A DNA stretch of 64,000 nucleotides from Bacillota bacterium (lineage in GTDB: Bacteria > Bacillota > Proteinivoracia > UBA4975), in contig JBMNFF010000001.1 in NCBI GenBank assembly GCA_050949165.1, positions 1,059,185 to 1,123,184 of the forward strand, read 5' to 3'. The stretch's first letter is position 1, and the number at the start of each line of letters is the position of its first letter. Shown piece after piece: positions 1 to 64,000 of the stretch. The translations under genes were made by a program, and so were the position numbers. The notes beneath the pieces are model-generated. The model was given only the letters and a program-made list of their open reading frames with translations, was not told the DNA's origin and searched no databases.

Positions 1-105
1 ACAAAATCCACTGAATGGTATAAAAAGTTATTTTAGTAAAAGAAAGGGGGACAGCGCAAGCCATCCCTCTTTCCTATAAGCACTTAGTGATTGGCTGACG
101 TACCC

Positions 106-1941
106 CTATTCGCCTTTAGAGATGTCGCAAATCATTTCGGCCCATTGCTTGAACGGGGTGGTGTTGAAGCCTTTAACCTCTTTGCGGTAGATGTCGTAGT
201 ACTGGTTGGAATACAGAGGAATAACAGGTAGCTCGTCGTTAAAGAGCTTCTGGAACTCCAGGAACAATGCGGAGTACTCTTCGGTCTGGGTGGGATCGAG
301 GCTGCGCATCTTGACGGTTACTTCGTCCACTTCGGGAGAACTAAACCGCTCGGTGTTGTAGCCATACCGATCCAGCATATCGCTGTGATAGCTGTAGTAG
401 GGGTCAAAGGCAGCGGAGAAGCCAGTTGCCAGGTTGAAGGAGTGGTACAGCCGCTCGTCCCCCATCATGTAACCATCATAGTAGTGGTCCAGCAACTGAG
501 CAAAGTCGCAACGAGTTACAGACCAGTCGATACCGGCATAGGGGGTATTGGCGAGCAACTGGATTTCGATGTTGTCGGTAACGTTGTTGTCTTCGGTTCC
601 CAGGTGCCGGATAACCAGTCTTTCACCGGCAGCATTGTGGCGATAGTAGCCGGTGTCCGGGCCAGCCTTGGACTTATCGAAGGGAGTCTTGCCGTCAGCT
701 TCGAACTTCCACTCGGTCAGATCCAAGAGTTCGTTGGCCTTGTCGGTGTTGAGGACGAAGTTGGGCAGGGCATCGATTTCGGCCTTGTTGTCCTCGTACA
801 TCCACTGGGCAAGACCGTACATGCCGTTGGTCACGGAGCCATAGCCGCCCAGGACGTTCTTGATGATTTCCTGACGGTCCATCAGGTAAGCGACGGCTTT
901 GCGGACGTTCTTGTCAGCAGCAGGACCGAAGTCACAGTGCCAGAAGATTCCGCCGTAACCGTTACGGGGATAGAAGGTGACATCGGTGGTATCAGCAACC
1001 TTGGCCTTTTCAATCTTTTCGCCTTCGATGACGCCGGTTACGACATCAACGTCGCCGTTGATGACCTGGTCAACGTCGGTGGTCTGGTTGATGTAGCGAA
1101 TGATGATGAACTCGAGCTTGGGCTTGTCGCCCTTCCAGTCGCCCTTAAAGTATTCGTTCTTTTGCAGGGTGACAGCGTTGTTTTCAAAGCTCACAAAGTT
1201 GTAGGGGCCACAGGTAACTGTGGGTGCGTAGCGCTCGATCTGAGCGATCCGCATGGCATTGAAGGCCAGGGTCCACTCGGGATTGTCGCTGACCAGCATT
1301 GCGCCGTTGTCATTAGAATCGATGTCAGCTTCGGGACACCAGCTGTGCATGGGCAGGGGACCGTATGCAACATAGGTTACTTCGAAGAAATAGGGAAGTT
1401 CTTCTGCATCGATGGTCAGAGAGAACTTATAGTCGTCGATGAGCTTGACGCCAGCGAAGCGATCGGCTTCGCCGCTATGGTAGGCGGAATAACCCAGCAA
1501 GCCGTCGCCGGCGGAAGTACCTGCTCCAGCTGCTACCCACTCGTCGGAAGCGGAGAAGAGGATGTTGAAGACGTAGTCCTTGGCGGTAATCGGTGTGCCG
1601 TCATTCCACTTCAGGTCGTTGTGGATTTCGAAGGTATAGGTCTTGTTGCCCGCGCCGTCCACCACAGCGCTATAATCCTTGACGACAGTCGGGTTGATGA
1701 TGAACTCGCCCCCAGGGGTGACTTCGTAGGTGGAATAGTAGCCACCGGTCAAGTCTTTTACCCACTTGTCATAGGAGCTGTTGCCAAAACCGTAGATAAA
1801 GTCTCCGGAAATGGCAGGGCTGCCGATGATCAGCGTGTTTTGAGCGGTGGGGGTCTTCTTGTCGCCGCCTTCTTGGATACAACCAACCAAAGCGGCTGCC
1901 ACCAGAGCTGTCACCAGCACTAGTACCAAAAGCCTTTTCAA
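106..1941 (-). CDS. ABC transporter substrate-binding lipoprotein, family 5 (oligopeptide/nickel type)
   Basis: 611-aa ORF; N-terminal signal peptide with lipobox LVGC; family-5 SBP-like sequence; TTG start preceded by AAGGGAGG. Confidence 0.8.
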   Translation of the reverse strand: MKRLLVLVLVTALVAAALVGCIQEGGDKKTPTAQNTLIIGSPAISGDFIYGFGNSSYDKWVKDLTGGYYSTYEVTPGGEFIINPTVVKDYSAVVDGAGNKTYTFEIHNDLKWNDGTPITAKDYVFNILFSASDEWVAAGAGTSAGDGLLGYSAYHSGEADRFAGVKLIDDYKFSLTIDAEELPYFFEVTYVAYGPLPMHSWCPEADIDSNDNGAMLVSDNPEWTLAFNAMRIAQIERYAPTVTCGPYNFVSFENNAVTLQKNEYFKGDWKGDKPKLEFIIIRYINQTTDVDQVINGDVDVVTGVIEGEKIEKAKVADTTDVTFYPRNGYGGIFWHCDFGPAADKNVRKAVAYLMDRQEIIKNVLGGYGSVTNGMYGLAQWMYEDNKAEIDALPNFVLNTDKANELLDLTEWKFEADGKTPFDKSKAGPDTGYYRHNAAGERLVIRHLGTEDNNVTDNIEIQLLANTPYAGIDWSVTRCDFAQLLDHYYDGYMMGDERLYHSFNLATGFSAAFDPYYSYHSDMLDRYGYNTERFSSPEVDEVTVKMRSLDPTQTEEYSALFLEFQKLFNDELPVIPLYSNQYYDIYRKEVKGFNTTPFKQWAEMICDISKGE

Positions 1942-2477
1942 TTTTGTTTCCTCCCTTTAAAAAATTTTAGTGTAAAACACTATATTTTAGGCGGCAGTAG
2001 CCGCACTAAAACCGAACAAAAAGGTGGCATCATTTCCATTTATCTATATTCTACATGGAAGACAAAATTCCTGCTTTCCAGCGCCAAAAAACGGTCCCAC
2101 CGCTTCCAGATGCCGCCAGAGCTTGTCCAATCAGCTTTGCAAATATTATACTGCAATGAAAACAATAGTCAAGGCTGAGCCAAAGTGCTTTTGAGGATTT
2201 TCAACAATTATACTTTGATACTTTAGCGCAGTCAAGCCTTGACGCATGAACAAAAGTGGATTTTGTTCTCAATTTCCTTGTACAGCCCAGCAAAGTCCGT
2301 GGGGATGGAAACACACCGGTATTCAGTTGTCAAAGAGCTCTATATCGCAACTAAATTCAACAAAGGTCGCCGCCTCTCCTGCCTTGAAACAATCCTGAAA
2401 CATATCGGCAGGCAGGCCGGAGGCCGGATCCAGGCGGGAGAAAATCTTACCGCTGCTTTCCGGCCTCCGCGCTCCAA

Positions 2478-3650
2478 CTAAATCAGTTTCATTTCCCGGC
2501 CGACCCTGCCGAAGACATCCAGGGCAAAGTCCAGGTCTTCCCTGCTGTGGGCAGCCGAGAGCATAACCCTGATCCTCGCCTTGCCGTGGGGAACCAGGGG
2601 GAAGCCGATGCTGGTGGCAAAGATGCCCTCTTCAAACAGGCGCTTGCTGAATTCCGAAGCATCCCGGGCATCGCCGATCATCACCGGGGTGATGGGGGTT
2701 TCGGTGACGCCGGTGTCATAGCCCAGTCCCTGCAGGCCCTCCTTAAAGATCCGGGCGTTTTCCCAAAGCCTTTCCACCAATTCGCCGCTCTCCTGGAGGA
2801 TGCGCACTGCCTCCAGAGTAGCGGCAGTATCGGGCACCGTCAGGGCAGAGCTGAAGGTAAAGGGCCGGGCCTTCTGTTTGATATACTCCACTATTTCGGC
2901 GCTGCCCGCTATGCAGCCGCCCATGACGCCCAGAGCCTTGGAAAATGTGCCAATTTCCACATCCACCTGGCCGTGAAGGCCAAAGTGGTCGACGATGCCG
3001 CGGCCAGAGCGGCCCAGGACGCCTTCGCCGTGGGCATCGTCCACATAGGTCATGGCGCCGTACCTTTTCGCCAGCTCGACCATTTCCGGCAATTTGGCGA
3101 TGTCTCCGTCCATGCTGAAGACGCCGTCGGAGATCACCAGTACCCGTCCCTCCAGGTCCTCCTTAAGGACTCTTTCCAGACCTTCCATATCGTTGTGGGG
3201 ATAGACCTTGATTTGGGCCCTGCTCAAGCGGGCGCCGTCGATGATGCTGGCGTGGTTGAGCTCGTCGCTGACTATGGTATCGCCCTTGCCCACCAGGGCG
3301 GGAATTGCGCAGAGGTTGGCATTAAAACCGGACTGAACCGTCAGGCAAGCCTCCACACCCTTAAATTCCGCCAGTTCCCGCTCCAGCTCTTCGTGGATGG
3401 ACATGGTGCCGGCGATGGTGCGCACGGCGCCTGGCCCTACTCCGTACTTGTCGATGGCGGCCTTGGCTGCCTCCCGGATCCGCTCATGGGCGGCGAAGCC
3501 CAGGTAGTTGTTGGAGCAGAAGTTCAGAACTTTCCTGCCGCCAATCTGCACCCAGGCGCCCTGGGCGCTCTCGATGGTGCGGATGTTTTTGTACAGTCCC
3601 TTTTCCTTCAGTTCCTCCAGTTCCGGCTTGATAAAATCCAAAGTTCCCAT
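2478..3650 (-). CDS. kbl: glycine C-acetyltransferase (2-amino-3-ketobutyrate CoA ligase)
   Basis: 390 aa; alignable by eye to Kbl along whole length ([32 protein letters not shown]). Confidence 0.9.
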
Positions 3651-3668
3651 ACTATCTCCCTTCCCTCT

Positions 3669-4694
3669 TTATGGATATAAGATGATTTTGCCGCTATTGC
3701 CACTGATGGCCAGGGCAAAGGCCTCTTCAAACTCCTCAAATTTAAAGCGATGGGTAATCAGGGGTGTCAAATCCAGCCCTGCCCGGAGCAGGGCCTGCAT
3801 CTGGTACCATGTCTCATACATCCTGCGCCCATTGATGCCGTATACCTTGGCGCCCTTGAAGATAATCCCGTCGGCCAGGTCAATTTCCACCGGTTTTGAC
3901 GGCAATCCCAAGAGGGCGGCCCAACCTCCCTTGCGCAGAGCCCGAAAACCTTCGTTGATGGCCGGGGCCGTCCCCGCCATCTCCAGGAGCACATCCACGC
4001 CCAGGCCCTCGGTCTCTTCCAGAATCCGGGCCACCACATCGTCCCTGCCCACTTTGAAAACCCTGTCCGCCCCCAGCTTGAGGGCCAGATCCAGACGATA
4101 ATCATTGAGGTCGCTGGCATAAACCCTCGTGGCGCCTGCCTTTTTGGCGATGGCCGCCGCCGCTACGCCGATGGGACCGCAACCGGTGATGAGCACCGTC
4201 TTGCCCGTGATGGTGTCGGCCAGGGCGGTGTGCACGGCGTTGCCAAAGGGGTCGTGGATGGCGGCAACCTCGGTGGGAATGTCCTCATCCAACACCCAGA
4301 TGTTGCTGCGGGGCACCCGCACGTACTCGGCAAAGCAGCCGTCGGTATCCACGCCGATGATCTCCACATCCTGGCAGATATGGGCCTGACCGGTGCGGCA
4401 GAAATAACACTTGCCGCAGACAAAATGGCCCTCGGCGCTGACCCGGGTCCCCAGGGCCAGGTCTTCAACCCCTTCCCCCAAGGCCGCCACCTCGCCGCAG
4501 AACTCATGGCCGAAGACCAGGGGAGGCTTTATCCGCCCCGCCGCCCAGGGGTCCCAACTGTAAATATGCACATCTGTGCCGCAGATGGCGGCGGCGGTGA
4601 CCTTTACCAATACCTCTCCGCGCCGGGGTATGGGGACAGGAACCTGCTCCAGTCGAGCGCCCGCCTCCGGGGCATGCTTGACCAGAGCCTTCAT
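3669..4694 (-). CDS. tdh: L-threonine 3-dehydrogenase
   Basis: Zn-dependent ADH fold, MKALVK N-terminus and AAICGTDVHIY motif as in Tdh; start may instead be TTG at 4706 (RBS GAGGAGTGG) or the ORF-track GTG at 4736. Confidence 0.85.
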   Translation of the reverse strand: MKALVKHAPEAGARLEQVPVPIPRRGEVLVKVTAAAICGTDVHIYSWDPWAAGRIKPPLVFGHEFCGEVAALGEGVEDLALGTRVSAEGHFVCGKCYFCRTGQAHICQDVEIIGVDTDGCFAEYVRVPRSNIWVLDEDIPTEVAAIHDPFGNAVHTALADTITGKTVLITGCGPIGVAAAAIAKKAGATRVYASDLNDYRLDLALKLGADRVFKVGRDDVVARILEETEGLGVDVLLEMAGTAPAINEGFRALRKGGWAALLGLPSKPVEIDLADGIIFKGAKVYGINGRRMYETWYQMQALLRAGLDLTPLITHRFKFEEFEEAFALAISGNSGKIILYP

Positions 4695-4800
4695 AGTGTC
4701 AACCAAGGTTACCACTCCTCGAATAAGATTTGTCACCCTATTACTATTGGCTCACTTGGAAGAATACGACAAGAGAAATGTGAATTCCTGCCCAAAGAAA

Positions 4801-4850
4801 GGGGACGGGACTTTTCGTTTCACCGACCTGAAACGAAAAGCCCCGTCCCC
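4801..4850 (-). terminator. GC-rich hairpin (about 21-bp arms, 6-nt loop) between transketolase stop and tdh; probable terminator; GGGGACGG-type palindrome
   Basis: ggggacgggacttttcgtttca / tgaaacgaaaagccccgtcccc inverted repeat 8 nt after the tkt stop, followed by T-rich tract on the minus strand. Confidence 0.6.
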
Positions 4851-4857
4851 GTTGTTT

Positions 4858-5787
4858 CTACTTCTTCAGCTTAAGCCCGGCCTCGATGATCTCCTTGGCC
4901 GTCAGGCCATACTTCTCCAGGAGCTCCCCGGGTTTACCGGATTCTCCGAAGGTATCCCGGACGCCGATGCGCACCAGGGGCGTGGGATGTTCCTCGCCCA
5001 GGACTTCGGCGATGGCGCCGCCCAGACCACCGATGATGCTGTGTTCCTCGGCGGTGACCACCGCCCCGCAGCGCCGGGCATACTTGACAACCGTCTCGGC
5101 ATCCAGGGGCTTGATGGTGTGGACATTGACCACGGCGGCGCTGATTCCCCGATCCGCCAGGTCCGCCGCCGCCTCCAGAGCCTGGTGCACCATGTAGCCG
5201 CAGGCAAAGATGACCAGGTCGTCGCCATCCCGCAGCACCTGCGCTCTGCCCGGCTGGAGCTGGTAATCTTCTCCGTTGACGGTGGGCACCGCTGCCCTGC
5301 CTAAACGCAAGTAGACCGGGCCTTGGTGCTCTGCCGCCCAGCGGGTCATGGCTGCGGCCTCGGGGGCGTCGGCGGGCACCAGCACCGTCAGATTGGGCAA
5401 CGCCCGCATCAGGGCGATGTCCTCGTTCATCTGGTGGGTGGCTCCGTCCTCCCCCACGGTGAGCCCGGCGTGGGTGGCGGCAATCTTGACATTGAGATTG
5501 GGATAGGCTATGGAAGTGCGAATCTGATCATAGCAGCGGCCGGCGGCAAAGATGGCGAAGGTGCTGGCAAAGGGGACTTTGCCCGCGGCTGCCAGGCCGG
5601 CGGCGGCGCCCATCATATCCGCCTCGGCAATGCCGATATTAAAAAAGCGGTGGGGAAACTCTTTGGCAAAGAGGGCAGTCTTGGTAGACCCTGAGAGATC
5701 GGCGTCCAGGACGACGATGCGTTCATCCTCGGCCCCCAGCTGGGCCAGAGCCTTGCCGTAGGCCTCCCTGGTAGCTATCTTGGTCAT
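4858..5787 (-). CDS. transketolase, C-terminal subunit
   Basis: MTKIATREAYG start with GGAGGTGG RBS; transketolase C-terminal/pyrimidine-binding domain motifs; longer ORF-track N-terminus rejected. Confidence 0.9.
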   Translation of the reverse strand: MTKIATREAYGKALAQLGAEDERIVVLDADLSGSTKTALFAKEFPHRFFNIGIAEADMMGAAAGLAAAGKVPFASTFAIFAAGRCYDQIRTSIAYPNLNVKIAATHAGLTVGEDGATHQMNEDIALMRALPNLTVLVPADAPEAAAMTRWAAEHQGPVYLRLGRAAVPTVNGEDYQLQPGRAQVLRDGDDLVIFACGYMVHQALEAAADLADRGISAAVVNVHTIKPLDAETVVKYARRCGAVVTAEEHSIIGGLGGAIAEVLGEEHPTPLVRIGVRDTFGESGKPGELLEKYGLTAKEIIEAGLKLKK

Positions 5788-5788
5788 C

Positions 5789-6622
5789 CTACTCCACCTC
5801 CAATTCTCTAAGGGCCTGTTCGGCCTGTTCCCGGCTGGGTGCGCTGCCGTGCCAGCCCGCCTGATTCTCCATAAAGGACACGCCCTTGCCCTTAATTGTC
5901 CGGGCAATAATTACCGAGGGCTTGCCGGCGGCGGCTTTGGCTGCATCCACTGCAGCGAAGATCTGAGCGAAGTCATGGCCGTCGATTTCCTGCACATGCC
6001 AGCCGAAGGCTTCAAACTTGTCCTTGATGGGCGCCACCTCCATGACGGAGCTGACGGCGCCGTCGATCTGCAAGTTGTTATAGTCGACAAAGGCGATGAC
6101 ATTGTCCAGTTTATAATGGGCCGTGGTCATGGCTGCCTCCCAGACCTGGCCTTCCTGGAGCTCGCCGTCCCCCAAGAGCACGTAGATCCGGCGCTCATCC
6201 TGTCCATCCAGCCTGGCGGCCAGAGCCATGCCGTTGGCCGCGGAAAGCCCTTGTCCCAGGGAGCCGGTGGTCATATCCACGCCAGGGGTGAGCTTGCGGT
6301 CGGGATGCCCTTGGAGCCTGCTGTCAATTTTGCGAAAGGTGAGGAGCTCCTCCTTGGCAAAAAAGCCCCTTTCCGCCAAAGCGGAGTAGTACACCGGCGT
6401 TGCGTGGCCTTTGCTGAGGACGAAAATATCCCGCTCCTGCCAGCGGGGCCGGGTGGGATCCACCTTCATGATTTTGAAGTACAGGGCGGCGAGAATTTCC
6501 ACCGCCGATAGCGACCCGCCGGGATGACCCGACGCCGCTTCGGTTACCATGGAGACGATGTGACGGCGCATGCGCTGGGCAACAGCCTTCAGATTTGCAT
6601 ATCCTTCCACTCTCTTCTTCAC
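5789..6622 (-). CDS. transketolase, N-terminal subunit
   Basis: TPP-binding N-terminal half (GHPGGSLS, GDGELQEG); stop 1 nt before the C-terminal subunit start. Confidence 0.9.
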   Translation of the reverse strand: MKKRVEGYANLKAVAQRMRRHIVSMVTEAASGHPGGSLSAVEILAALYFKIMKVDPTRPRWQERDIFVLSKGHATPVYYSALAERGFFAKEELLTFRKIDSRLQGHPDRKLTPGVDMTTGSLGQGLSAANGMALAARLDGQDERRIYVLLGDGELQEGQVWEAAMTTAHYKLDNVIAFVDYNNLQIDGAVSSVMEVAPIKDKFEAFGWHVQEIDGHDFAQIFAAVDAAKAAAGKPSVIIARTIKGKGVSFMENQAGWHGSAPSREQAEQALRELEVE

Positions 6623-7479
6623 CTCTTTATTATATTTAGCGGTGCAAAGCCCATGCCCTGCACTTCGTGAACCTCGGTGACGATTACGAAGGCGTCGCTG
6701 TCTTGCTCCGCTACCAATGCCTTGAGTTTGGAGATTTCGCTGGCGCTGACCACCACCAGGAGGACTTCCCGCTCCCGGCCGCTCCAGGCGCCGCGACCGT
6801 CCAGAAGAGTCGCTCCCCGCTGGAGCTGCTCCAACACGGCGTTGGCAATGGCATTGCTGGCTTCGCTGATGATAAAGGCCGCCTTGGCCCGCCTGAGCCC
6901 CTGCTGGACCAGGTCGATGACCCAGATGGACACAATCAGGGCGATGAGGGCGTACATGGCCAGCTCGGCGTCAAAGACTATGCCCGCCAGGGCCACCACC
7001 AGAAAATCCACCCCCAGGAGGGACTGGCCGACGGTGAGGCCGGTAAATCTGTGGATTATCTGGGCGGCCAGGGCCGTGCCGCCGGTGGTGCCCTGGGCGC
7101 GAAAGACTATTCCCACCCCGACGCCCAGAGTAATGCCGCCGTAAATGGCTGCCAGCAAGAGATCCTCGGTCACGGGACCATAGCCCTCGGTGAGGGCGAC
7201 AAAGGCCGGCAGCAACAGGGACCCCACCAGGGTATTGATTCCAAACCGGGGCCCCAGGACAAACCAGCCCAGGATAAACAAGGGAATGTTGATGGCCAGC
7301 AAGAGGATGCTGACGGGAATGCCCAAAAGATGGGTCAAGACCACCGCAAGCCCGCCTGCGCCGCCCGGAGCGATCTGGTTGGGCACCAGGAGCAGGTTCA
7401 GGGCCAGGGCCGTCACCAGGCAGCCCAGGGCGATTCCCAAGATATTCTTGAGTCGGAACCCTCGAAACAGAGTCTTCAT
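6619..7479 (-). CDS. YitT-family membrane protein (DUF161/DUF2179-like)
   Basis: polytopic hydrophobic N-terminal domain plus soluble C-terminal domain; family call by eye. Confidence 0.6.
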   Translation of the reverse strand: MKTLFRGFRLKNILGIALGCLVTALALNLLLVPNQIAPGGAGGLAVVLTHLLGIPVSILLLAINIPLFILGWFVLGPRFGINTLVGSLLLPAFVALTEGYGPVTEDLLLAAIYGGITLGVGVGIVFRAQGTTGGTALAAQIIHRFTGLTVGQSLLGVDFLVVALAGIVFDAELAMYALIALIVSIWVIDLVQQGLRRAKAAFIISEASNAIANAVLEQLQRGATLLDGRGAWSGREREVLLVVVSASEISKLKALVAEQDSDAFVIVTEVHEVQGMGFAPLNIIKR

Positions 7480-8222
7480 GCCTTGCTGGCAACAATTATC
7501 ATGCGGCGGCTAGAAGCGGTAAAACTGCCGCCGCCGGTGTCGCCGTAGACCTCCTCTACGGAAAATCTGCTATGCCGGAGCAGGAGCATGATTTCCCGGG
7601 GAAAGAGCAGGCTGACAGCCGACTCTTCCAGGACCTGCTCCAGCAGGACGCCGCCTTTATACTGCTGATAGATGGTGGTCAGGTAACAGCGCTGGTTGAT
7701 GAGATCACAGCGGGAATGGACAGTGCGCAGCAGCTTGACATCGCCATCCAGGTTGACGCTGCGCCCGACGCTGGTCCCGCCCTGGAGCAATTCCAGCCTG
7801 GGCGGGTACAGGTCCAACACTATTTTTCCCCCCAGGACCAGAAGTTTACGCAGATTGGCCAGGCAGCGCAGCTGTTCTTCACTGCTGAGGAGGCGGGCGA
7901 AACTGCCCCGGGCCAACAGAGCCGTGGTAAACTGGCTCTCCCAGGGAAAGTCCTGTATATCTCCCTCGACAAAGTGCAGGCGCTCCCGGCTGCTGGGAGG
8001 GAGCTTGTCCGCCTTGTCCCGGGCAATGTCCAACATATAGGGGGAACTGTCCACCCCCACCACTTCCAGACCGGCTCCCGCCAGGTCCAAAGCCAGGGCG
8101 CCGGTGCCGCACCCCAGGTTCAGCACCGGCCCTCCCGTACTCAGGACAAGACGGCGGAAAAAGGGGATATCTTCCCTGCCGGCAAAGTAATCGCAGTAAA
8201 GAGACGCCTTCTTGCCATACAT
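7476..8222 (-). CDS. class I SAM-dependent methyltransferase
   Basis: VLNLGCGTG and VVGVDSS Rossmann methyltransferase motifs. Confidence 0.7.
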   Translation of the reverse strand: MYGKKASLYCDYFAGREDIPFFRRLVLSTGGPVLNLGCGTGALALDLAGAGLEVVGVDSSPYMLDIARDKADKLPPSSRERLHFVEGDIQDFPWESQFTTALLARGSFARLLSSEEQLRCLANLRKLLVLGGKIVLDLYPPRLELLQGGTSVGRSVNLDGDVKLLRTVHSRCDLINQRCYLTTIYQQYKGGVLLEQVLEESAVSLLFPREIMLLLRHSRFSVEEVYGDTGGGSFTASSRRMIIVASKA

Positions 8223-9336
8223 CTACTGCCCCTCCCCGTAGCCTGCTTGCCAGCGCAGCCAGGCGTCAATAAACACATCCACATCTCCGTCCAGGACGGC
8301 GTTGGCATTGCCCACCTCCACATTGGTCCGGTGGTCTTTGACCAGGCTGTAAGGATGAAACACATAGGAGCGAATTTGGCTGCCCCACCCGATTTCCCGC
8401 TGTTCGCCTCGAATCCTGGCCAATTCTGCCTCCTGCTCCTGGCGCTGGCGGTCGGCCAGCTTGGCCTGGAGAATCTTCATGGCAGCCAGCCGGTTGGCGT
8501 GCTGGGAGCGTTCATTCTGGCAGGAGACAACTATCCCCGTGGGCAGGTGGGTGATCCGCACCGCCGAGTCGGTGGTGTTGACATGCTGCCCCCCGGCGCC
8601 GCTGGACCGGAAGGTATCAATGCGCAGGTCGTCGGGATTGATTTCGATTTCCGAATCCTCACTGACCTCGGGAATGACATCCAGGGAGGCAAAGGAAGTG
8701 TGGCGCCGCCCCGAAGAGTCAAAGGGAGAAATCCGCACCAGGCGGTGGACTCCCTTCTCGGCCTTGAGATGCCCGAAGGCATACTCGCCCTTGATCAGCA
8801 GAGTCACGCTCTTGATTCCCGCCTCTTCATCGGGCAGGTAGTCCAGGATTTCCACCCCGAACTTATGCTTCTCCGCCCAGCGGGTGTACATGCGCATCAG
8901 CATCTCCGTCCAGTCCTGGGACTCCAGGCCCCCGGCCCCGGAATGCAGGGAGATGATGGCGTTGTTGCGGTCATACTTGCCGCCCAGGAGTTGGGTCAGC
9001 TCCAATTGGCTGAGCTCTGCCCGCAGCGCTTCCAAGCCCTGACCGATCTCGGCCGCCAGTTCCGCCTCGTCCTCGGCCAGGGCCAGCTCGGTAAGCTCCG
9101 CCAATTCCTGCCAATCCCCCTGGAGCTTGGTCCAGGCATCGGTAACCCGGCGCAGGGAATTGACCTGGCTGATGACGGCTTGGGCCTGCTGTTGATCATC
9201 CCAAAAGTCGGCCCCGGACATTTTGGCTTCCAGCTTCTCTACTTCCCTGAGCTTGGCGGGGAGGTCAAAGGGAGACCCCCATTTCCTCGATTCTCTTGCC
9301 AAGCTGCTGAAGTTCAGACCTGTATTCGCTTAGCAA
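8223..9336 (-). CDS. prfB: peptide chain release factor 2 (requires programmed +1 frameshift)
   Basis: RF2 core incl. SGAGGQHVN; frame-0 leader [23 protein letters not shown] ends at in-frame TGA within CTT TGA C (9264-9270, minus strand); TTG start at 9336 with GAGG RBS. Confidence 0.9.
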
Positions 9337-9361
9337 AAAAACACCTCGCTTTCCTGAGCAT

Positions 9362-9444
9362 CGCGACAACGGGGACGCTTCTCCCTGTCGCGGTTGTCAT
9401 TCATCGCCGCCGACGCGACAGGGAGAAGCGTCCCCGCTGTCGCG
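9362..9444. repeat. nested palindromic element: two 31-bp arms (CGCGACA..GGGGACGC..TGTCGCG) that are near-perfect reverse complements, 21-bp spacer
   Basis: arms 9362-9392 and 9414-9444 differ at one position from perfect inverted repeat; lies in secA-prfB intergenic region. Confidence 0.75.
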
Positions 9445-9445
9445 C

Positions 9446-11950
9446 CTACTGCCCGCAGCAGCGCTTGTACTTCTTGCCACTGCCGCAGGGGCAGGGATCG
9501 TTGCGACCCACCTTTTTGGCGGCCTGCTTGGGCCCGTGGACTGCGGCGCCGCCGCTGGGCGGAGTGGGATTGGCCACTGCCACTGAACGGCGCACCGGCT
9601 GGCTGACCAGGCGCACCCGCATGATCAAGCGGGCCACTTCTTCTTGGATGCTCTCGGTCATATTGTTAAACATATCGTAGGCTTCGAACTTGTACTCCGT
9701 CAGGGGGTCCTTCTGACCGTAGGCCCTGAGGCCGATGCCCTGACGCAGGTCGTCCATGGCGTCCAGCTGCTCCATCCACTTCCTGTCCACGGTGCGCAGC
9801 ACCACCACCCGCTCCAATTCCCGCATGGCTTCGGAGCCGATGGTCTTCTCGCGGAACTCGTAGAGGGAACGAGCCCTGGCCTCCAGCCACTCCCGGATCT
9901 CGTCGTGGATTTTGCCCTCCAGGTCTTCCACCTTGACGCTGCCCGGGACCAGGACGCTGTTCTCGATATATTCTACCAGCCCCTTGAGGTCGTATTCCTC
10001 GGGGTACACTTCCTTGCTGGCCCAGGTATCCACCGCCCGGGCAATCACTTCGTCCATCATCTTGAGGATCTGCCCCTTGAGGTCTTCGCCCTCCAGGATC
10101 TGGCGGCGCTGCCGATAGATGATGTCCCTCTGTTGGTTGAGGACATCGTCATATTCCAGGACATGCTTGCGGATGTCAAAGTTGCGGGCCTCAACCCGCT
10201 TCTGGGCCGATTCGATGGCCCTGGAAAGCAGGGGATGGTCGATGGGCATAGAGTCGTCCATGCCCAGTTTTTCCAACATGCCCATGTAGCGCTCCGAGCC
10301 GAAGAGGCGCATGAGGTCGTCTTCCAGGGAGATGAAGAATTGAGACGAGCCGGGATCCCCTTGGCGCCCGGAACGCCCCCGGAGCTGGTTGTCGATTCTC
10401 CGGGCCTCATGGCGCTCGGTGCCCAGGATGTGCAGGCCGCCCAGGTCGGCAACCCCTTCCCCCAGGACGATGTCGGTGCCCCGACCCGCCATGTTGGTGG
10501 CGATGGTCACGGCGCCCCTCTGACCGGCCCCGGCCACGATTTCCGCCTCCCGCTCGTGATGCTTGGCGTTGAGGACGCTGTGGGGGACCCCCCGCCGCTT
10601 GAGCATGGCGCTGAGGAGCTCCGACCTCTCGATGGATATGGTCCCCACCAGCACCGGCTGCCCGGTACTGTGACGCCGGACAATCTCATCCACCACAGCC
10701 TTGAACTTGCCTGCCTCGCTGCGATAGACGGCGTCGGGCAAATCCTGGCGGATCATGGGCCGATTGGTGGGAATTACCACCACATCCATGCCGTAGATCT
10801 TGCGGAACTCGTCCTCTTCGGTCTTGGCCGTTCCCGTCATGCCGGCAAGCTTTTTATACATGCGGAAGTAATTTTGCAGGGTAATGCTGGCCAGGGTCTG
10901 GCTCTCCCGCTCTATCTTGACATTTTCCTTGGCCTCGATGGCCTGGTGCAAACCGTTGGAATAGCGGCGCCCAAACATCAGGCGACCGGTAAATTCGTCG
11001 ACGATGATGACCTGGCCATCCTTGACCACATAGTCCCGGTCCCGCTTCATCAGAACGTGGGCCCGCAGGGCCTGGTTGACATGGTGGGAAACTTCCATAT
11101 TTTCAGGGTCATACAGATTCTCGATATTCAAGGCCTGCTCGATTTTGGCCACGCCCTCTTCCGTCAGGGCGACGTTGCGGGCCTTTTCATCAACTATGTA
11201 GTCAACTTCATTGCGGAGCCTCGGCACCAGCCGGGCATAGCGGTAGTACTGGCTGGTATCCTGATCGACGGCGCCGGATATGATCAAGGGGGTCCGGGCC
11301 TCGTCGATGAGGATGCTGTCCACCTCGTCGACGATGGCAAAGTGCAGGGGCCGTTGCACCAGGTTTTCCTTGTACAGCACCATATTGTCCCGCAGGTAGT
11401 CAAAGCCGAATTCATTATTGGTGCCGTAGGTAATATCAGCCAGGTAGGACTGGCGGCGTTGGCCCGGGTCGAGGCCGTGAACAATCAGGCCCACATTCAA
11501 ACCCAGCAGTCTGTAAATCTTGCCCATCCATTCACTGTCCCGGCTGGCCAGATAATCGTTGACAGTGACGACGTGAACGCCCTTGCCCTCCAGGGCGTTG
11601 AGATATGTAGGCATGGTGGCCACCAGGGTCTTGCCTTCACCGGTCTTCATCTCGGCGATGCGGCCCTGGTGGAGGACAATGCCGCCCAGGACCTGGACAT
11701 CGTAGTGGCGCTGGCCCAAAGTCCGCTTGGCCCCTTCCCGGACCAGGGCATAGGCCTCCGGCAAGAGGGCGTCCAGCGTTTCTCCCCGGGCCAGGCGTTC
11801 TTTAAACTCCCCGGTCTTAACCGCCAGGCTGTCGGTATTCAGCTTCTCAAATTCGGGTTCCAGGGCGTTGACTTTCTCCACAATGCGCATCAGCGCCTTG
11901 ATTTCCCGGGCGTCATCCCCGGTCAGCAGCCCCTTGATGAACTTAAACAT
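9446..11950 (-). CDS. secA: preprotein translocase ATPase SecA
   Basis: 845-aa ORF with DEAD-like motor motifs and C-terminal zinc-binding [14 protein letters not shown]; start taken at MFKFIKG. Confidence 0.95.
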
Positions 11951-12076
11951 CCTTCCACCCCATTCACTCAATCCTGTCTCCATGGCTATTCTTCATTCTA
12001 TCATCAAGGCAAATAGGTGGCAACCTGACCCCGCTCATAGCAAAAGGAGGATGCGGTTATCGCTATCCTCCTCTTA

Positions 12077-12487
12077 TTATGCTCCCGAATGGGCTTTGAT
12101 GTGTGCGCCCAGGACTTTGTCTGAACGCCGGATGTGGTTGTTGAGCCAGCCCGCCAGTATCCGGTTGGTAATTACCACGATGTGCACCCCAGGTCCCTCC
12201 TGGGCAAAGCGCTCCTTGACCTCGGTCAGGTTAGCGATGAATTCCTGGTGTTGTCGGCGGTGGCTTTCCATTCCGGGAAATTGGTATTTCTGCATATAGT
12301 CTTCCTCGGTGCCGAAGTGCAGGCGGGCATAGCTGTCCAAGAATGACAGGACTTCGCCAACCGCTTGCGCTCCCCGGCCCTGGTGACATGCCTCGATCAG
12401 CATGTTGATTTGCCGGAACAACTCCATATGCTGGTTGTCGATTTCAGTTACGCCCACCGACAAATCTTCAGTCCACTCAATAGCCAT
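12077..12487 (-). CDS. hemerythrin-like metal-binding protein (bacteriohemerythrin)
   Basis: 136 aa from MAIEWTEDL with GAGGAGGG RBS; His/Glu/Asp hemerythrin motifs (IDNQHMELF, HFGTEEDYM, HRRQH). Confidence 0.8.
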   Translation of the reverse strand: MAIEWTEDLSVGVTEIDNQHMELFRQINMLIEACHQGRGAQAVGEVLSFLDSYARLHFGTEEDYMQKYQFPGMESHRRQHQEFIANLTEVKERFAQEGPGVHIVVITNRILAGWLNNHIRRSDKVLGAHIKAHSGA

Positions 12488-12498
12488 GTTATCCCTCC

Positions 12499-12795
12499 TC
12501 AAGTAAAAAGGCCGATCAGCAGATCGTCGACAATTACCAGGCCGACGCCGACCAGGGCCAGGACCGCGCCTTCTAAACCTACCTTGGCTGGGGAGCAACT
12601 GCGGCTGAACAGCCCCTCTGCGAAACGGGCCCCGATCAGGCCCAGGATGAACCCAGCCTTGAGCAAGTTGAAATTTCCCAGTGCGGAGGCAAGGACGGCG
12701 AAAACCCCGATGACGGCGGCGCCGGCCAGGAGAGAGAGCATGAACCCCCTGGGGGAACAACGGGAAAACTCCTTAAACAAATCAAACCCTCCCAT
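12499..12795 (-). CDS. small hydrophobic membrane protein, unknown function
   Basis: 98-aa ORF with two to three hydrophobic helices immediately upstream of hemerythrin. Confidence 0.4.
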   Translation of the reverse strand: MGGFDLFKEFSRCSPRGFMLSLLAGAAVIGVFAVLASALGNFNLLKAGFILGLIGARFAEGLFSRSCSPAKVGLEGAVLALVGVGLVIVDDLLIGLFT

Positions 12796-13003
12796 ACTTA
12801 TCCTTTGGAGCAGACCTTACCCCGGTACGGGGCAAAGGTCTGTCCGCAGATTCCGCGATTGCTGAGTACTGGGCGGGGACTGGTACATGTGGGACATATG
12901 AGCTGCATGGAAAACATGTTGACGTTTATCGACTGTAGCGGAACCACAATAACTATACCATAATTTTCCGCATTTGCCCCCTTGTTGCCAAAAACTAAGC
13001 TTC

Positions 13004-13020
13004 CTGTAACAGTGTTACAG
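13004..13020. promoter_or_regulatory. perfect 8-1-8 palindrome CTGTAACA-G-TGTTACAG, candidate operator
   Basis: located in intergenic region upstream of the membrane-protein/hemerythrin genes. Confidence 0.35.
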
Positions 13021-13039
13021 CATTGGCAGGCCCAATCGG

Positions 13040-13624
13040 CTAATCTTCATCCCGCAGCAGGCGCTCCGCCTCGGCCAATTCTTCCAGGCTGTTGACATTA
13101 AAGAAGCTCTTCCCCAGTGGATCCCGGGCGGCAATCTGGACCTGGTCCACCACGGCAGGCTCCAGGCGGTCCAGCAAGCGGGCCAGGTGATAGCGCCTTT
13201 CGGCAAACATTTCTTCGATAACCCCGGCGGCCCAGCGGGGATACAGGCCCGGCAGAGGTTGCAGGCGCCCCCAGCGGGCCACGGCTCCGCCCCGGTTTTT
13301 GGCGGCCCACAGCAATTCCACCACTTCCCGGCAGATAAAGGGCATATCGCAGGCGCAGACCAGGACCCAGGGAGAGGAACTGGCCAGGAGGCCGGCATAG
13401 ATGCCCAGGAGAGAGCTGGGTTCATGGCCGGGGGGGTCTGGTATGTACCGAGCCTGCACCCAGGGGCGGGCTTGTCCCGCCACCAGGATGCGCCGGCCAC
13501 CCCAGGCGCCGGCATTGGTCAAGGCATGCTCCAGCAAGGTCTTGCCCGCGAGCTTTATGCCGGCCTTGTCCCTGCCCATGCGCCGGGAGCGGCCACCCGC
13601 CAGAATCACAATGTCAAAATTCAT
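13040..13624 (-). CDS. mobA: molybdenum cofactor guanylyltransferase
   Basis: MNFDIVILAGGRSRRMG N-terminus typical of MobA; start at 13624. Confidence 0.8.
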   Translation of the reverse strand: MNFDIVILAGGRSRRMGRDKAGIKLAGKTLLEHALTNAGAWGGRRILVAGQARPWVQARYIPDPPGHEPSSLLGIYAGLLASSSPWVLVCACDMPFICREVVELLWAAKNRGGAVARWGRLQPLPGLYPRWAAGVIEEMFAERRYHLARLLDRLEPAVVDQVQIAARDPLGKSFFNVNSLEELAEAERLLRDED

Positions 13625-13670
13625 GGAATCACCGCCTTGCCTTGCGCCCCTGCCGCAGGAGCGTCCCAAT

Positions 13671-13859
13671 TTACTCCTGGGGGATTATCAGCGCGGCAAT
13701 AATGTACACCAGAATACCGCTGAAGGCGGTGAATACTGTCAGCAGGACGTAGCCCAGGCGAACCAAAGAGGGGTCCAGACCAAAATAATCAGCCAGGCCG
13801 GCGCACACTCCGGCCAGCATGACATTGCTCCGGGAGCGATACAGGCGCTTTTCAGCCAC
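13671..13859 (-). CDS. PspC-domain membrane protein
   Basis: 62 aa; MLAGVCAGLADYFG PspC signature plus one TM helix. Confidence 0.6.
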   Translation of the reverse strand: MAEKRLYRSRSNVMLAGVCAGLADYFGLDPSLVRLGYVLLTVFTAFSGILVYIIAALIIPQE

Positions 13860-13880
13860 AGGGACAACCTCCTTTGCAAC

Positions 13881-15236
13881 TTATTCCCACTTTCTTCCCA
13901 ACTGCTCTTGAATTTCAATCTTGGCGTCCCTGATCAGAGACTGGGTGCCGACGATGACCACGGCGCCATCCTCCCCGGCACTCTCTACTGCCCGGGGCAG
14001 GGCAGACCCCATGCTATCGGCCACCCCGCTCTGGGAATTGTACTTATTGGCCTCGGCCAGCACGGCATCATCCCCGGGAAAGACCAGGTGCTTGTTGTTG
14101 GCCCGGGTCAGAATCAAGGAACTGGCCAGGGGCGCCAGGGTGCCGATAACGCCCCGCCAATCTTTGTCGGCCGGCACCCCGATTATCATATGCAAGGGCT
14201 TGCCGGTTTGCTGCAGCAATTCCCGCAGGTAACCTGCAGATTGAGCGTTGATGGCCCCGTCCAGGATGATCAGGGGGTCCCCCGGCAGCAGCTCACAGCG
14301 CCCCGGCCAGCGCACGGTGTCCAGACCGGCCTGGAGGAGCTCGTCGCTGCTGTCCGGGACGATCTCCTCGGCCAGGGCCAGGGCCACCCCCGCATTATAG
14401 GCCTGAAACGCCCCGGGCAGCGGCACGGTGAAGATGCCCTGCCGGCGCTGGGACCGGTAGCTGAACTTGCTGCCAGCCAGCCCCGTCTCCAGGACTTCCA
14501 CCTGAAAATCTTCGCCGGCCAATTTCAGGGGCACGCCAAAGCGCCGGCACATGGACTTGAGCAGGTCCACCACTTCCGGGGCCTGGTCATAGCTGACGCA
14601 CAGTTCCTGACCGGATTTGATGACGGCCATTTTATTGGCGGCGATGTCCAGCAGGGTAGGGCCCAAATTGCCCGGATGCTCCAGCATGATGGGGGTCAGG
14701 ACCGACCAGCGGTTGGCCATGACATTGACGTCGTCGGCCAGGGCGCCCCGCCCGCATTCCAGGACGTGAAAATCCGTGCCCTGCTCCCGGAACCACAAGA
14801 GGGCCACCGCCAGCACGGTGCCCACCGGCCCCATATAGTGGTCGGGAGGCATGGACCCGGTAATCTGTTCCACCTGGGGGCGGACCAGCTCGATGAGGCG
14901 GACCAGGTCCGGTTCGGGAATCTTATCCCCGTTGACGCGGATTCTTTCACAGAAGTCCACCAGATGGGGACCGGTGAAGAGGCCGACCCGGCGTCCCGCC
15001 GCCTGGAGCAACCGGGCCAGCATGACGCTGGTGGAGCCCTTGCCCTTGCTGCCGGCGATCAAAACCGACGGGGGCTGACTTCGGCTTAAACCCAGCTCCT
15101 CCAGGAGTTGGCGGCAGTATTCGGGATGCCTTTTGTGAACGTCCAATAAGTTGGGATCTATATGGGGTTGAGCTCTCACATACGACTGATAGATAAATTT
15201 AATTGCCTGGTACGAGTCCAACTGACTACCCCCCAA
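13881..15236 (-). CDS. folC: folylpolyglutamate synthase/dihydrofolate synthase family (Mur ligase fold)
   Basis: AGSKGKGST P-loop and DGAIN motif; start codon uncertain (no ATG near N-terminus, TTG at 15236 lacks clear RBS). Confidence 0.7.
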   Translation of the reverse strand: MGGSQLDSYQAIKFIYQSYVRAQPHIDPNLLDVHKRHPEYCRQLLEELGLSRSQPPSVLIAGSKGKGSTSVMLARLLQAAGRRVGLFTGPHLVDFCERIRVNGDKIPEPDLVRLIELVRPQVEQITGSMPPDHYMGPVGTVLAVALLWFREQGTDFHVLECGRGALADDVNVMANRWSVLTPIMLEHPGNLGPTLLDIAANKMAVIKSGQELCVSYDQAPEVVDLLKSMCRRFGVPLKLAGEDFQVEVLETGLAGSKFSYRSQRRQGIFTVPLPGAFQAYNAGVALALAEEIVPDSSDELLQAGLDTVRWPGRCELLPGDPLIILDGAINAQSAGYLRELLQQTGKPLHMIIGVPADKDWRGVIGTLAPLASSLILTRANNKHLVFPGDDAVLAEANKYNSQSGVADSMGSALPRAVESAGEDGAVVIVGTQSLIRDAKIEIQEQLGRKWE

Positions 15237-15349
15237 ACTGGAAGTCTGAGCCCGGAGTCACAAACTTCTCAATAGAATTCTCGGAACATCTGTCCTTTGC
15301 CTCAATGATAAAACAAAAGGGCCGGTAATACCAGCCCTTTGGCATGATT

Positions 15350-15874
15350 TCAAACCTGCGGCTCGATCAGGCCGTAGTTGCCGTCCTTGCGCCGGTAGAC
15401 GACATTGGCCTGGTTGGACTCGGCATTGGTAAACACGAAGAAGTCGTGTCCCAGCAGGTTCATCTGCAGCACTGCCTCGTCGGGAAGCATGGGCTTGATG
15501 GCAAAGCGCTTGGTCTTGACAATCCTCGGTTCGTCTTCATCCCAGATTCTGCCGTCTTCACCGGCAGCCAAGCCGGTTTGCCTAGCTTTGCGGTTGATTC
15601 TGGTCTTGTATTTGCGGATTTGGCGCTCCAGTTTCTCCACCACCAGGTCGATGGAGGCATACATGTCCGCCGATTCCTCTTCTGCCCTGATCAGCATTCC
15701 GCCATTGAGCAAGAGCATCGCCTCTACCACGTGGGATTCCTTGACCACACTGAGGGTGACCTGAGCTTCGGTGTTGGCATCAAAGTACTTGGCTATCTTC
15801 CCTATTTTCTTTTCCACATGAGCCCTGAGCGCGTCTGTTATTTCGATATTCTTACCCCGAGTAGTAATCCGCAT
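15350..15874 (-). CDS. hpf: ribosome hibernation-promoting factor (long form)
   Basis: MRITTRGKNIEITDALR start with AAAGGAG RBS; HPF N-domain plus C-terminal dimerisation domain. Confidence 0.9.
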   Translation of the reverse strand: MRITTRGKNIEITDALRAHVEKKIGKIAKYFDANTEAQVTLSVVKESHVVEAMLLLNGGMLIRAEEESADMYASIDLVVEKLERQIRKYKTRINRKARQTGLAAGEDGRIWDEDEPRIVKTKRFAIKPMLPDEAVLQMNLLGHDFFVFTNAESNQANVVYRRKDGNYGLIEPQV

Positions 15875-15973
15875 ACAACCAACTCCTTTCAGTGCTGTAC
15901 TATATTTATTCCCCAAATCCCCATGAAATCCTGCCAGTAAAAACTAAAATCCCGCCGAAGCGGGATGGTTAGT

Positions 15974-16171
15974 CTACAGTTTTACAACGTTTGCAGCTTG
16001 CAGGCCCTTGTCACTGTCCACCAAATCAAATTCGACAACGTCGCCTTCGTCAAGGGTTCTGTAACCTTCGCCTTGAATGGCGCTGTAGTGTACAAACACG
16101 TCGTCGCCATCCTCGCGCTGAATGAAACCCCAACCCTTTTTCTGATTAAACCACTTGACCTTTCCTTGCAC
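15974..16171 (-). CDS. cold-shock protein, CspA family
   Basis: 65 aa, GKVKWFN and GFGFI-like RNP motifs; GTG start with GGAGGT RBS. Confidence 0.9.
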
Positions 16172-16482
16172 TAAAACTTACCTCCAAAAATGATGTAGCT
16201 TGTAAAGCTCGATTCATCCTACCATAGTAAAAAGGCCAATGTCAATTTTACCGAAAAAACTGTCAATGAAGTCCGACAGCTGACCTGGTCTTTGCCCCCA
16301 CACTCGCCTGCTGGAGGGTTCGCGCTAACTACTGCCTCTCTCGGTTTTCCCGGCAGGACTTACTTCTAAGCCGCACCATGCTCGGCAGTTGGTTTTTTTT
16401 GCTGCCTTACGTGGGTCGTTTCGCCTGCGACTGGCCTCGACTTTCAACCACAGACCTGTCAGACATCATTAGAGTAACGTAT

Positions 16483-16734
16483 TCTGACCAAAATTGCAAA
16501 AGCAATTTTGGTCAGAATTGGGGACGGTCCTCAGCCCATTACCCCTTCCCACGGCAGGAGGCCCGTCCCATAAATTGCAAAAGCAATTTTGGTCAGAATT
16601 GGGGACGGTCCTCAGCCCATTACCCCTTCCCACGGCAGGAGGCCCGTCCCATAAATTGCAAAAGCAATTTTGGTCAGAATTAGGGACGGTCCTCAGCCCA
16701 TTACCCCTTCCCGCGGCAGGAGGCCCGCTCCCAT
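16483..16734. repeat. three tandem copies of an 81-bp unit, each containing a palindromic spacer and a GGGGACGG..CCGTCCC inverted repeat
   Basis: units at 16491-16571, 16572-16652, 16653-16733 (third copy with 3-4 substitutions); 34-bp palindrome TCTGACCAAAATTGC-AAAA-GCAATTTTGGTCAGA at 16483-16516. Confidence 0.9.
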
Positions 16735-16739
16735 CTCCA

Positions 16740-17390
16740 TCAGGCCGCCAGGGTCAGCACCAACACCCTCCTGGCCCCGGCTCTGATGAGGGCGCCGGCG
16801 CAGGCGTCGGCGGTAGCGCCGGTGGTAAAGACATCGTCCACCAGCCAGATATTTCCCGTCAGGTCTTGTCGGCGGGCATGGATATAATCCTCCAGACCCT
16901 GAAGGCGCTGGTGCCCGCTCAGAAATACCTGGGGCTGCCTGCCCGGCCGCCGGGCCAGAGCCCGGACCAGCGGTGCGCCGACATTCCTGGCCAGTTCCCG
17001 GGCCGTTAAGCCCACGGCGTCAAAATAGCGCCAGTGCTTCCCCGCCGCCGGCGCCGGCGTCACGGCCTGGGGCTTGGGAAAGCCGGCTTCCCCGGCCAGC
17101 CTGGCCAACTCCCGGGCCAGCTCCATCGTTACCCTCCGGTCCCGGGCAAACTTGGCGGCCTGGACCACCTTGCGCCAGGGCCCCAGATAATGGGCCAGGG
17201 AGAGCACCCGGCTATATCTGTGATCCAGGGGGGCGCAGGTGCGCCCCCCGCAGATTCGCCCACAGCGAATACAACCCCTGAGCCCGGTAAACTCCACCTG
17301 GGCCAGACATTGGGAGCAGAGGCCGAACTTCTCCCGGACATTCCGGCGACAATTCAAGCAGAGTGGCGGAAACAGGGCGTCCATCGCCAT
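16740..17390 (-). CDS. comFC: ComF-family protein (phosphoribosyltransferase domain, ComFC-like)
   Basis: N-terminal Cys-rich zinc finger (CLNC...CSQC...CIRCGR) and C-terminal PRTase motif VDDVFTTGAT. Confidence 0.7.
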   Translation of the reverse strand: MAMDALFPPLCLNCRRNVREKFGLCSQCLAQVEFTGLRGCIRCGRICGGRTCAPLDHRYSRVLSLAHYLGPWRKVVQAAKFARDRRVTMELARELARLAGEAGFPKPQAVTPAPAAGKHWRYFDAVGLTARELARNVGAPLVRALARRPGRQPQVFLSGHQRLQGLEDYIHARRQDLTGNIWLVDDVFTTGATADACAGALIRAGARRVLVLTLAA

Positions 17391-17457
17391 CACCCTTCCA
17401 CCTGATCTTTCGGAGGTAATTCTCCACCCGCCGCCGTCAATCCTGCCCCTGGCCAAA

Positions 17458-18330
17458 CTATTCCAGGTAGTCGGAAATCAGGACAAATTCATAGCCCCGG
17501 GCCCTGGCCTCATCGATAAATCGGGGCAGCACCTCCAGGGTAACCTGGGGACCGTCGTGAAAGAGGACGATGCACCCGGGCTTGAGCCCCGAGAGGGCCC
17601 TGTTCAGGACGATTTCCGGATCATCGTACTGCCAGTCCCGGGTGTCCACATTCCAGAGGACCAGCCGATAGCCCAGGGTCTCGGACACCTGGCGGACCTC
17701 TTCATTCCACTCGCCATAGGGTGGCCGCAGATAGGGCTGGGCCACCGCACCTGTGGCTGCCAAGGCCTGGGCGCTGTCGTCCACTTGGGCGATAATCTCC
17801 TCCCGCCCCAGCCCGGTGAGGTGGGGATGAGACCAAGTGTGGTTGGCAATCTCACAACCGGCCTCGACGATGGCCCGGACCAAGGCCGGCCGCTTTTGGG
17901 CATGGGAGCCCAGGAGAAAAAATGTAGCCGGCGCTTCCTTCTCCTCCAGGATGGCCAGCAACTTCCCCAGGGTGGACCTGGGACCATCGTCAAAGGTCAG
18001 GGCAATTACTTTGTCGTCGGTGGGCAGACTGCGGAAGACAACACTCCCCTCCCCGGTCCCTTGACCTTCTGCCTTCGCCTCTTCCTGCATTCCCTCGGCC
18101 GCGGGCAGCCGCCGGGGAGCGGGGATCCTCTCGTGATTCCACTGGGGATGCAAGATCACCATCACATCCCGAAGGCCGGGGGCGGTGCTTTTGGCAGCGG
18201 GCAGAGGTTGTCCGTCGGCCTTGACGGCCCTGCTCTCCATGGCAGCAAGGCCATGGGGATACAATAGCAGACAGACCAAGGCGATATTTGCCAGGAAGAA
18301 ACCCAAGTTAATCAGGAAATTTCTACCCAT
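17458..18330 (-). CDS. polysaccharide deacetylase family protein (NodB domain)
   Basis: TFDDGP and HTWSHP NodB motifs; start MGRNFL with AAAAGGGGGG RBS; N-terminal signal anchor. Confidence 0.8.
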   Translation of the reverse strand: MGRNFLINLGFFLANIALVCLLLYPHGLAAMESRAVKADGQPLPAAKSTAPGLRDVMVILHPQWNHERIPAPRRLPAAEGMQEEAKAEGQGTGEGSVVFRSLPTDDKVIALTFDDGPRSTLGKLLAILEEKEAPATFFLLGSHAQKRPALVRAIVEAGCEIANHTWSHPHLTGLGREEIIAQVDDSAQALAATGAVAQPYLRPPYGEWNEEVRQVSETLGYRLVLWNVDTRDWQYDDPEIVLNRALSGLKPGCIVLFHDGPQVTLEVLPRFIDEARARGYEFVLISDYLE

Positions 18331-18388
18331 AGTACAGCCCCCCTTTTCCATACAATTTATGTGACAGGGGGGCACGGTATGAAAGATA

Positions 18389-18922
18389 TTACTCTTGGGC
18401 CAGGACGGCCCGGATCAAGTCGAGCATTTGGCGCAAGCTTGGATTCCCCTGCCGGGACAGCATCCCTCCGCGCTCCAGCTCCCGCAGGACCAGTTGAGCC
18501 CGGAGCAGGCGATTGCGCAGGCTGGCCACCGAGAGGGCGCATTCCACCACATTGCCTCCCTCTAATTCCACTCTGCTACCCTTGCCCTGGGGGTGAACAG
18601 CCCGGACAGCCAGCAAATTTAGATAACCCGTCCTCTCTCCGCATTTTCCCAGGGCCAGGGGAACCAGAACCATTTCTGAACTCAGGGGAAGGGGCAGGTA
18701 GTTGCGGCCATGGAGCAACCTGCTGCACCGCTGGCGCAGGGCCACCAGGTCCACTGCATAGTGCCGGGCCATGGCTTCCAAAATGGCCCGGTTGCGCCGG
18801 GGGTCGTACACGCGCTTTCCATCCAGCAGGAACAGCTCGCTGACCCGCCCCTGACCCTCCAGGCAGACAGAACGCATGGCGGTTAAGTTGGCGGCAAATA
18901 CAGGTGTGGGTATTTTCTGCAA
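18389..18922 (-). CDS. hypothetical protein
   Basis: 177-aa ORF, TTG start with AAGGAGGG RBS; no motif recognised by eye. Confidence 0.4.
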   Translation of the reverse strand: MQKIPTPVFAANLTAMRSVCLEGQGRVSELFLLDGKRVYDPRRNRAILEAMARHYAVDLVALRQRCSRLLHGRNYLPLPLSSEMVLVPLALGKCGERTGYLNLLAVRAVHPQGKGSRVELEGGNVVECALSVASLRNRLLRAQLVLRELERGGMLSRQGNPSLRQMLDLIRAVLAQE

Positions 18923-19066
18923 GCACTGAACCCTCCTTGCGAATTCCCCCTGCTACAGTATATGGCCGGCCCGGGACATGTTTCTGTGCCAGACTCCCGC
19001 CGGACAAAAGGGCTAGGCAGACATAAAGGGAGCGGGGATTCCTCCCCGCCCCAAAGCTTTGGCCGC

Positions 19067-19306
19067 CTAAAACTCGATAATCGCATCCTCGTCCCTGGAG
19101 ACCACCACCGCCCTGACCTTGCTGACCAGGCCGCCGCCGGAAGTAATCACCACATCGGCAGCCAGGATCTGGTCCATGGCCTGCTCTACTGCCTGGGGGT
19201 CCAGTTCATCCAGGGGATCCGGGATGTTCAAGCTCACCCTGTTCCCCGCCAGGTTCAAAAACACCAATTGCAGGGTTTTGTTCACATGCATCACCTCCCT
19301 CGCCAA
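19067..19306 (-). CDS. small conserved protein (DUF2922-like)
   Basis: 79-aa ORF directly downstream of a DUF1659-like ORF and a sigma factor; family call tentative. Confidence 0.35.
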   Translation of the reverse strand: MAREVMHVNKTLQLVFLNLAGNRVSLNIPDPLDELDPQAVEQAMDQILAADVVITSGGGLVSKVRAVVVSRDEDAIIEF

Positions 19307-19318
19307 AATCTCCCGGCC

Positions 19319-19552
19319 CTAGGCCTGGGCGAGCACGGAATTGTCTATCCGGCGCACCTCTGCCACCGGATATTTCTGCAGGCCGGAAATGGCAGCGGCA
19401 ACCGCCCACAGGGCCTCGTCGCTGCCGTCGGACTTGACATTGGCCAGGGTCCGGGTGCTGTAAATCGGCTGATCCTGTTCGTCCACCCCTACCTGGTAGC
19501 GAACAGACAGGCGCGAGTTAAGCGCAACTCTCTCCACAGGCATACCTGTCAC
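19319..19552 (-). CDS. small conserved protein (DUF1659-like)
   Basis: 77-aa ORF in operon position after sigma factor gene; family call tentative. Confidence 0.35.
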   Translation of the reverse strand: MTGMPVERVALNSRLSVRYQVGVDEQDQPIYSTRTLANVKSDGSDEALWAVAAAISGLQKYPVAEVRRIDNSVLAQA

Positions 19553-19583
19553 CTCCCTTCACTTTACCAGGTGCCGGGAGGGT

Positions 19584-20045
19584 TCAGTTTTTACTACGGG
19601 ACTGGCGCCTGAGGGCTTCCAGACCCCGTTGCTTATGAGTGTGAACGGCGGAGAGGGATAGCCCCAGCTGCCGGGCTATTTCCCTCAGGGGCAAATCGTC
19701 TCGATAGTACATCGCCAGGACCTGCCGCTGGCGTCGGGTCAAACCCGCCACCAGCTCGTCAAACCCGTCCCTTGGCGGTCCGGGCTGGGGCATTTCCTCC
19801 ACCAGGCTGGAAGAGCGCCAGAACAGGGCATCCCGGCGATACCGGCGCAGGACATCTGCCAGGGCCGCCCGCACCCGGCACCGATAAAAGGCGGGACGAG
19901 CCCCCAACTCCGGGCGGTAATCCCTCCGGGCCTTGATAAGCGCCAACCAGGCCTCCTGGGCCAAATCCTCCCCCTCCAGCCCCGGGCCCCGGTAGCGCCT
20001 GACCATGGCCCGGACCAAGGGGGTATACTGACAAAGCTCATCCAT
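19584..20045 (-). CDS. sigma-70 family RNA polymerase sigma factor (short, ECF-like)
   Basis: region 2-like GEDLAQEAWLAL and region 4 HTH LPLREIARQLGLSLSAVHTHKQRGL; ATG with GGGGAGG RBS. Confidence 0.7.
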   Translation of the reverse strand: MDELCQYTPLVRAMVRRYRGPGLEGEDLAQEAWLALIKARRDYRPELGARPAFYRCRVRAALADVLRRYRRDALFWRSSSLVEEMPQPGPPRDGFDELVAGLTRRQRQVLAMYYRDDLPLREIARQLGLSLSAVHTHKQRGLEALRRQSRSKN

Positions 20046-20227
20046 CCTTACTGCCTCCCCGGCCGGCCATATTTTCCCCGGGGAGTTTAAGTTTAAGGGT
20101 CAGGGCCGGGGTGTGCAAAGGGAAGAGCGCGCCCCCAGCAGCCCCCGCCGGCGGCAGGGGCGCGGGAATCGCGCTCTCGCCCGGGGAATAGGCCCTCAGC
20201 CGAAAAAAGGCAAAAAAAATACCGGCC

Positions 20228-20713
20228 TCAACCGGTATTGACATCTGCCCGCCTTGCCATTTGCCCACTGCTGTGTTTGGGAGCCGTTTTCTGAAGGATG
20301 TAGCGGGCCGCCTTCAGGGCTTCTTTTACATGCAGCACCCGCAAATCCAGGATCAGGACGCCTTGGCGAAATTCCTCCAGGACTTCGCCCACTTGAGTCT
20401 CTTCCAGGGTGCGGAGGTGAAGGAAAGAAAATTCCCTGACCAGTCGGCGCAGAATTGCCAGTGTCTGGTCTTGGGAACCCAGGTCGACAACCAGCACCCG
20501 GCCCGGAACTGAATAACCCCCTAAGAAGTAACAGTCCAGGGCCAGCTGGCGGAACAGGCCTTCTACACTATCCTGATTGTTCTTGACCAGGAATAACAAA
20601 CTTACCTGGGGAGGGACAAATCGGAAGGAGAGTAACCAGCGCCAGATTGTCAAAGCCAACTGCCAAAGTCCGAACAGGGCCAGCAGCCAAAGTACGGTAT
20701 CCATGCCCTTCAC
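20228..20713 (-). CDS. hypothetical membrane-anchored protein
   Basis: 161-aa ORF with N-terminal hydrophobic helix; no recognised motif. Confidence 0.3.
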   Translation of the reverse strand: MKGMDTVLWLLALFGLWQLALTIWRWLLSFRFVPPQVSLLFLVKNNQDSVEGLFRQLALDCYFLGGYSVPGRVLVVDLGSQDQTLAILRRLVREFSFLHLRTLEETQVGEVLEEFRQGVLILDLRVLHVKEALKAARYILQKTAPKHSSGQMARRADVNTG

Positions 20714-20886
20714 CCCCGCACTCTATATATATGCGGAGGGAGGAAGAAAGTTGTTTGGGAGGGACAAAAGGAAGCTATCCGGCGCAACCCCCTGGATATC
20801 TCCCCGGGCTCTCCGGCAATGCTCGTCATTCAAGAGCAGCAGGCTGGCGGGGTCAATGTCCTGTATAACCAAATCTAAACTGTTAA

Positions 20887-20908
20887 GGCCCGACCAAATG
20901 GTCGGGCC
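20887..20908 (-). terminator. hairpin downstream of metK
   Basis: ggcccgacc-aaat-ggtcgggcc perfect 9-bp stem 7 nt after metK stop; T-rich tail weak. Confidence 0.45.
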
Positions 20909-20914
20909 CTAATT

Positions 20915-22105
20915 TTATTCTTCCAGTCCTGCCTCCCGGCGCAGCACCTCGGCCTTGTCGGTCTTTTCCCAGGGCAGGTCCAAGTCGGTGCGGCCCATGT
21001 GGCCGTACGCAGCGACCTGCCGGTAGATGGGGCGGCGCAGGTTCATGTCCCGGATGATGCCGCCGGTGCTGAGGTCAAAGTGCTTGGCAATCAGCTCTTC
21101 TATCTTGGCATTGGGCACCTTGCCGGTGCCGAAGGTCTCCACGCTGATGGAAACCGGCTGGGCCACGCCAATGGCATAGGCCAACTGCACTTCGCACTTG
21201 TCGGCCAGGCCGGCGGCCACCACATTCTTGGCAACCCAGCGGGCAGCATAGGCCCCGGAGCGGTCCACCTTGGTGGGGTCCTTGCCCGAGAAGGCGCCGC
21301 CGCCGTGGCGGGAATAGCCGCCGTAAGTATCCACGATGATCTTGCGCCCGGTGAGTCCGGCATCCCCCTGGGGTCCTCCCACCACAAAGCGGCCGGTGGG
21401 GTTTATGTAGTACTTGGTCCCGGCATCCAGGAGGTCGGCGGGGATGGACTTCTTGACCACTTCTTCGATGATCTCCTCCCGCAGCCGCTCCAAGGGAATA
21501 TCCGGCTTGTGCTGGGCCGAAACCACCACGGTGTGGACCCGGGCAGGCTTGCCGTCGATATATTCCACGGTGACCTGGGTCTTGCCGTCGGGACGAAGGT
21601 AAGGGAGAATCCGCTCCTTGCGCACCTCGGCCAGGCGCCGGGCCATGGTATGGGCCAAGGCGATGGGCATGGGCATCAATTCCGGGGTCTCAGCGCAGGC
21701 AAAGCCGAACATCATCCCCTGATCCCCTGCCCCCACCTGCTCGCCGTCTTTCTGCTCCCTGGCCTCCAGGGCTGTATCCACCCCCAGGGCGATGTCCGGG
21801 GACTGCTCGTCGATGGCAGTGAGGACGGCGCAGGTATCCCCGTCAAAGCCGTACTTGGCCCGGGTGTATCCGATTTTGCGCACTGTGTCCCGGACCAGGG
21901 AGGGGATGTCCACATAGCACTCGGTGGTAATCTCTCCCGTCACCAGGACCAGGCCGGTGGTGACCATGGTCTCGGCGGCTACCCGGGCATAGGGGTCGGC
22001 TTCTAGTATCGCATCTAAGATGGCATCGGATATCTGATCGGCGACCTTGTCGGGATGGCCCTCGGTAACTGATTCGGAAGTAAACAAGAACCTGTCAGCT
22101 TTCAA
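20915..22105 (-). CDS. metK: S-adenosylmethionine synthetase
   Basis: [19 protein letters not shown] and other MetK motifs; start moved to TTG at 22105 ([11 protein letters not shown]) preceded by GGAGGTG. Confidence 0.95.
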
Positions 22106-22144
22106 TTCCAACACCTCCACAAATATTCTGCTCAAACTGGCAAC

Positions 22145-22266
22145 AAAAAACCCCTTCAGGTTTGAAAGGGTTCGTCACCCCTCATCTGCGGGAATTGGCA
22201 CCGTGCCCCGTGGCCGGTTGCCGGGTTTCATCGGGCCCGCCCCTCCACCTCTCTCGATAAGAGCTC
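22145..22266 (-). ncRNA. SAM-I (S-box) riboswitch with intrinsic terminator, leader of metK
   Basis: minus-strand sequence CTCTTATCGAGAGAGGTGGAGGGGCGGGCCCGATGAAACCCGGCAACC...GGTGCCAATTCC...GCAGA matches S-box consensus; followed by hairpin and TTTTTT. Confidence 0.85.
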
Positions 22267-22427
22267 TATGCAGTTAGGGTCATTTTATCTGAGCAGGGGA
22301 GAAATGTCAATTGCCCCGCCGCTCTTTCTTCCCGGCACGGATAAATCCGGAAGAATTGTTGTAAAAGTAGGACTGCCCCCCTCCATTGTCGAATACATAT
22401 GCAAAGAAAAATCTGGAGGGAAGGATT

Positions 22428-23369
22428 ATGGACAAGGTGCTAATCGGCATCGACCTGGGCGGGACCAACATCCAGGGAGCCGCCGCCAGCGGCGAGGAAA
22501 TCCTGCGCCGGGGCAAGATCGCCACCCGGGCCGCCCTGGGCCCGGAGACAGTGTTGGCGGATATCGCCGCCCTGGCCCTGGAACTGGCCCAGGGCAAAGA
22601 AATTGCCGCCATAGGCTTGGGCGCCCCCGGGCTCCTGGATTTGGAGCGGGGAATCTGCCTCTTCTCAGGCAATTTGCGCTGGCAAGGAGTTGCCCTCACC
22701 CAGCCCCTTTCCGATGAGCTGGGGGCCCCCGTCTTTCTGGACAATGACGTGCGGGTGGCCGCCCTGGGCGAACTGTCCCAAGGCAAGGCCAAGGGCTGCA
22801 AGGACTTTATCTATCTGACGGTGGGCACCGGCATCGGCTCCGGAATCTTCATCGACGGCCGCCTGCTTCGGGGACCCCGCTGGTCAGCCGGGGAAGTAGG
22901 CCATATGATTCTGGACCCCCAGGGCCCCCACTGCACCTGCGGCAGGCAGGGCTGCCTGGAGGCCCTGGCCTCGGCCACGGCCATAGCCCGGGAAGGGCGC
23001 GCCGCAGCGGCAGCGAACCCCGCCAGCCTCCTCAACACCCTGGCCGGCTCCCCCGAGGAAATCGACGCCGCCAAGGTCTTTGAGGCAGCCTCCGCCGGCG
23101 ACCCGGCCGCAAGCCAGGTGGTGGATACCGCCATGAACTGGCTGGGGATAGGCGTGGCCAACCTCATCAACATCTTCAACCCCCGGCTGGTGGTCATAGG
23201 CGGCGGCGTTTCCCTGGCGGGAGAGCAGCTCCTGGCCCCGGTCCGGGCCCAGGTTCAGCGCTACTGCATGGAGGTGCAAAAGGAAACCGTCACCGTCACC
23301 ACCTCGGCCCTGGACGACAGCGCCGGGGTGGCCGGCGCCCTGGAGCTGGCGCGCCGGCGCCTGGGTTGA
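22428..23369 (+). CDS. ROK-family sugar kinase
   Basis: IGIDLGGTN N-terminus, ROK zinc motif CTCGRQGCLE; ATG with GGAGGGAAGG RBS. Confidence 0.8.
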   Translation: MDKVLIGIDLGGTNIQGAAASGEEILRRGKIATRAALGPETVLADIAALALELAQGKEIAAIGLGAPGLLDLERGICLFSGNLRWQGVALTQPLSDELGAPVFLDNDVRVAALGELSQGKAKGCKDFIYLTVGTGIGSGIFIDGRLLRGPRWSAGEVGHMILDPQGPHCTCGRQGCLEALASATAIAREGRAAAAANPASLLNTLAGSPEEIDAAKVFEAASAGDPAASQVVDTAMNWLGIGVANLINIFNPRLVVIGGGVSLAGEQLLAPVRAQVQRYCMEVQKETVTVTTSALDDSAGVAGALELARRRLG

Positions 23370-23382
23370 GGAGGATAAACCC

Positions 23383-24258
23383 ATGCTCATCAACCCTGCC
23401 CGTCTCTTGGTTAGGGCCAGGGCCCAGGGCCGGGCCCTGGCGGCCTTTAACATCTACAATCTCGAGACCCTCCAGGGAGTGGCCGCCGCCGCAGCCCGGG
23501 CCGGCAGTCCCCTCCTGCTTCAGGCTTCGCCCCGAACGGTGGAATTTGCCGGCGCAGCTTACCTGGTCGCCATGGCCCGGGCCGCCGCCCGCCACTGGCA
23601 GATTCCCGTCGCCCTGCACCTGGATCATGCCAGGGACTTTGATCTGGTTGAGGAATGCCTCAGGGCCGGCTTCACCTCGGTGATGTATGATGGCTCCCGC
23701 CTGCCCCTGCAGGAAAACATCGCCAACACCCGACAGGTGGTGGAACTGGCCGCCCGCTACGGCGCCGCCGTGGAGGGAGAGTTGGGCCAGGTGGGAGGCG
23801 GCGGGTTAAGCCCCGATGACGAACAATACACCGATCCCCAGGAAGCCAGGGAATTTGCCCGGGCCACCGGCGTAGATATGCTGGCGGTGGCGGTGGGAAC
23901 GGCCCACGGCCTCTACCGGGGCGAACCCCATCTGGACTTTGGGCGCCTTGCCGAAATTGCCCGGGAGGTGCCCCTGCCCCTGGTCCTCCACGGCGGCTCC
24001 GGGGTGCCGGCCCCGGCAATTCGCCAGGCCATCGCCCTGGGAATCGCCAAGGTCAATATCGCCACCGAGCTGAAGCTGCCCTTCACCCGCACCCTGGTTC
24101 AGGAGCTGGTCCATCTGGCCGACCGCTCCCCGGAGGAAAGCGATCCCCGCCGGTACATGGCCGCCGCCCGGGAAGCGGTGGAGAAAATCGCCGCCGTCAA
24201 GGTGGCCATGTGTTGGATCCAAACCACCGCAAAGGAGTGCTGCTATGATTCTCAATGA
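23383..24258 (+). CDS. class II ketose-bisphosphate aldolase (tagatose/fructose-bisphosphate aldolase family)
   Basis: LHLDHA and HGGSG metal-binding motifs of class II aldolases. Confidence 0.8.
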   Translation: MLINPARLLVRARAQGRALAAFNIYNLETLQGVAAAAARAGSPLLLQASPRTVEFAGAAYLVAMARAAARHWQIPVALHLDHARDFDLVEECLRAGFTSVMYDGSRLPLQENIANTRQVVELAARYGAAVEGELGQVGGGGLSPDDEQYTDPQEAREFARATGVDMLAVAVGTAHGLYRGEPHLDFGRLAEIAREVPLPLVLHGGSGVPAPAIRQAIALGIAKVNIATELKLPFTRTLVQELVHLADRSPEESDPRRYMAAAREAVEKIAAVKVAMCWIQTTAKECCYDSQ

Positions 24259-25315
24259 CCCCCATGCCCTGCGCCAATTGGACAGCCTGGGTTCTCTGGC
24301 CGCCACCGAAGACTATCCCAGCCAGTTTGCCCTGGGCTTGGAGCTTGCCGCCGACTTCTCCCTGCCCCCCTGCTTTAAGCGGGAGTACCACGAAATCCTG
24401 GTCCTGGGCACCGGCGGCGGCTCCTCCATCGCCGGCGCCCTCCTCACCTCCCTCTTCTTTGACCAGCTGAAGCAGCCGGTAATTATCAACCAGGGATACA
24501 ACATCCCCGCCCATGCCGACAGGGACACCCTGGTCATCGCCCTCTCCCATTCCGGCAACACCGAAGAGATCCTCTCAGCCCTGGGCCAGGCCCGGCGCCG
24601 GGGCTGTCCCGCCCTGGCCATCACCGCCGGCGGCGCCCTGGGGGATATTTGCCGGACCGAGGACATCCCCCACATCATCGTCCCCCGGGACATCGGCCAT
24701 CCCCGGCGGAACCTGGGCTACATAGTGCCGCCCCTGGTCCTGGCCCTGGCCCAACTGGGCCTGGTCCCGGACATCTCCGCCGACATCCGGGAGGCCATTG
24801 CCCTGATGGCGGATCTCAAGAACCAGTACGGCGTCGACACTCCCCTGGAGCAGAACCCGGCCAAGCAGCTGGCCGCCAGGCTCCGGGGTCACATCCCCCT
24901 GATCTACGGTTCCAGCGATTACCTCCAGGCCCCGGCCTGGCGCTGGAAGAACCAGTTCGGCGAGAACGGCAAGCTGATGGCCTTCTACAACCTCATCCCC
25001 CACCTCCACCACGATGAGGCGGTGGGCTGGGATATGGAGCCGGAGTTGCTGCGCCATTTCTTCTTAATCATACTCCGGGATGACCAATTGGACCTTCCCA
25101 AGGTCCAAAAGCGCAAGGAAATCACGGCCCAGATGCTGAGGGAGCGCATGGGGGGGGTAGAAGAAGTCTGGGCCCAGGGCCGGTCCCGCTTTGCCCGCCT
25201 CTTCTCCCTCACCTACCTGGGGGACTTTGTCAGCCTGTATGTGGCGGCAGTCCGGGGCATCGACCCCACCCCCGTGGCGATCATCAACCTCTTTAAGGAG
25301 AAGATGGGCCAGTGA
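24245..25315 (+). CDS. SIS-domain sugar-phosphate isomerase (bifunctional PGI/PMI-like)
   Basis: LGTGGGSSIAG and SHSGNTEE SIS motifs; start overlaps aldolase stop. Confidence 0.7.
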   Translation: MILNDPHALRQLDSLGSLAATEDYPSQFALGLELAADFSLPPCFKREYHEILVLGTGGGSSIAGALLTSLFFDQLKQPVIINQGYNIPAHADRDTLVIALSHSGNTEEILSALGQARRRGCPALAITAGGALGDICRTEDIPHIIVPRDIGHPRRNLGYIVPPLVLALAQLGLVPDISADIREAIALMADLKNQYGVDTPLEQNPAKQLAARLRGHIPLIYGSSDYLQAPAWRWKNQFGENGKLMAFYNLIPHLHHDEAVGWDMEPELLRHFFLIILRDDQLDLPKVQKRKEITAQMLRERMGGVEEVWAQGRSRFARLFSLTYLGDFVSLYVAAVRGIDPTPVAIINLFKEKMGQ

Positions 25316-26241
25316 TCCTCAGCATCTGCCTCAACACTTCTCTGGACACCCGCTACACCGCGCCCGGCTTTAAAAAGGGCGGCATCCACAGCGTGGCCCC
25401 GCCCAGCGTCACCGCCGGGGGCAAGGGCCTCAACCTGGCCCGGGTGGCGGCCCAGTTGGGCGCCTCCGTCACCGCCCTGGGCCTGGTGGGGGAAAGAGAC
25501 CTGGACTTCTTTACCCAAGCCATGGAGGCCGAAGGGGTGAGCCCCCGTTTCACCCCCCTCCCCTCCCCCAGCCGGCGCTGCCTCAACATCATCGACCCCG
25601 ATACCAAGAGCGTCACCGAAATCCTGGAGCAGGGCTACCCCGCCCGGCAGGAACACTTTCAGAGCCTCCTCAGTCAGGTGGAAGCAATGGCCCCCCAGGC
25701 AGCGGTTATCGCTGCCAGCGGCAGCGTTCCCCCGGGGTTGGACCCCGACGTCTATGCCCAACTGGGCGAGCTGGCCCGGCGCCTTGGCAAGCCCTTTGTC
25801 CTGGACGCCCGGGGCCGGCACCTTCAAGAAGGGCTCAAGGGCCGCCCCTTTGCCGTCAAGCCCAACCGAAGGGAACTGGAAACTTGGGCAGGGGCGCCCC
25901 TGGAGACGGATGCGGACATCGCCGCCGCCCTCTTGCGGCTGGCCCAAGCCGGCGTGGCCCTGGCCACCGTCAGCCTGGGGGCGGAGGGCGCCATGGCCGC
26001 CGCCCAGGGCAAGCTCTGGCTGGCCCGCCCGCCCCGGGTAGAGGTCGTAAACCCCGTGGGGGCAGGGGATGCCTTCGCCGCCGGCCTCTGCGTAGCAATA
26101 ACCCGGAATCTCAGCTTGCCCGAAACCCTGGCCCTGGCCGTAGCCAGCGGCGCCGCCAGCGCCATGCATCCCGAGACCGGCCATGTGGACATAATGCGCC
26201 TGGAGCAGCTGCTGCCCCAGGTAGAGATCACCGAAATCTAA
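25312..26241 (+). CDS. PfkB-family sugar-phosphate kinase (1-phosphofructokinase/tagatose-6-phosphate kinase-like)
   Basis: GGKGLN and C-terminal GAGDAF motifs of ribokinase/PfkB family; start overlaps upstream stop. Confidence 0.8.
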   Translation: MILSICLNTSLDTRYTAPGFKKGGIHSVAPPSVTAGGKGLNLARVAAQLGASVTALGLVGERDLDFFTQAMEAEGVSPRFTPLPSPSRRCLNIIDPDTKSVTEILEQGYPARQEHFQSLLSQVEAMAPQAAVIAASGSVPPGLDPDVYAQLGELARRLGKPFVLDARGRHLQEGLKGRPFAVKPNRRELETWAGAPLETDADIAAALLRLAQAGVALATVSLGAEGAMAAAQGKLWLARPPRVEVVNPVGAGDAFAAGLCVAITRNLSLPETLALAVASGAASAMHPETGHVDIMRLEQLLPQVEITEI

Positions 26242-26243
26242 AG

Positions 26244-26315
26244 CGCGACAGCGGGGACGCTACAGATTGTCGCACCCCCGGCGGCCGCGACAGGCCGAAG
26301 CGTCCCAGATGTCGC
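26244..26315. repeat. paired-hairpin element related to 9362-9444 (CGCGACA..GGGGACGC..TGTCGC and CGCGACA..GCGTCCC..TGTCGC)
   Basis: two 30-bp halves at 26244-26273 and 26286-26315 in the PfkB-GH36 intergenic gap. Confidence 0.6.
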
Positions 26316-26333
26316 AGACGGGAGGTTTAGAGA

Positions 26334-28322
26334 ATGCAATTTGGCAAAGCCCGCCTCAGCTTCCGCGACGCAGGGAGGGCAGAGACAGTGACCTTCTCTG
26401 ACCTGAGCTGCAGCCACCCCCGGCTGCAGGTCTCCCCTCACCTGCAAAAACTCCGCCACGGCGCCGTCCTCACCTTGACCCTGACCGCTTCCGAGCCGGT
26501 GGAACTGGAAGAATTCATCCTGGAGGCCCAGCTTCCCAAGGGGAATATGCTCAGCAACGGTTACCAATCCTGGTCCCGAACCAAGCTCTACCGCCCCGAC
26601 CAATATATGGCTCCCCTCTTCGCCCTGGCCCGGCCCCTGCTCAGTCCTTACGGGGATTACTCCCTGATTCGGCGCAGCGGCCGCCGCGGCCATTTCTTTT
26701 CCTGGTCCTGGACAGGCTTTGAGCAGGAGGGCAACTGGTTCTTGCTGGGTTCCGACGCCGAAGACTGGGGATACACCCTCTTTGAGGTCGATGGACGCCA
26801 GGAAAAACTCTATATCCGCCGGGACTGCCAGGGCGAAATAACCTCGTCCTACCCCCTCCTCCAGCTCTACTACGGCTGGGGCGGTGAAGGTGAGGTGTGG
26901 GATGAATATGCCTCCCTGCTGACCCGCCGACGTCCCAACGCCCGGCGCTGCACCGGCTGGACCAGCTGGTACAACTACTATACAAAGATCGACGAGGAGA
27001 TCATCCTGGACAACCTCCGGGCCCTTTCGACCTCGGGGCACCCCTTCCAGATCTTCCAAATCGACGACGGCTGGCAGGAGGCCATCGGCGACTGGCTGGA
27101 TATCAACGCAAAATTCCCCTCGGGCCTGGCCAGCCTCGCCCGGACAATTCGCCAACGGGGTTTCCGCCCCGGCCTGTGGCTTTCCCCCTTCATTTGCGAT
27201 AAAAAATCCCGCCTGTGGCGGGAGAATTACGACTGGGTCCTCAAGGACGAGAAGGGTCGTCCTGTCAAGGCCGGCTGGAACCCCGGCTGGAATGGCTGGT
27301 TCTACGCCCTGGACTTCTATGCCCCGGGCTTTCAGACCTGGCTCAAGGAGGTCTTTGCCACCATCCTGGACCAATGGGGGTTCCAGATGGTCAAGCTGGA
27401 CTTCCTCTATGCCGTGGCCCTGCGCCCCCACCACGGCCGCTGCCGGGGGCGGATCATGGCCGAGGCCATGGAGTTCCTGCACCAAATCTGTGGAGACAAT
27501 TTCATCCTGGGCTGCGGCGTACCCCTGGCCCAATCAGCGGGCCGGGTGGACTTCTGTCGCATCGGCGCCGACGTGGCCCCCTACTGGGAAGACCGATTCC
27601 TGCGGACGATAGGCTACCGGGAGCGGGTCTCCACCCGCAACTCCCTGGCCAGCACCCTGCACCGGCATATGCTGGACAGGCGGTTCTTCCGCAACGATCC
27701 CGATGTCTTCCTCCTCCGGGACGGCGTCCCCAAGGTCAATGAGAACAAGCTCAGCCTCGCCGAGCGCCATACTTTATTCTTCCTCAACAACCTCCTGGGC
27801 GGCCTGGTCTTCCTCTCGGACCATGTGGGGGAGTACACCCCGGAGCAGCAGGCCCAGCTGGCCGAGATGTTCCCCAGCCTGGAAGCAGAAATAACCCGCT
27901 TCCATTACCAGGGGGAACTGTTTGTAATTGAGTTCCAGGTGGAGGAGCGGGAATACGTCGCCCTGGTAAACTTAAGCCCCAAACCCGCTTACCTCGACCT
28001 ACCCCCGGGCCAGTGGTTCCACCCGGAGCTTAAAGTCTGCACCGGCCACCTGGATTTGCAGCCCCACCAGACCCTCTGCCTGGCCAAGGTCAAGCCCCAG
28101 GCCCAGCCCTATGTGCTGGGGAGCAGCGGCCACCTGTACCCCGGCGCCCAGGTAGAATCCTTTACCCGGGAAGGGGATGGCTGGACCCTGACCCTGAAAT
28201 CCTACTCTTCCCCCCACACCCGGGTCTGGATAGCCCTGCCTGAAGGGATGGAAGAACTGGTGGTCAACGGCACCCGCCCAGAAATCATCCACTGGGGACG
28301 GTTCCCAGTGGCGCAAATCTAA
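26334..28322 (+). CDS. glycoside hydrolase, GH36-like (clan GH-D, alpha-galactosidase fold)
   Basis: QIDDGWQ, GLWLSPF and MVKLDF motifs typical of GH36/GH27 catalytic domain; family assignment by eye. Confidence 0.6.
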   Translation: MQFGKARLSFRDAGRAETVTFSDLSCSHPRLQVSPHLQKLRHGAVLTLTLTASEPVELEEFILEAQLPKGNMLSNGYQSWSRTKLYRPDQYMAPLFALARPLLSPYGDYSLIRRSGRRGHFFSWSWTGFEQEGNWFLLGSDAEDWGYTLFEVDGRQEKLYIRRDCQGEITSSYPLLQLYYGWGGEGEVWDEYASLLTRRRPNARRCTGWTSWYNYYTKIDEEIILDNLRALSTSGHPFQIFQIDDGWQEAIGDWLDINAKFPSGLASLARTIRQRGFRPGLWLSPFICDKKSRLWRENYDWVLKDEKGRPVKAGWNPGWNGWFYALDFYAPGFQTWLKEVFATILDQWGFQMVKLDFLYAVALRPHHGRCRGRIMAEAMEFLHQICGDNFILGCGVPLAQSAGRVDFCRIGADVAPYWEDRFLRTIGYRERVSTRNSLASTLHRHMLDRRFFRNDPDVFLLRDGVPKVNENKLSLAERHTLFFLNNLLGGLVFLSDHVGEYTPEQQAQLAEMFPSLEAEITRFHYQGELFVIEFQVEEREYVALVNLSPKPAYLDLPPGQWFHPELKVCTGHLDLQPHQTLCLAKVKPQAQPYVLGSSGHLYPGAQVESFTREGDGWTLTLKSYSSPHTRVWIALPEGMEELVVNGTRPEIIHWGRFPVAQI

Positions 28323-28464
28323 ACCTGCGACAACAGGGATGTTTCAGATCGTCTCAAAATCCATCTCCGCACGCTCCCGGAACCAGGGAGGTAATCGGCT
28401 CTCGAGACGGCGCCCATAACACAACGGAAACAAATTTGAGACAGGTGCACGCGTCCCCGCTGTA

Positions 28465-29118
28465 TCATTGCGAAGGGAAAAAGTGCTGCATTGCCCTATT
28501 TTTATTTTCTTGTGACAGCTTAGTTATTTCATTGGATCGGTGGATATTATTTAATCTATACCTAACCCAAGCCGGAAATATCTCTTTCATGTCCTGGGCA
28601 TACAAAGAGCCGTCCCTGGGAAACTGTTTCCCGATTACCGTAAATCCGCCGTTGGTTAAATCCACTGTAACCAAACAGGGCATGGATGAACCGCTTTCCT
28701 TCACGACTCTTCCCTGTTGGGGAAAATAAATTTCCTCCAGCACCCAGAGGTAAACCTCCACCTTTTCATCTGAAATAAAAGAGTATCCATAGATTCTAAA
28801 GGATGCAAAGCTTTCTGCATTATCCGATTTGGCATGCCCCGCTGTCAAATATTCCTGAATAACTTTGATATTATCCTCAGCAAAGGACATGTTTCTTTGC
28901 TTGCCAAATAAAGTAATCATTTCACTAACGTTTCTACCCTTTTTCGCAACCTTATAGCCTAGGCCGATGTAAATAATTGCTTCATCAGTATCGGAAGTCC
29001 GAATGCTGAATATCGGATTTTTATTAGCCAGAAATCTGTAATAGTCCACTCCGAATAGTATGGTCCACGCAACCAAAATAACCAGACCAAAGAACAACAG
29101 TTTGCGTTTTAGTAACAA
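28465..29118 (-). CDS. hypothetical membrane-anchored protein encoded in an AT-rich insert
   Basis: 217-aa ORF, TTG start with AAGGGG RBS; N-terminal TM helix; local GC clearly below flanks. Confidence 0.5.
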   Translation of the reverse strand: MLLKRKLLFFGLVILVAWTILFGVDYYRFLANKNPIFSIRTSDTDEAIIYIGLGYKVAKKGRNVSEMITLFGKQRNMSFAEDNIKVIQEYLTAGHAKSDNAESFASFRIYGYSFISDEKVEVYLWVLEEIYFPQQGRVVKESGSSMPCLVTVDLTNGGFTVIGKQFPRDGSLYAQDMKEIFPAWVRYRLNNIHRSNEITKLSQENKNRAMQHFFPSQ

Positions 29119-29144
29119 TTATATTTCCCCTTAATCATTAGATA

Positions 29145-29168
29145 TGGCCAAGAAATATTTCTTGGCCA
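29145..29168. promoter_or_regulatory. 24-bp perfect palindrome TGGCCAAGAAATATTTCTTGGCCA upstream of the AT-rich-island gene
   Basis: about 27 nt upstream of the TTG start at 29118; candidate operator or terminator. Confidence 0.4.
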
Positions 29169-29400
29169 CTAGCCTCTATCTTCTAACCCTAGCGTACTTA
29201 GGGATATTGTTCTCCCAGCCGTTTACGGAACTACTTGTCCAAGCATGATAGTTGCTAGTGTGTTGAGCTACCTTATAGTCATAATAAGTTTTCCAGAATA
29301 TTGTACTCCTTATTATTTTATAATTTAACTATATTGCTACTTGATTAACATTTCAAGTATTTATATACAATAAATTTTTGTTTTAAAAGGAGGCATTGAA

Positions 29401-30735
29401 ATGTCCACCCTGGTAAAACCCCGCATGACCACCCGCGATAAGATCACCCTGGCCATCCTGGTCCTGATGTCTGTCTTCCTCTATGCCGACATGAACGCCA
29501 TCACTCCCGTGGTCACCGACATCATGGCCGAGTACGGCATCAGCGAAAGCGACATCGGCCTGGTGGGCTCGGCCTTCACCCTGATTGGCGCCATCGTCAG
29601 CATCGTCTTCGGCTTCCTGGCCGACCGCACTTCCCGCAAATGGCTGCTGGCCTTTGTGGTCCTGGTGGGGGAAATCCCCTGCTTCCTCACCGGCATCAAG
29701 TTCTTCACCCAAACCTATGAGCAGCTTCTCTTCCTGCGGATTTTGACCGGTCTGGGAGTGGGCGGCATCTTCCCCATCACCTTCTCCCTCATCGGCGACT
29801 ACTTCCACGCCCATCACCGCCCCATGGCGACGGCCTTTGTGGGAGCGGCCTGGGGCATCGGCGAAATTGCCGGCAGCATTATCGCTGGCTTCCTGGCCGG
29901 CCCCTACGGCTGGCGCCTGCCCTTCATCGTCGCCGCCGCCCCCAACTTCCTCCTGGTGCCCCTCTTCCTCCTCATCGCCAAGGAACCGGCCCGCGGCGCC
30001 CAGGAAGAGCAAGTCCAGGAACTCATGGCCCAGGGCATCGAGTACAACGAAAAGATCCGCCTCAAAGACCTCAAGTACGTCCTCACCAACAAGACCAATA
30101 TCCTGGGCTACCTCCAGGGAGTCCCCGGCTCTCTGCCCTGGGGCATCCTACCCTTCTACCTCATCGCCTATTACGAGGTTGTCCAGGGCTTCAGCAAGGA
30201 AATGGGCACCACCATCTTCTTCCTCTTCGGCGTTGGCGCCACCATCGGCGGCATCCTGGGGGGTTGGCTGGGCCAGGTTGTTTACAAAAAGGACCCCCGC
30301 TACATGCCCCTGCTGGCCGGCGGCACCGTCCTGGCCGGCATCATCCCTACCATGTTCCTCCTCAACATCTCCTGGCCCACCGACCCCGGACTGGTGGACT
30401 GGCTGCTGCCGGTGGCCTTTGCTATCTTTTCCGGAGCCCTGATCACCATTGCCGGGCCCAATATCAAGTCCATCCTCCTCAATGTCAACCCGCCGGAGCA
30501 CCGGGGTACCGTCTTTGCCCTCCACAATATCTTCGACTCTATCGGCAAGGGCGTGGGCCCCTTCATCGGCGGTCTCCTCATCACCAAAATTGGCTACACC
30601 TTCACCGTGTATTTTTCCGCCCTGATGTGGATCCCCTGCGGCCTCATCTTCCTGGCCATCTACTGGACCATCAGGAAGGACATCGACTATGTCAATCGCT
30701 ACCTGGACGAAAAAGCGGCCAAGCTGGCCGGGTGA
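29401..30735 (+). CDS. MFS transporter
   Basis: 444 aa, 12 predicted TM helices, MFS signature RxxRK-like loop between TM2 and TM3; AAAGGAGG RBS. Confidence 0.85.
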   Translation: MSTLVKPRMTTRDKITLAILVLMSVFLYADMNAITPVVTDIMAEYGISESDIGLVGSAFTLIGAIVSIVFGFLADRTSRKWLLAFVVLVGEIPCFLTGIKFFTQTYEQLLFLRILTGLGVGGIFPITFSLIGDYFHAHHRPMATAFVGAAWGIGEIAGSIIAGFLAGPYGWRLPFIVAAAPNFLLVPLFLLIAKEPARGAQEEQVQELMAQGIEYNEKIRLKDLKYVLTNKTNILGYLQGVPGSLPWGILPFYLIAYYEVVQGFSKEMGTTIFFLFGVGATIGGILGGWLGQVVYKKDPRYMPLLAGGTVLAGIIPTMFLLNISWPTDPGLVDWLLPVAFAIFSGALITIAGPNIKSILLNVNPPEHRGTVFALHNIFDSIGKGVGPFIGGLLITKIGYTFTVYFSALMWIPCGLIFLAIYWTIRKDIDYVNRYLDEKAAKLAG

Positions 30736-30744
30736 GGTGATAGT

Positions 30745-32046
30745 ATGAAGGGTTTTGAGCTGGGACAGGATTTCCTCCTGGGCACCGCCACCGCCGCCCT
30801 CCAGATCGAAGGGGGCGACCGCAAAAACAACTGGTACCGTTGGTGCGAACAGGGCAGAATCAAGGACGGGGCTCACTGCCTCCGGGCCAATGACCATTAC
30901 AACCGGGTGGAAGAAGACATCGCCCTGATGCAGGCCATGCACAACGAAACCTATCGCCTGGGCCTGGAATGGAGCAGAATTGAGCCCGCTCCCGGCCAGT
31001 GGAGCCAGGAAGGCCTGGACCATTACCGCCGGGAGCTGGAACTGCTCCTGGCCGCTGGCATCACTCCCCTGGTCACCCTCCACCACTTCTCCCACCCCCT
31101 CTGGTTCGAGGATATGGGGGGCTGGGAAAATAGCCAATCTCCCGAACTCTTCCGTCGCTTTACCCGCACCGTGGTGGAAAATTTGGGCGACCTGGTCCAG
31201 GATTGGATTACCATCAATGAGCCCAATGTCTACGCCATGGGTAGCTTCCTCACCGGGGAATGGCCCCCGGGCAAGAAGAGCATCCCTGCGTACTTCCGGG
31301 TCCTGAAGAACATGGTCCTGGGCCACATCCTGGCCTATCAGGAAATCCATGCCATCCGCAAGGCCCAGGGCTTCCCGGGTCCCACCCGGGTGGGCGTGGC
31401 CAACCACATCCGGGTCTTCTCCCCCGAGGACAATGCCCTGGCCCGCGGCGCCGCCCGTCGCCTGGACTACCTCTTTCATACCATGGTGGTCCGGGGCATG
31501 GTGGAAGGCAAGCTCTCCTTCCCCCTGGGAACCGGGGGCTACCCCCTGGGTAAGGGGTTCTATATGGACTTCTTTGGCCTCAACTACTATTCCCGGGACA
31601 TCGTGGCCTTCTCCTGGAAAAACCCCGGCATGCTCTTCGCTCAGCTCAGGACCGACCCCACCCTTCCTAAGAACGATCTGGGCTGGGATATCTATCCCGA
31701 GGGCTTGTACAGCATCTGCAAGGAGTATTATCAGCGGTACAAGGTCCCCATCTACATCACCGAAAACGGCATCTGCGACGCCGACGATGATCAGCGCCCA
31801 AGCTACATCTACCGCCACCTGGAGCAGGTGGCCCGGCTCCGCCAAGAGGGGATCCCCGTGGAGCGCTACTACCACTGGACCCTGATGGACAATTTCGAAT
31901 GGGCAGAGGGTGAGAGCGCCCCCTTCGGCCTCATCCACTGCAATTTCGAGACCCAGGAGCGCACCATGCGCGAGAGCGGCCGCTTCTATGGGGAAATCTG
32001 CCGCCGCAAGGCAGTGACCCAGGAGATGATCGAGAAATATCTATAG
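30745..32046 (+). CDS. glycoside hydrolase family 1 (beta-glucosidase/6-phospho-beta-glycosidase family)
   Basis: TINEP (acid/base) and ITENG (nucleophile) GH1 motifs. Confidence 0.85.
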   Translation: MKGFELGQDFLLGTATAALQIEGGDRKNNWYRWCEQGRIKDGAHCLRANDHYNRVEEDIALMQAMHNETYRLGLEWSRIEPAPGQWSQEGLDHYRRELELLLAAGITPLVTLHHFSHPLWFEDMGGWENSQSPELFRRFTRTVVENLGDLVQDWITINEPNVYAMGSFLTGEWPPGKKSIPAYFRVLKNMVLGHILAYQEIHAIRKAQGFPGPTRVGVANHIRVFSPEDNALARGAARRLDYLFHTMVVRGMVEGKLSFPLGTGGYPLGKGFYMDFFGLNYYSRDIVAFSWKNPGMLFAQLRTDPTLPKNDLGWDIYPEGLYSICKEYYQRYKVPIYITENGICDADDDQRPSYIYRHLEQVARLRQEGIPVERYYHWTLMDNFEWAEGESAPFGLIHCNFETQERTMRESGRFYGEICRRKAVTQEMIEKYL

Positions 32047-32236
32047 CACCCAATAAAAAAGGGTTACCGGAAATGACAGGTAACCCTTTCTTAAATTATG
32101 CAAGGCCTTTTAGCCATCCTGACGAAGCCGGGCGGCAAGAGCCGCCCCTGCAACGCCGCCACCCGCAGGTCCAGGGGGAGCAGCCGAACCATGTAATCGC
32201 CCCTCCGACACCGGGTGTGAAGCAAAAGAACCGTCC

Positions 32237-33574
32237 CTATGCTTCCAATGTTACGGTAAAGACCGCCCCCTGGTCATTATGCACCTGGATTTCTCCCCCA
32301 TGCTGCTGGACCACGGCCTGGGCGATGGAGAGGCCGATGCCATGCTTGCCGCCCAGGCCCTTGTAAAAGCGGTCAAAGATATGGGGAAGGTCCTGGTCGC
32401 TGATGCCAGGACCATCGTCGGCCACCCGGGCCACCGCCCGGCCTTGGACAAGGCGGCAGGACAGGGTGATGCGGCTGTCGGCATAGCGGATGGCATTGGC
32501 AATGAGATTGGAAAAGGCCCGGGACAGGCCCTCCTCGTCGCCCACCACCTCCACCGGCTCCGGGTCGAACTCAAAGGTGAGGGATATTCCCCCTTTCTCA
32601 GCCAAAGGGCGCAGGGTCTCGGCGCTGTTGGAGATGACCTCCCGCAGGTCCAACCGCTCCTTCTTTGCCGTGCCCAGGCTGCTGTCCATCCGGGAAAGGT
32701 AGAGCAGACCATCCACCATCTCCCTGAGTCTATCGGCTTCGTCGATGATAACACCGCTGGACTGCTGGCTGTCCAGGATGCCGTGCTGGATGCCCTCGGC
32801 ATTGCTGCGAATGGCCTGGAGGGGGGTGCGCAGTTCGTGGGAGACATTCTGAAAGAAGGTCTTTTGCTCCCGATCATAGCTTTCCAGCTGCTGCGCCGCC
32901 CAGTTCATGCTCTCGGCCAACTCTGCCAGCTCGGCATCCCGGTACTCCGGGCTGCTGGTCCGGAAATCCCCCTGCCCCAGGCGGGTGGCAAAGCGGGTCA
33001 GCTCCCGCACCGGCCGGGCGATGACCCCGGACAGGAAGAAGGCCAGGCCCACCGCCAGCAAGCCCGCCACCGCCATGACCCAGACCAAAGTGGTGTTGAT
33101 ACGGTCGGCAAAGGCAGAGATGGCTGTCATATCGAAGTAAAAGATATAATAGTAATAACTCCCGGGCTGGTTCACCGAGACAAAGTAGTAGTCCCGACCC
33201 GAGGCCCGGAGGTTCATAATCTTGTTACTGTCCAGGTTGACCTTCTCCGCCGCCAGCGCCCTGGCCAGGACGTAGACCTCTTTGAAGTTCTCCAAATAGG
33301 TCAGGCCCAGATCCGGCACCACCAAGTCGTAGTCCCTGGTGACGATGATGAACTGCCCCGACCCCGCCGGGCCCAGGGGCAGGCCGATGGTGCTGCGCCC
33401 GGGCGTTATCCGGAGCACTTCCCCCAGTTGGGCCTGGACGCTGCTCAAGATATAATCCCGAACCAGGTAGTTAAAGGCCACCTGGATCAGGAGAAAGGTC
33501 ACGGCCAGCAGGAGGAGGATGGAGATCAAGATACGGGCGCGGATGCTGATTTTTCCCCGGCTAGCCACGGCCAT
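32237..33574 (-). CDS. two-component sensor histidine kinase
   Basis: two TM helices, HAMP-like linker, H-box SHELRTPL, HATPase domain. Confidence 0.85.
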   Translation of the reverse strand: MAVASRGKISIRARILISILLLLAVTFLLIQVAFNYLVRDYILSSVQAQLGEVLRITPGRSTIGLPLGPAGSGQFIIVTRDYDLVVPDLGLTYLENFKEVYVLARALAAEKVNLDSNKIMNLRASGRDYYFVSVNQPGSYYYYIFYFDMTAISAFADRINTTLVWVMAVAGLLAVGLAFFLSGVIARPVRELTRFATRLGQGDFRTSSPEYRDAELAELAESMNWAAQQLESYDREQKTFFQNVSHELRTPLQAIRSNAEGIQHGILDSQQSSGVIIDEADRLREMVDGLLYLSRMDSSLGTAKKERLDLREVISNSAETLRPLAEKGGISLTFEFDPEPVEVVGDEEGLSRAFSNLIANAIRYADSRITLSCRLVQGRAVARVADDGPGISDQDLPHIFDRFYKGLGGKHGIGLSIAQAVVQQHGGEIQVHNDQGAVFTVTLEA

Positions 33575-34253
33575 CCCGCCTTTTTAAGCGAAAACCGAAA
33601 CCCCACACCGTTTCCACCACAGTGTCGGTATCCTGGATCTTCTTGCGCAGGCGCCGGACGGTGTCGTCGGCGGCCCGGGTCTCCACCGGGCTGTCAAAGC
33701 CCCACACCTTGTTCAGCAGTTCTTCCCGGGATACCGCCCGCTCCTGGTGCTCCACCAGGTAAGCCAGGAGGTTGAATTCATTGGGGGTGAGGTCCAGGGG
33801 TTTGCCCTGGGCGGTGACGGTCTTGGTCCTCTGATCGATGACCAGGTCGGCGAAGGTGAGGACGTCCTGGGCGGACCTCCCGGCCTCGTAGTCGATGCGG
33901 CGGAAGATGGCCTTGACCCTCAGGACCAGGGCCATGGCAGAAAAGGGCTTGGTAAAGTAATCGTCGCTGCCCAGGTTGATGCCCGTGGCATAGTCCAGGT
34001 CGCTGTCCCGGGCAGTGAGCATGATGATGGGAACGGTGCTGATTTTCCGCAGCTCCCGGCAGATCTCGAACCCGCTGCTGCCGGGCATCATGACGTCCAG
34101 AATAACCAGGTCCGCCGGCGCTACCCGGAATGCTTCCAAGAGCGCATCGCCGTCCTCGAAGGCAGTGACCTCATACCCCTCGCTCTCCAGAAAGGCCTTG
34201 ACCACCTCGCGGATATTCTCTTCGTCATCGGCCAGGTAAATTGTCCTCGCCAT
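33561..34253 (-). CDS. OmpR-family response regulator
   Basis: receiver domain (DDEE...D...K) plus winged-helix C-terminal domain; ATG with AGGGGGTG RBS. Confidence 0.85.
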   Translation of the reverse strand: MARTIYLADDEENIREVVKAFLESEGYEVTAFEDGDALLEAFRVAPADLVILDVMMPGSSGFEICRELRKISTVPIIMLTARDSDLDYATGINLGSDDYFTKPFSAMALVLRVKAIFRRIDYEAGRSAQDVLTFADLVIDQRTKTVTAQGKPLDLTPNEFNLLAYLVEHQERAVSREELLNKVWGFDSPVETRAADDTVRRLRKKIQDTDTVVETVWGFGFRLKRRDGRG

Positions 34254-34308
34254 CAGCCGCACCCCCTGCTGAAGTTCTATGACAGTCTACTTCCAGAGTA
34301 TAGCAAAT

Positions 34309-35427
34309 TTACTTCCTCTCTCCCAGGGTGAGCTCCACAGTATGGGTGCCGCCATCCCGGTAGATTTCCACTTCCACGGTATCCCCCACCTTGTGCTCCT
34401 TCAGGATGCCGGTGACATCTTTCAGGGAGCGGACCTTGATTCCGGCCAGGGAGAGGATGATATCATTGGCCTTGATTCCTGCCGCCTCAGCCCCGCTGCC
34501 CTCGACCACTTCATTTACCAGCAGCCCCTGGGGCACATTATTATACAGGGCTGCCATGGGACTGATTTCCGAACAGAAAATTCCCAGAGCGGGACGGCCC
34601 CTGACATAACCGTGCTCAATCAGGTCTTCAACTATGGGCAGGACCAGGTCGATGGGGATGGCGAAGCCGATGCCCTCCACATCGGTGGCGGCGATCTTAA
34701 TGGTGTTGACGCCGATGACCTTGCCCTGGGCGTTGACCAAGGCGCCGCCGCTATTGCCGGGATTGATGGCGGCATCGGTCTGGATCAGACGCTCGGCCAC
34801 ATTTTCCCCCGCCACCTGGCGGTTGATTCCGCTGATGACCCCTGCCGTGACGGATCCTTCCATGCCCAGGGGATTGCCGATGGCCATGGCAAAATCCCCC
34901 ACCCGGACCTCTTCAGAGCTGCCAAACTCCGCCACCGGCAAGTTGTCCAGCTCGATCTTGATTACCGCCAGATCGTTCTGCTCATCGCCGCCCACATAGG
35001 TGGCCTCAGCCGACCGGCCGTCGGCCAGATAGACCTCCAGCTGGGCCTGGTTGTTATTCAGCAATGGTTTGACCACGTGGTAGTTGGTAATAATGTAACC
35101 ATCCCGGGAAGCGATAATCCCCGAGCCCTTGCTGGTCTGTTCCCTGGTTTGAGGCAATCCCAAGGGACTGGAATTGGCAAGTCTGGTAGTGACGGTGATC
35201 CCCACCACCGAGGCCCCGGCTTTCTCGGCGATGTCGGCGGTGCTGAGGCCAGGAGCAGGATAGTCCACGGGGGTCAAGCTGGGTAACTCTTCCCCAACCC
35301 TTTCCAGGCTTTCCATCAACTCCTGGAATCTTGCATCATAGTCTGATTTCACCGCTGCCATTCCCAAACCACCAAAAAGTATCACAGCAATTAAACCCAT
35401 GGTTAAAAATTTATTTGCTCTTGTCAA
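34309..35427 (-). CDS. htrA: HtrA/DegP-family serine protease with PDZ domain
   Basis: N-terminal TM anchor, catalytic triad context (ITNYHVV, NDLAV, GNSGGAL), C-terminal PDZ; TTG start with AAGGGGGATG RBS. Confidence 0.85.
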   Translation of the reverse strand: MTRANKFLTMGLIAVILFGGLGMAAVKSDYDARFQELMESLERVGEELPSLTPVDYPAPGLSTADIAEKAGASVVGITVTTRLANSSPLGLPQTREQTSKGSGIIASRDGYIITNYHVVKPLLNNNQAQLEVYLADGRSAEATYVGGDEQNDLAVIKIELDNLPVAEFGSSEEVRVGDFAMAIGNPLGMEGSVTAGVISGINRQVAGENVAERLIQTDAAINPGNSGGALVNAQGKVIGVNTIKIAATDVEGIGFAIPIDLVLPIVEDLIEHGYVRGRPALGIFCSEISPMAALYNNVPQGLLVNEVVEGSGAEAAGIKANDIILSLAGIKVRSLKDVTGILKEHKVGDTVEVEIYRDGGTHTVELTLGERK

Positions 35428-35546
35428 TCAGCATCCCCCTTTTTTTGATTTCTCCAGTTATAATTTACCTGGGGGGCGACTTGGAAATCACCGCAGCGGG
35501 CAAGCAAAATTGCCGCAAACCTGCGGCAGAAGCATGGGGAAGCATG

Positions 35547-35609
35547 GGGACGGTTCTTTTGCTTCCCCAACAACGCCTTGGAAGGCAAAGGAAGCAAAAG
35601 AACCGTCCC
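35547..35609. repeat. perfect 20-bp inverted repeat GGGACGGTTCTTTTGCTTCC / GGAAGCAAAAGAACCGTCCC (GGGGACGG family) directly upstream of the ATP-grasp RBS
   Basis: arms 35547-35566 and 35590-35609 with 23-nt loop; preceded by tandem 10-bp duplication agcatgggga x2 (35531-35550). Confidence 0.8.
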
Positions 35610-35625
35610 ATTTGGAGGAGTGAGC

Positions 35626-36804
35626 ATGTACAATAACAAAGCCCTGGTCATCGGGGCCAATTACTATATCGGGCTCAGCGCCATCCGCTGCCTGGGCAGC
35701 CAGGGGGTGCCGGTGGCGGCGGTGGACTATTCCCGGGAAAGAGCCTATGCCTTCAAATCCCGCTGGTGTCGGGAGCAGTTGTTGGCGCCCAACTACCGCC
35801 GGCAACCCCAGGCGTTCATCGACTTCCTCCTGGAGTACGGGAAAAGGCAGAGCTCAAAGCCGGTACTGTTTCCCACCGCCGACGCCTATGCAGAAATCCT
35901 GGACCAAAATTATTACGCCCTCCGGGAATACTTCTTGCTGCCCAACCCCCGCCAGGGCTTCTATACTGAGCTCCTGGACAAGAACCGCCTCCATCGGCTG
36001 GGAATCCATCACGGCATGGCGATGCCCGAATCCCTGTCGGTGCGGGATATAGACCGGGTGGAGCGGGAGATTGGCTACCCCTGCCTGCTGAAACCCGTCA
36101 CCTCTCCGGATTTTGTCCGCATCTTCCGGGTCAAGGTCTTGGTGGCCCAGACAAGAGCCCAGTTGGAAGAGGCCATCGCCCTGGCCCAGAAGCACGGCCT
36201 GGAGACAATCATCCAGCGGATAATTCCCGGCTTCGACGATCACATGCACACTTACGACGCCTATGTCGACGGGAAGGGAAATGTTACCCACTGGACCACC
36301 TGCCAGAAAAAGCGCCAGTATCCCATCAATTTCGGGGCTTCGGTATTTACCCAGCAAAAGCACGTCCCCGAGCTGCACCGGCTGGGTTCAGAATTCTTCC
36401 GGCGCATCGGCTACCGGGGCTTTGGCGAAATCGAGTTCAAGTACGATGCAGACAGGAATAAGTACTATATGATTGAAGTCAATGTCCGCCTCAGCAACCT
36501 CAACGCCCTCCTGCACCGGGCCGGCCTCAACTTCCCCTATATCATGTACCGGGACCTCATCGGCGACTCCCTGGCTCCTGAGGCCATCACCTGGGATACC
36601 GGCCTCCACTTCTGGTCGGCCCTGGAGGATGCCTTCGCCCTCCGGGATTACCTGCGCCAGGGCCAGCTCACTCCCGGGCAGGTTGCCAGGTCCCTGCTCA
36701 GCAAAAAGGTCCCTTCAATCTGGGACTGGCGGGACCCCCTGCCGGGCCTGAGCTACGGCGGCCAGCTACTGGGCAAGGTTGGTAGAAAAATATTTCGCCG
36801 CTGA
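35626..36804 (+). CDS. ATP-grasp domain protein (predicted carboxylate-amine ligase)
   Basis: N-terminal Rossmann-like KALVIGANYY, central ATP-grasp motifs (CLLKP, EIEF), ATG with GGAGGAG RBS; ORF-track N-terminal extension rejected. Confidence 0.7.
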   Translation: MYNNKALVIGANYYIGLSAIRCLGSQGVPVAAVDYSRERAYAFKSRWCREQLLAPNYRRQPQAFIDFLLEYGKRQSSKPVLFPTADAYAEILDQNYYALREYFLLPNPRQGFYTELLDKNRLHRLGIHHGMAMPESLSVRDIDRVEREIGYPCLLKPVTSPDFVRIFRVKVLVAQTRAQLEEAIALAQKHGLETIIQRIIPGFDDHMHTYDAYVDGKGNVTHWTTCQKKRQYPINFGASVFTQQKHVPELHRLGSEFFRRIGYRGFGEIEFKYDADRNKYYMIEVNVRLSNLNALLHRAGLNFPYIMYRDLIGDSLAPEAITWDTGLHFWSALEDAFALRDYLRQGQLTPGQVARSLLSKKVPSIWDWRDPLPGLSYGGQLLGKVGRKIFRR

Positions 36805-36830
36805 AAATCACCCACTGAGAACCGTCCCCC

Positions 36831-37874
36831 GTGGACTTACCACTGGTAAAGAAGTATAATTTCAATCTAGCCCAGAGCGTGTTGAAAGCGGGTGATACGG
36901 TGATAAAACTGGAGGGAATCAACAAGACCTTTCGGGTTGCCAAGCGCCAGTCCGGATTTGGCCGGGCGGTAAAGGCGCTCTTCTCCCGGGAATATGAGAC
37001 AATCCATGCCCTCAGCGATGTCAGCTTCTCCATCAAGGACGGAGAAATGGTGGGGTACATAGGCCCCAACGGCGCCGGCAAGAGCACCACTATCAAGATT
37101 ATGTGCGGCATCCTCACCCCCGACAGCGGCAGATGTGAAATCGACGGGCGCACCCCCTGGCGGAACAGAATCGCCCATGTCCGCAACATCGGAGTGGTCT
37201 TTGGCCAGCGCAGTCAGCTATGGTGGGATGTCCCGGTCTGCGACAGTTTTGATCTCATCAAGGATATCTACAAGGTGGAGACAAGGCAGTATCGGCGCAT
37301 CCTGGATGAGCTGATCAGCCTCCTGGACCTGGCCGAGATTCTCAAGACGCCCACCCGCAACCTCAGCCTCGGCCAACGCATGCGCTGCGAACTGGCCGCC
37401 TCCTTGCTCCACAGCCCCAGAATCCTCTTTTTGGACGAGCCCACCATCGGCCTGGATGCCGTATCCAAGCTGGCGGTGCGTCAATTCATCAGGGAACTCA
37501 ACGCCAGGCAGGGAACCACCGTTATCCTGACCACCCATGACATGCAGGATATCGAGGCCTTGACCGAGCGCATTCTCCTCATCGGCAAGGGGAGAATCCT
37601 CCTGGACGGCAGCTTGGACGAGCTTAAGAAGCGCTGGTCAGGACGCAAAACCATAGTCTTCGAGTATAAAGGCCTGACCCCAGCTACCTGTGAAGGTATG
37701 ACCACGGTGGAGGATCGCCCAGGACGGCTGGTAATCGAGCTGGAGCCCGACCTTTGCCCGGTATCCGGGGCCATCGCCCATATTTCCGCCCAGGTGGATA
37801 TCACCGATATTTCGGTTTCCGGCATCAGCGCCGAAGAGATGGTGGCGGGCCTGTACCAGGAGTACCGCATATGA
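36831..37874 (+). CDS. ABC transporter ATP-binding protein
   Basis: Walker A GPNGAGKST, signature LSLGQRMR, Walker B LFLDEPT; start codon uncertain (GTG at 36831, poor RBS). Confidence 0.85.
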   Translation: MDLPLVKKYNFNLAQSVLKAGDTVIKLEGINKTFRVAKRQSGFGRAVKALFSREYETIHALSDVSFSIKDGEMVGYIGPNGAGKSTTIKIMCGILTPDSGRCEIDGRTPWRNRIAHVRNIGVVFGQRSQLWWDVPVCDSFDLIKDIYKVETRQYRRILDELISLLDLAEILKTPTRNLSLGQRMRCELAASLLHSPRILFLDEPTIGLDAVSKLAVRQFIRELNARQGTTVILTTHDMQDIEALTERILLIGKGRILLDGSLDELKKRWSGRKTIVFEYKGLTPATCEGMTTVEDRPGRLVIELEPDLCPVSGAIAHISAQVDITDISVSGISAEEMVAGLYQEYRI

Positions 37875-38674
37875 AAGCATACTTGGCACTTTTCCGCATC
37901 CGCTTTATCAACAGCCTTCAATACCGGGCCGCCGCCCTGGCCGGCATGGCCACCCAGTTTGCCTGGGGCTTCATGGAAATCCTGGCCTTCTCGGCTTTTT
38001 ACCGGGCCAATCCCGCCGCCTTCCCCATGGAATTTTCCCACACCGTCTCGTACATCTGGATGCAGCAGGCCTTCCTGGCCCTGTTCATGGTCTGGTTCTA
38101 TGAAAACGAAATCTTTGCTTCAATTACCAGCGGCGGCATCGCCTATGAACTGGCCCGCCCGGCAGACCTGTACACCCGCTGGTTTTGTCAAGCGGCGGCC
38201 AACCGGCTGGCCAAGGCGGTACTGCGCTTTCTGCCCATCCTGATGGTCGCCCTGCTGCTGCCCCAGCCCTTTCGCCTGTCCCCTCCGCCCAATGCCGGTC
38301 AATTCGCCCTCTTTCTGATCTCTGCCGCCCTCAGCCTGGGCGTGGTGGTGGCCTTTACCATGCTGGTCTACATATCCGCCTTTTATACCCTCTCCGCCAC
38401 CGGCCAGCGCGTTATCTCGGCGGTGCTGGCAGATTTCCTGGCCGGGGCAATCATCCCCCTGCCCTTTTTCCCCGAGCCCTTCAGGAGCATCGCCGAACTG
38501 CTGCCCTTTGCTGCCATGCAAAACATGCCCCTGCGCATCTACAGCGGCAATATCGCTGGCAGCGCCGCCGGATGGGGCATCGGCCTGCAGGTGCTCTGGC
38601 TGGTGGCCCTGATCGGCATCGGCAAGGGAATGATGAACAAGGCTCTGGGCAAAGTCGTGGTACAGGGGGGCTAA
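37871..38674 (+). CDS. ABC-2 family transporter permease
   Basis: six predicted TM helices; ATG overlaps upstream stop (ATGA); follows ABC ATPase. Confidence 0.65.
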   Translation: MKAYLALFRIRFINSLQYRAAALAGMATQFAWGFMEILAFSAFYRANPAAFPMEFSHTVSYIWMQQAFLALFMVWFYENEIFASITSGGIAYELARPADLYTRWFCQAAANRLAKAVLRFLPILMVALLLPQPFRLSPPPNAGQFALFLISAALSLGVVVAFTMLVYISAFYTLSATGQRVISAVLADFLAGAIIPLPFFPEPFRSIAELLPFAAMQNMPLRIYSGNIAGSAAGWGIGLQVLWLVALIGIGKGMMNKALGKVVVQGG

Positions 38675-38675
38675 C

Positions 38676-39452
38676 ATGAGGCTGTATTTGAAGTTTGTCG
38701 CCATGCACATACAGAGTCAGATGCAGTACAAGGCTTCTTTCTTCCTCACGGCCCTGGGCCAGTTCCTGGTCTCCTTTACCGCCCTCCTGGGAATTTGGTT
38801 TATGTTTATCCGGTTCAACGAAGTGGAAGGCTTTAGCTTTCCCGAAGTGCTGCTATGCTCTGCCACCACCCTGATGGCCTTTTCCCTGGCGGAATGCTTT
38901 GGCCGCGGCTTTGACCGCTTCCCCCGGATTATCAGCAATGGCGAGCTGGACAGGATGCTGGTGCGTCCCTGGCCGGTGGTGCCCCAAGTGCTGGCGGCAG
39001 AAATTGACTTTTCCCGCCTGGGCCGCCTAATCCAGGCCGTCCTGGTCTTCAGCTACGCAATCCCCGCCAGCCAGATTCACTGGACCATTGCCAAGATCAT
39101 CACTCTCATCCTGATGATTCTCTGCGGCAGCATCGTCTTTTTCTGCCTCTTCCTGATCTACGCCGCCTTTTCTTTCTTCACCATTGAAGGCCTGGAATTC
39201 ATGAATGTCCTCACCGATGGCGGCCGCGAGTTCGGACGCTATCCCTATTCGGTGTACGGCAATGATGTGCTGCGCTTCCTGACCTACGTCGTCCCCCTGG
39301 CCCTGTTTCAGTACTACCCCCTCCTCTACCTTCTGGACAGAAAAGACAGTATCCTCTACATGCTGGCGCCCCTGCTGGCCCTTCCCTTTGCCATCCCTGC
39401 CTACGCCTTCTGGCGCTACGGGCTCAGCAGGTATAAATCCACGGGTTCATAA
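38676..39452 (+). CDS. ABC-2 family transporter permease (second subunit)
   Basis: 258 aa, multiple TM helices, immediately downstream of first permease. Confidence 0.65.
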   Translation: MRLYLKFVAMHIQSQMQYKASFFLTALGQFLVSFTALLGIWFMFIRFNEVEGFSFPEVLLCSATTLMAFSLAECFGRGFDRFPRIISNGELDRMLVRPWPVVPQVLAAEIDFSRLGRLIQAVLVFSYAIPASQIHWTIAKIITLILMILCGSIVFFCLFLIYAAFSFFTIEGLEFMNVLTDGGREFGRYPYSVYGNDVLRFLTYVVPLALFQYYPLLYLLDRKDSILYMLAPLLALPFAIPAYAFWRYGLSRYKSTGS

Positions 39453-39625
39453 AAGCGGTTGCCCCGTGCATCGTAAGATATGGTGGTGATGTCTTCCTCT
39501 TCTTGAACCTGTATCTGACGATCCAACTCATCATAGGTGTAGCTTACCACCGTCCCGTCGGGGTAGCATGAATACAAAGAAAACCCGGTTACCGTTTTAC
39601 TTAGTAGCCGGGTATAAGTTTTGTC
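39419..39625 (-). pseudogene. RHS/YD-repeat protein fragment (no start codon)
   Basis: minus-strand frame translates to ...YPDGTVVSYTYDELDRQIQ...TTISYDARGNRF... (two YD-repeat units) bounded by stops; lies in AT-rich patch. Confidence 0.5.
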
Positions 39626-39904
39626 TTAAAAGATATTTTTGCATCAGCCAGAGAATGCGCAACCTGCGGTTCTAAACTAGCTCTACTGCCTTAAATGAAT
39701 AGCCGGTAAACCTATTCTTTTCGAAAACATCTTTAAACTGCTCGGACACAAAAAACCTTTGCTTATAATCTTTCAAACGAATAATATCAAACCCTAGAAG
39801 TTTTTCCTTCTGCAATACATATTTGATATTTTACAGATGTTAAGCTGGTAGGACCTGCTGATGGCCAAACAGATTGAGGGAGCTTGTGTAAGCTCCCTCG
39901 TTTC

Positions 39905-41023
39905 TTATTCCGCTAATATCTCTACATTGGCCCGGGGCACGGTGACCCGCTGGCCGGTATCCAGGGTGACCTCCAGGACCCGGACCTTGGCCTCGCTCTC
40001 GATTTTCTGCAACTGCACCGGGAGGGCGCTGACCGCCCCCAGGCGGCCAAACCAGGGGGTGCGGATTACCCGGACCCGGGTCCCTATTTCCAGCCCGGTG
40101 GCGGCGGCCTCTGCCTGGACCGCTGCTCCGCCGGGCCGCGCCACCACCACTTCGGGACGCAGTACCCCGGCCCGAATCTGGGTGGTCCCGTTGATGGAGG
40201 CCGTCTCGCCTGCCAGCTTCTGGAAAAGAGCGAAGGTCTTCTCGGCCATGGGTATTTTGCCGAAGCCCTCGGTGACCACCAGGGAAAGGGGAATGTCCTC
40301 GTGGCCGGTGATGGCCACCCCGATTTCATAGCCCAGGTATTCATGGAGGTCCCGGTCCAGGACGCCGCCGCTGACCAGACCCACCACGCCAACTTCGCCG
40401 GCCCGCTGCAGGGCGTCGGCGGTGACCAGGGCTCCGCCTACCAAGATGCGGCCCCGATCCCCGTCCAGGATCTGCCGGGCAGTGAGGGTATCGGTGGGCT
40501 TTTTCACCGCAATGCGCAGCGTGCCGCAGCCTTCACCGCCGATGCCGAAGATGCCCTGAATCAGGGCGGCGGGGGTCTCCACCACCACCCCTTCCCTGGG
40601 CAGGACCTCGGTGACGGTGCCGGAGATATACGCCTTCACTGCCACCGGCGCCGCCGGTTCCCGAATGGTGACCTGGCCGGTTACGGAGGATATGTGCTCA
40701 ATGGTTCCCGTGGCCGGGGACTGGCACTGCCCCCGAAAAAGGCCGAAGAAAGCAGAATAACGGGCGATTACCTCCCCTTCCCGGACGCTGTCTCCTACGG
40801 ACTTGACCATGACCTCATCAATTTCCGAGGGCTCTATATTCAGCTGGTTGGAGACCGCCACCAAGTGGGGGCGGCCGGGAATAAAGGCCTGGGCCACAAT
40901 TGTTTCCGGCTCTACCCTCATGCCCCGCTCGACCAATACCTCCCCCTTCAGGGGCAGGCGCCTGGCCTTGCGGATAATGGTTCCCTCACTGACTGTCAAG
41001 CCTGGCAAATACGCGTCGCTCAT
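39905..41023 (-). CDS. hypothetical protein, last gene of 7-gene operon
   Basis: 372-aa ORF, start overlaps stop of upstream GlmL-like gene; Gly-rich segments, no recognised family. Confidence 0.5.
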   Translation of the reverse strand: MSDAYLPGLTVSEGTIIRKARRLPLKGEVLVERGMRVEPETIVAQAFIPGRPHLVAVSNQLNIEPSEIDEVMVKSVGDSVREGEVIARYSAFFGLFRGQCQSPATGTIEHISSVTGQVTIREPAAPVAVKAYISGTVTEVLPREGVVVETPAALIQGIFGIGGEGCGTLRIAVKKPTDTLTARQILDGDRGRILVGGALVTADALQRAGEVGVVGLVSGGVLDRDLHEYLGYEIGVAITGHEDIPLSLVVTEGFGKIPMAEKTFALFQKLAGETASINGTTQIRAGVLRPEVVVARPGGAAVQAEAAATGLEIGTRVRVIRTPWFGRLGAVSALPVQLQKIESEAKVRVLEVTLDTGQRVTVPRANVEILAE

Positions 41024-42822
41024 AATTTTCCCCCCACCAGCATCGGGTACATTCCCACCTGCTCATACCATTTGAGCAGCTGGCGCACCCGGGTTTTCTC
41101 GTCTTCCGCCAGGAGCAGGGGCCGCCCCCGGCAGTCCAGGAAGAGTCCGCACGCGCCCCCAGCCAATTTCCGGCGCAAGGTGCGGCCCCGGCCGGCGCCA
41201 ATATTGGCTCCCCCCTGGGGATGAAGCTCCACCTGGAAGGGGCCCTCCCCGGAAATTAGCTGGATTTCTCCCCAAGCCACGTCCACAGCGGCACTGCCTT
41301 TGTCCCACTTGACGGCGCCGCGAATTGCCCGCTCGCCAATTCGGCCCCTGCCTGCGGGCGCCACTACGGTGCCCAGGTAAATGAGGCAGTCCTTCTCGAA
41401 GACCTGGGTGGCTCCCTGGGGATGAATCTCCGAAAGCACACCCAACTGGGGCATCATGAAGATGCTATCCACCGCCAGCCGGGTCACCCCCTGGGGCTGG
41501 AAGGCGTCCACCATCATCATGGCGCTCTGGACCCGGCGCGGGGCGTGGGAAAGGGCGCCGCCGCTGCCCACCAAGAGATCCAGCTCCAGCATGTCGATGA
41601 AGGTTTCCTCGCCGCTGGTCTGTTGGAAGGCATCGCCGATGGAGCGCTGGCGCTGTACTCCCCGGAGCCCCACCGCCAGGGTCTTGTGATGGGCAAAGGC
41701 CAGCCCCAAGGCCTCCCGGGCGATGGCCTGCTCGATTAAGAGGTCCTCCAGGGTGTGGGGAATGGTGGTGGGGCGGATCATCTTGTTGCGGATGCGGTTC
41801 TTCAGCTCCGCCGGGGCGATGCTGAAGGGCAGCCAGCGCAGAATATTGTCTATCCCCGTTTCCACCAGCACATTGCACACGCTGTAACTCATGCCCAAAT
41901 TGGCGCTGACGGTGCGGTTAAAGATCCCCGCAAACATGGAGAACACGTCGGTGGTAGCGCCGCCGATATCCACGCCGATGACATTGATTCCGTTTTCCCT
42001 GGCCACCGTCTGGATAATCTTGCCCACCGCCGCCGGCGTAGGCATGATGGGGGCATGGGTCCAGTCCAGCAGCTTTTTATAGCCCGGGGCCTGGGCCATG
42101 ACATGCTCCATGAAGAGATTGTGGATTTCCTCCCGGGCAGGACCCAGCTCCTCCTTCTCCAGCACCGGCCGGATATTGGGGAGAAAGCGCAGGTCTGTCT
42201 TATCCCGCAGGAGTTCTCCCACCTGGGGTTGGGCATGGGTGTTGCCGCAGTAGATTACCGGCAAATTGTAGCCGCTGCCCAGACGAGGCCGGGGATCCGA
42301 GGCGGCGAGGATTTCCGCTATCTCCACCACATGGGAGACGGTGCCCCCGTCGATGCCCCCCGCCACCAGAACCATGTCGGGGCGGAGCTGGCGGATGCGC
42401 TCGATCTTCTGGTAAGCCAGGCGTCCATCGTCCACGGCAATGGTGTCCATGACGATGGCCCCGGCCCCCAGGGCCGCCCGCTGGGCGCTCTCGGCGGTCA
42501 TCTTCTTGACCACCCCGGCCACCATCATCTGGAGGCCGCCCCCGGCGCTGCTGGTGGCCAGGAACAAGTCCACGCCCCGCTCATCCCGGGCGGGAGTGAT
42601 GATGCCTCGGGAATCCATAAATACGCGTCCCGTCAATTCCTCCACTTCCCGGATGGCATTCCTGACCCCCATGGTCACATCTTCAAAGGGCTTTTCCACC
42701 GTGGTGGGAGCTTCGCCTCGCACCTGCAGACGGTACTCCCCCTGGACCAGTTCAATGAGTATTGCCTTGGTGGTGGTGCTTCCACAGTCCACAGCCAGGA
42801 TTACCTGAACAGGTTTATTCAA
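41020..42822 (-). CDS. GlmL/MutL-family protein (ASKHA-fold ATPase-like), long form
   Basis: motifs shared with glutamate mutase accessory protein GlmL as recalled: DCGSTTTK, SSAGGGLQM, QRAALGAGA, GGIDGG, EPAREEI, IMPTPAAV, VDIGGATTD; about 130-aa C-terminal extension. Confidence 0.7.
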   Translation of the reverse strand: MNKPVQVILAVDCGSTTTKAILIELVQGEYRLQVRGEAPTTVEKPFEDVTMGVRNAIREVEELTGRVFMDSRGIITPARDERGVDLFLATSSAGGGLQMMVAGVVKKMTAESAQRAALGAGAIVMDTIAVDDGRLAYQKIERIRQLRPDMVLVAGGIDGGTVSHVVEIAEILAASDPRPRLGSGYNLPVIYCGNTHAQPQVGELLRDKTDLRFLPNIRPVLEKEELGPAREEIHNLFMEHVMAQAPGYKKLLDWTHAPIMPTPAAVGKIIQTVARENGINVIGVDIGGATTDVFSMFAGIFNRTVSANLGMSYSVCNVLVETGIDNILRWLPFSIAPAELKNRIRNKMIRPTTIPHTLEDLLIEQAIAREALGLAFAHHKTLAVGLRGVQRQRSIGDAFQQTSGEETFIDMLELDLLVGSGGALSHAPRRVQSAMMMVDAFQPQGVTRLAVDSIFMMPQLGVLSEIHPQGATQVFEKDCLIYLGTVVAPAGRGRIGERAIRGAVKWDKGSAAVDVAWGEIQLISGEGPFQVELHPQGGANIGAGRGRTLRRKLAGGACGLFLDCRGRPLLLAEDEKTRVRQLLKWYEQVGMYPMLVGGKL

Positions 42823-42872
42823 ATCTTACCACCTCCCAGAGTTAAGGGCCCGCCGGAGCGGGCCCGTTCAGC

Positions 42873-43502
42873 TTATAGAATCGACAGCCACTCACCCAGC
42901 AGGAAGTAGATCCTGCCTACCAGCAAGGACATTCGGGCCATGACGGTGTTGCCGAAAGACGCTCCGAAGGCGATCATCATCACCCACTTGCCGATGCTGG
43001 CACCGACCTTCAAGGGGCCCTTCTGCTCCCGGGAGAAGTAGAAATAGATTAGAGTCCCCAACACACCCAGGATAAAGAGCAGGGAGTCGATGCCGAACTT
43101 GGACATCACGCCCCAGAGGGGCAGGGCCATGGTGGAGGTAATCTGGCTCATAAAGGAAGCCCCGATTACGCCCCGGATGGCCAGGGCACTGCCGACCCCG
43201 ACGACAAAGCCCAGGGGAATACGACTGATCCACTTCCCCGTCTTTAAGAAGCGGGTGTAGAGGAGCACGCCCAGGACCAGGGGCACGATCATAATCCACT
43301 GGCGGGGCTCACCCTCGGCCGGATTGACGAGCGGATTCCACGCGTTGGTGACTATGGACTGGTAACCATAAAAGATGCCGATCCCCGCCGCTAACCCGAT
43401 AAACAGGTGTTCAGCAGTGCGGTAAAAGGGGTTTTCTCGGAGCAGGTAGCTGAGAATAGCCAAAGTGCAGAGGGCGCCTATCCAAATTCCCAAGGTTTCC
43501 AT
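42873..43502 (-). CDS. polytopic membrane protein, unknown function
   Basis: 209 aa, 5-6 hydrophobic helices. Confidence 0.5.
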   Translation of the reverse strand: METLGIWIGALCTLAILSYLLRENPFYRTAEHLFIGLAAGIGIFYGYQSIVTNAWNPLVNPAEGEPRQWIMIVPLVLGVLLYTRFLKTGKWISRIPLGFVVGVGSALAIRGVIGASFMSQITSTMALPLWGVMSKFGIDSLLFILGVLGTLIYFYFSREQKGPLKVGASIGKWVMMIAFGASFGNTVMARMSLLVGRIYFLLGEWLSIL

Positions 43503-43536
43503 AATTTCACCTCCTTGCAGCTCTTTTCAATCCGGA

Positions 43537-44373
43537 CTAATCCTTCTTCTTCCTGCCCACGGCGACATAGGCGATGTTGCCGATGAGGATCAGGGCAATT
43601 ATCACCAGGTGGGAAATGGACTGGGCATCCATTCCGCCCAGACCCAGCCCCGGCCGGTCCACCAAGACCTCGTACTGAGCGGCGCCGCTCATACCCGCCA
43701 GCAGGCCCACCAGGTCTCCCGACTGGAGATAGGGGAGCATGCCGGGAACGGAAACGGCAGTGACGCCACCGGTGATGGTGACGGGATACTGAGAACCGAT
43801 CTGCTCGATATAGGTCCGAAGACCGGGATCACCGGCAGAAAGGCAGATAATCAAGTCTATGTCCTCGATGGTCTTGATATCCTTCATCATGGGGATGCTG
43901 CCCGTCCGGGTCCGGGTGACGTCCTCGGGGAAGGTGGCGTGGATATCCCGGGCCAGGGAATTGAGGACCACGGCCTGCCCCGGGCGATAGCCCAGGTTGA
44001 CATAGTCTTCGCCGTACACCGCCTCCAGTTCGGGAGCGACGGCATTGTGGACCCTGTCGGCAAAGGTGGCGCCCTGGTTCCATAGGGCCACGGCCACTAA
44101 CTTGTGCTTCTTTTCCAGGATGTGCCTGGTCACGGCTTCGGCCTGAGGCAGGAGCTCCGGAGCGCTGGCGGCATCCCAGTCATAGGACAGCAACACCACC
44201 GAACCGGCGGGCAGCCTATCCACCAGGTCATACACCGCCTGGGTGTTTGCGGTGATGTCAACTGGGAGTCCCAATGGGAAGAGCAGGGGCAGGACGATGG
44301 ACAGGAACAGGAGCAGGTAGATAATCCGCCGGTCGATGGTCTGCAGTTTTTCCAACCACTTCACTGATTTCAC
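43537..44373 (-). CDS. bitopic membrane protein with extracytoplasmic domain, unknown function
   Basis: N-terminal and C-terminal TM helices flanking about 200-aa soluble domain. Confidence 0.5.
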   Translation of the reverse strand: MKSVKWLEKLQTIDRRIIYLLLFLSIVLPLLFPLGLPVDITANTQAVYDLVDRLPAGSVVLLSYDWDAASAPELLPQAEAVTRHILEKKHKLVAVALWNQGATFADRVHNAVAPELEAVYGEDYVNLGYRPGQAVVLNSLARDIHATFPEDVTRTRTGSIPMMKDIKTIEDIDLIICLSAGDPGLRTYIEQIGSQYPVTITGGVTAVSVPGMLPYLQSGDLVGLLAGMSGAAQYEVLVDRPGLGLGGMDAQSISHLVIIALILIGNIAYVAVGRKKKD

Positions 44374-44402
44374 CTCCCTGTATGCATATTAATCCGGGGC
44401 GG

Positions 44403-45032
44403 CTACTGCCCGCCAAAATACGATCTGTCGATGCCAAAGATTACCCGCAGGGCCGTCACTATAGCGCCCAGGGAGGCGCCGATCATGATTCCCCGCATGC
44501 CGGCGGTGGTAAACACCGTCTGCAGCCAGCCCGAGTATTCGGGAAAGCCGCTCCATATTTTCGCTCCCACCGGAGTCGCTCCCAACATCACCACCACGGC
44601 GGAAATCAGGAGCACTGTGGCCTCCTTGGTCCTGATCCGGAAGGCCCTGTACGCAGCCGAAGCGATATAGAAGGCCAACAGGGCAAACATCGTCCCGTTG
44701 AGATGCTCAAAGATATTGCTGAACAGGTACTGGTAAACGGCGTTCTGCTGGGTCCAGATAATGGGGATTACGGCCATGACCACCATAGCCACCAGCAGGA
44801 TCAGGCTGTTCCACCATTCCTTCTTGCGCTTGACAATCCTCTGCACGTGAATCCGCAGGAGATTGGCTGCCCCCAGCAAGAGGGCAAAGGCGGCGATGAC
44901 TATTGCCCATTCCAGGAAGTGACCAACCACATATTCGGAGAGGAAGGGAATCTTGACAAAGTAGTCCAACAAGAACAGGATGCCCGCCACAAAGGTAATG
45001 GCAATTGGAACTTCGCGACGCACTTCTTTCAC
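44403..45032 (-). CDS. polytopic membrane protein, unknown function
   Basis: 209 aa, same length and similar hydropathy pattern as 42873-43502 product. Confidence 0.5.
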   Translation of the reverse strand: MKEVRREVPIAITFVAGILFLLDYFVKIPFLSEYVVGHFLEWAIVIAAFALLLGAANLLRIHVQRIVKRKKEWWNSLILLVAMVVMAVIPIIWTQQNAVYQYLFSNIFEHLNGTMFALLAFYIASAAYRAFRIRTKEATVLLISAVVVMLGATPVGAKIWSGFPEYSGWLQTVFTTAGMRGIMIGASLGAIVTALRVIFGIDRSYFGGQ

Positions 45033-45089
45033 CTCCTCTTCTTCCAGATGTCTGCGGGAACCGCTTTCCCGCAGGGACTTTTCAGCTCA

Positions 45090-45887
45090 TCATGACGAGA
45101 ACTTGACCAGGAAGTCGCAGATTACCGGCCAGTTGAAGGTGGTGGTGATGGTGCCCACCACGATCAGGATGATGGCAGCGATCTTGCCCAGGTCCTGGAC
45201 CTTGATTCCTGCAACCTGCATGGGATCCTGGGAAAGATAGGCGCCGGCGGCAAAGAGCTCTTCTCCAATCAGGCAGTAATCGCAGGCGGCAATGAAGAAG
45301 GGAAGCTGATGGGTATTGGCAGTGCCCGCCACCTGGATGGAGCCCGACACAAAGCCGCCCTCGGCAAAGATCAGGGATTCCGCCCAGAATGCTCCCATCA
45401 TGATGTTGGCGGCCACCTTTTCCCGGGCCATGATCCCCATACATCCGGCGGCATAGGCGAATTGCTCGTCGGACAGGAAGCGGATATTATCGGGGTTATA
45501 GGACTCCGGCTTGCCCTCGGTGAGGTAGCTCTGGCGCACCACCTCCTCGCTGATAGGCAGGACCTCGGGCATCCTGTTGGTGACGATAAGATCGGTGTCG
45601 TACTTGGCCGTCAGCCGGGACACATAGCCCAGGACCGCCAGCCCTGCCAGGGTTTGGGCTGCCGTCTCTTCGCTGAGGGCGGCGATGCCGGGGCTGAAGT
45701 GCACCGGGCGCCCCATCTCGGTGGCCCGGCCTACAGCTTCATCAATGGCCTCCAGACCGCTGATGCGGCGGATAAAGAACTTCTTGCCCTTTTTGGCCTG
45801 CTTGATGGTGATGAGCAGCACCACGGCAATCAGCAGGGCAAACACCAAGAGCGCCAAGCGATTGACCACAAAGATCTCTTCTAACAC
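45090..45887 (-). CDS. membrane protein, unknown function
   Basis: 265 aa with N- and C-terminal hydrophobic helices. Confidence 0.5.
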   Translation of the reverse strand: MLEEIFVVNRLALLVFALLIAVVLLITIKQAKKGKKFFIRRISGLEAIDEAVGRATEMGRPVHFSPGIAALSEETAAQTLAGLAVLGYVSRLTAKYDTDLIVTNRMPEVLPISEEVVRQSYLTEGKPESYNPDNIRFLSDEQFAYAAGCMGIMAREKVAANIMMGAFWAESLIFAEGGFVSGSIQVAGTANTHQLPFFIAACDYCLIGEELFAAGAYLSQDPMQVAGIKVQDLGKIAAIILIVVGTITTTFNWPVICDFLVKFSS

Positions 45888-46174
45888 TGGGTTTTCACCT
45901 CCTTGCCTTTGTTTCTATCCAACTCCTCGAGCCGGGAGATCAGCCTCTCCACCTGCTCCCGGTCGCCGATGAGGTTGGCGAAGTCCTCGGTATTGGCCTC
46001 GCCGAAGATCCAGTCCAGCCCTGGCGCCGCAATCTGGATCAGGGCGCCGCCAACACCAGCCAGGGGCTTGTGCATTTCCAGAAACATTATTGCGGGAATG
46101 GTCAGACCATGGCGGTTGATGCGTTGGGCGATTCTTTCCGTCAGCTGATTCAGGCGTTCTTCCATACAATTCAC
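45881..46174 (-). CDS. small protein with one hydrophobic segment, first gene of operon
   Basis: 97-aa ORF overlapping next gene by 7 nt; start codon uncertain. Confidence 0.4.
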   Translation of the reverse strand: MNCMEERLNQLTERIAQRINRHGLTIPAIMFLEMHKPLAGVGGALIQIAAPGLDWIFGEANTEDFANLIGDREQVERLISRLEELDRNKGKEVKTQC

Positions 46175-46412
46175 CTCATGGGATTACTGGTAAAATATAT
46201 TGAAGAGGTGTGATAAAAATGCCTAATCGAAGAAAACCCCTGGGACAAAGCCAGGGAAAACACCCTTGCCAAGCCCCAGGGGACAAGCAATGCGCGGATA
46301 TTACGATTTAAGCACCCAATCCACCCTTATTTATTATTTTCTTCACATGGTCCACTCCGCCAATATGTGGTATATTACCAGTAATATTTTAAGTCATAGG
46401 GAGTTGCATGAT

Positions 46413-47182
<770 letters not shown>

Positions 47183-47186
<4 letters not shown>

Positions 47187-49036
47187 AAATTCAGGCGCCC
47201 CCTCCCCTGACCCAAGCTCCGCCCCCCCGCGGCTTCTGGCAGGATTTTCGCCTCCTCGCCGCCACCCAGTTGCGCCTGACCTGGAACAAGCTCAGGCATT
47301 GGCCGGCCAAGATCTGGATTCTCATCATCATATCCAGCCTGGGCTTTCTGGGAATGCTGACGGGTTTAGGATTTTTGGCCTTCGGCGCCTTTGCCCAACT
47401 CTCGCCTGACACCGCCCAAGGCTTTTTGTCCCTGCTCTTTATGGTTGGCGTTGCCGCCGAGATGTTCTTCGGCATTACCGCGGCCTTCACCACCCTGTAC
47501 ATGTCCGAGGATCTGGAGTTGCTCTTCGTAGCCCCCATCTCCACCCGGGCGGTATTTGCCGTAAAAACCTTGGTGATAGCCTTCAGCAACCTCCTGGCCA
47601 CCACAGTCTTAATAGTCCTGCCCGGCCTTTTTTACGGCCTGCTCTTCAAGGCCTCCCTGGCCTTTTTCCTCTGGCTGCCGGTGATTGCCCTGGCCCTGCT
47701 GGCCATCGGCACCGCCCTGGCCGAGCTCTTAAACATGGTGGTCATGCGCATCGTCCCGCCCCACCGCAGCAAGGAAGCGGTAGGCGTCATCGGGGCTGTA
47801 TCGGGAATCCTCATCGCCATAGTCTTTCAAATTCCCAACCTGCTCCTGAGCAATCAGGCAAATATAAATCTGGACCAGTGGCTGGCCGCCCAGGAACAGC
47901 TGCTGCATGTCATGAACTACTTCCCCTGGGGGTGGAGCGCCCAGGCCCTGATTGAGGCCAGCGCAGGCCGATACTTGCCTGCCCTGGGCTGGACCCTGTT
48001 GGTCCTGGCCCTGGGAGCGGGAATCTTTACCCTGGCCTTCCTCCTGGTGGAGCGAGGCTTTCGCCGGGGTTGGATCTCCTTGAGCCAGGGTGGTGGTCGC
48101 CGCCGCAAGGACCGGCAAACTAAGGAGGAGCAAACCCAGGCCCGGAAAAGGCGCGGGGAAATCCCCGTCCTTCCCCAAACTCAGCCCTGGCCTCTGACCT
48201 CACCCTGGAACGGGATGTGGGCGGTGGCCAGGAAGGACCTGCTCTACATGAAGCGGGATACCAGGGAATGGTTCGGCTACCTGACCCCTCTCCTGTTGAT
48301 GTTCTTTTTCACCGCCCGGGTCCTCTTCTTTCCCGGGCCTGGCGCCGAGCAGAGCCTGGTTATGGTCCTGATTATGTACACCATCATGTTCAGCGGCAAC
48401 ATTGCCCTGCAATCCTTTGGCAGGGAAGGTGAATCGGACTGGCTCCTGAACAGCGTGCCCCTGGCCGGATGGCCGGTGGTGTGGGGCAAGCTCATAGGCT
48501 CCGTCTTGCCTACCCTGGTCCTGATGGAGGCGCTCCTCACCGGCACCGGCCTGGCCATAGGCCTTCCTCCCAACATCCTGGTGGCCATGGCCGTGGGGGC
48601 AGCCCTGATCTCGGTGGGCTCCAGCGCCATCGGTCTCTACTACTCGGTGAATAACTGCCGCTACAATCCCGACGCCCCCCAGCAGAGAATTGCCCCCGGC
48701 GCCACCCTGCTGATGTACCTGGTCAACCTCCTTTTCATCGGCGTGCTGGCACTTTGCCTGGTCTATACCTTCCCGCCCCAGGGATTGCTGGCCTTTGTCG
48801 GGGAACTGCCGCCGGCGCCCTTTGTCTGGGGATTCCCAGAAACCTTGATCTATTTACTTTTCCTCATCCTGGCTCCCTTGCGCTGGCCGCCTGCGGCGCG
48901 CATAGGCTTAGGCTTGCTCTTCACCTTGTCCCTCTGGCTGGCTGTGTTCTTCAGCTTCATGAAGGCCACCGTCCGGCAAAGCCTTAAGGGCCTAAGGGTA
49001 GAGCTGGTTACAAGCACAGGCAAGAAAAGGAAATAA
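47183..49036 (+). CDS. large polytopic membrane protein, putative ABC exporter permease
   Basis: 617 aa, about 12 TM helices with a basic cytoplasmic loop; GTG start overlaps ATPase stop. Confidence 0.55.
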
Positions 49037-49068
49037 AATAATAAAGACCGCCGCAGCGGTCTTTATTA

Positions 49069-49563
49069 TTATTCAACAATCCTGAAGGCCTTGGCGCCTG
49101 CTCCGCAAATGGGGCACTTGTCCACCGGGGCCAGCTCGATATTGCCGCACACCGTACACAGGTGGAAGGTCAGTTCTTCTTGGGAATCCAGGTTATCCAA
49201 AAGCCTCTGGTAGAGGCCGGCGTGGACCCGCTCGGCTTCCATGGCAAATCTGAAGGAGCGGGCAGCTTCCTTTTCCCCGGCTTCTTCGGCACGCTTGACC
49301 ATGTCGGGGTACATGCTCTCGTATTCATAGGTCTCGCCGGCCACACCTTCCTTGAGGTTCTCGGCGGTGCTCCCAATTCCCTTCATGGCCCGCAGATGAG
49401 AATGGGCATGTATTGTCTCTGCCTCGGCGGCAGCCCGGAACATTTTGGCGGCGTTCTTATACCCCTCCTGCTCCGCCTTGGCAGCAAAAGCCAAGTACTT
49501 GCGGTTTGCCTGGGCCTCTCCGGCAAAGGCCTCCTTTAAGTTCTGCAAAGTCTTCTCATCCAT
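49069..49563 (-). CDS. rubrerythrin (ferritin-like diiron domain plus C-terminal rubredoxin-like CxxC...CxxC)
   Basis: ExxH diiron motifs and CTVCGN...CPICG; start at MDEKTL with AAGGAGG RBS. Confidence 0.85.
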   Translation of the reverse strand: MDEKTLQNLKEAFAGEAQANRKYLAFAAKAEQEGYKNAAKMFRAAAEAETIHAHSHLRAMKGIGSTAENLKEGVAGETYEYESMYPDMVKRAEEAGEKEAARSFRFAMEAERVHAGLYQRLLDNLDSQEELTFHLCTVCGNIELAPVDKCPICGAGAKAFRIVE

Positions 49564-49581
49564 TATTGGCATCCTCCTTAT

Positions 49582-49596
49582 CAGTAATGATTACTG
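49582..49596. promoter_or_regulatory. 7-1-7 palindrome CAGTAAT-G-ATTACTG, Fur/PerR-family-like box
   Basis: perfect dyad immediately upstream of rubrerythrin RBS in divergent promoter region. Confidence 0.45.
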
Positions 49597-49677
49597 CTTA
49601 ACTATACACCATGGGCGCCCTGCTGTCAAGAAAATATCTTGCATGGCGCCGGCCAATTGGCTATGCTCTATTAAGAG

Positions 49678-50364
49678 GTGATTGCCGTGCACAAATGCCC
49701 CTGCAATAACACATGCGCGTCCCGGGTTCCTATCTTCCAGGGGCTCACTCCCCATGAGTTGGGCCGCTTCAACGATATCCTCACCACCAGAGAATATCCC
49801 GATAGCGAGATAATATACACCCAGGACAGTCCAGCCCAGGTTCTCTGTATCGTCAATTCGGGAGCGGTCAAGCTGTTTAAGACCTCTCCCGAAGGCAAGG
49901 AACAGGTCCTGCGCATCCTGAGTCCCGGGGATTTCTTCGGGGAAGCGGTGCTCTTCAGCCAGCAAACCCGGACCAGCTCGGCCCAGGCCCTGGGCCCCAC
50001 CAAGATCTGCCAGTTGGACAAGTCCCAGGCCGAAGAGATCATCCAGCGCCATCCGGAAATCGCCCGCAAGCTCATTGCCGCCCTCAACCTCCGCCTCGCC
50101 CAGGCCGAGGAGCAGATAGAATACCTGGGGACCCGCACCACCCTGCAGCGGGTGGCCCGCCTGGTGGTGGACCTGGCCCGGGAGCAAGGGGACAAAATCG
50201 TCACCCTCCCCCTGAGCCGGGAGGGCCTGGCCAGCCTCACCGGCATGACGGTGGAAAACTTCAGCCGCAAACTCAGCGAGCTCACCGAGCAGGGACTGAT
50301 CACTCCCCAAGGGCGCAGAAAGTTAGTTATAAAGGACTTGGAGAGCTTGGAGAAGCTGACATAA
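49678..50364 (+). CDS. Crp/Fnr-family transcriptional regulator
   Basis: N-terminal Cys cluster (CPCNNTC), cNMP-binding-like fold, C-terminal HTH (REGLASLTGMTVENFSRKL). Confidence 0.8.
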   Translation: MIAVHKCPCNNTCASRVPIFQGLTPHELGRFNDILTTREYPDSEIIYTQDSPAQVLCIVNSGAVKLFKTSPEGKEQVLRILSPGDFFGEAVLFSQQTRTSSAQALGPTKICQLDKSQAEEIIQRHPEIARKLIAALNLRLAQAEEQIEYLGTRTTLQRVARLVVDLAREQGDKIVTLPLSREGLASLTGMTVENFSRKLSELTEQGLITPQGRRKLVIKDLESLEKLT

Positions 50365-50403
50365 AAAAAGAACAGGTCAATCTTCTAAGGATTGGCCTGT
50401 TCT

Positions 50404-51399
50404 TTAATTGCTGAGTTCCGCCCTAAGCTGCAAGACCTCAGATATGGGAAGCTCAGACACTTGCGCCACTTGCTCAGGAGTAAATCCCAGCCGGAGCGCA
50501 TTTCTGGCTGCTAGTCTCTTTGCCTCCAGAATCCCTTCAGCCCTGCCCTCTGCCCTGCCTTCTGCCCTGCCTTCAACCCGGTACTTCTGCCAGGTTTCCT
50601 GCAAGATTCGTTCAAAATTAGTTATCAATGATTTTCCCCCCTTCCTTCTCAAATGGATCAGGACTCGATCACGGTCGTGTTTCTCCATTCCCTTTAAGAG
50701 TACCTTACCTGTCCACCTAGAAAAACGCCGTACATCTTCTTCCGGCATCTGATCCAAGACTGCAGCAAGCTCACCGATTCCAAACAGCACCTCATCCATC
50801 CCTCTGTGTTGCTCCATATAGAAGACACTACCCATCAAATTGCCCAGGGCAAGCAGCTGGCCCTTGCCATATCTATTTACATCAACGAGGATGTATTTAA
50901 AATCTAATGCGTATTTGCTAAAGAACTGAAATCCTGCCTGACATTGGCTAAAGCTTGTCCCCGCCGTCCATTTGCCTTTCCCATTGTATAGCACGCACGG
51001 GACAATAACCGGCAGAGCGAAACTCCCTTTACAGGCAACCTCATTGAACCAATAATTGCGCCAGATTTCCACCATATACATCAATAAACGAAAGGGCATC
51101 ATTTGATCGACGGTAGATTGCAATTCCAGCAAGAGATAGAAGTATACATCTTGCTCGGCCAAACGAAGCCTGTAGATCAGATCGGCCTCTTGGTGCCGAA
51201 AGTCCTGTAGTATAAAGGATTTTGGAATAAGCATTACGTCTTTCGCCTGAATGCCCTTGACCCACTCTGCCTTAACAAAGGTCTGCAAGAATTGCAGAAA
51301 GGTCGACTTATTGGCCAGCAAATACTTGTACCCCGTATCATGCTTATTGCTGGGGACCGCATATTCCTGGTCTGGCTCCCTAACCAAGGCTAAGGACAT
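50404..51399 (-). CDS. Rpn-family (YhgA-like, PD-(D/E)XK) recombination-promoting nuclease / putative transposase
   Basis: N-terminal HDxxYKxL and nuclease core pattern, C-terminal repeat-containing domain (EGRA x3-4 then LGFTPEQVA...LP) as in E. coli Rpn proteins; start moved to MSLALV at 51399. Confidence 0.7.
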   Translation of the reverse strand: MSLALVREPDQEYAVPSNKHDTGYKYLLANKSTFLQFLQTFVKAEWVKGIQAKDVMLIPKSFILQDFRHQEADLIYRLRLAEQDVYFYLLLELQSTVDQMMPFRLLMYMVEIWRNYWFNEVACKGSFALPVIVPCVLYNGKGKWTAGTSFSQCQAGFQFFSKYALDFKYILVDVNRYGKGQLLALGNLMGSVFYMEQHRGMDEVLFGIGELAAVLDQMPEEDVRRFSRWTGKVLLKGMEKHDRDRVLIHLRRKGGKSLITNFERILQETWQKYRVEGRAEGRAEGRAEGILEAKRLAARNALRLGFTPEQVAQVSELPISEVLQLRAELSN

Positions 51400-51524
51400 A
51401 GTAGCCGCCGCCTTAATAATAATGTTAGCACAGTTTCCAATAATATAATATAGGAACACGTGTTCCCTGTCTAGCTTATCTTTTCTCTGATGGTAGCAGA
51501 AATAGAGTCTCCAATTAAGCGGGT

Positions 51525-51773
51525 GGGGCTGTCGCAAAATGAGATATTCGTACATATTCTCCCGAAAATCTCTCCGGGTAGGGGCCGAAAGTATAAAGAA
51601 GGAGCTGTCGCAAAACTAAATCTCCGCGCATATTACCTCAAGAAAATCTCTGTGGGTGGGGGCCAAAAGATCCCCCTATAAAGGTAATCCAATGTAGGGG
51701 CGGGTTTTCCCGCCCGACTCACAAGAATGGCTAATTGGGGAATATGGCGGATTGCCAGTTTTGCGACAGCCCC
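51525..51773. mobile_element. MITE-like element bounded by inverted GGGGCTGTCGCAAAA(T/C) termini, with internal partial duplication
   Basis: left terminus 51525-51541, internal direct copy 51601-51616, inverted right terminus 51758-51773; no ORF. Confidence 0.55.
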
Positions 51774-51779
51774 TTGCTT

Positions 51780-53702
51780 TTACGCCAAGGCCTTTTCTAT
51801 TTCCGCCATGGCCCTTTCCTCCAGGTCGCAGCATTGCCGGACCAAGGCGAGGACCGCCGGAGCCTTGCCAGGGTCAAAGGCCTGGCCCCCGGGCCCGGTA
51901 AAGGGGACCAAGCGGGTTATCTCCTGGTAATTCGCTGCCACCTGGCGGTAGAGGTCAATTGTACCCTCCAGGCCCTTTAGTTCACCGGACCGGGCGGCAA
52001 CATACTCCAGGTATTTGGCGATGCAGGCCTTGGAGTCAGCATAGACGTTGAGATTATAGGCCAGGCCGAAGGGGTCGTAATCTCCCCGTTCCAAAGTGCT
52101 TATGAGATTGGCATAGGCCTTTCTGCCGCAGGCATACCCGGGAGTCGAGTGCTGCTCTTTATTCCACTCCCTCAAGCCGTATTCCAGGGAATCCCGATAG
52201 ATCTTCTCCGGGTCGACCTCCACCCTGCCCTTGAGAATCTGCACAAACAGGTATGGAACCTCGGATATGCCCAGGTTGCCATAGCTCAAGGGATCCGGAT
52301 CTGAGTTGAGGCAATCTTGAACAAACAAAACTTCATCGCCGTCATCATAACCGTCAATCAGGCCAAATTCCAGGAGACCTGTCGGCGCCCAGGTGATCGC
52401 CGGCACCCCCCTGGCTATGGATGCTTTGATCTTTGCCAGGGCATCCTCCTGAATCATATGGAAAGTGTTGAGCCTGGGGTCCCTGAAGACCAGGACTATT
52501 TCGCTGTGCACGCCAATCCTGTCCAGCATGGTGAAATGCTCCATCCCCCAGTCGTACACCGTCACCGAGCTGGGGCAGGCCGTTTCGTGCACGATGAAGT
52601 GAAAGGCCATCCCCGTCATGCCCATGAGTTTATAGATCTCGTCCTGCCACCACTCCACCTTGCGCAAAGCGCCGTCCACGCTGGCGATATATGAGTTCCA
52701 GGTCATTCCCATCTTCGCACCCAGTCGCATTGCCGCATCAGTACCTCCTTTAACAGGTTGTGGCTCCATTATAATCGACGGGGTAGGACATAAAGTGTCG
52801 CACCCCTCAGGCATATTTGCCAAAATCATCTTTTGTAGCCTGGAACAGAAGCGCTGCCGTAACCAGCGGGGTGAAAGAAGGGTAAATTGTTCTACCCCGG
52901 CTATAATTGCCGCCAGAAATTTGCTGGAATTTGTGAATTCCACTCTGTAGACCTGAGGCTCTCCAGAGGGAGATACCCGCAGCCCCGCCTTTCTCAACTG
53001 ATTCTCCCCCTGGGTTTTTACAAGGGCCACATAAGGCCTGCGGTAGTTAAAGTCATCTTTATATTCCTCCGGATCAAACCAGGGAACGATGGTAAACTCC
53101 TCGTCCCGAACCAGGGCGCCTCTTATCCGCTCCAGTTTAAAGATGCGGACCTCCCCGCGGAGTTCACAATACCCGACCACATAATTGCCATCCCCCTGAC
53201 AGAAGAATTTATAGGGGCAGATGATCCTGCGGGATTTTACCCCCGCGGCGCTGACATACTCTATCTCAACTTTATGCCTCGATTGCATGGCTTTGCTGAG
53301 GAGCTTATATGCCCTGACCTCCCGGGGACCGGGATTGATAATTGGTAAATTCCTCTCGCCTTCGCAGTTTCCTTCCCCGCCCAAGCGGGCAAAGAGTTGG
53401 GCCAACTGCCGGGCCTGTCCACCTTCCCTGTTTCGGTAGTGGAAGGCCAGGTAATCCAGGGTGGCCTTTTCTTCTGCCGAAATAAAATTGGCCGGCAGGA
53501 TAAAAGCTCCCCCTCGGTAAAAATACCCGTTGTTCCTGGGACAATATGCAACGGGCGCCCCCAGGGAGTAGCGCAAGTACTCAATATCCCGGGAAGCCTG
53601 GCGGGTAGAAATCTCAAATTCCTCGGCAATAATTCGGCAATTGGGATACCTGCCATGGCGAATCTGCTGGTCAATCCAGAGTATCCTGTGTAAGCTGCTC
53701 AT
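51780..53702 (-). CDS. HTH-WYL domain regulator fused to about 340-aa uncharacterised C-terminal domain
   Basis: N-terminal HTH (NCRIIAEEFEISTRQASRDIEYL), WYL-type beta domain (RRIICPYKFFCQGDGNYVVGYCELRGEVRIFKLERI), continuous 640-aa ORF; ATG with GGGGGTGA RBS. Confidence 0.65.
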   Translation of the reverse strand: MSSLHRILWIDQQIRHGRYPNCRIIAEEFEISTRQASRDIEYLRYSLGAPVAYCPRNNGYFYRGGAFILPANFISAEEKATLDYLAFHYRNREGGQARQLAQLFARLGGEGNCEGERNLPIINPGPREVRAYKLLSKAMQSRHKVEIEYVSAAGVKSRRIICPYKFFCQGDGNYVVGYCELRGEVRIFKLERIRGALVRDEEFTIVPWFDPEEYKDDFNYRRPYVALVKTQGENQLRKAGLRVSPSGEPQVYRVEFTNSSKFLAAIIAGVEQFTLLSPRWLRQRFCSRLQKMILANMPEGCDTLCPTPSIIMEPQPVKGGTDAAMRLGAKMGMTWNSYIASVDGALRKVEWWQDEIYKLMGMTGMAFHFIVHETACPSSVTVYDWGMEHFTMLDRIGVHSEIVLVFRDPRLNTFHMIQEDALAKIKASIARGVPAITWAPTGLLEFGLIDGYDDGDEVLFVQDCLNSDPDPLSYGNLGISEVPYLFVQILKGRVEVDPEKIYRDSLEYGLREWNKEQHSTPGYACGRKAYANLISTLERGDYDPFGLAYNLNVYADSKACIAKYLEYVAARSGELKGLEGTIDLYRQVAANYQEITRLVPFTGPGGQAFDPGKAPAVLALVRQCCDLEERAMAEIEKALA

Positions 53703-53941
53703 GTTTCACCCCCAGGGAAATGATAGACGTCCCTGCACTGTTCTCAGCCTTCTCCTGCCCGGACAAAGGGCCGGCTGCCAAAGAACAGTTCTGCGCGGGC
53801 GCATCCCAACCTCGGCTCCCCGACCGCTTTTTCCCAGTATAGCATCTGAAAAAATAAATTTCTAATTTGATTTTTATCATGTTTTCCCTTTTCTGGCTCC
53901 TCCATAATGAAGACAGAACAAAGGTGAAGGAGTGTTGAAGG

Positions 53942-54178
53942 ATGAAAAAAATTACCTTGTTAGGAGTTGAAGGGTGCCCCACCTGCGCCCGCCTGGATGC
54001 AAAGGTTCAGGAGGCCGTGGCCGCCCTGGCCGCCCCGGTAGAGGTGGAGAAGATCGCCGATCCCGCGAAAATAATGGAAATCAATGCCGGCGGTCTGCCC
54101 GCCGTGCTCGTCGACGGGGAAGTCAAGGCCCTGCGCCGGGTCCCGGAAGTAAAGGAGCTGGTAGAATGGCTGCAGTAA
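53942..54178 (+). CDS. thioredoxin-fold small redox protein (CPTC active-site motif)
   Basis: 78 aa, GCPTC motif near N-terminus typical of glutaredoxin/thioredoxin-like proteins. Confidence 0.6.
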   Translation: MKKITLLGVEGCPTCARLDAKVQEAVAALAAPVEVEKIADPAKIMEINAGGLPAVLVDGEVKALRRVPEVKELVEWLQ

Positions 54179-54399
54179 AGGTAACCGCCCGTCTGGAACA
54201 ACTGTCCTGCCCCAGCTGCGCCGACATGATTGTCAATGTAGTCCGGAAAATCAAGGGCGTAGAGGAAGCGGAAGTACGCTACACCACCAGCAAGCTGCTG
54301 GTCACCTATGACGACGCTGTTGTAGCCTGGGATGAAATAGAAGATACCGTGACCAAGCTGGGTTACGCCGTTACCGGCAAGAGCGAGAGGAGGGATTAG
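54166..54399 (+). CDS. heavy-metal-associated (HMA) domain metallochaperone
   Basis: 77 aa from MAAVKV; CPSC metal-binding motif in ferredoxin-like fold context; AAGGAG RBS. Confidence 0.65.
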   Translation: MAAVKVTARLEQLSCPSCADMIVNVVRKIKGVEEAEVRYTTSKLLVTYDDAVVAWDEIEDTVTKLGYAVTGKSERRD

Positions 54400-54400
54400 C

Positions 54401-56287
54401 ATGGCCGTGGCCACAAACCGCATGCCCAAGCCCACCGGCCTTTGGCTGAGGAAAAATGAAAAGTTCCTGATACTGCTGGTTTCCGGCGCCCTCATCATCC
54501 TGGGCTGGCTGGCGGGATACCTCTCTCCCCAAGCCAGGGCCATCCTCATGGTGGCTGCGGCAATTGTGGCCGGCTACCGCATCGCCCAGACTGCCTGGTA
54601 CGCCCTCCGGGCCCGGGTGGTCAGCATCCAGCTCCTGGTCACCATCGCCGCCGTGGGTGGAGTCCTCATCGGCGACCAGTGGGAAGCCGCCGCCGTCACC
54701 TTCCTCTTTGCCCTGGGCAACTACCTGGAAGCCCGGACCCTGAACAAGACCCGGGATGCCATTCAGCAGCTCATGAGCATGGCCCCGGCCACAGCCGTGG
54801 TCCTCCGGGACGGCCGGGAAGTGGAGGTAGACCCCGATGAAGTTCGGAAGGGAGAGATCGTCCTGGCCCGCTCCGGGACCAAAATCCCCGTAGACGGCAT
54901 CGTCGTCAAGGGCAGCGCCTCGGTCAACCAGGCCGCCATCACCGGCGAGTCGGTGCCGGTGGAGCTCACCCCAGGCGGCCAGGTCTTCAGCAGCACCCTG
55001 GTGGAGGCTGGCTACCTGGAGATCCAAGCCCAGCGCGTGGGCGAGGACACCACCTTCGCCCGCATCCTCCACATGGTGGAAGAAGCCCAGGAGCGCAAGG
55101 CCCCCACCCAGAAGTTCATCGAGAAGTTTGCCCGCTGGTACACCCCTGCCATCATTGGCCTGGCCATTGTCACAGGCCTCGTCACCGGCAACCTGCACAT
55201 GGCTCTGACCCTCTTGGTCATCGGCTGCCCCGGCGCCCTGGTCATCTCCACCCCCATCTCCATGGTGGCCGGCATCGGCAACGCCGCCAAGAACGGCGTC
55301 CTGGTCAAGGGCGGCGAATTCCTGGAAAAGGCCGGCAAAGTCACCCTGGTGGCCTTTGACAAGACCGGCACCCTCACAGTGGGCCGACCCGAGGTCACCG
55401 CCGTCCTGGCCCTGGTGGGCAGCCAAGAAGATCTGCTCCGCCAGGTGGCGGCAGTGGAGAAGGGCTCGGAGCATCACATCGGCCGGGCCATAGTGCGCCG
55501 GGCCGAAAACCTGACCCTGCCCCAGGCCTCAGGCATCGAGGTCTTCCCCGGCGGCGGCATCTCCGGCCGGGTAGAGGCTGAAGAAATCCTGGTGGGCAAT
55601 CCCCGCCTCCTGGCCGAGAGGGGCGTCGGCCTGCCGGAACAGGTCCAGGATTGGATGGCTACCCGGGAGGAGCGGGGCGAAACGGCAGTGCCGGTGGCCG
55701 TCGACGGCCAGGTTCGCGGAGCAATTGCCATCGCCGATACCCTGCGCCCCGAGGCCAGAGAAGCAATCGCCGTCCTGCGCCGGTCCGGCAAAAAGGTGGT
55801 AATGCTGACGGGGGATAATCCCCGCACCGCCGCGACAATTGCCGCCGAACTGGGCCTGGACGACGTCAAGGCCAATCTCCTGCCCCAGGACAAGGTCAAG
55901 GCCATTCAAGACTACCGCCGCCAGGGCCACATGGTGGCCATGGTGGGAGACGGCATCAATGACACCCCCGCCCTGGCCGAGGCAGACCTGGGCGTAGCCA
56001 TGGGAGCTGCCGGCACCGATGCCGCCATCGAGACCGCCGACCTCACCCTGATGAGCGATAACCTCAACCGGCTGGTCCGGGCCCTGCACCTGGGCAAAGC
56101 CACCCTGAGCAATATCCGCCAGAACGTCGCCTTCGCCGTGGCAGTGGTCCTCCTCCTGGTCCTGGGCGTCCTGGGCCAGAAGGTCTTCTTGGCCACAGGT
56201 ATGCTGGCCCACGAAGCCAGCGTCATGCTGGTCATCCTCAACGCCATGCGGCTGCGAGTGTGGAAGCCCAAAAAGAACCCGCGTTAA
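54401..56287 (+). CDS. heavy-metal translocating P1B-type ATPase
   Basis: DKTGTLT phosphorylation motif, GDGINDTPAL, TGES actuator motif; TM6 motif reads CPG rather than CPC; no N-terminal HMA domain. Confidence 0.9.
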   Translation: MAVATNRMPKPTGLWLRKNEKFLILLVSGALIILGWLAGYLSPQARAILMVAAAIVAGYRIAQTAWYALRARVVSIQLLVTIAAVGGVLIGDQWEAAAVTFLFALGNYLEARTLNKTRDAIQQLMSMAPATAVVLRDGREVEVDPDEVRKGEIVLARSGTKIPVDGIVVKGSASVNQAAITGESVPVELTPGGQVFSSTLVEAGYLEIQAQRVGEDTTFARILHMVEEAQERKAPTQKFIEKFARWYTPAIIGLAIVTGLVTGNLHMALTLLVIGCPGALVISTPISMVAGIGNAAKNGVLVKGGEFLEKAGKVTLVAFDKTGTLTVGRPEVTAVLALVGSQEDLLRQVAAVEKGSEHHIGRAIVRRAENLTLPQASGIEVFPGGGISGRVEAEEILVGNPRLLAERGVGLPEQVQDWMATREERGETAVPVAVDGQVRGAIAIADTLRPEAREAIAVLRRSGKKVVMLTGDNPRTAATIAAELGLDDVKANLLPQDKVKAIQDYRRQGHMVAMVGDGINDTPALAEADLGVAMGAAGTDAAIETADLTLMSDNLNRLVRALHLGKATLSNIRQNVAFAVAVVLLLVLGVLGQKVFLATGMLAHEASVMLVILNAMRLRVWKPKKNPR

Positions 56288-56307
56288 GAGCCGCGGGTTC
56301 TTTGCTT
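56273..56307 (+). terminator. intrinsic terminator after P1B-ATPase
   Basis: aagaacccgcg-ttaagagc-cgcgggttctt hairpin followed by TTTGCTT. Confidence 0.7.
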
Positions 56308-56582
56308 ATGGGATAACCCGCTTCCTTCTACATGCTAAGAATAATGACGCCCTGCATGGTGAAAATAGCCTGACGGGTTGACATCCCACCAGCGACGGCA
56401 TGCCAACGGGTAGAGAATGACTATACTCATTCCCGGACCGAACTGCCACCCGCGCCGCTGCGTCACATTTATTGAGCAGAAGCCAGCTGACCTGTTACCC
56501 GTTTGCCAAGCCGATGCATTACCTTGGTAAACCTCTATATAAATATATTAAAATAACTTATTAAAGAAATTAAGGTAAGGGC

Positions 56583-56611
56583 TTGCAAAATAAAATTGAA
56601 CCCTGTATAAT
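56583..56611 (+). promoter_or_regulatory. sigma-70-type promoter TTGCAA-N17-TATAAT with AT-rich upstream tract
   Basis: -35 at 56583-56588, -10 at 56606-56611, AT-rich UP-like region 56530-56580. Confidence 0.6.
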
Positions 56612-56664
56612 TATGGCGGAAGGTAGCGGACATACCAGCGAGACGAAATAAGGAGGTGAATTCC

Positions 56665-56766
56665 ATGAAAGAAACCTTCCCCTATCGCCCCACCGGCCTC
56701 TCCACCGGCAAGGGCAAACCCCCAACCCGTCCCCCCTTTCCCATCCAACTGCTTCCACCCCGGTAA
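56665..56766 (+). CDS. small peptide, 33 aa (MKETFPYRPTGLSTGKGKPPTRPPFPIQLLPPR)
   Basis: ATG 7 nt after AAGGAGGTG; paralogous to next ORF; below ORF-track size cutoff. Confidence 0.5.
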   Translation: MKETFPYRPTGLSTGKGKPPTRPPFPIQLLPPR

Positions 56767-56793
56767 ACCAAAGCCATAAAAGGAGGTAAAACC

Positions 56794-56886
56794 ATGAACA
56801 GAACTTTCCCCTATCTGTCCACCGGCCTTTCCAGCAAGAGGAATCCGGCGCCGCGGCCAGTTAATCTGCCCCCGCGTCACTGCTAA
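56794..56886 (+). CDS. small peptide, 30 aa (MNRTFPYLSTGLSSKRNPAPRPVNLPPRHC)
   Basis: ATG 8 nt after AAAGGAGG; shares TFPY-xx-TGLS and LPPR with preceding ORF. Confidence 0.5.
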   Translation: MNRTFPYLSTGLSSKRNPAPRPVNLPPRHC

Positions 56887-56909
56887 AAACCCACTGGGAG
56901 GTGAATTCA

Positions 56910-56972
56910 ATGAAAAGAAAAGTTGCCGTCCGCATCCGCCACGACGTCGCCTTGCCGGGAAAGATGCGCTGA
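56910..56972 (+). CDS. small basic ORF, 20 aa (MKRKVAVRIRHDVALPGKMR)
   Basis: ATG 6 nt after GGGAGGTG; unrelated in sequence to the two preceding peptides. Confidence 0.3.
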   Translation: MKRKVAVRIRHDVALPGKMR

Positions 56973-57147
56973 TGAAAACACGCGGAAACATGGTTATCGG
57001 CACCGCAAGACACCGCAATACAGGATAAACGGGCTGTTCCCCGGTAAGGGAAGAGCCCGTTTGCGTTATATAAAAAGCGTGGCCTTGTCCCCCCGAGGCG
57101 ATAACAGATATAATTAACACAAGCGATTTTAAGAAGGAGGAAGAAAA

Positions 57148-57873
57148 ATGAAGAATACCGGTCTCGAGTTCCTGGAGCTGACCAAATACCCTCACCTCAG
57201 CGAGTCGGATCAGGAAAAGGACCTGCCCTGCCCCCAGTTGGAGACCCCGGAGAGCGGTGAACAGATAGACCTGCCTGGCCCCGAGAGCATCAGCCTCGCC
57301 GAAATCAGCATTCAGACGGCCATCAACAACCGGCGCAGCCTGCGCAAATTCAGCACCACTCCGCTGAGCATGGAAGAGCTGTCCTGGCTGCTCTGGGCCA
57401 CCCAGGGGGTCAAGGAAAAGCTGTCCCATGCCACCTTGCGCACCGTCCCCTCGGCGGGAGCCCGCCACCCCTTTGATACATACCTGGCAGTGGCCAATGT
57501 CTCCGGCTTGAAGCCCGGCCTCTACCGCTACCTGGCCCTGACCCACAAACTGGTCCTGATCAGGGAAGACAGTCAAATCGGGGAGAAAGTGGCAACTGCC
57601 TGCATCAAGCAGAAGTGGATTGCCAAGGCGGCGGCGACCTTTTTCTGGGCAGCCGTTCCCTACCGCACCACCTGGCGTTACAGCGAGCGGGGCTGGCGCT
57701 ACATCTTCCTGGATGCCGGCCACATCTGCCAGAACCTCTACCTGGCCTGCGAGGCCGTCGCCGCCGGCTGTTGTGCCGTCGACGCCTTCGACGACGACGC
57801 CCTCAACCAACTGCTGGGCCTGGACGGCAAAGAGCGGTTTGTTCTCTATGCCGCGCCTGTGGGCCATAAATAA
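57148..57873 (+). CDS. SagB-type dehydrogenase (nitroreductase-fold FMN enzyme)
   Basis: RRSLRKF, LLWATQG, PSAGARHP, GLYRY, RYSERGWRYIFLDAGHICQNLYLA, LGLDG motifs; ATG with AAGGAGG RBS. Confidence 0.7.
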   Translation: MKNTGLEFLELTKYPHLSESDQEKDLPCPQLETPESGEQIDLPGPESISLAEISIQTAINNRRSLRKFSTTPLSMEELSWLLWATQGVKEKLSHATLRTVPSAGARHPFDTYLAVANVSGLKPGLYRYLALTHKLVLIREDSQIGEKVATACIKQKWIAKAAATFFWAAVPYRTTWRYSERGWRYIFLDAGHICQNLYLACEAVAAGCCAVDAFDDDALNQLLGLDGKERFVLYAAPVGHK

Positions 57874-57876
57874 AAC

Positions 57877-57908
57877 GCAAAAACCTGCGGGTGACCGCAG
57901 GTTTTTGC
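57877..57908. terminator. bidirectional intrinsic terminator
   Basis: gcaaaaacctgcgg-gtga-ccgcaggtttttgc, 14-bp perfect stem flanked by A-run and T-run. Confidence 0.8.
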
Positions 57909-58316
57909 GTGGGTGTTATTTGCGCTTATTTTCCGGATTATGAGTCCGGACCGGGGAAGCTGCCCGCTACAGGGCCCGGTCTGACGATCTCAGTGCATGG
58001 CGCCATTAGAGGCTGTCCGGACTTGATTCCTGTCACCCGAAACCAATCCCGACCCAAGCACCTGGGCTCCCGATCTGCTACGCCACAGCCGCGCATAAGC
58101 TGGCGACACAGCAATACCGGGTAACCCGTCCTCATCACCCCTGCTTCCAAAATAGTTTCATTTACTATGATGCCCTAAAATGGAAAAGAGTTCAACCCCC
58201 GGCAGGATTTTTTTTCTGCTCCCCGTACAATATTATACGCGGAAAACCCATAGTTTTCAGGGGTTGAAGGCCAAATATTTTATTTTTTTCTAAAGCATGA
58301 AGAGTTTAAATGGATA

Positions 58317-58805
58317 TTACCTTCTCTTCAAATACAGGGCCAGGCCTCCGACCACAGCCAATACCGCCAGACCGCCTGCCGCCCAGATGAATGCCCCATT
58401 GGAATTGGAAATAGGCGCCGCCTCAATCGGTTCGGCATCATCCAGCTCTACATCCAGGTCCTCGGCGCCGGACAGGATTGTAAAGATGGGGTTCTCCGCC
58501 TGGGCATCGGCCTCGGCCTGGACCAGCTGCTGATATTCTTCCTCCCCCAGGATGACCTCCCGGGGCACATCGACATGGACGGTAACCGACTGGTCGTCCT
58601 TGACCAGGACGATGTTGAAGACCTCCCGGCCCAGAGCGACAAAATCCTGGACCCAGCTTTCCGAAACCTCGTAGCCGGGATATTCCTCCAGGGCCAGCCC
58701 ATGCAGGCGATTCTGCACCTCTTCGGGCAATATCCGCAAGACGGCGGAGGCTGGGGCGACGGCCAGCACCAGGATAATAGCGGTAAGAACCAACAAGCGT
58801 TTCAT
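58317..58805 (-). CDS. secreted protein with N-terminal signal peptide and C-terminal hydrophobic anchor plus KRR tail
   Basis: start MKRLLVLTAIIL with GAAGGAGG RBS; acidic central region; C-terminus ...GGLAVLAVVGGLALYLKRR. Confidence 0.6.
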   Translation of the reverse strand: MKRLLVLTAIILVLAVAPASAVLRILPEEVQNRLHGLALEEYPGYEVSESWVQDFVALGREVFNIVLVKDDQSVTVHVDVPREVILGEEEYQQLVQAEADAQAENPIFTILSGAEDLDVELDDAEPIEAAPISNSNGAFIWAAGGLAVLAVVGGLALYLKRR

Positions 58806-58875
58806 GTTTTTTCCTCCTTCACGCCAGTTTACAATAGGACGCCGAAGCCGGGCAATTGGTTCATTCATAAAGAAC

Positions 58876-58976
58876 GGGGCTGCCGCAAAATGTCCCCCTG
58901 TCATATTGGAAAGCCCGCCCTGCCGGGAATGTCCCGCAGCGGGCAATATGCAGAGATATCATTTTGCGACAGCCCC
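58876..58976. mobile_element. MITE-like element, second copy (GGGGCTGCCGCAAAATG ... CATTTTGCGACAGCCCC)
   Basis: 17-bp inverted termini at 58876-58892 and 58960-58976; same terminal motif as 51525-51773. Confidence 0.5.
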
Positions 58977-59258
58977 TATATTAACAAGCGCCCTGATGTC
59001 CAGCGATTCGGCAACCTGCCGCGGGTACCGCTATGGCGGCAAGAAATCGCCGAACGGGCGCTTGGTGGCAGGAAATTGTCCTGACTGTTGGGGGAAGGAA
59101 ATAGTGGGGGCAACTCCTGCCTGCTTTATTCTATTACCTGGTTCGCCCCATGGTGCTAGACATTGACCCCAGGCCGCCTGACACCCACGACCCTCCTAAG
59201 GCATAAAAAAACAGAGGTCAGCAACCCGCATCAATTCCGGGCTCCGACCTCCTTGCCT

Positions 59259-60803
59259 CTAACTGATTCGCCTTCTCAGCTTTCCGCTCAAATTGTCCAC
59301 CAACATCACCATGACCACCATACCCAGGAGGAGGAGGCCCACCCGCTCCCAGTTCCGGCCCGAAAGATTCATCATCAGCCAGGTCCCCAACCCGCCGGCG
59401 CCCACGATCCCCAGAATCGTCGCCGTGCGCACATTGGATTCCAGGCGGTAGAGAGAAGCGGAGAGGAAATCCGGCAGCACCCGGGGCAGCACCCCAAAAA
59501 ACCAGACCTGCAACGGCGCCGCTCCCGTGGCCTCGATTGCCTCCCAGCCCCTGCGGTCCAGGGCTTCCACCGCCTCGGTATAGAGCTTGCTGAGGACTCC
59601 GGCGGTATAGATGGTCAGGGCCAGCGCCCCGGCCAGGGCCCCCGGCCCCACCCCCCGGAAGAACATGATGGCCAGCACCACAGAGGGAAAGGTCCGGATT
59701 ACGTTGACCGCCAGTTTATTCAGCATGGGCCATACCTTGCGGCGCCACAGGTTCATGGCTCCCATGAAGGCCGCGGGCACTGCGGCTATGCTCCCCACCA
59801 GGGTGGCGAAGACGGCGATGGCCAGGCTCTCGGCCAGGCCCTGGGCCAAGCGGGGCCAGTAGCCCCAGTCGGGAGAGAGCATCCTCCCCACCATGGCTTG
59901 CCCCTGCCGAATTCCGATGCTGAAGCGCTCCCAGCTGAGGCCCAGGAGGGAAATCCCCCAGACCACGGCGACGGCCACACAAATTGCTCCCAGCCCCAGC
60001 TTCAGCCCCTGCCAGATTCGAAAGGACTTATAGCTGTCAAAGCTGAGGCCGGAAAAGGTCAGTTTCCGCCCCCGCCGGGCCAGCCAGCTCAAGCCGTCGA
60101 TGGCCGCTACCGTGACAAAGAGGATCAGAATTAAGGTGGCAAGGCGGTCATAGCGTAGGAAATTCAGATCCCGCCACAGGAGCTGGCCGATTCCCCCGGC
60201 CCCCACCAGTCCCAGGACGGTGGCCGCCCGCACATTGACCTCCAGGGTGAAGAAGAGCAGGGACCAGGCCTGCCCGGCAATCCGGGGCAGGATGCCGTAG
60301 GTCACCATGGCGCCCCAGCCAGCTCCTACGCCGGTCAGGGCTTCCAGCTGGCGTCCCTCCAAATTCTCGATGTACTCGCTGAGGAGTTTGGCGACAATAT
60401 TGGCGGCGGTGATGGTCAGGGCCATCACCCCGGCGCCCCGGCCAATGCTGAACACCGTCACCAGCAGCGCCGCCCAGACCACGTGGGGGATGGTGCGCAC
60501 CCCCGCCAGCAGCCCGCGCACCCCCCGGTGCAACAGGGGATGGGGGGAGATGTTCCCCGCCCCGATAATGGCCAGGAACAGGCCAATGACCGTGCCCAAC
60601 ACCGCCCCGGCCACCGCCATTTTCAGGGTCTCCACCAGGGTGACCAGAACCTCGGCGGCATAACTCCACTGGGGCGAGGCCATCCTCGCCAGGAGGTTGC
60701 CCATATCCGGCAGGCCCTGCCAGATCTTGACCGGATCCAGGCCCACCTGCCAGGCGCTGATTGCCAAAACCCCAAGGACCAGCAGCCACCTGAGCTTACG
60801 CAT
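59259..60803 (-). CDS. phnE: phosphonate ABC transporter permease (duplicated PhnE-type)
   Basis: two tandem permease domains each with binding-protein-dependent transport signature; start choice among three ATGs uncertain. Confidence 0.8.
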   Translation of the reverse strand: MRKLRWLLVLGVLAISAWQVGLDPVKIWQGLPDMGNLLARMASPQWSYAAEVLVTLVETLKMAVAGAVLGTVIGLFLAIIGAGNISPHPLLHRGVRGLLAGVRTIPHVVWAALLVTVFSIGRGAGVMALTITAANIVAKLLSEYIENLEGRQLEALTGVGAGWGAMVTYGILPRIAGQAWSLLFFTLEVNVRAATVLGLVGAGGIGQLLWRDLNFLRYDRLATLILILFVTVAAIDGLSWLARRGRKLTFSGLSFDSYKSFRIWQGLKLGLGAICVAVAVVWGISLLGLSWERFSIGIRQGQAMVGRMLSPDWGYWPRLAQGLAESLAIAVFATLVGSIAAVPAAFMGAMNLWRRKVWPMLNKLAVNVIRTFPSVVLAIMFFRGVGPGALAGALALTIYTAGVLSKLYTEAVEALDRRGWEAIEATGAAPLQVWFFGVLPRVLPDFLSASLYRLESNVRTATILGIVGAGGLGTWLMMNLSGRNWERVGLLLLGMVVMVMLVDNLSGKLRRRIS

Positions 60804-61554
60804 GGGCCTCTCCCCGGGGAGGACGCCCATAAATCCGGGCAAAGGTCTCCCCGTTCACCTCAGCCACGGGGCCGTCGTAGACAATCCTGCCCTCCCGCAT
60901 GCCCACCAACCGGCGGCCATACTCGGCAGCCAGGCCGATGTCGTGGAGGTTGACGATGACGGTGATCCCCTCCTGTTGGTTGATCCGGCGAAACCAGTCC
61001 ATTATATCCCGGGCGGTGGGGGGGTCCAGGCTGGCCACCGGCTCATCGGCCAGGATGGTATGGGGCTCCTGGGCCAGGGCCCGGGCAATGCTGACCCGCT
61101 GCTTTTGCCCACCGCTGAGGTCACCGGCCCTGTTGAACATCTTGTCCGCCAACCCAACCCGCTCCAAGGCCCCTTGAGCCAGGGCCACGTCGGCGGGGGG
61201 AAAGAACCCCAGCACCGTCTTCCAGGCGGGCAGGTAGCCCAGGCGGCCGGCCAGGACATTGGTCAGCACGGTGGAACGCTCCACCAGGTTGAAATCCTGA
61301 AAGATCAGGCCGATCCCCCGGCGCAACTCCCGCAGTTCCCGCTTCCCCAGGGAAGAGATATCCCGACCCCGGACCACAACCTGGCCGGAGTCGGGCCTGA
61401 CCAAACCGTTTATGGTGCGGAGCAAGGTAGACTTGCCGGCCCCGCTTTCGCCCACAATAACCACGAATTCCCCCGGCTGGATGCTCAGGTTCACATCGCT
61501 CATGGCCTGAACCCCGCCGGGAAAGGTCTTGTTTACTCCATGCAGTTCCAGCAT
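60796..61554 (-). CDS. phnC: phosphonate ABC transporter ATP-binding protein
   Basis: Walker A GESGAGKST, signature LSGGQKQR, Walker B ILADEP; start ATG at 61554 or GTG at 61578. Confidence 0.8.
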   Translation of the reverse strand: MLELHGVNKTFPGGVQAMSDVNLSIQPGEFVVIVGESGAGKSTLLRTINGLVRPDSGQVVVRGRDISSLGKRELRELRRGIGLIFQDFNLVERSTVLTNVLAGRLGYLPAWKTVLGFFPPADVALAQGALERVGLADKMFNRAGDLSGGQKQRVSIARALAQEPHTILADEPVASLDPPTARDIMDWFRRINQQEGITVIVNLHDIGLAAEYGRRLVGMREGRIVYDGPVAEVNGETFARIYGRPPRGEAHA

Positions 61555-61574
61555 CTCCTCACCCCAAATCCGAC

Positions 61575-62443
61575 TCACTCGCCCCGGAGGTCCACATCCA
61601 GGGCTTCGGCGGTATGTCGGACCACGTCATAATCTGCATCGGTGGCCCGGACAAAGCCGTGCATATTGAACATTTCCTTGAGCATGGCCGCTCCCTGGGG
61701 ATCTTCGGCAATGGCCAGGAGGGCGGCGCTGATCCTTTCCGCCAGTTCCTCATCCATATCTCCCCGCACCGTCACAGAAATATTGGGGATTTCCCTGGTG
61801 TAGCCGATGACGGCCACTTCTTCCTTAGCGGTGGGGAAATCTGCCGAATAGCGGTCGCGCACGTCCACAAAGGCCGCCGCCACGTCCACATCGCCGTTGA
61901 GCACCGCCTGCAGGGACTTGTCGTGGCCGCCGGCAAAGACCGAATCGATATCCTTATCGATATCGTAGCCCAGGCCGACCAGGTGGGCGGCGGGATAGAG
62001 ATACCCCGAAGCGGAAGAGGGGTCGACAAAGGCCACCTTCTTGCCCCTGATGTCGCTGAGATCGGCGATACCGCTGTCAACCCGGGCCATGAACTGAGAC
62101 CGGTAGTAGGGCAGATTGTCCTTGCCCAGGGCAGTGAGGATTACCCTGGCGCCGCTCTCGCTATTGGCCAGGACATAGCTGAAGGGAGGAATGAAGCCAA
62201 AGTCCACCTTGCCCGAACCGAGCCCCTCCACCACCGAGACGTAGTTGACGGCGGTAAAGGGCTTGACCTTGATGCCCAGTTCCTCCGAGAGCATTTCGGC
62301 CAGGGGCTCCACCTCTTCGATCAGGGCCTCGGCGTCCTTCATGGGCACAAAACCCATCACCAGCACTTCCTCCTTCTGACCGGAGCATCCGGCCGCTGCC
62401 AGAACTGCCAGCAACACAGCCAGTACCAAAGCGATTCTTTTCA
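61575..62443 (-). CDS. phnD: phosphonate/phosphite ABC transporter substrate-binding lipoprotein
   Basis: signal peptide with lipobox (AAGCSG), PhnD/SsuA-type periplasmic binding fold; ATG with AAGGAAAGGTG RBS. Confidence 0.8.
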
Positions 62444-62592
62444 TCTTTTTCACCTTTCCTTCAATATGTCCTTTACTATCCCGGTAAACCGGGATATAAT
62501 AAATGTATCGATACAATCATTTAGATTGTTCCTACTACCATTATTGCACTGGCTTGACGCGCTGTCAATAAGTTCAAAGGGGGAAAGTGAAA

Positions 62593-64000
62593 TTGTCAGA
62601 CGCCTTAAATAATGTACCCATACACCTCCAGAGAGATTCCCACCAGCCCCTCTATACCCAGATCGTCGCCGCCCTCTCCCAGGCCATAGACTCCGGGGTC
62701 CTGGCCCCGGGCGCCCGCCTCCCCTCCATCCGCGCCCTGGCCCGCCGCCTGGAGGTCAACGTCGTCACCGTGGTCACCGCCTATAAAGAGCTGGAACTGG
62801 GGGGATATATCTGGTCCCGGGTGGGCAGCGGCACCTTTGTCCGCACCGCCCCTCCCGCCGAGACCACCCGGCAGATCTACATCCCCCACCACGGCATCAA
62901 CTTCGCCAGCGCCACCCCTACGCCCGAGATCTTCCCGGCAGACGACTTTAAGCGCCTCCTCAACCAGGTCCTGGACCGGGACGGAGGCCACGCCTTCGGC
63001 TATCAGGAGAGCCAGGGCTGGCCGCCCCTGCGGGAGTCCATGGCCCAGTACCTGGCCAAGAACGGCATCCGGAGCTCGGTGGAAAACATCCACATCATCT
63101 CCGGAGCCCAGCAGGGCATCGACCTGGCCGCCAAGATTCTCGTCAATCAGAACGACACCATTTTCGTGGAAGAGCCCACCTACCACGGGGCCATCGCCTC
63201 CTTTCAATCCCGGGGCGCCAGGATAATCCCCATTCCCTTGGAGAACAACGGCCCCAACCTCAAAATCCTGCGCCATCAGCTGCGCCGGCACCGGCCCAAG
63301 CTCTTCTATGCCATGCCCAATTTCCAAAACCCCACCGGCTACTCCTATTCCAGGCAAAAAAAACAGGCCCTCCTGGACCTGGCCCGGGAACATCAATTTG
63401 CCGTGGTGGAGGACGACTACCTCAGCGAGCTCAGCTTCCAAGGCCCACCAGCTCCCCGCACCCTAAAGGCCATGGACAAGGAGGATCAGGTCGTCTACAT
63501 CAAGAGTTTCTCCAAAATCCTCATGCCCGGCCTGCGCCTGGGCCTGTTGGTGGCCCCGGCACACCTCAATCAAAGCCTGGGCGCCGCAAAACAGTTCTCC
63601 GATATCTCCAGCTCCGGCCTCCTTCAACGCACCCTGGACCTCTATCTCCGGGAAGAGGCCTGGCTGGCCCATTTGGAAAAACTGCGGCGAATTTACTCCG
63701 CCCGTTACCAGCGGGCAGAAGCGGAACTCAGGCGGCACCTGCCCCAACTCCGGTTTACCGCCCCCGGCGGCGGCCTCCACATCTGGCTGCAGCTGCCCCA
63801 GGGCATGAACGGCGATGAGTTGTATCGCCACTGCCTGCGGGAGGAGGTCCTCATCACCCCCGGCAGCTACTTCTCCCCCGGCGGCAGCTATCGCCAGTAC
63901 TTCCGCCTCAGCTATGCCGCCGTCACCCAGGAGGAAATTTCCCGGGGCATCGAGATCATGGGCAAAATCCTCGCCCAGACCGGCGCCCCCCCGACAATTC
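62593..64000 (+). CDS. MocR-family regulator (GntR HTH fused to aminotransferase-like domain), 3' end beyond window
   Basis: N-terminal PLYTQIVAALSQAI...LPSIRALARRLEVNVVTVVTAYKEL GntR HTH followed by class-I aminotransferase-like domain; open to end of window; TTG or GTG (62587) start. Confidence 0.7.
   Translation, partial: MSDALNNVPIHLQRDSHQPLYTQIVAALSQAIDSGVLAPGARLPSIRALARRLEVNVVTVVTAYKELELGGYIWSRVGSGTFVRTAPPAETTRQIYIPHHGINFASATPTPEIFPADDFKRLLNQVLDRDGGHAFGYQESQGWPPLRESMAQYLAKNGIRSSVENIHIISGAQQGIDLAAKILVNQNDTIFVEEPTYHGAIASFQSRGARIIPIPLENNGPNLKILRHQLRRHRPKLFYAMPNFQNPTGYSYSRQKKQALLDLAREHQFAVVEDDYLSELSFQGPPAPRTLKAMDKEDQVVYIKSFSKILMPGLRLGLLVAPAHLNQSLGAAKQFSDISSSGLLQRTLDLYLREEAWLAHLEKLRRIYSARYQRAEAELRRHLPQLRFTAPGGGLHIWLQLPQGMNGDELYRHCLREEVLITPGSYFSPGGSYRQYFRLSYAAVTQEEISRGIEIMGKILAQTGAPPTI

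Follow-up and report, generated by a model that had tools for sequence, protein, structure and literature searches.

Palindromic elements of the window

The window, by which we mean the whole 64-kb stretch of DNA analysed here, comes from an uncultured, deep-branching member of the Bacillota, as judged from its threonine dehydrogenase, whose nearest named relatives (Natranaerobius and Limnochorda) are only 60-65% identical. The window lies on a 1.11-Mb contig in JGI metagenome 3300053716, and the same species is represented by the MAG GCA_964472835.1. At least ten loci of one palindrome family were found within the 64 kb, as doublets (A, B, D and E), a tandem array (C), solo units and decayed units. 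Four of these sites had been named in the original prediction, namely A, B, C and a half-site between the ATP-grasp and ABC ATPase genes. All four are present, and all fold better than shuffled sequence (z -5 to -9). The remaining members, namely D, E, two solo units and two decayed units, were found with relaxed scans and a covariance model of the unit. The members and their surroundings are as follows.

4858-5907, minus strand: transketolase C-subunit gene (Pfam)
4801..4850, minus strand: doublet A, a 22-bp hairpin with the variant core GGGGACGGGGCT / GGGGACGGGACT, 7 nt past the transketolase C-subunit stop codon and about 90 nt ahead of the tdh start
9349..9445, minus strand: doublet D, with arms at 9362-9392 and 9414-9444, two inverted units CGCGACA-nn-GGGGACGCTTCTCCC-TGTCGCG between the secA stop codon and the prfB ribosome-binding site
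16491..16734, no strand assigned: array C, three tandem copies of 81 bp in the spacer between a comFC-like gene and a raiA RNA; each copy holds one GGGGACGGTCCTC...GAGGCCCGTCCCA hairpin (16520-16570, 16601-16651 and 16682-16733) and one 17-bp perfect palindrome
26238..26319, plus strand: doublet E, two inverted units of the D subfamily with GCGACA/TGTCGC stems and core GGGGACGC, between pfkB and the alpha-galactosidase gene; it gives pfkB a new TAA stop codon
28289..28311, plus strand: solo unit CCACTG-GGGACGGTTCC-CAGTGG, encoding the final codons of the alpha-galactosidase gene; 16.7 bits (model span 28280-28320)
28326..28355, plus strand: decayed unit TGCGACAACAGGGATGTTTCAGATCGTCTC, the orthologue of an intact CGCGACA..GGGACGC..GTCGC unit in relatives
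28438..28466, minus strand: decayed unit F, GAGACAGGTGCACGCGTCCCCGCTGTATC, which has GCGTCCCCGCTGT in common with D; 9.4 bits; it corresponds to the second half of a doublet directly ahead of an MFS gene in the relative L157
32219..32246, minus strand: solo unit GGAAGCAT-AGGGACGGTTCT-TTTGCTTC, overlapping the stop codon of a histidine-kinase gene; 35.1 bits (model span 32212-32252)
35536..35610, plus strand: doublet B, a perfect 20-bp stem made of a left unit, GGGGAAGCAT-GGGGACGGTTCT-TTTGCTTCCCC, and its inverted partner on the right; it ends 4 nt ahead of the GGAGGAG ribosome-binding site and 16 nt ahead of the ATG of the ATP-grasp gene
36811..36835, minus strand: solo unit TCCACG-GGGGACGGTTCT-CAGTGGG (the half-site), in the spacer between the ATP-grasp stop codon and the ABC ATPase start, antisense to both genes; 28.0 bits (model span 36803-36843)

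Doublet A folds at -47.3 kcal/mol on the minus strand, where its sole mismatch is a G.U pair, against -38.6 kcal/mol on the plus strand. It is followed on the sense (minus) strand by TTTCTTT, and with this U-rich tail A could be the transketolase terminator. Doublet D reaches -75.6 kcal/mol (z -9.2 against shuffled sequence), and the left unit of B forms a 9-bp hairpin on its own. The GTAG ahead of D is simply the secA stop codon and not a REP foot tag. In the unit model, B scores 38.8 bits (left) and 17.7 bits (right) and D 17.9/17.6 bits, while A scores 12.5/10.8 bits, E 10.6 bits (marginal) and C 9.4 bits (marginal). A, C and E have variant cores, each of them being a marginal match individually. 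Array C has the same three copies in a second metagenome as well and is missing from the relative L162.

Architecture of the unit

A heptamer ending a long stem had been proposed as the shared element. The copies do share sequence, well past this heptamer, and so they form a family rather than a set of independent terminators, as had been foreseen. The conserved block, however, is a core of 11-12 nt, and it lies inside the loop of a smaller unit hairpin whose stem covaries. Solo copies show that this small hairpin is the basic unit. It is about 25-40 nt long and consists of a variable stem of 6-10 bp and a loop of about 15 nt that holds the core, G-GGGACGG-(TT, less often GG, TC or AC)-CT. Within the loop the block GGGACGGTTCT is conserved, and the positions flanking the stem are variable. 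Each long palindrome consists of two such units, inverted relative to each other, 4-25 nt apart and able to fold into one hairpin of 20-31 bp, and the arms, taken together, follow the consensus GGGGACG[G/C]nnCT ... AGnn[C/G]CGTCCCC. Units also occur solo and in tandem arrays with a period of 19-21 bp.

Evidence for the stem was obtained from an alignment, anchored at the core, of 114 distinct units of different genomes. Pairing of the 6 bp that flank the core holds in 69.9% of cells, compared with 44.7% after shuffling, and the covariation score is 0.616 against 0.214 in shuffles (0/500 shuffles). When the register of this alignment was slid, pairing was always 33-44%.

Three stem subfamilies are found in the window. 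GCGACA/TGTCGC stems are carried by D, E and the decayed pair, and the left ends of D and E are identical over 19 nt. GAAGCA/TGCTTC stems are those of the left unit of B and of the solo unit 32219-32246, identical at 27 of 28 nt. The third subfamily, CCACTG/CAGTGG, comprises the solo units 28289-28311 and 36811-36835.

Enrichment of the motif

Motif frequency relative to expectation had been proposed as the test of the family. In the window, the heptamer is barely enriched: GGGACGG occurs 24 times against 16.5+-4.0 expected, a 1.5-fold excess that 4 of 100 shuffles reach, and GGGGACGS occurs 16 times against 10.5. The longer core GGGACGGTTC and convergent pairs are, in contrast, strongly enriched. 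The former is present five times against 0.16+-0.39 expected (0/100 shuffles), and convergent GGGACG..CGTCCC pairs no more than 100 nt apart are present six times against 0.72+-0.80 (0/300 shuffles).

These counts bear on the simplest alternative, that the palindromes are independent intrinsic terminators, or hairpins that have GGGGACGG in common by chance. The 1.5-fold enrichment of the heptamer alone would suit it, as would the U-rich tail of A. Against it stand the excess of the longer core and of convergent pairs, the identities of 19-27 nt between copies and the stem covariation around the core in the 114-unit alignment. Most copies, moreover, have no U-tract, and there are copies in coding sequence and in a 5' leader. 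We regard this alternative as effectively excluded. The GGGGACGG...CCGTCCCC palindromes are confirmed as genuine copies of a small hairpin repeat, inserted between genes and occasionally inside them.

Births, inheritance and decay in relatives

Relatives with 68-87% protein identity were informative (L157, 87%; L158, 77%; L161, 75%; L162, 68%). Same-species strains were compared with the window at four sites, namely 32219-32246, B and the two on the flank of the alpha-galactosidase gene, and are 100% identical there apart from a single base at B in one assembly. Among these close strains the four sites gave no sign of ongoing transposition, and, given this identity, such strains are uninformative on current mobility.

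Doublet E is present in the window and in L157. In the alignment it is missing from L158 and L161, where pfkB abuts a GGGAGG ribosome-binding site. Doublet D is missing from L284 and L285, in which the secA stop codon is followed by 6-10 nt, GAGGTG and the prfB start, and the hairpin is absent. By these alignments, D and E are clean insertions of about 80-100 bp, each relative to two outgroup genomes. Each took its place in the short gap, a few nucleotides long, that separates a stop codon from the following Shine-Dalgarno sequence. Comparison of filled and empty sites for D and E revealed no clear target-site duplication, at most AT in L157. Doublet A is missing from L285 and L286, and L284 carries an unrelated hairpin at that place.

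The family has also entered coding sequence. Only the window and the 87% homologue have the alpha-galactosidase C-terminus ..TRPEIIHWGRFPVAQI, the others all ending in ..Q.FP....GI.YIIV; the solo unit 28289-28311 has replaced the end of the gene. In L158, a unit of the CCACTG/CAGTGG subfamily lies in frame inside the alpha-galactosidase gene and changes ESFTREG-DGW to NQPVGTVLSGW. The new 5' stem of this L158 unit is the reverse complement of a pre-existing downstream GGCTGG, and it is conceivable from this sequence that stems might be partly templated from the target. In L162 a unit of the same subfamily is found after the GH1 stop codon instead, so that CCACTG-core-CAGTGG units occupy non-orthologous places across the window, L158 and L162. 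The unit just past the alpha-galactosidase stop codon, by comparison, is intact in L157, L158 and L161 and decayed in the window.

These patterns of presence, absence and decay among relatives indicate that copies are born, inherited and lost. They show that new copies arise by copy-and-paste or gene-conversion-like events. The places taken are the tiny gaps separating a stop codon from the following ribosome-binding site and, in occasional cases, coding sequence, which the unit enters in frame.

Where new units lie, the underlying sequence was core-like beforehand, namely GGGGATGGCT for the internal site, AAGACGGCAT for the C-terminal one and GGGAGGTT beside E. Births of this kind are consistent with a molecular drive in which biased recombination or gene conversion spreads the motif, as for the uptake sequences of Neisseria (DUS) and Haemophilus (USS). 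DUS and USS are likewise asymmetric, over-represented motifs of 10-12 nt, they often form inverted pairs that act as terminators after genes, and they are tolerated in frame in coding sequence. Such a drive nevertheless seems improbable to us as the origin of the present family. Uptake sequences arise by uptake bias and point mutation and are specific to one lineage, whereas D and E are blocks of about 80-100 bp with common 19-nt ends, not point-mutational births, and the core spans phyla and prophages (see below). We know of no sequence-specific DNA uptake in Bacillota.

Distribution beyond this genome

We scanned GTDB, with one genome per species, for the doublet pattern GGGACGGNNCT-N20-50-AGNNCCGTCCC, in which two core positions were left free, and obtained at least 120 loci. 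The matches listed come mostly from Lachnospiraceae, other Clostridia and Bacillaceae (Neobacillus, Rossellomorea, Mesobacillus and Falsibacillus). Also among them are, on long contigs, Prevotellaceae/Bacteroidales, Muribaculaceae and the actinomycetotal genera Micropruina and Collinsella, as well as MAGs of Omnitrophota, Elusimicrobiota, Syntrophaceae, Planctomycetota and Acidobacteriota, the taxon labels of MAG contigs being taken as given. The same pattern matched viral contigs at 21 loci. One of these (L142), which has tail and lysis genes, is the end of a prophage; here five near-identical doublets lie between late genes within 6 kb.

Two scrambled GC-rich control patterns matched viral contigs at 31 and 46 loci, against 21 for the real pattern. 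The raw number of doublet matches is therefore not evidence for the family, and in this respect chance hairpins would do as well. The content of the matches tells otherwise. The free core positions are TT in 70% of arms in the GTDB matches listed and in 54% of the viral ones, whereas they are flat in the controls, where the commonest dinucleotide accounts for only 14-17%. The base preceding the core is G in 73%. More than one doublet was found in eight loci of the GTDB matches listed and in five viral loci, against none in the controls. Extra GGACGGTTC cores in the matched loci number 75 (GTDB matches listed) against about 6.6, and 24 (viral) against about 1.4, under a naive equal-base expectation. 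They comprise imperfect doublets, tandem arrays with a period of 19-21 bp and solo units whose flanks are complementary. L044, L047 and L066 have arrays, and one array set builds a large palindrome; such arrays and array-built palindromes show rapid, slippage-type evolution.

Dense occupation was seen in Rossellomorea vietnamensis, where one 8-kb stretch has eight core-bearing sites, one every 0.7-1.9 kb, in the intergenic spacers between blocks of one or two genes. R. vietnamensis is a cultured host, as is Neobacillus, which also carries copies. Complete genomes with copies further include those of Neobacillus drentensis JC05, Petroclostridium sp. X23 and Ca. Formimonas warabiya, and in Petroclostridium a doublet lies inside a 132-bp repeat. 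A separate metagenome scan for D/E-type copies used the pattern GCGACANNGGGGACGCN{4,12}GTCGC. Its matches (at least 120) were rejected as chance matches in GC-rich soil sequence, among which the recurrent GCGACATCGGGGACGC encodes Gly-Asp-Ile-Gly-Asp-Ala in one frame.

The family is not restricted to one lineage, as its core recurs in prophages and across phyla. This argues against the idea that the elements are operators of a local transcription factor, such as the OmpR-type response regulator encoded at 33561-34262. All five exact GGGACGGTTC 10-mers do lie within 8.5 kb (28.3-36.8 kb) around the two-component system, as such operators might. However, the core also stands at unrelated loci in unrelated phyla and prophages, and its sites are at 3' ends and inside coding sequence rather than at promoters. 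The variant-core members A, C and D are far off in the window, and L158, which is without the two-component block, carries units elsewhere. A local operator is thus effectively excluded.

Position, strand and RNA features

Among the matched loci, doublets lie mostly 3-40 nt past a stop codon. Their neighbours are co-directional genes in 53 cases, convergent in 20 and divergent in only 8, these context statistics resting on crude longest-ORF gene calls. In the window, D and E stand between co-directional genes and B in the ATP-grasp leader.

Strand tests gave no preference. Solo units are sense in six cases and antisense in seven, and doublets do not fold better on the sense strand (35 versus 29, p=0.2). 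This lack of strand bias argues against a strand-specific RNA function and for a phenomenon at the DNA level. A U-tract after the hairpin was found neither in B, D and E nor in most of 131 doublets from other genomes, A alone having a U-rich tail. Rfam, at the gathering threshold, recognised only raiA and a SAM riboswitch in the window. At a permissive E-value, site B matched only spurious microRNA hairpin models, and 18 further loci gave no Rfam match.

The main alternative is that the hairpin, either as RNA or as single-stranded DNA, is a signal beneficial to the host. A widely conserved host protein would read it, for instance a termination/processing factor or an RNase specific for double strands, and selection would place it at cistron ends in bacteria and in their phages. 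The strong bias to places just past stop codons and just ahead of the next ribosome-binding site speaks for it. So do cores that persist at one intergenic position in three related species although the rest of the spacer diverges, the copies between prophage late genes (up to five in 6 kb) and the identity of the core across phyla. In RNA form, furthermore, the GGGGA-CGG-UUCU(C) segment lengthens the unit stem through G.U pairs. On the other side, neither the orientation of solo units nor the stability of doublets shows strand bias, units occur inside coding sequence and antisense to genes, the U-tract is absent after most copies, and no Rfam family matches. Copies also decay, and the tandem arrays and the palindromes built from them look like junk dynamics. 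We consider a host signal unlikely, if less so than an uptake-like drive.

Linked genes and literature

No RAYT gene was found in the window, either by Pfam on submitted ORFs or among the Pfam labels of JGI gene calls. Its sole transposase-like gene encodes a YhgA/Rpn-like putative transposase (50404-51555) without flanking units, and homologues were not found near other copies. When 899 ORFs from 141 loci were clustered all-against-all, no recurrent neighbour gene emerged, only generic families. The largest cluster covered 12 loci (the one member checked is a response regulator) and the next eight. Where copies are paired, the genes enclosed by them have ordinary metabolic or accessory functions, and a parent insertion sequence with matching ends was not found in the sequence examined. 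BLAST of the element against annotated phages and plasmids gave no useful match. In full-text literature the 11-mer, on either strand, occurs only in primers, and a descriptive search returned only known REP, REPIN and CGTC work, with no description of this repeat.

Several known elements were rejected by inspection. The integron attC site (RYYYAAC ... GTTRRRY) does not fit, as the core GGTTCTY / RAGAACC has pyrimidines where attC has purines. Few bases in common with the core were seen for group II intron domain V, tRNA T-arm / tmRNA acceptor mimics, the CsrA site, boxA, RfaH ops, parS, the f1 origin and the mycobacterial topoisomerase I site.

Comparison with known repeat families

The proposal of a REP/BIME-like family is supported. 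Singlets, inverted doublets, arrays, extragenic positions beside stop codons and the D and E insertions relative to sister genomes are all in line with it. The GTAG or CGTC foot tag of described REPs is absent, however, and neither a RAYT nor another transposase is linked to the copies here; the elements therefore behave like REP/BIME but are not placed in that family.

REP, BIME and REPIN elements, which depend on RAYT/TnpA-REP in E. coli and Pseudomonas, are like the present family in being short, imperfect, extragenic palindromes that are rare in divergent promoter regions, in occurring as singlets, as inverted doublets folding into one long hairpin and as clusters, in having subfamilies within a genome and occasional in-frame insertions in genes, and in their incidental roles as stabilisers of mRNA 3' ends or terminators (PMC3116915, PMC3733652, PMC2817692). 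They differ in their GTAG tetranucleotide at the 5' foot, the present family having instead a core of 11-12 nt in the unit loop and stems that vary freely between copies. Each RAYT lineage has its own REP, whereas the same core is found here across phyla, and no RAYT was found adjoining copies. The hosts of the present family are mainly Bacillota; a 2013 survey did not report tagged REP families from Bacillota/Firmicutes (PMC3733652).

The CGTC-tagged REPs described by Di Nocera, De Gregorio and Rocco in 2013 (PMC3733652) come closer in some respects. One core strand of the present family contains CGTC (..CCGTCCCC), both are mostly head-to-head dimers, both occur in several phyla, and for neither has a dedicated transposase been identified (PMC3733652). 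CGTC REPs, reported from Proteobacteria, Chlorobi, Bacteroidetes, Spirochaetes and Thermotogae, have an unpaired CGTC head, a stem of 8-9 bp starting with A/T pairs, a loop of 4-5 nt and a CCA tail (PMC3733652). In the present family, head, stem start, loop size and tail are all unmatched.

Bacterial MITEs such as RUP, BOX, Correia and bcr1 are also non-coding, dispersed, adjoining genes and bounded by inverted repeats. The two units of a doublet, being inverted copies, correspond to MITE-type terminal inverted repeats. The present elements, at 25-100 bp, are much smaller than MITEs, and a clear target-site duplication was not seen.

A conserved sequence in or beside the loop of a variable-stem hairpin is the layout of the origins and nick sites of HUH endonucleases, such as rolling-circle Rep and the TnpA of IS200/IS605. 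The resemblance is one of layout only, and HUH genes are not linked to the copies. To our knowledge, the core matches no HUH nick site.

Discussion

Taking these observations together, we think that the palindromes are probably a non-autonomous mobile family, REP/REPIN- or MITE-like in behaviour and with an architecture of its own. An enzyme or host factor acting in trans, and encoded away from the copies, would recognise or cleave the conserved core. HUH-type single-strand nucleases use this arrangement, with the conserved part in the loop and a stem that varies. Once inserted, copies would have no more than incidental effects as highly stable stem-loops, placed between cistrons or at the 3' ends of mRNAs, where they may cause partial termination, protect from 3' exonucleases or provide processing sites. 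The copies in the window are probably neutral or mildly regulatory stem-loops.

Some observations run counter to this mobile reading, among them the identity of close strains at the four sites compared. An 11-mer kept across phyla is unusual for a selfish repeat and could mean a host function. Moreover, no transposase or recurrent gene adjoins the copies, and no clear target-site duplication is visible at D or E.

It is tempting, if speculative, to go further and propose that the hairpin with the GGGACGGTTCT loop belongs to an unrecognised pan-bacterial mobile-hairpin system. One conserved trans-acting enzyme (HUH-type, another single-strand nuclease or a universal host enzyme) would read the loop core and copy the unit into stop-proximal spacers and coding sequence. 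We hold this wider proposal as a possibility, clearly less probable than the mobile family itself. It would span Bacillota, Bacteroidota, Actinomycetota, Omnitrophota and their phages.

If the mobile reading is true, a REP-like class of repeats would be added to Gram-positive and anaerobic lineages, in which such elements are poorly documented, and this class would depart from known REPs by its loop-borne conserved sequence and its cross-phylum core. The repeats would reshape operons, as where D (about -70 kcal/mol) stands directly ahead of the prfB ribosome-binding site or where E parts pfkB from the alpha-galactosidase gene. They would also alter the C-termini and surface loops of proteins and serve as markers where genes have been gained or lost, and short-read assemblies may break at them. 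As for the factor reading the core, it would be a nucleic-acid enzyme of a new kind, specific for both sequence and structure.

Candidate regulatory elements and other features of the window

A raiA-motif RNA lies beside the 81-bp tandem array (16491-16734), in which each of the three copies holds one core hairpin and one 17-bp palindrome:

16271-16464, minus strand: raiA-motif RNA (Rfam RF03072, 182 bits)
16481-16518: perfect 17-bp palindrome ATTCTGACCAAAATTGC-AAAA-GCAATTTTGGTCAGAAT, recurring in every 81-bp unit

In the window the RNA is flanked by a comFC-like gene (16740-17456) and a hibernation-factor gene (15350-15916), which is the usual neighbourhood of this RNA. The palindrome has no relation to the GGGACGG core and is missing from the relative with 68% protein identity. 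Its sequence looks like a candidate operator or -35 region (TTGCAA) for raiA RNA. We also observed that the array occupies exactly the position where the promoter of this RNA is expected.

Doublet D (9349-9445, minus strand), a pair of inverted hairpin units, lies between secA and prfB. The prfB gene has the classic programmed +1 frameshift, and the ORF list entry (8223-9302) covers the post-frameshift part alone; the gene really starts with a TTG near 9331, a nucleotide-scale spacer downstream of insertion D. Other features of the window are:

about 9255-9275, minus strand: prfB programmed +1 frameshift site GGGGGTCTCCCTTTGAC
22179-22263, minus strand: SAM-I riboswitch (RF00162, 71 bits), 5' of the S-adenosylmethionine synthetase gene
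50404-51555, minus strand: YhgA/Rpn-like putative transposase gene (PF04754)
56665-56767, plus strand: small proline-rich ORF (MKETFPYRPTGLSTGKGKPPTRPPFPIQLLPPR) whose ribosome-binding site is strong

The YhgA/Rpn-like gene adjoins a gene for a WYL-domain protein (51780-53702) and contains a 12-nt tandem repeat (50534-50574) that encodes a short EGRA run; the gene has no linkage to the hairpin repeats. The GGGGACGG match in the proline-rich ORF, which immediately precedes a second ribosome-binding site and ATG, is probably due to chance.

Hairpin repeats and their possible link to gene gain or loss

Five independent short-read Logan assemblies break at one common base, 88 nt 5' of the ATP-grasp ATG (GGAAGCATGGGGACGG...), within the tandem GGGGAAGCAT GGGGAAGCAT upstream of doublet B (35536-35610, plus strand). 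These breaks may reflect differences between strains, or a branch that a repeat creates in the assembly graph.

In Petroclostridium sp. X23, a doublet with core GGGACGGACCT is nested in a 132-bp repeat (L081 4725-4856 and L087 3866-3997) whose two chromosomal sites share 92% identity, and thus the hairpin moves as part of a larger MITE-like element in some lineages.

One ORF adjoins a decayed doublet:

28465-29118, minus strand: 217-aa ORF, no Pfam match

In this species only, it separates the alpha-galactosidase and MFS genes, and its insertion point lies immediately beside the doublet, which in the 87% relative stands directly 5' of the MFS gene. A block that encodes a histidine kinase, a response regulator and an HtrA protease (32237-35427) is missing from the 77% relative, where the ATP-grasp gene directly follows the GH1 gene. 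In the window, this block is flanked by two units of one stem subfamily, GAAGCA: the solo unit 32219-32246 on one side and B's left unit on the other. Such bracketing of a block absent from a relative suggests that the hairpin repeats may act as markers or mediators of gene gain and loss.

Follow-up and report, generated by a model that had tools for sequence, protein, structure and literature searches.

secA (9446..11983, minus strand), an open reading frame whose homologs are named SecA, lies upstream of prfB (8223..9336, minus strand) in the window, i.e. the whole 64-kb stretch of DNA analyzed here. The best named relative among the SecA homologs is Anaerobranca (73% identity), and the lineage is one of uncultured Bacillota. 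The window species was detected in several metagenomes, including a 1.1-Mb JGI contig. prfB was identified from its sequence and from an alignment with relatives. It starts with TTG at 9336 and carries a programmed +1 frameshift (CTT TGA C at 9270-9264), for which the classical site GGGGG-TCT-CCC-TTT-GAC is kept.

Architecture and position of the paired units

The gap between secA and prfB holds two 31-nt units in inverted orientation (doublet 1). The left arm, unit W1 (9362..9392, plus strand), reads CGCGACA AC GGGGACGC TTCTCCC TGTCGCG and is an exact match to the unit pattern given below. The right arm, unit W2 (9414..9444, minus strand), is complementary to W1 at 30 of 31 positions. Both are of the beta type (see below), and the 21-nt spacer between them (9393..9413) reads GTTGTCATTCATCGCCGCCGA. 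Since each unit is closed by a perfect 7-bp terminal stem (CGCGACA...TGTCGCG) around ACGGGGACGCTTCTCCC, the original prediction of near-perfectly complementary arms that are palindromic in themselves was confirmed. W2 ends 1 nt from the secA stop codon (9446-9448), and the layout of locus 1 is TAG-G-doublet-14 nt-GAGGTG, with GAGGTG as the ribosome-binding site of prfB. Two further features were noted at the start of prfB. The start codon is TTG in the window species vs ATG or GTG in relatives, and a run of seven T, the last two of which belong to the TTG, lies between ribosome-binding site and start only in the one species that carries the doublet.

In total, the window contains six copies of the unit YGCGACA-NN-GGGGACGC-N7-TGTCGCR, arranged as three convergent inverted doublets, i.e. 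three doublets per 64 kb, and all of them are intergenic. The second doublet lies between pfkB and the gene for a GH36 protein. It consists of the alpha-type unit W3 (26244..26274, plus strand; N7 = TACAGAT), which starts 2 nt after the pfkB stop codon, an 11-nt spacer (26275..26285, CCCCCGGCGGC; 16 nt in the ortholog at the related locus L034), and the beta-type unit W4 (26286..26316, minus strand; N7 = TTCGGCC), which ends 3 nt before the GH36 ribosome-binding site GGGAGG. The layout here is TAA-AG-doublet-GAC-GGGAGG. This pair had been noticed before, with its end placed at 26315 instead of 26316. An extra CGCCACAG directly before the CGCGACAG end of doublet 2 was observed in L034 (921-940) and gives the impression that the terminus of the element was partially duplicated in tandem.

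What had been described as a degenerate trace after GH36 is a genuine third doublet, with its span corrected to 28326-28467. The decayed alpha-type unit W5 (28326..28356, plus strand) starts 3 nt after the GH36 stop codon, and the decayed beta-type unit W6 (28437..28467, minus strand) contains in its outer stem the TGA stop codon of a convergent 217-aa open reading frame (28465..29118), giving the layout TAA-ACC-doublet with the stop codon of this frame at the far end. The spacer (28357..28436) measures 80 nt in the window vs 11 nt in L034. A covariance model scored W1 with 46 bits, W5 with 34.5 bits, and W6 with 41 bits, all three being training sequences; the scores of W5 and W6 are not independent because both units were among the sequences from which the model was built. 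The identity of doublet 3 as a copy of the element rests on the intact orthologous doublet in L034, in which the counterpart of W5 lies at 3019-3049.

Two side observations concern the surroundings of doublet 3. First, a low-GC island (28450-29400; 36-45% GC vs 60-65% in the flanks) is located between this doublet and an MFS transporter gene. Its open reading frame, the 217-aa frame on the minus strand (28465..29118), had no Pfam or NCBIfam matches, and the island is absent from L034, L035, L040, and L041. Second, the last codons of GH36, encoding W-G-R-F (TGGGGACGGTTC), lie in a hairpin loop both in the window (28289-28311) and in L035 (2903-2935), and the stem of this hairpin varies between species (CCACTG/CAGTGG vs ACCAGCCA/TGGCTGGT). 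The arrangement may go back to an old hairpin element taken up into the coding end, or may be coincidental.

A search with CGCGACANNGGGGACGCNNNNNNNTGTCGCG, allowing up to 3 mismatches, returned W1 to W4 on the strands given above, i.e. exactly four good units in 64 kb. Matches to the composite unit were obtained in none of 100 dinucleotide shuffles of the window. Neither GGGGACGC alone nor CGCGACA alone was enriched within the window, and the significance of the repeat derives from the composite unit. With filters off, the covariance-model search found no further degenerate copies in the window, L027, L029, L030, L031, or L033. Readings of the TGTCGCR stem as a Spo0A-box-like site or of GTTCTTT as a SinR-like operator, both presumed resemblances, were rejected as unsupported.

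From 17 units of three species, we derived the consensus YGCGACA-NC-GGGGACGC-N7-TGTCGCR. It describes a 31-nt hairpin with a 7-bp stem (YGCGACA/TGTCGCR) and a 17-nt loop, which contains the GGGGACGC box and a variable 7-mer. Across all 17 units the outer stems and the box are conserved and the 7-nt segment varies, as had been read from the window copies. Two unit subtypes can be distinguished by this segment: alpha with N7 = TACAGAY and beta with N7 = TTC(G/T)(G/C)CC. In the window as in L034, loci 2 and 3 combine an alpha unit, placed next to the upstream stop codon, with a beta unit (heterodimers), and locus 1 is a beta-beta homodimer. All seven measured doublets are convergent with their GGGGACGC boxes outermost, and their spacers are 11, 11, 16, 21, 48, 64, and 80 nt long. 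Some copies have homologous spacers, namely L013 with L016 and, within L034, locus 2 (gaatcccgcc...) with locus 3 (aaatcccccgc). This spacer homology suggests that the doublet, rather than the single unit, is the unit of propagation.

Folding and covariation

As RNA, doublet 1 folds into one long hairpin (-77.9 kcal/mol, z = -8.2), and its value as DNA is -44.3 kcal/mol (z = -10.8). For doublet 2, the RNA value is -42.9 kcal/mol (z = -3.1), and the folding of doublet 3 was indistinguishable from that of shuffles. Single units as single-stranded DNA reached -8 to -9 kcal/mol, with z of about -3.2 to -3.6 for three window units and -1.8 for a unit of the metagenome-assembled genome (MAG) CTOTU40444; the hairpin of W1 was calculated at -9.2 kcal/mol (z = -3.2). 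The anatomy had been read correctly from the start, including the choice between two small hairpins and one long hairpin.

Stem cells were paired in 92% of cases across the 17 units. Three stem pairs were changed on both sides, and the observed values were reached by only 5-7 of 500 shuffles. One unit of L009 has a fully compensated stem, TGCGCCA/TGGCGCA, and at locus 3 of the window the inner stems changed together (GTCGC to GTCTC, GCGAC to GAGAC) with the pairing between the units kept. The covariation is modest and supports a constraint on the hairpin or the palindrome. As palindromes can be homogenized by intrastrand templating without selection, covariation of this kind is no proof of a function as RNA.

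No terminator-like site was detected between 9200 and 9600, and the sequence following the hairpin is AUGCUCAGGAAAGCGAGGUG. The suggestion of an intrinsic terminator was not borne out: the element lacks a U tract and is embedded in operons, with the next ribosome-binding site immediately downstream of it. Among Rfam families, searched at gathering and E-value thresholds, only raiA and the SAM riboswitch scored above the gathering threshold in the window, and at the element itself only generic hairpins of miRNA precursors were matched, all of them below threshold. The SAM riboswitch (22179-22263, minus strand) lies upstream of metK, and the raiA RNA is located at 16271-16464 (minus strand).

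Gain and decay of doublets in related species

Comparison with related loci revealed differences between species at all three sites. Doublet 1 is absent in L033, L027, L029, and L030, whose SecA proteins are 89, 87, 85, and 84% identical, respectively, to that of the window. From the secA stop codon to the prfB start, these four relatives have approximately 20-50 nt vs 109 nt in the window, of which 83 nt are the doublet. Within the window species, doublet 1 is fixed (present in 4 samples), and its strains are near-identical at the three loci, differing by two substitutions shortly upstream of locus 3 and a single one within the element at locus 2. We also considered the spacer of locus 1 as ancestral intergenic DNA between two separate unit insertions, based on TC.GCGGCGA, which it has in common with L027. 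This idea was rejected because the match is short and G+C-rich and was not seen in L033, L029, or L030.

Among the relatives compared, doublet 2 is present only in the window and L034 (GH36 87% identical). In L035 (77%), L040 (75%), and L041 (72%), pfkB and GH36 abut or overlap without it. Doublet 3 is the most widely retained; L034 has it in intact, compact form, and decayed versions occur in the window, L035, and L040, so that persistence at the orthologous site extends to four genomes (GH36 75-100% identical) for locus 3 and to two for locus 2. These distributions point to an insertion order of locus 3, then locus 2, then locus 1. The order agrees with the ranking by complementarity of the arms, which is 18/31 for locus 3, 23/31 for locus 2, and 30/31 for locus 1.

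The original prediction had also raised a recombination site, and such an attC-like or Xer-like site for site-specific recombination could bracket cassettes such as GH36. Two doublets in direct orientation flank this gene (26244-26316 and 28326-28467), they begin right after stop codons, as attC sites do, and a 0.95-kb low-GC insertion abuts doublet 3. However, a distance of 17 bp between the 7-bp boxes is more than the core site of a tyrosine recombinase allows, the units contain neither a GTTRRRY nor an RYYYAAC core, and the annotated genes of the window include no integrase or recombinase. Both secA and prfB are core genes, and GH36 occupies the same position in relatives that have just the downstream copy or lack an intact one altogether. 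We consider this explanation extremely improbable.

Sequence divergence of the units was compared with that of neutral positions. Between the window and L034, 103 of 124 unit positions (83%) are identical, compared with 84% at 4-fold degenerate sites of GH36, which indicates that the net evolution of the units is neutral. The loci differ in this respect: at locus 2 all 28 stem positions are identical (W3 matches its L034 ortholog at 30 of 31 positions), and locus 3 has lost stem positions.

A selected cis-regulatory RNA acting on prfB and GH36 as terminator, attenuator, stabilizer, or switch between two hairpins or kissing loops would account for the location on mRNA between co-directional genes, 1-3 nt past a stop codon and 3-14 nt before the next ribosome-binding site. 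It would also suit the very stable folds, the complementarity of the loops GGGGACGC and GCGUCCCC, and the identity of 28/28 stem positions at locus 2 against a neutral identity of 84%. Against this reading, the element is missing from the orthologous secA-prfB gap in four relatives and from the pfkB-GH36 gap in three, the units diverge neutrally overall, and locus 3 is decaying. Furthermore, there is no U tract and no Rfam family, the host genes are functionally unrelated, and one copy of MAG CTOTU40444 lies in a divergent promoter region. Selection as a regulatory RNA is very unlikely on these grounds, and the element, which four related species lack at secA-prfB, is not a conserved attenuator of prfB.

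MAG CTOTU40444, which comes from the same assembly as L035, carries more doublets beside (i) typA, (ii) an alpha/beta hydrolase gene, in which the unit encodes the last codons, (iii) an ECF sigma factor gene, and (iv) an ABC transporter gene. At least four of its loci have units that match the exact pattern. An exact-pattern scan of a collection of species-representative genomes found paired units only in this MAG (4 loci); eight other matches in this collection were all single and probably due to chance. The same scan of a metagenome contig collection, which does not include the window species, gave eight single matches and no pairs, and a viral contig collection gave one chance match. Covariation and further copies in the genome had been named beforehand as the points on which the original prediction depended. 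Both were found, as copies occur in the window, in L034, and in MAG CTOTU40444, and the stems covary modestly.

Presence and absence between species, further loci beside unrelated genes, and neutral decay argue for a dispersed repeat. We consider it probable (approximately 80%) that the element is a non-autonomous, presumably mobile and lineage-specific family of palindromic doublets similar to REP, BIME, and REPIN elements, which would be a new family in Bacillota. The earlier interpretation was thus partly supported, being right about structure and wrong about function.

Proposed mobility and possible relatives of the family

Under the REPIN-like reading, the insertions of doublets would date from different times. 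Their targets would be very short gaps, as a rule at 0-3 nt downstream of a stop codon and ahead of the following ribosome-binding site, with the 3′ end of a gene hit in occasional cases, and the copies would afterwards decay at an approximately neutral rate. The family would have been active across the divergence of several species. Movement may proceed by mobilization of single-stranded hairpin DNA through an enzyme of the HUH/Y1 (RAYT-like) or a similar type whose gene lies elsewhere in the genome. Placement after stop codons is perhaps explained by this being the sole harmless site in operons with gaps of 20-50 nt.

Searches for a partner of the element and for traces of its movement covered several sources. 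The annotated genes of the window and the related loci include no RAYT (PF01797, Y1) and no other candidate transposase. The sole transposase-like gene of the window encodes an Rpn/Transposase_31 protein (50404-51555) and has no units nearby; a search with this protein (best match 73% identical) revealed no new unit loci. No direct repeat indicative of a target-site duplication flanks any copy, including the youngest, for which the empty site is known from relatives. Neither a BLAST comparison of the doublet with plasmid sequences nor a search of the literature for its motif strings returned anything relevant. Mobilization specifically by a RAYT is a tentative proposal, to which we give somewhat less than even odds.

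As a classical MITE, the element would derive by deletion from a DDE-type insertion sequence (IS), have the 31-bp units as its terminal inverted repeats, and be moved in trans by the transposase of this IS. Such an origin would fit the inverted ends, which are conserved over 31 nt and enclose a variable 11-80 nt, the fixed orientation, and the homologous internal sequence of some copies. However, no target-site duplication was seen at the youngest or any other copy, each end forms a hairpin whose loop box is conserved, a typical trait of ends recognized in single-stranded form, and no IS with these ends occurs in the window or in approximately 150 kb of related loci. Bacterial MITEs such as the Correia elements of Neisseria and the pneumococcal RUP and BOX elements have target-site duplications or modular boxes and known parent IS families. 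What they share with the doublets is a small size, an intergenic location, inverted ends, and the lack of autonomy, together with co-transcription and the capacity to affect how stable neighboring mRNAs are; unlike them, the doublets have no target-site duplication, and no parent IS was found. A MITE origin is unlikely, and HUH/Y1-type recognition is favored over it because of the hairpin ends with a conserved unpaired box, the missing target-site duplication, and the long vertical persistence.

For a co-transcribed REPIN-like doublet, the long hairpin could act as a barrier to 3′-exonucleases or as an obstacle at the stop codon and, as a side effect, shift the expression of secA relative to prfB or of pfkB relative to GH36. 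In the case of secA, the hairpin begins 1 base past the stop codon and 14 nt before the prfB ribosome-binding site; it could shield the 3′ end upstream of it, interfere with termination or the release of ribosomes, or break the coupling between secA and prfB. REPs near stop codons in E. coli reportedly have such effects. Effects at the mRNA level are plausible as predicted by-products of the insertion.

Further hairpins with similar loops were observed in the window and related loci. A second hairpin family, referred to as family B (the doublet units being family A), consists of a GAAGCA or GGACAA stem around GGGGACGGTTCTTT and occurs in pairs or singly at non-orthologous sites in relatives. 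One family B hairpin of the window (35535..35569, plus strand) reads GAAGCA-T-GGGGACGG-TTCTTT-TGCTTC and has a decayed inverted partner at approximately 35585-35612; a single one (32219..32245, minus strand) contains the TAG stop codon of a histidine-kinase gene. Another is found in L030 (1909-1939), and an inverted pair of GGACAA-G-GGGGACGG-TTCTTT-TTGTCC follows metK in L027 (314-407). The loop of family B resembles that of W1 and W2 (GGGGACGCTTCTCC) and the stem is different; judged from these sequences, the two families are possibly related.

In 158.6 kb (window and related loci), 20 hairpins carry GGGACG in the loop and have a stem of 6 bp or more; 12 of them belong to family A, and the GAAGCA hairpins of family B and the GGACAA pair after metK are among the rest. 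Shuffles gave 2.3 such hairpins (maximum 7) and permuted cores a median of 4.5. Of 52 occurrences of GGGACG/CGTCCC, 17 fall in intergenic DNA, which makes up 10.7% of the window, an approximately 3-fold enrichment. The excess of these hairpins and their intergenic enrichment suggest, without proving it, a super-family defined by the loop box. Family A might be one branch of a wider, undescribed 'loop-tagged' super-family of hairpin repeats of this Bacillota lineage, with 5-8-bp stems that vary in sequence (CGCGACA, GAAGCA, GGACAA) and a conserved GGGGACG(G/C)-TTCT-like loop, often in inverted doublets, in which the loop box and not a tag at the stem foot would be recognized by an enzyme other than a canonical RAYT, acting on single-stranded DNA or RNA. 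We regard this broader proposal as speculative and rather doubtful. If true, it would mean that REPIN-like biology reaches into Firmicutes and relies there on another mode of recognition.

Several other repeats were noted in passing. TTTTGCGACAGCCCC occurs five times in the window (51525-51539, 51601-51615, and 58876-58890 on the minus strand; 51759-51773 and 58962-58976 on the plus strand), with inverted pairs approximately 143 and 71 nt apart, and this number of hits was reached by none of 100 shuffles. One set lies between a gene for a WYL-domain protein (51780..53702) and the Rpn/Transposase_31 gene (50404..51555), the other upstream of an open reading frame at 58317..58946. The sequence has GCGACAGC in common with the 5′ stem of the unit and could represent either an operator or a second repeat family. 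Three tandem 81-nt repeats (16491-16733; 100, 100, and 93% identity) immediately adjoin the raiA RNA, and each contains a long hairpin GGGGACGG...CCCGTCCC and an AAATTGC-AAAA-GCAATTT hairpin. Between genes for an alcohol-dehydrogenase-like protein and a transketolase, there is a 29-nt inverted pair (4794-4857; 90% complementary, 6-nt spacer) with GGGGACGG in each arm. Finally, two copies of CCAGGACAAAGGGGGACGG in L029 (8127 and 9919, both minus strand) flank a block encoding DUF1980 and an ArsP_1 permease, which is missing at this position in L027 and L030.

Comparison with REP, BIME, and REPIN elements

Descriptions of REP- and REPIN-type repeats come mostly from Proteobacteria. A clear doublet family in uncultured Bacillota with dated gains at three orthologous sites would widen the known host range of such repeats and offers a simple system for studying how an element comes to select the interval of a few bases that separates a stop codon from the following ribosome-binding site. 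In terms of annotation, the family accounts for strong hairpins and spurious small open reading frames in these gaps, and it cautions against reading the secA-prfB hairpin as a conserved control element of prfB.

The 31-nt unit is an imperfect palindrome of 20-40 bp that forms a stem-loop, as in the broad definition of a REP. REPs occur as homo- or heterodimers with spacers of 20-100 bp downstream of open reading frames (PMC3733652), and REP families were not reported from Firmicutes in the survey of Di Nocera et al. 2013 (PMC3733652). Likewise, the element resembles the E. coli REP/BIME and the GTAG- and CGTC-tagged REPs in its unit size (20-40 bp), in forming a homodimer (locus 1) and heterodimers (loci 2 and 3), in lying mostly downstream of open reading frames between co-directional or convergent genes, and in running into gene ends in some cases. 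GTAG- and CGTC-tagged REPs have an unpaired tetranucleotide at the foot of a stem of 8-9 bp or longer and a loop of 4-5 nt (PMC3733652). In contrast, the present unit has no unpaired GTAG or CGTC at the stem foot, no conserved tetranucleotide was found in the flanks of the units, and CGTC (GCGTCCCC) is located inside the 17-nt loop. A classification as CGTC-tagged REP was rejected because of this geometry (7-bp stem, 17-nt loop, CGTC within the loop).

In the accounts drawn on here, REPINs are described as two inverted REPs with a spacer that are vertically inherited and long-lived. The doublets likewise consist of two inverted short palindromes with a short spacer, fold into a long hairpin, and are extragenic and non-coding; the inverted pair with its spacer appears as the replicating unit, persists at orthologous sites, is inherited vertically across related species, and decays with age. 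They differ from the REPINs of Pseudomonas and Enterobacteria, which occur with a cognate single-copy RAYT gene that has the same REPs on its flanks, in their Bacillota host and in that no linked RAYT was found among the annotated genes. They also differ in shape, with a long stem and a small loop in REPINs vs a 7-bp stem and a 17-nt loop holding the conserved box in the doublets.

What the first reader, a model, noticed from the sequence alone, without database searches (positions are those of the whole stretch)
16483..16734. Three tandem 81-bp repeats with nested dyad symmetries immediately 3' of comF and upstream of the cold-shock gene promoter
Each unit has an AT-rich palindromic segment (full 34-bp palindrome only in copy 1) and a GC-rich GGGGACGG...CCGTCCC inverted repeat; copy 3 carries a few substitutions. 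Both overlapping plus-strand ORFs in the track are repeat artefacts. A tandem array of protein-binding-site-like palindromes could be a regulator binding array, a structured RNA, or a variable-number repeat.
Basis: seen in the sequence. Interest (0 to 1): 0.5.

Follow-up and report, generated by a model that had tools for sequence, protein, structure and literature searches.

The report
Variable tandem repeat at raiA-RNA promoter

Summary
Window 16491-16734 carries three head-to-tail copies of an 81-bp unit: two identical, and the copy next to comF with 2 substitutions and 1 extra base. A perfect 17+4+17 palindrome lies at 16481-16518, and each unit has a GC-rich hairpin.

The context was misread. 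All genes are on the minus strand, and a raiA-motif (ModT) noncoding RNA gene (Rfam RF03072, 182 bits) lies at 16464-16271, between the array and the cold-shock gene. Relatives share a SigA-type promoter (TTGCAA, 17 nt, TAnnCT) ending 7 nt before this RNA. In the window its -35 box lies inside the repeat unit and the palindrome. Only the copy nearest raiA is followed by a -10 box.

Contigs of the same species, with flanks 99.8-100% identical, carry 1, 3 or 4 copies plus small variants. Many short-read contigs end inside the array. Five related species have a short unrepeated spacer. The closest species has the hairpin and a degenerate partial duplication, but no palindrome.

Best reading: a lineage-specific, hypervariable minisatellite made by an inverted duplication followed by tandem duplication of the comF-raiA spacer. 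It is probably near neutral and may tune raiA RNA transcription. It is a new member of a known kind (promoter-associated variable-number repeats). Interest is modest.

The parts
16740..17390 (-). comF (ComF-family protein, 216 aa from the ATG at 17390); stop codon TGA at 16742-16740
   Evidence: ORF list. Pfam DZR_2, E 9.5e-9. NCBIfam TIGR00201 comF, E 3.6e-21, below its curated cut-off. The exact 216-aa product is called in 8 public contigs.
16653..16734 (-). Repeat unit next to comF (82 nt on the minus strand: ATGGGAGCGGG...GCAATTT); one extra G and two substitutions relative to the other two units
16572..16652 (-). Middle repeat unit (81 nt), identical to the unit nearest raiA
16491..16571 (-). 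Repeat unit nearest raiA (81 nt). Its last 6 nt plus the flank form the raiA promoter -35 box. It is the only unit followed by the right-hand palindrome arm and a -10 box.
16481..16518 (.). Perfect 38-bp palindrome ATTCTGACCAAAATTGC-TTTT-GCAATTTTGGTCAGAAT, spanning about -54 to -17 of the inferred raiA promoter. The two units further from raiA keep only 28 of the 38 bp (left arm, loop, 7 nt of the right arm).
   Evidence: DNA hairpin -18.7 kcal/mol, z = -11.6. Fourteen nt of the left arm are an insertion relative to L015 and are the reverse complement of the promoter's spacer sequence just downstream of the -35 box.
16521..16569 (-). GC-rich hairpin of the unit nearest raiA (12-bp stem with one G.A mismatch, 25-nt loop). 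The same hairpin occurs at 16602-16650 and, with a bulge, at 16683-16731.
   Evidence: Orthologous hairpins occur in L015 (one compensatory pair, same G.A mismatch) and in L018/L100.
16471..16499 (-). Inferred SigA-type promoter of the raiA RNA: -35 TTGCAA (16499-16494), 17-nt spacer, -10 TACTCT (16476-16471), start near 16464
   Evidence: The same layout and the same distance to the RNA are seen in 10 related loci. C. difficile ModT has a single SigA promoter (PMC11706538). It scores 8 of 12 consensus matches, below the scanner's threshold of 9, so one search did not list it.
16271..16464 (-). raiA-motif (ModT) noncoding RNA gene
   Evidence: Rfam RF03072: 182.3 bits against a gathering score of 101.3, E 9.4e-48, full model 1-209
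16258..16281 (-). Terminator-like hairpin plus T-run at the 3' end of the raiA RNA
16216..16245 (-). Cold-shock gene's own promoter: TTGACA, 18 nt, TG-extended TAGGAT
   Evidence: 10 of 12 matches
15974..16171 (-). Cold-shock protein gene (65 aa)
   Evidence: Pfam CSD, E 1.5e-30
15350..15874 (-). hpf/raiA ribosome hibernation factor gene (174 aa)
   Evidence: Pfam Ribosomal_S30AE and Ribosom_S30AE_C

Best explanation
The array is a young, lineage-specific, copy-number-variable minisatellite in the spacer between comF and the raiA/ModT noncoding RNA gene.

**Inferred history.**
1. The ancestral spacer held a GC-rich hairpin just after the comF stop, followed directly by the raiA promoter.
2. 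A short quasi-palindrome (TGC-TTTT-GCA) at the -35 box was extended by a template-switch inverted duplication into a perfect palindrome with 17-nt arms.
3. An 81-bp segment (hairpin, left arm, loop, first 7 nt of the right arm) was duplicated in tandem. It now expands and contracts by slipped-strand mispairing or unequal recombination.

**Consequences.** Each unit carries a copy of the -35 hexamer and its AT-rich upstream DNA but no -10 box. There is therefore one working raiA promoter, at the end nearest raiA. The other units are promoter-less spacers. They move comF away from the promoter and add hairpins to any comF read-through RNA.

**Likely effect.** The copy-number changes are most likely nearly neutral. 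At most they modulate raiA RNA transcription, or its insulation from comF read-through.

**Shown:** the array, its polymorphism, its position relative to the RNA gene, and the conserved promoter layout.
**Inferred:** the transcription start, the mutational route, and the near-neutrality.
For: - **Array and chance level:**
- **Copy number:** contigs encoding identical HPF, ComF and Csp proteins carry different numbers of units.
  - 1 unit: L001.
  - 3 units: the window, L002, L003 (a 1.1-Mb contig) and L005/L012.
  - 4 units: L006.
  - L010 has 3 units with a 9-bp deletion in the copy next to comF, and L002/L013 have a different version of that copy.
- **Flanks:** the 1.5 kb on each side is 99.8-100% identical in these contigs.
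- **L001 is not a simple assembly collapse:** its junction TGGAG|ATGGGACGGG does not exist in the 3-copy alleles.
- **Short-read contigs end inside the array:** L007, L008, L013, L014, L177-L179, L181.
- **raiA RNA lies directly downstream**.
- **Promoter:** TTGCAA/TTGAAA/TTGCCN, 17 nt, TAnnNT sits at a fixed distance from the RNA in L015, L016, L018-L022, L099, L101, L185 and L191.
- **Relatives lack the array:** five related species have unrepeated spacers of 29-81 nt with no palindrome.
- **Closest species (L015):** it shares the hairpin, lacks 14 nt of the left arm, and has its own degenerate 35-nt direct repeat (30 of 35 identical; 0 of 2000 shuffles score as high).
- **The copy next to comF tolerates damage to its hairpin:** a bulge, and a 9-bp deletion in L010.
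- **No -10-like hexamer** follows the -35 copies in the two units further from raiA (read directly).
- **No match to plasmids or phages**. It is the only large tandem repeat in the window.
- **Literature:** template switching is documented to create and extend perfect inverted repeats (PMC5941160, PMC7202029, PMC13100816).
Against: - No expression data exist, so an effect of copy number on raiA RNA level is neither shown nor excluded.
- Copy numbers come from metagenome assemblies, not single reads, and some could be mis-resolved. This applies especially to the 4-copy allele, whose identical stretch exceeds usual k-mer lengths, and to the 1-copy allele if all its units were identical.
- The palindrome covers the -35 box, where a repressor would bind.
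- The hairpin is shared by three species, which hints that at least part of the unit has a function.
- Only 64 kb of the genome could be checked for dispersed copies.
Confidence: 0.65

Rival explanations
1. Copy-number-dependent tuning of the promoter, as in phase variation. Expansion and contraction of the array change raiA/ModT RNA output, so the population carries subclones with different levels of this abundant RNA. The changes could act through added AT-rich UP-like DNA and decoy -35 boxes, altered distance to comF, or more hairpins blocking read-through.
For: The array lies directly on the upstream half of the inferred promoter. Copy number differs between near-identical strains. Promoter tandem repeats with 54-58-bp units vary in copy number in M. 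tuberculosis, and a second lpdA promoter copy raised biofilm formation (PMC12817950). The RNA affects sporulation, aggregation and growth in clostridia (PMC10861870, PMC11706538).
Against: Unlike the mycobacterial cases, the unit holds no -10 box or start site, so copies cannot add promoters. The array is absent from five related species with the same promoter. No expression data exist. High variability is expected from the mutation rate of an 81-bp perfect repeat alone.
Confidence: 0.2
2. Array of operators for a transcription factor. A dimeric regulator binds the 38-bp palindrome over the -35 box and represses raiA. The partial palindromes in the other two units (28 of 38 bp, each including a perfect 7+4+7 inner palindrome) recruit more dimers for cooperative repression or looping.
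For: A perfect dyad is centred at about -35.5 and covers the -35 box and spacer. Each unit repeats most of it.
Against: The left arm is missing in the closest species, and no palindrome occurs at the same promoter in ten related loci. Seventeen perfect pairs per arm is far more than an operator needs, and is what a copying event produces. The 81-bp period is 7.7 helical turns, so successive sites face different sides. No further site with up to 3 mismatches lies in the 64 kb apart from one chance-level hit. No regulator gene is adjacent.
Confidence: 0.08
3. Repeated RNA element in the comF 3' untranslated region. The array is transcribed from comF, and its GC hairpins (plus the 17-bp hairpin nearest raiA) end, stabilise or process the comF transcript and shield raiA from read-through. 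More copies give stronger insulation.
For: The hairpin starts 2-10 nt after the comF stop in the window, L015 and L018/L100. It shows one compensatory pair and a conserved G.A mismatch between the window and L015. The whole array folds well below shuffled controls (-127.8 kcal/mol, z = -6.6).
Against: No U-tract follows any stem, and the terminator scan finds nothing in the array. Strong folding is expected for any sequence made of repeated palindromes. A single unit has z of only -1.75. Most relatives have no hairpin. The copy next to comF tolerates a bulge and loss of one arm. No Rfam family matches, apart from chance microRNA-like hits to the palindrome.
Confidence: 0.1
4. Supercoiling switch. 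The AT-rich perfect palindrome over the -35 box extrudes as a cruciform when DNA is highly negatively supercoiled, inactivating the promoter. It re-forms duplex DNA when supercoiling relaxes near stationary phase, which is when raiA RNA peaks in C. acetobutylicum.
For: Perfect 17-bp arms, a 4-nt loop, AT-rich sequence, and a hairpin energy of -18.7 kcal/mol per strand. The RNA peaks near stationary phase (PMC10861870). Cruciform-regulated artificial promoters in E. coli are known to me from the literature; I did not check this here.
Against: Extrusion of palindromes this short is rare in living cells. The feature is confined to one species. Nothing here tests it.
Confidence: 0.03
5. Assembly artefact, or a protein-coding 27-codon repeat.
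For: 81 is a multiple of 3, and ORFs cross the array on both strands. Tandem repeats are hard for assemblers.
Against: The same 3-copy structure appears in independent assemblies from JGI, NCBI and ENA, including a 1.1-Mb contig. The ORFs have no family match, overlap the raiA RNA or comF in antisense, and are not preserved in L015. The copy next to comF carries a 1-nt indel.
Confidence: 0.02

Closest known systems
Promoter tandem repeats with copy-number variation in Mycobacterium tuberculosis (the dop, lpdA-glpD2 and cysG-efpA loci, which are MIRU-VNTR loci; PMC12817950)
   Same: Units of tens of bp (54-58 bp there, 81 bp here) repeated head to tail immediately upstream of a gene. Copy number differs between very closely related strains. 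Short-read assemblies obscure the variation.
   Different: In M. tuberculosis the whole promoter is repeated, so copies add transcription, and the targets are protein genes. Here the unit carries only the -35 box and upstream DNA, the target is a structured noncoding RNA, the host is an uncultured Bacillota bacterium found in anaerobic-digester metagenomes, and no effect on expression is known.
Bacterial variable-number tandem repeats (minisatellites) used as strain-typing markers
   Same: A single-locus, intergenic, head-to-tail repeat whose copy number is polymorphic while the flanks are conserved.
   Different: None in kind. This locus is notable only for where it sits and for containing a perfect palindrome.
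Quasi-palindrome template-switch mutations and expansion of inverted repeats (PMC5941160, PMC7202029, PMC13100816)
   Same: A short imperfect inverted repeat seen in the sister species corresponds here to a perfect, much longer one. The added 14 nt are the exact reverse complement of the neighbouring promoter sequence.
   Different: This is inferred from a two-species comparison, not observed as an event. Here the new palindrome was then captured in a tandem duplication.
raiA motif / ModT noncoding RNA locus (Rfam RF03072; PMC10861870, PMC11706538)
   Same: The neighbouring gene is a full-length member, in the usual position between comFC and hpf/raiA, with a SigA-type promoter of its own as in C. 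difficile.
   Different: The two raiA/ModT papers I consulted, in the passages retrieved by keyword, do not mention a repeat array or palindrome at this promoter. A cold-shock gene lies between the RNA and hpf.
Dispersed palindromic elements (REP/BIME, MITEs, MIRU as an interspersed family)
   Same: A GC-rich imperfect hairpin in an intergenic region just after a stop codon.
   Different: No other copy in 64 kb, in 195 fetched loci outside this spacer, or in plasmid and phage collections. The hairpin is orthologous and positionally fixed in related species, not mobile.

Membership tests
Variable-number tandem repeat (minisatellite) | Head-to-tail direct repeats with a unit of roughly 10-100 bp | tested here: met
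   Period 81, 3.0 copies, 98% matches; copies in register
Variable-number tandem repeat (minisatellite) | Copy number differs between closely related genomes while the flanks are conserved | tested here: met
   1, 3 and 4 copies, with flanks 99.8-100% identical over 1.5 kb on each side. Caveat: these are assemblies, not single reads.
Variable-number tandem repeat (minisatellite) | Confined to one locus rather than dispersed | tested here: inconclusive
   No other copy in the 64-kb window or in fetched loci outside this spacer. The rest of the genome could not be scanned.
Promoter tandem repeat (M. tuberculosis type, PMC12817950) | Array lies immediately upstream of, or within, a promoter | tested here: met
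   The unit ends inside the -35 box of the promoter inferred from 10 related loci. The start site is not mapped experimentally.
Promoter tandem repeat (M. tuberculosis type, PMC12817950) | Each unit contains a complete promoter, so copies add transcription starts | tested here: not met
   The -35 copies in the two units further from raiA are followed at 16-18 nt by CCTGCC, CTGCCG or TGCCGT, none resembling a -10 box. The scanner finds no promoter in the array.
Promoter tandem repeat (M. tuberculosis type, PMC12817950) | Copy number changes expression of the downstream gene | not testable with these tools
   Needs RNA measurements or reporter fusions
raiA motif RNA (RF03072), for the adjacent gene | Covariance-model score above the curated threshold, over the full model | tested here: met
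   182.3 bits against 101.3, model positions 1-209, at 16464-16271 on the minus strand. The array lies outside the model.
Transcription-factor operator array | Dyad site conserved at the orthologous promoter, or repeated at other promoters of the genome | tested here: not met
   Absent from ten related loci. No further site in the 64 kb. A genome-wide test was not possible.
Intrinsic terminator | GC-rich stem followed directly by a U-run | tested here: not met
   No terminator-like site inside 16481-16739. The stems are followed by CAAUUCUGA or ACGUUACU.
Dispersed palindromic or miniature mobile elements (REP, MITE, MIRU family) | Many copies at unrelated loci | tested here: inconclusive
   None found in the window, fetched loci, plasmids or phages. 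The whole genome was not available.
CRISPR array / plasmid iterons | Repeats separated by unique spacers (CRISPR), or 17-22-bp repeats beside a replication gene (iterons) | tested here: not met
   The units abut with no spacers. The neighbours are comF, the raiA RNA, csp and hpf.

The most novel reading that the evidence does not exclude
The array is a natural, fast-switching dial on the promoter of the raiA/ModT RNA. Strains or subclones with 1 to 4 units would make different amounts of this abundant, still unexplained structured RNA. That would give population heterogeneity in the stationary-phase and sporulation-related traits the RNA affects. It would be the first promoter-repeat phase variation reported for a conserved housekeeping-like noncoding RNA, and it would work through partial promoter copies (-35 and upstream DNA only).
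Probability: 0.15. Interest if true: 0.55.

Novelty: new member of a known kind. Interest (0 to 1): 0.3.

Why it matters
[quoted passage not shown] A naturally copy-number-variable repeat on the upstream half of its promoter offers ready-made allelic variants (1, 3 and 4 units, and with or without the palindrome's left arm across species). These could be used to ask how the RNA's level is set and what changes when it varies.

The locus also gives a clean example of two mutational processes acting in sequence at a promoter: inverted duplication by template switching, then tandem duplication.

Practically, this repeat breaks short-read metagenome assemblies exactly at the comF-raiA junction. That can hide the synteny used to study this RNA. 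Beyond this, the locus is an ordinary minisatellite.

Tried and rejected
- **Known RNA family.** The Rfam scan at permissive E-values over 15000-18000 gave only chance microRNA-like hits to the palindrome (E about 0.1).
- **Coding repeat.** The three ORFs crossing the array have no Pfam match above threshold.
- **Terminator.** No terminator-like site lies in the array.
- **Mobile or dispersed element.** No other copy in the window, none in the plasmid or phage collections, and none outside this spacer in 195 fetched loci.
- **Other operator sites.** Apart from the array itself, only one match to the 15-nt half-site turned up, with 3 mismatches and at chance level.
- **Known operator consensuses.** By eye I compared the palindrome with the CodY, CcpA cre, Rex, LexA, Spo0A, SigH and ComK box consensuses recalled from memory. 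None fits; the best is about 10 of 15 to the CodY box. I did not pursue this.
- **ComK idea.** The conserved 177-aa neighbour has no family match, so it is unsupported.
- **Exact-protein look-up with the longest comF ORF.** It failed because the TTG start is not the one gene callers use. The ATG at 17390 worked.
- **Metagenome scan with HPF.** It returned no contig of the same species, only relatives at 87% identity or less. Copy-number data therefore come only from the exact-protein look-ups.
- **Tandem Repeats Finder on L015.** It found nothing. The degenerate repeat there was shown by local alignment instead.
- **L017.** It has a 223-N scaffold gap exactly where the spacer meets raiA, so it is uninformative.

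Full report

Yes. Tandem Repeats Finder reports one array at 16491-16734 with period 81, 3.0 copies, 98% matches and score 465. The repeat finder puts the copies in register at 16491-16571, 16572-16652 (identical) and 16653-16733.

Neither the AT-rich half nor the GC-rich half of the unit occurs anywhere else in the 64-kb window, and no shuffle produces a match. It is the only sizeable tandem repeat in the window.

The palindrome is perfect, with arms 16481-16497 and 16502-16518 (17/17) and a 4-nt loop. It is the longest perfect hairpin-type inverted repeat in the window. Each unit also has a 12-bp GC-rich stem with one mismatch and a 25-nt loop.

**2. What surrounds it?**

All local genes are on the minus strand. 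Reading that strand, the order is:
- comF, with stop TGA at 16742-16740;
- 5 nt of spacer (TGGAG);
- three repeat units at 16734-16653 (82 nt), 16652-16572 and 16571-16491;
- a raiA-motif RNA gene at 16464-16271 (Rfam RF03072, 182.3 bits against a threshold of 101.3, full length);
- a terminator-like hairpin at 16281-16258;
- the cold-shock gene's own promoter at 16245-16216;
- csp at 16171-15974;
- hpf/raiA at 15874-15350.

This is the usual position of the raiA RNA gene, downstream of comFC in 74% of cases and upstream of raiA in 66% (PMC10861870).

**3. The promoter.**

I collected related loci through the HPF protein and located the raiA RNA in them. In L015, L016, L018-L022, L099, L101, L185 and L191 the RNA is preceded at a fixed distance by TTGCAA (or TTGAAA, TTGCTT, TTGCCN), 17 nt, then TAnnNT, mostly TAnnCT.

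The window has TTGCAA (16499-16494), 17 nt, TACTCT (16476-16471), with the RNA model starting 7 nt later at 16464. C. difficile ModT is transcribed from a single SigA promoter (PMC11706538).

The -35 box therefore lies inside the repeat unit, which ends ...TTGCAATTT, and inside the palindrome, which spans about -54 to -17. The -35 copies in the other two units are followed by GC-rich hairpin sequence, not by a -10 box. There is one complete promoter. The start site is inferred, not mapped.

**4. Copy-number variation.**

Exact-protein look-ups for HPF, ComF and Csp returned independent contigs of the same species. Parsing the spacer gave these alleles:

| Units | Contigs | Notes |
|---|---|---|
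| 1 | L001 | Junction differs from the 3-copy alleles |
| 3 | window, L003 (1.1-Mb contig), L005/L012 (GCA_964472835.1) | Same sequence as the window |
| 3 | L002/L011 | The copy next to comF lacks two of the window's substitutions |
| 3 | L010 | 9-bp deletion removes one hairpin arm of the copy next to comF |
| 3 | L004 | Low-coverage, indel-ridden assembly |
| 4 | L006 | Identical stretch exceeds usual k-mer lengths |

The 1.5 kb on either side is 99.8-100% identical among these contigs, so the array changes much faster than its flanks.

L001's junction TGGAG|ATGGGACGGG does not occur in the 3-copy alleles, so it is not a simple collapse of them. A collapse of an array of fully identical units cannot be excluded.

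Many short-read contigs stop inside the array (L007, L008, L013, L014, L177-L179, L181). That is what a repeat does to such assemblers. The samples named in the records are anaerobic-digester metagenomes (this species) and fermentation metagenomes (a relative).

**5. History from relatives.**

Five related species (HPF 78-87% identical) have an unrepeated spacer of 29-81 nt with neither hairpin nor palindrome.

The closest species, L015 (HPF 91%, flanking DNA 83%), has the orthologous GC hairpin GGGGACAG...CTGTCCCC. Relative to the window's GGGACGG...CCGTCCC it shows one compensatory pair and the same G.A mismatch. It is followed almost directly by the -35 box. L018/L100 have a similar hairpin.

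L015 lacks 14 nt of the window's left palindrome arm. Those 14 nt are the exact reverse complement of the promoter's spacer sequence just downstream of the -35 box. L015 has only a 3-bp quasi-palindrome, TGC-TTTT-GCA. This is the signature of a template-switch inverted duplication, a documented route to perfect and enlarged inverted repeats (PMC5941160, PMC7202029, PMC13100816).

The 81-bp unit contains the left arm, the loop and 7 nt of the right arm, so the tandem duplication came after the palindrome.

L015 independently carries a degenerate 35-nt direct repeat of the left half of the hairpin (30 of 35 identical; 0 of 2000 shuffles as good). This spacer therefore seems prone to duplication.

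**6. Mechanism.**

The best-supported account is a young, lineage-specific minisatellite that expands and contracts by slippage or unequal recombination. Only the unit nearest raiA contributes to a working promoter.

Four observations argue against a selected binding array:
- The palindrome is species-specific and more perfect than an operator requires.
- The period is 7.7 helical turns.
- No other site lies in the 64 kb.
- The hairpin of the copy next to comF tolerates a bulge and the loss of an arm.

An RNA role is plausible only for the ancestral hairpin, as a comF 3'-end structure. It is not a canonical terminator.

The whole array folds far better than shuffled controls (z = -6.6). This is expected for repeated palindromes, and a single unit gives z of only -1.75.

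A modulatory effect of copy number on raiA transcription remains possible, and I give it about 0.2. The nearest precedent is the promoter tandem repeats of M. tuberculosis, with 54-58-bp units, copy number variable between and within strains, and effects on expression (PMC12817950). There, whole promoters are repeated. Here that defining feature was tested and is not met.

**7. Comparison and novelty.**

The locus meets the definition of a variable-number tandem repeat. It resembles, but is not a full member of, the mycobacterial promoter-repeat class. It is not a dispersed element, a CRISPR array, a set of iterons, a terminator or a known RNA family.

The two raiA/ModT papers I consulted, in the passages retrieved by keyword, do not mention a repeat or palindrome at this promoter.

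I rate it a new member of a known kind. Interest is modest (0.3), and comes mainly from the gene it touches.

**8. Limits.**
- No expression or binding data are available.
- Copy numbers come from assemblies, not single reads.

Noticed in passing
window 16271-16464 (-): Full-length raiA-motif (ModT) noncoding RNA gene (RF03072, 182 bits) between comF and csp.
   Followed up: yes
L192 1584-1704; L193; L194; L195 1-425: In a related species (HPF 85% identical), three contigs have only 119 nt between comF and csp and no raiA RNA. A fourth contig, L195, encodes the same HPF protein and has a raiA-like RNA upstream of csp (recognised by eye from conserved raiA sequence, not scanned with Rfam), with different sequence before it. 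The RNA gene appears to be present or absent, or relocated, among close relatives.
   Followed up: partly
L017 842-1064: The relative UBA5496 has a 223-N scaffold gap that starts right after a duplicated AGGTYCGTYCCC motif downstream of comF and ends inside raiA. An unassembled repeat could lie at the same spot as in the window.
   Followed up: no
L009, L180, L183, L184 (contig starts): Several short-read contigs of the same species begin inside the 3' half of the raiA RNA (GCGAGTGTGGGGGCAAAGACC...). This is probably because that stretch is identical in co-occurring species and splits the assembly graph.
   Followed up: no
window 15946-16255 (-): Weak match to the enterobacterial cspA thermoregulator model (33 bits against a threshold of 78), running from the csp leader through the coding region to just past the stop codon. 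It is probably driven by coding-sequence similarity and is not evidence of a thermosensor.
   Followed up: no
window 57875-57910 and 49037-49070: Two more perfect hairpin palindromes (16-nt and 15-nt arms, 4-nt loops), A/T-flanked and GC-cored. They look like bidirectional terminators.
   Followed up: no
window 16521-16569 and the same segment of each unit (-): On the minus strand each unit has five runs of three or more G within about 35 nt (GGGACGGG...GGGAAGGGGTAATGGG), a possible G-quadruplex-forming stretch. It is not conserved in L015.
   Followed up: no
window 18389-18922 (-): A conserved 177-aa protein with no Pfam or NCBIfam match lies between the small DUF1659/DUF2922 genes and a sporulation-type polysaccharide deacetylase. 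The same order is kept in all same-species contigs.
   Followed up: partly
window 16735-16742 (-): The comF stop overlaps an ATG (TGATG) that opens a 15-codon ORF ending inside the first hairpin. This recalls the stop/start overlaps described for mycobacterial MIRU units (from memory). No ribosome-binding site is evident.
   Followed up: no

Follow-up and report, generated by a model that had tools for sequence, protein, structure and literature searches.

The seven-gene cluster at positions 22428 to 32046 of the window (the whole 64,000-nt stretch of Bacillota DNA analysed) is read here as a galactoside-utilisation operon of an uncultured Bacillota lineage. It would run a PTS-independent route from galactose through galactose-6-phosphate (Gal6P) and tagatose-6-phosphate (Tag6P) to tagatose-1,6-bisphosphate (TBP), which is probably undescribed so far, and we put the chance of this reading at about even. 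The MFS transporter would take up a glycoside in which an alpha-galactosyl residue is combined with a beta-glycosidic bond, the GH36 enzyme (class given by motifs and homology) would remove the alpha-galactose, and the GH1 enzyme (class read from its sequence) would cleave the remaining beta-glycoside. The ROK kinase would phosphorylate the free hexose at C6, the PGI/PMI-type SIS enzyme would convert the hexose-6-phosphate to a ketose-6-phosphate, the PfkB kinase would phosphorylate this at C1, and the class II aldolase would split the ketose bisphosphate into DHAP and glyceraldehyde-3-phosphate. The ROK kinase would thereby replace a PTS, the SIS isomerase LacAB, and the class II aldolase LacD. 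The chemistry class of every step follows from family membership, while we infer galacto rather than gluco stereochemistry from genomic context only. Galactose is the most likely hexose for the module; sugars of the gluco/fructo series may well be substrates of its enzymes as well.

Organization of the locus

All seven genes described in the earlier note were recovered on the forward strand in the same order and at the same coordinates (Table 1). Overlapping reading frames, which had been ascribed to the four-gene module as a whole, occur between the aldolase and SIS genes (14 nt) and between the SIS and PfkB genes (4 nt), but the ROK and aldolase genes (13 nt), the PfkB and GH36 genes (92 nt), and the MFS and GH1 genes (9 nt) are spaced apart. 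A GGAGG ribosome-binding site precedes the ROK ATG at 22428, the ORF being open from a TTG at 22386. Upstream of the cluster lie metK and its SAM riboswitch, and this core part of the chromosome contains secA and prfB as well; downstream are genes for a histidine kinase, a response regulator, and an HtrA protease. No PTS domain was found in any cluster gene or flanking gene, as the earlier note had claimed.

Table 1. Predicted features of the cluster and of the AT-rich insertion within it
Feature	Start	End	Strand	Remark
ROK-family sugar kinase	22428	23369	+	313 aa from ATG at 22428
Class II (zinc) ketose-1,6-bisphosphate aldolase	23383	24258	+	GatY-leaning
SIS-fold phosphosugar aldose-ketose isomerase, bifunctional PGI/PMI family (bact-PGI_C)	24245	25315	+	
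PfkB-family ketose-phosphate kinase (1-PFK / LacC / FruK branch)	25312	26241	+	
GH36 alpha-galactosidase, TmGalA/TtGalA type	26334	28322	+	662 aa
Orphan 217-aa ORF of the insertion, with a hydrophobic anchor at its N-terminus	28465	29118	-	
Core of the AT-rich insertion	28474	29301		Whole AT-rich stretch about 28440-29400
Sigma-70-like promoter match inside the insertion	29252	29279	+	TTGCTA-16-TATAGT, 9/12 positions
12-TM MFS_1 transporter, atypical family (Spinster / anion:cation-symporter neighbourhood)	29401	30735	+	
Short GH1 beta-glycosidase, non-phospho type	30745	32046	+	

In this genome the cluster does not form one continuous operon. The GH36 and MFS genes, which lie about 30-155 nt apart in relatives that do not have the insertion, are here separated by AT-rich DNA of about 1.08 kb with a gene on the opposite strand. 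GC content per 100 bp falls to 0.20-0.49 within this stretch, compared with about 0.6 in the flanks, and 834 nt of it are 85.7% identical to an unrelated contig (L183). The stretch was inserted recently by horizontal transfer and divides the operon in two. Its orphan ORF has a GC3 of 0.44 (about 0.8 in neighbouring genes), gave no Pfam match even at E = 1, and has only four homologue clusters among 5.8 billion proteins. It was located between GH36 and MFS genes in all eight places, from different samples, and the neighbour of a 77% identical relative, in other surroundings, is an Amidase_6 gene. The predicted sigma-70-like promoter in the insertion, a consensus match only, could drive the MFS and GH1 genes.

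The four-enzyme module

The ROK kinase matches the Pfam ROK family with 245 bits and scores 230.9 against the ROK glucokinase subfamily model TIGR00744, under the cut-off of 260. Its best PDB match is the glucokinase 2qm1 (2.5e-58), and the motifs ND, ExGH, and CxCGxxGC are present. The aldolase belongs to Pfam F_bP_aldolase (PF01116, 313.9 bits) and clears the ketose-bisphosphate aldolase model TIGR00167. Its best-scoring model is the NCBIfam GatY subfamily (318.9, cut-off 383), followed by the class II FBA model PRK12857 (299.3, cut-off 423), and it scores 276.4 against the FBA model TIGR01859 (cut-off 343). AgaY (1gvf, 3.8e-61) is the best PDB match, with the Thermus aquaticus FBA close behind.

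The SIS protein matches Pfam bact-PGI_C (176.9 bits), and its best model matches are PGI/PMI models (436.5 and 326 bits), of which the second, NF006426, is cleared (cut-off 295). It aligns with the PGI/PMI of Pyrobaculum aerophilum (1tzb, 1.3e-12) at the SxSGNT, PR, ENxK, and HH motifs. The AgaS-type (double-SIS) identity considered earlier was rejected on these scores in favour of the bifunctional PGI/PMI family; no AgaS model was matched, and a GlmS-type model reached only 19.4 bits.

The PfkB kinase clears the hexose kinase model TIGR03168 (290.3, cut-off 216) and scores 267.6 against the FruK equivalog (cut-off 292), 174.5 and 186.4 against the LacC models TIGR01231 and NF010033 (cut-offs 409.6 and 469), and 95.6 against the Escherichia coli Pfk-2 model NF007632 (cut-off 353). 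Its best PDB match is the Staphylococcus aureus tagatose-6-phosphate kinase LacC (2jg1, 3.9e-44), followed by 1-phosphofructokinase, with E. coli Pfk-2 at only 1e-24.

These assignments agree with the earlier proposal that four enzymes convert a hexose to triose phosphates, as they would provide a self-contained route over hexose-6-phosphate, ketose-6-phosphate, and ketose-1,6-bisphosphate. Labelling the module tagatose-type has indirect support from comparative context, but tagatose and fructose chemistry are inseparable by sequence scores alone: every enzyme scores under the equivalog cut-offs for both alternatives, and the aldolase is under all such cut-offs. Counting against a galactose route, the ROK kinase is nearest to glucokinases, the SIS protein is nearest to PGI/PMI enzymes, and the PfkB kinase scores higher with FruK than with LacC. 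In the literature, no ROK kinase making Gal6P and no PGI/PMI acting on Gal6P were found.

Glycosidases and transporter

The GH36 protein had been called GH36-like, which names the right family in too weak a form. It scores above the Pfam Melibiase cut-off (51 bits, cut-off 27) and matches the structures of TtGalA (6lcj, 1.6e-58) and TmGalA (1zy9, 1.4e-48). The motifs DDGW (244-247), KLDF (354-357), and RIGAD (409-413) align with both enzymes and are invariant in 23 homologues. We take KxD to hold the nucleophile and RxGxD the acid/base, as in TmGalA D327 and D387. With catalytic and galactose-binding motifs intact, the protein is predicted to be a genuine TmGalA/TtGalA-type alpha-galactosidase. 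Of 80 loci from its clade, seven have GalK as a neighbour, four GalT, and four PGM. The GH36 gene is linked to GalK/GalT in other phyla, and two of these loci also contain GH1. In L011 and L043, GalK lies upstream of GH36-GH1, on the side held here by the four-gene module.

The GH1 protein (Pfam Glyco_hydro_1, 303.6 bits) carries the motifs NEP (residue 158), TENG (339), and MDNFEW (around 382). It is of the non-phospho type: 6-phospho GH1 models give 93-212 bits against cut-offs of 561-686 and DNFEW has Glu in place of the phosphate-binding Ser/Lys/Tyr. The closest solved relative is BGPh of Pyrococcus horikoshii (1vff), with 37.5% identity over 408 aligned positions and 19 gap positions, almost end to end. 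Homologues with 50-55% identity lie directly downstream of GH36 in L010, L011, and L043.

The role of importer given earlier to the MFS protein was an assumption, and the protein fits no known sugar-transporter family. It matches Pfam MFS_1 (188 bits), and no NCBIfam model was matched at its cut-off, nor were MFS_2 (GPH) or LacY. A profile search of the PDB ranked SPNS2 (1.4e-19), SPNS1 (3.9e-19), HnSpns (4.6e-18), and DgoT (1.1e-17) highest, and GLUT-type transporters reached only about 1e-3 in a single-sequence search. The protein lies outside the sugar-porter and GPH types, with Spinster lipid transporters as its closest solved relatives and DgoT nearly as close. MFS homologues (39-63% identity) adjoin or sit near GH36 in four distant genomes.

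Conservation and genomic context

Chance does not account for the seven-gene arrangement, since L083, L085, L086, and L091, whose GH36 proteins are 60-72% identical to that of the window, keep this order beside metK. The PfkB gene is absent from L083, a point against the galactose route. A glycyl-radical enzyme and its activase are encoded just downstream of the cluster in L083 and L085, and no such genes occur in this window.

The core of aldolase, isomerase, and PfkB, usually together with the ROK kinase, is a recurrent cassette in Bacillota. The cassette is dedicated, as SIS homologues with at least 47% identity are always flanked by the aldolase (and in all but L089 by PfkB too), while those with 30-40% identity stand alone. 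Elsewhere it carries its own regulators of the DeoR or ROK type, those in L085, L090, L092, and L173 being DeoR regulators. In Brevibacillus it lies beside an EbgA/LacZ-type beta-galactosidase that clears its equivalog cut-offs, in L092 beside MglB (442.6 bits, cut-off 420), and in Heliobacterium gestii beside an MglB-like protein. In Halothermothrix orenii it is accompanied by a second PfkB whose only strong match is tagatose kinase (364.9 bits; next family 174). A point against a galactose reading of these partners is that MglB and LacZ deliver glucose as well.

Aldolase scores follow the genomic context. Where transporters or glycosidases lie alongside, the aldolase scores 11 to 44 bits higher with GatY than with FBA, and those of L088 (395.5), L173 (387.3), and L174 (399, and 406.4 with a second model) exceed the GatY subfamily cut-off. 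In L171 the aldolase-SIS-PfkB trio is located amid housekeeping genes, and its aldolase leans towards FBA by 34 bits and clears the FBA equivalog TIGR01859 (364.7, cut-off 343), so that glycolysis may have been the original role of these three enzymes.

Alternative substrates

The main rival of the galactose route is plain upper glycolysis of glucose, in which the module would be a glucokinase, PGI, PfkB-type 6-phosphofructokinase, and FBP aldolase, co-transcribed with GH1 freeing glucose and GH36 freeing galactose, and the galactose would be left to Leloir enzymes elsewhere. The ROK score just under the glucokinase subfamily cut-off, the PGI/PMI assignment of the SIS protein, the higher score of PfkB with FruK-type kinases than with LacC, the L171 trio with its FBA-type aldolase, and the position next to metK in a core region with secA and prfB all fit this explanation, as does the reported growth of H. 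gestii on glucose and fructose. Against it, the cassette is an accessory unit with its own regulators, and the aldolases that accompany transporters or glycosidases are GatY-leaning. Brevibacillus has canonical EMP genes. A relative of H. gestii already contains a canonical pfkA (PMC2887804), so that a second PFK and FBA would be redundant if fructose-6-phosphate were the product. The partners of the cassette elsewhere (LacZ, MglB, a tagatose-kinase-like PfkB), the alpha-galactosidase itself, its linkage to GalK/GalT, the placing of GalK in other phyla on the module's side of GH36-GH1, LacC as the best solved relative of PfkB, and the precedent of E. coli Nissle described below favour the galactose route, and we regard glucose glycolysis as possible but rather unlikely.

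Use of mannosides or galactomannan oligosaccharides has a slight chance. GH36 would strip alpha-1,6-galactose, GH1 would act as a beta-mannosidase, the ROK and SIS proteins would be a mannokinase and a phosphomannose isomerase, and PfkB and the aldolase would continue from fructose-6-phosphate. The bifunctional PGI/PMI family of the SIS protein is compatible with this, the pairing of alpha-galactosidase and beta-glycosidase would suit galactomannan fragments, and the archaeal relatives of BGPh include GH1 beta-mannosidases; but no mannanase, GH130, epimerase, or oligosaccharide ABC system is encoded nearby, the LacZ, MglB, and tagatose-kinase-like partners elsewhere do not indicate mannose, and there would be no need for PfkB or the aldolase.

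Sulfoglycolysis of the sulfoquinovose type is very improbable: a clan GH-D sulfoquinovosidase, a SIS protein isomerising sulfoquinovose as a glucose-6-phosphate mimic, PfkB and a class II aldolase would follow sulfo-EMP logic, with sulfonates moved by an anion-type MFS close to the anion:cation symporter DgoT and glycyl-radical genes downstream in L083 and L085, but GH36 retains the DDGW motif for galactose O4/O6 and is linked to GalK/GalT elsewhere, a C6 kinase such as ROK would be of no use with a 6-sulfo sugar, sulfolactaldehyde reductase and dehydrogenase are absent, and the glycyl-radical genes are missing from this window.

Comparison with known systems

The GH36 protein has the catalytic TIM-barrel and the WxSWY, DDGW, KxD, and RxGxD motifs in common with TmGalA of Thermotoga maritima and TtGalA of Thermus thermophilus, but its N- and C-terminal domains are longer, and it is encoded beside MFS_1 and GH1 instead of raffinose transporters or Leloir genes. 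Like the window GH1, BGPh and its steryl-glucosidase relatives are short GH1 proteins with the same catalytic motifs. BGPh is membrane-associated and prefers long-alkyl glucosides (PMC4687101), whereas the window GH1 is a bacterial protein. The MFS profile places the Spinster-like lipid transporters (TC 2.A.1.49) ahead of DgoT by only a small lead.

The pairing of alpha- and beta-glycosidase with an MFS transporter, pointed out in the earlier note, is conserved and fits no classical raffinose, melibiose, or cellobiose locus. As in rafABD, melAB, and msmEFGK-aga, an alpha-galactosidase is encoded with a transporter, but the latter is of the MFS_1 type and not GPH, LacY, or ABC MsmEFGK, and the locus adds a GH1 gene and a module of four steps from hexose to triose. 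The cluster has neither a sucrose hydrolase nor a sucrose phosphorylase and no GH32 or GH13 sucrase, and there is no LacI or AraC regulator at the locus. Of the Embden-Meyerhof set (Glk, Pgi, Pfk, Fba), the SIS protein clears the PGI/PMI model, while the ROK, FBA, and Pfk-2 scores are under their cut-offs. Compared with GatY/KbaY systems, the aldolase is below the GatY cut-off and has no GatZ/KbaZ partner or second PF01116 gene in the cluster.

The LacABCD pathway of Gram-positive bacteria, fed by a lactose/galactose PTS and LacG, would share its intermediates with the proposed route (Gal6P, Tag6P, TBP, DHAP, and GAP), and its second kinase is also of the PfkB family, LacC being the best solved relative of the window PfkB. 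It differs in that the window locus is without a PTS and a 6-phospho-beta-galactosidase, the GH1 keeping the non-phospho DNFEW motif. Here an ATP-dependent ROK kinase would supply Gal6P. The window isomerase is of the SIS PGI/PMI type rather than RpiB-type as LacAB, and the aldolase is class II rather than class I as LacD. A tagatose pathway that needs no PTS, includes a class II aldolase, and has a DeoR regulator is described for E. coli Nissle 1917 and B2 strains (PMC9720028). That cluster shares with the window a class II aldolase, in the window of putative tagatose-bisphosphate type, PfkB-family kinases, and entry by a transporter plus kinase in place of a PTS, and its DeoR regulator is matched in the four cassette relatives named above. 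Nissle takes up free tagatose through an ABC system, whereas the window module would receive an aldose released by glycosidases, hence the added aldose-6-phosphate isomerase and ROK kinase.

Gene cluster and its borders

The sugar-catabolic cluster proposed in an earlier note on this DNA was confirmed in place, with seven plus-strand genes supported by the ORF listing and by Pfam and NCBIfam scans (MGI6365199-205 in the public gene calls of this uncultured Bacillota MAG). The true start of the ROK kinase gene is most likely the ATG listed in the table, as it is preceded by GGAGG and agrees with the public gene call. No PTS components were found in the cluster by these scans, in line with what had been noticed. 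The overlapping starts that had been described hold for aldolase and SIS, which share 14 nt, and for SIS and PfkB, which share 4 nt, but for no other gene pair, and the view of the cluster as one operon had to be abandoned, since in this genome it is split between GH36 and MFS by an AT-rich insertion.

Features of the window and their positions
Feature	Position	Strand	Remarks
raiA motif RNA (RF03072)	16271-16464	-	182.3 bits vs gathering score 101.3
metK	20915-22135	-	Upstream border of the cluster
SAM-I riboswitch (RF00162)	22179-22263	-	71.2 bits; leader of metK
ROK kinase	ATG 22428; ORF open from 22386	+	GGAGG before the ATG
Class II ketose-bisphosphate aldolase	23383-24258	+	Pfam/NCBIfam
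SIS/bact-PGI_C isomerase	24245-25315	+	Pfam/NCBIfam
PfkB kinase	25312-26241	+	Pfam/NCBIfam
GH36	26334-28322	+	Pfam/NCBIfam
AT-rich DNA	~28440-29400		~1 kb insertion; GH36 and MFS lie ~1.08 kb apart
Orphan 217-aa ORF	28465-29118	-	N-terminal hydrophobic segment, membrane-anchored
Segment matching contig L183	28474-29301		834 nt
Perfect 24-bp palindrome	29145-29168		TGGCCAAGAAAT/ATTTCTTGGCCA
Sigma-70-like match	29252-29279		Consensus match only
MFS_1 transporter	29401-30735	+	Pfam/NCBIfam
GH1	30745-32046	+	Pfam/NCBIfam
Lower-GC stretch	50404-57867		GC 0.52-0.53 at 50-54 kb
640-aa WYL-domain protein	51780-53702	-	Inside the lower-GC stretch

The ROK gene starts only 165 nt from the SAM-I riboswitch, which places the promoter of the sugar operon within a short divergent intergenic region common with the metK leader. 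A DeoR gene stands at the cluster in the relative L085 and is absent from it in the window lineage. Downstream, the cluster is bordered by minus-strand genes for a histidine kinase, a response regulator and an HtrA protease, and two long plus-strand ORFs there (32279, 34279) are spurious, being shadows of these genes. Also containing secA, prfB and a transketolase subunit gene, the region is core chromosomal. Directly 3' of GH1, the operon relatives L083 (14828-20133) and L085 (14840-18065) encode a glycyl-radical enzyme and its radical-SAM activase, and L083 additionally encodes a 679-aa protein without clear family downstream of GH1. All of these are absent from the window, where the two-component system and HtrA stand in their place.

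In some samples of the window's species (L175, L176), GH36, MFS or PfkB is called split or truncated, e.g. GH36 as 151 + 519 aa. These calls may reflect low-coverage assembly errors or real operon decay in part of the population.

A recent insertion between GH36 and MFS

The DNA between GH36 and MFS has a GC content of 0.20-0.49 per 100 bp against ~0.6 in its flanks, and its orphan ORF has a GC3 of 0.44 against ~0.8 in the neighbouring genes. This ORF had no Pfam match, even at E=1, and its homologues formed only four clusters among 5.8 billion proteins. In this species it was always located between GH36 and MFS (8 places, different samples). The operon relatives are without the insertion DNA and have a GH36-MFS gap of about 30-155 nt, and the ribosome-binding site AAAGGAGG is common to them and the window. 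Most of the insertion is 85.7% identical to a segment of the unrelated contig L183, where a 77% identical relative of the 217-aa protein adjoins an Amidase_6 gene. As this DNA match occurs in a different context, the AT-rich DNA in an otherwise GC-rich, conserved operon is a recent horizontal insertion that is now fixed here in the species.

The sigma-70-like match within the insertion is a putative promoter which could drive MFS-GH1. Also inside the insertion, just upstream of the 217-aa ORF start, the palindrome may act as an operator or as a site of recombination.

Elsewhere in the window, the lower-GC stretch contains several ORFs without Pfam match, adjoins a P-type ATPase gene and may be another acquired island.

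The four-gene cassette across Bacillota

AgaS had been named as a comparison for the SIS protein, and an AgaS type is rejected by the NCBIfam scores; its family is PGI/PMI. The genomic context of the cassette (aldolase, SIS and PfkB, usually with a ROK kinase) was assessed in a small sample of about 12 independent loci; the matches listed by a metagenome scan with the SIS alignment were mostly distant stand-alone PGI/PMI genes. In the sample, an aldolase gene lies immediately upstream of every SIS homologue of at least 47% identity (with L095 too short to tell) and PfkB nearly always downstream, often with a ROK kinase, while homologues at 30-40% identity stand alone. A plasmid search with the SIS protein gave just two distant PGI/PMI matches.

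The cassette occurs across Bacillota, for instance in Brevibacillus, Moorella, Heliobacterium, Halothermothrix, Caldanaerobius and many digester MAGs. In Brevibacillus brevis (L090, L096), DeoR, aldolase, SIS, PfkB and ROK genes accompany an EbgA/LacZ-type beta-galactosidase that passes its equivalog, and in L092 DeoR and the cassette accompany MglB (442.6 vs 420). Heliobacterium gestii (L174) combines the cassette with an MglB-like ABC system, Moorella naiadis (L173) with DeoR and a CUT2 ABC system, and Halothermothrix orenii (L088) with a ROK-type regulator, a CUT2 ABC system and a second PfkB whose sole strong match is tagatose kinase (364.9 bits). Caldanaerobius fijiensis (L089) has a ROK regulator, ROK, aldolase and SIS, and in L171 aldolase, SIS and PfkB lie amid housekeeping genes.

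Cassette aldolases that occur with transporters or glycosidases favour GatY over FBA by 11-44 bits, three of them scoring above the GatY subfamily cut-off. In L171 the preference is reversed: its aldolase is 34 bits better for FBA and clears the FBA equivalog. For the window proteins, the best solved relatives are AgaY for the aldolase (3.8e-61, narrowly above a Thermus FBA), LacC for PfkB (3.9e-44, narrowly above FruK), a ROK glucokinase for ROK and the Pyrobaculum PGI/PMI for SIS.

Near aldolase-SIS-PfkB, L171/L172 also carry an operon (629-3605) of LacI, ribulose-phosphate 3-epimerase, an RpiB/LacAB-type isomerase, ROK and PfkB. Except for the added PfkB, this operon is similar to an allose/psicose-type pathway.

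GH36, MFS and GH1

The label "GH36-like" named the right family and was too weak, as the protein is a true member of GH36, of the TmGalA/TtGalA type, by its best PDB matches (6lcj, 1.6e-58; 1zy9, 1.4e-48) and by the motifs DDGW, KLDF and RIGAD, which are invariant across 23 homologues. The neighbours of related GH36 genes at 80 GTDB loci were clustered and their representatives run against Pfam. The MFS recurs (39-63% identity) beside or near GH36 in four of these loci (L006, L009, L011, L043), and the GH1 (50-55% identity) follows GH36 directly on its 3' side in three (L010, L011, L043). The GH36/MFS/GH1 trio is thus a unit beyond the window lineage. Other neighbours in these loci were a GPH-type permease (n = 8), galactokinase (n = 7), a TetR regulator (n = 5), GalT (n = 4) and phosphoglucomutase (n = 4). 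GalK lies upstream of GH36-GH1 in L011 and L043, the position held in the window lineage by the four-gene module. Together with the galactokinase, GalT and phosphoglucomutase neighbours, this predicts galactose as the product of the GH36 clade.

The Spirochaetota loci L010 (6988-8598) and L011 (7080-8615) encode a 511-536-aa secreted protein between TetR and GH36-GH1, with GalK between it and GH36-GH1 in L011. By eye its N-terminus resembled a FadL/TodX-type outer-membrane channel, but Pfam gave no match even at E=1, and the likeness was set aside as evidence.

Galactose or glucose

Family membership predicts the chemistry class of each step: ROK should phosphorylate a hexose at C6, SIS interconvert aldose-6-P and ketose-6-P, PfkB phosphorylate the ketose phosphate and the class II aldolase cleave the product. 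The tagatose-type interpretation of the earlier note survives in part, with corrections to the SIS family, to the standing of GH36 and to the single operon.

We regard it as an even call that the module is a galactose/tagatose route, possibly accepting glucose too. In such a route, ROK would be a galactose 6-kinase and the PGI/PMI-type SIS a Gal6P isomerase, and PfkB followed by the class II aldolase would complete a PTS-independent tagatose-6-phosphate route. This is suggested by the galacto-flavoured partners of the cassette elsewhere, by GalK in other phyla at the site where the module sits here, by the GatY lean of the aldolases and by the redundancy of a second upper-glycolysis set where canonical genes exist. 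Brevibacillus presumably has canonical EMP genes. In a Heliobacterium relative, canonical pfkA is present (PMC2887804).

The same redundancy tells against plain upper glycolysis, the main rival and the less likely of the two. Several points speak against the galactose/tagatose route: MglB and LacZ can supply glucose as well, the L171 context has a glycolytic look, growth of H. gestii on glucose and fructose is reported, L083 is without PfkB, and no sequence model discriminates stereochemistry. Mannoside use and sulfoglycolysis are far less probable. A sulfoquinovose pathway was weighed because it follows the same logic of isomerase, PfkB and aldolase, because the MFS is of an anion type and because L083 and L085 carry glycyl-radical genes. 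It was dismissed on account of the galactose motifs retained by GH36 and of the C6 kinase in the module.

The glycoside of the trio

An unusual glycoside had been proposed, and the locus is indeed no classical raffinose, melibiose or cellobiose locus: the transporter is of the wrong family, there is no sucrase, and GH1 falls short of the standard BGL equivalog (319.8 vs cut-off 478.5, NCBIfam). The trio points to a glycoside which would require both an alpha-galactosidase and a beta-glycosidase and would be moved by an atypical MFS. This MFS passed no NCBIfam model and falls outside every sugar-transporter family. With a nine-sequence profile, its closest solved relatives were the Spinster lipid transporters SPNS2, SPNS1 and HnSpns (1.4e-19 to 4.6e-18), with the D-galactonate symporter DgoT nearly as close (1.1e-17).

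GH1 carries NEP, TENG and the non-phospho DNFEW motif and aligns nearly end to end, at 37.5% identity, with the short membrane-associated BGPh of P. horikoshii. Two further solved GH1 entries almost equal BGPh in E-value (8.6e-81 vs 3.2e-81), so the assignment is by length and near-gapless alignment and not by score. Long-alkyl and steryl glucosides are the preferred substrates of BGPh and related enzymes (PMC4687101).

It is conceivable, if improbable, that the trio salvages the sugar head groups of amphipathic galactosides, whose galactoses would enter the PTS-independent tagatose-6-phosphate route. Leading candidates may be plant or cyanobacterial galactolipids or their lyso forms. The head group of DGDG is alpha-Gal-1,6-beta-Gal-1,3-acylglycerol, and MGDG is beta-Gal-acylglycerol. 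The Spinster-like MFS would move the lipid-like glycoside, GH36 would take off the alpha-galactose, GH1 would free the beta-galactose from its hydrophobic aglycone, and both galactoses would then feed the tagatose route. Four hints lead in this direction: the Spinster relatives of the MFS, the BGPh type of GH1, the TetR regulators recurring near GH36, and a Hydrolase_4 alpha/beta-hydrolase (monoacylglycerol-lipase family) and a thioesterase-like DUF4442 protein adjoining the MFS in L043. As each is weak, we keep the probability low. A literature search found no paper on such a bacterial galactolipid gene cluster.

Implications and comparison with known systems

In textbooks, galactose catabolism runs through the Leloir pathway or, in Gram-positives, through the PTS-fed tagatose-6-phosphate pathway. 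If true, entry into tagatose phosphates via a permease and a kinase would be a third, unrecognised route, assembled from non-orthologous enzymes (ROK kinase, PGI/PMI-type isomerase, class II aldolase). The gene names "glucokinase", "PGI/PMI", "1-phosphofructokinase" and "FBP aldolase" would then be mis-annotations, and metabolic models using them would wrongly predict glycolytic redundancy. Were galactolipid head groups the substrate, an enormous carbon pool would be tied to defined bacterial genes; should the enzymes prove gluco-specific, this would be an ordinary glycoside operon that includes a copy of upper glycolysis. The result would be of use to carbohydrate-metabolism and annotation specialists and overturns nothing.

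Literature searches returned nothing on point for a ROK galactose 6-kinase, an SIS Gal6P isomerase or a PTS-independent tagatose-6-P pathway; PMC5816610 deals with the yih/lacABCD analogy and not with this cassette. A tagatose route that needs no PTS and uses a class II aldolase and DeoR is established in E. coli Nissle (PMC9720028), and given this precedent the proposed route would be a variant and not a new principle. The salvage of galactolipid head groups, if it occurs, would be the galactolipid counterpart of sulfoglycolysis, the route for the sulfolipid SQDG.
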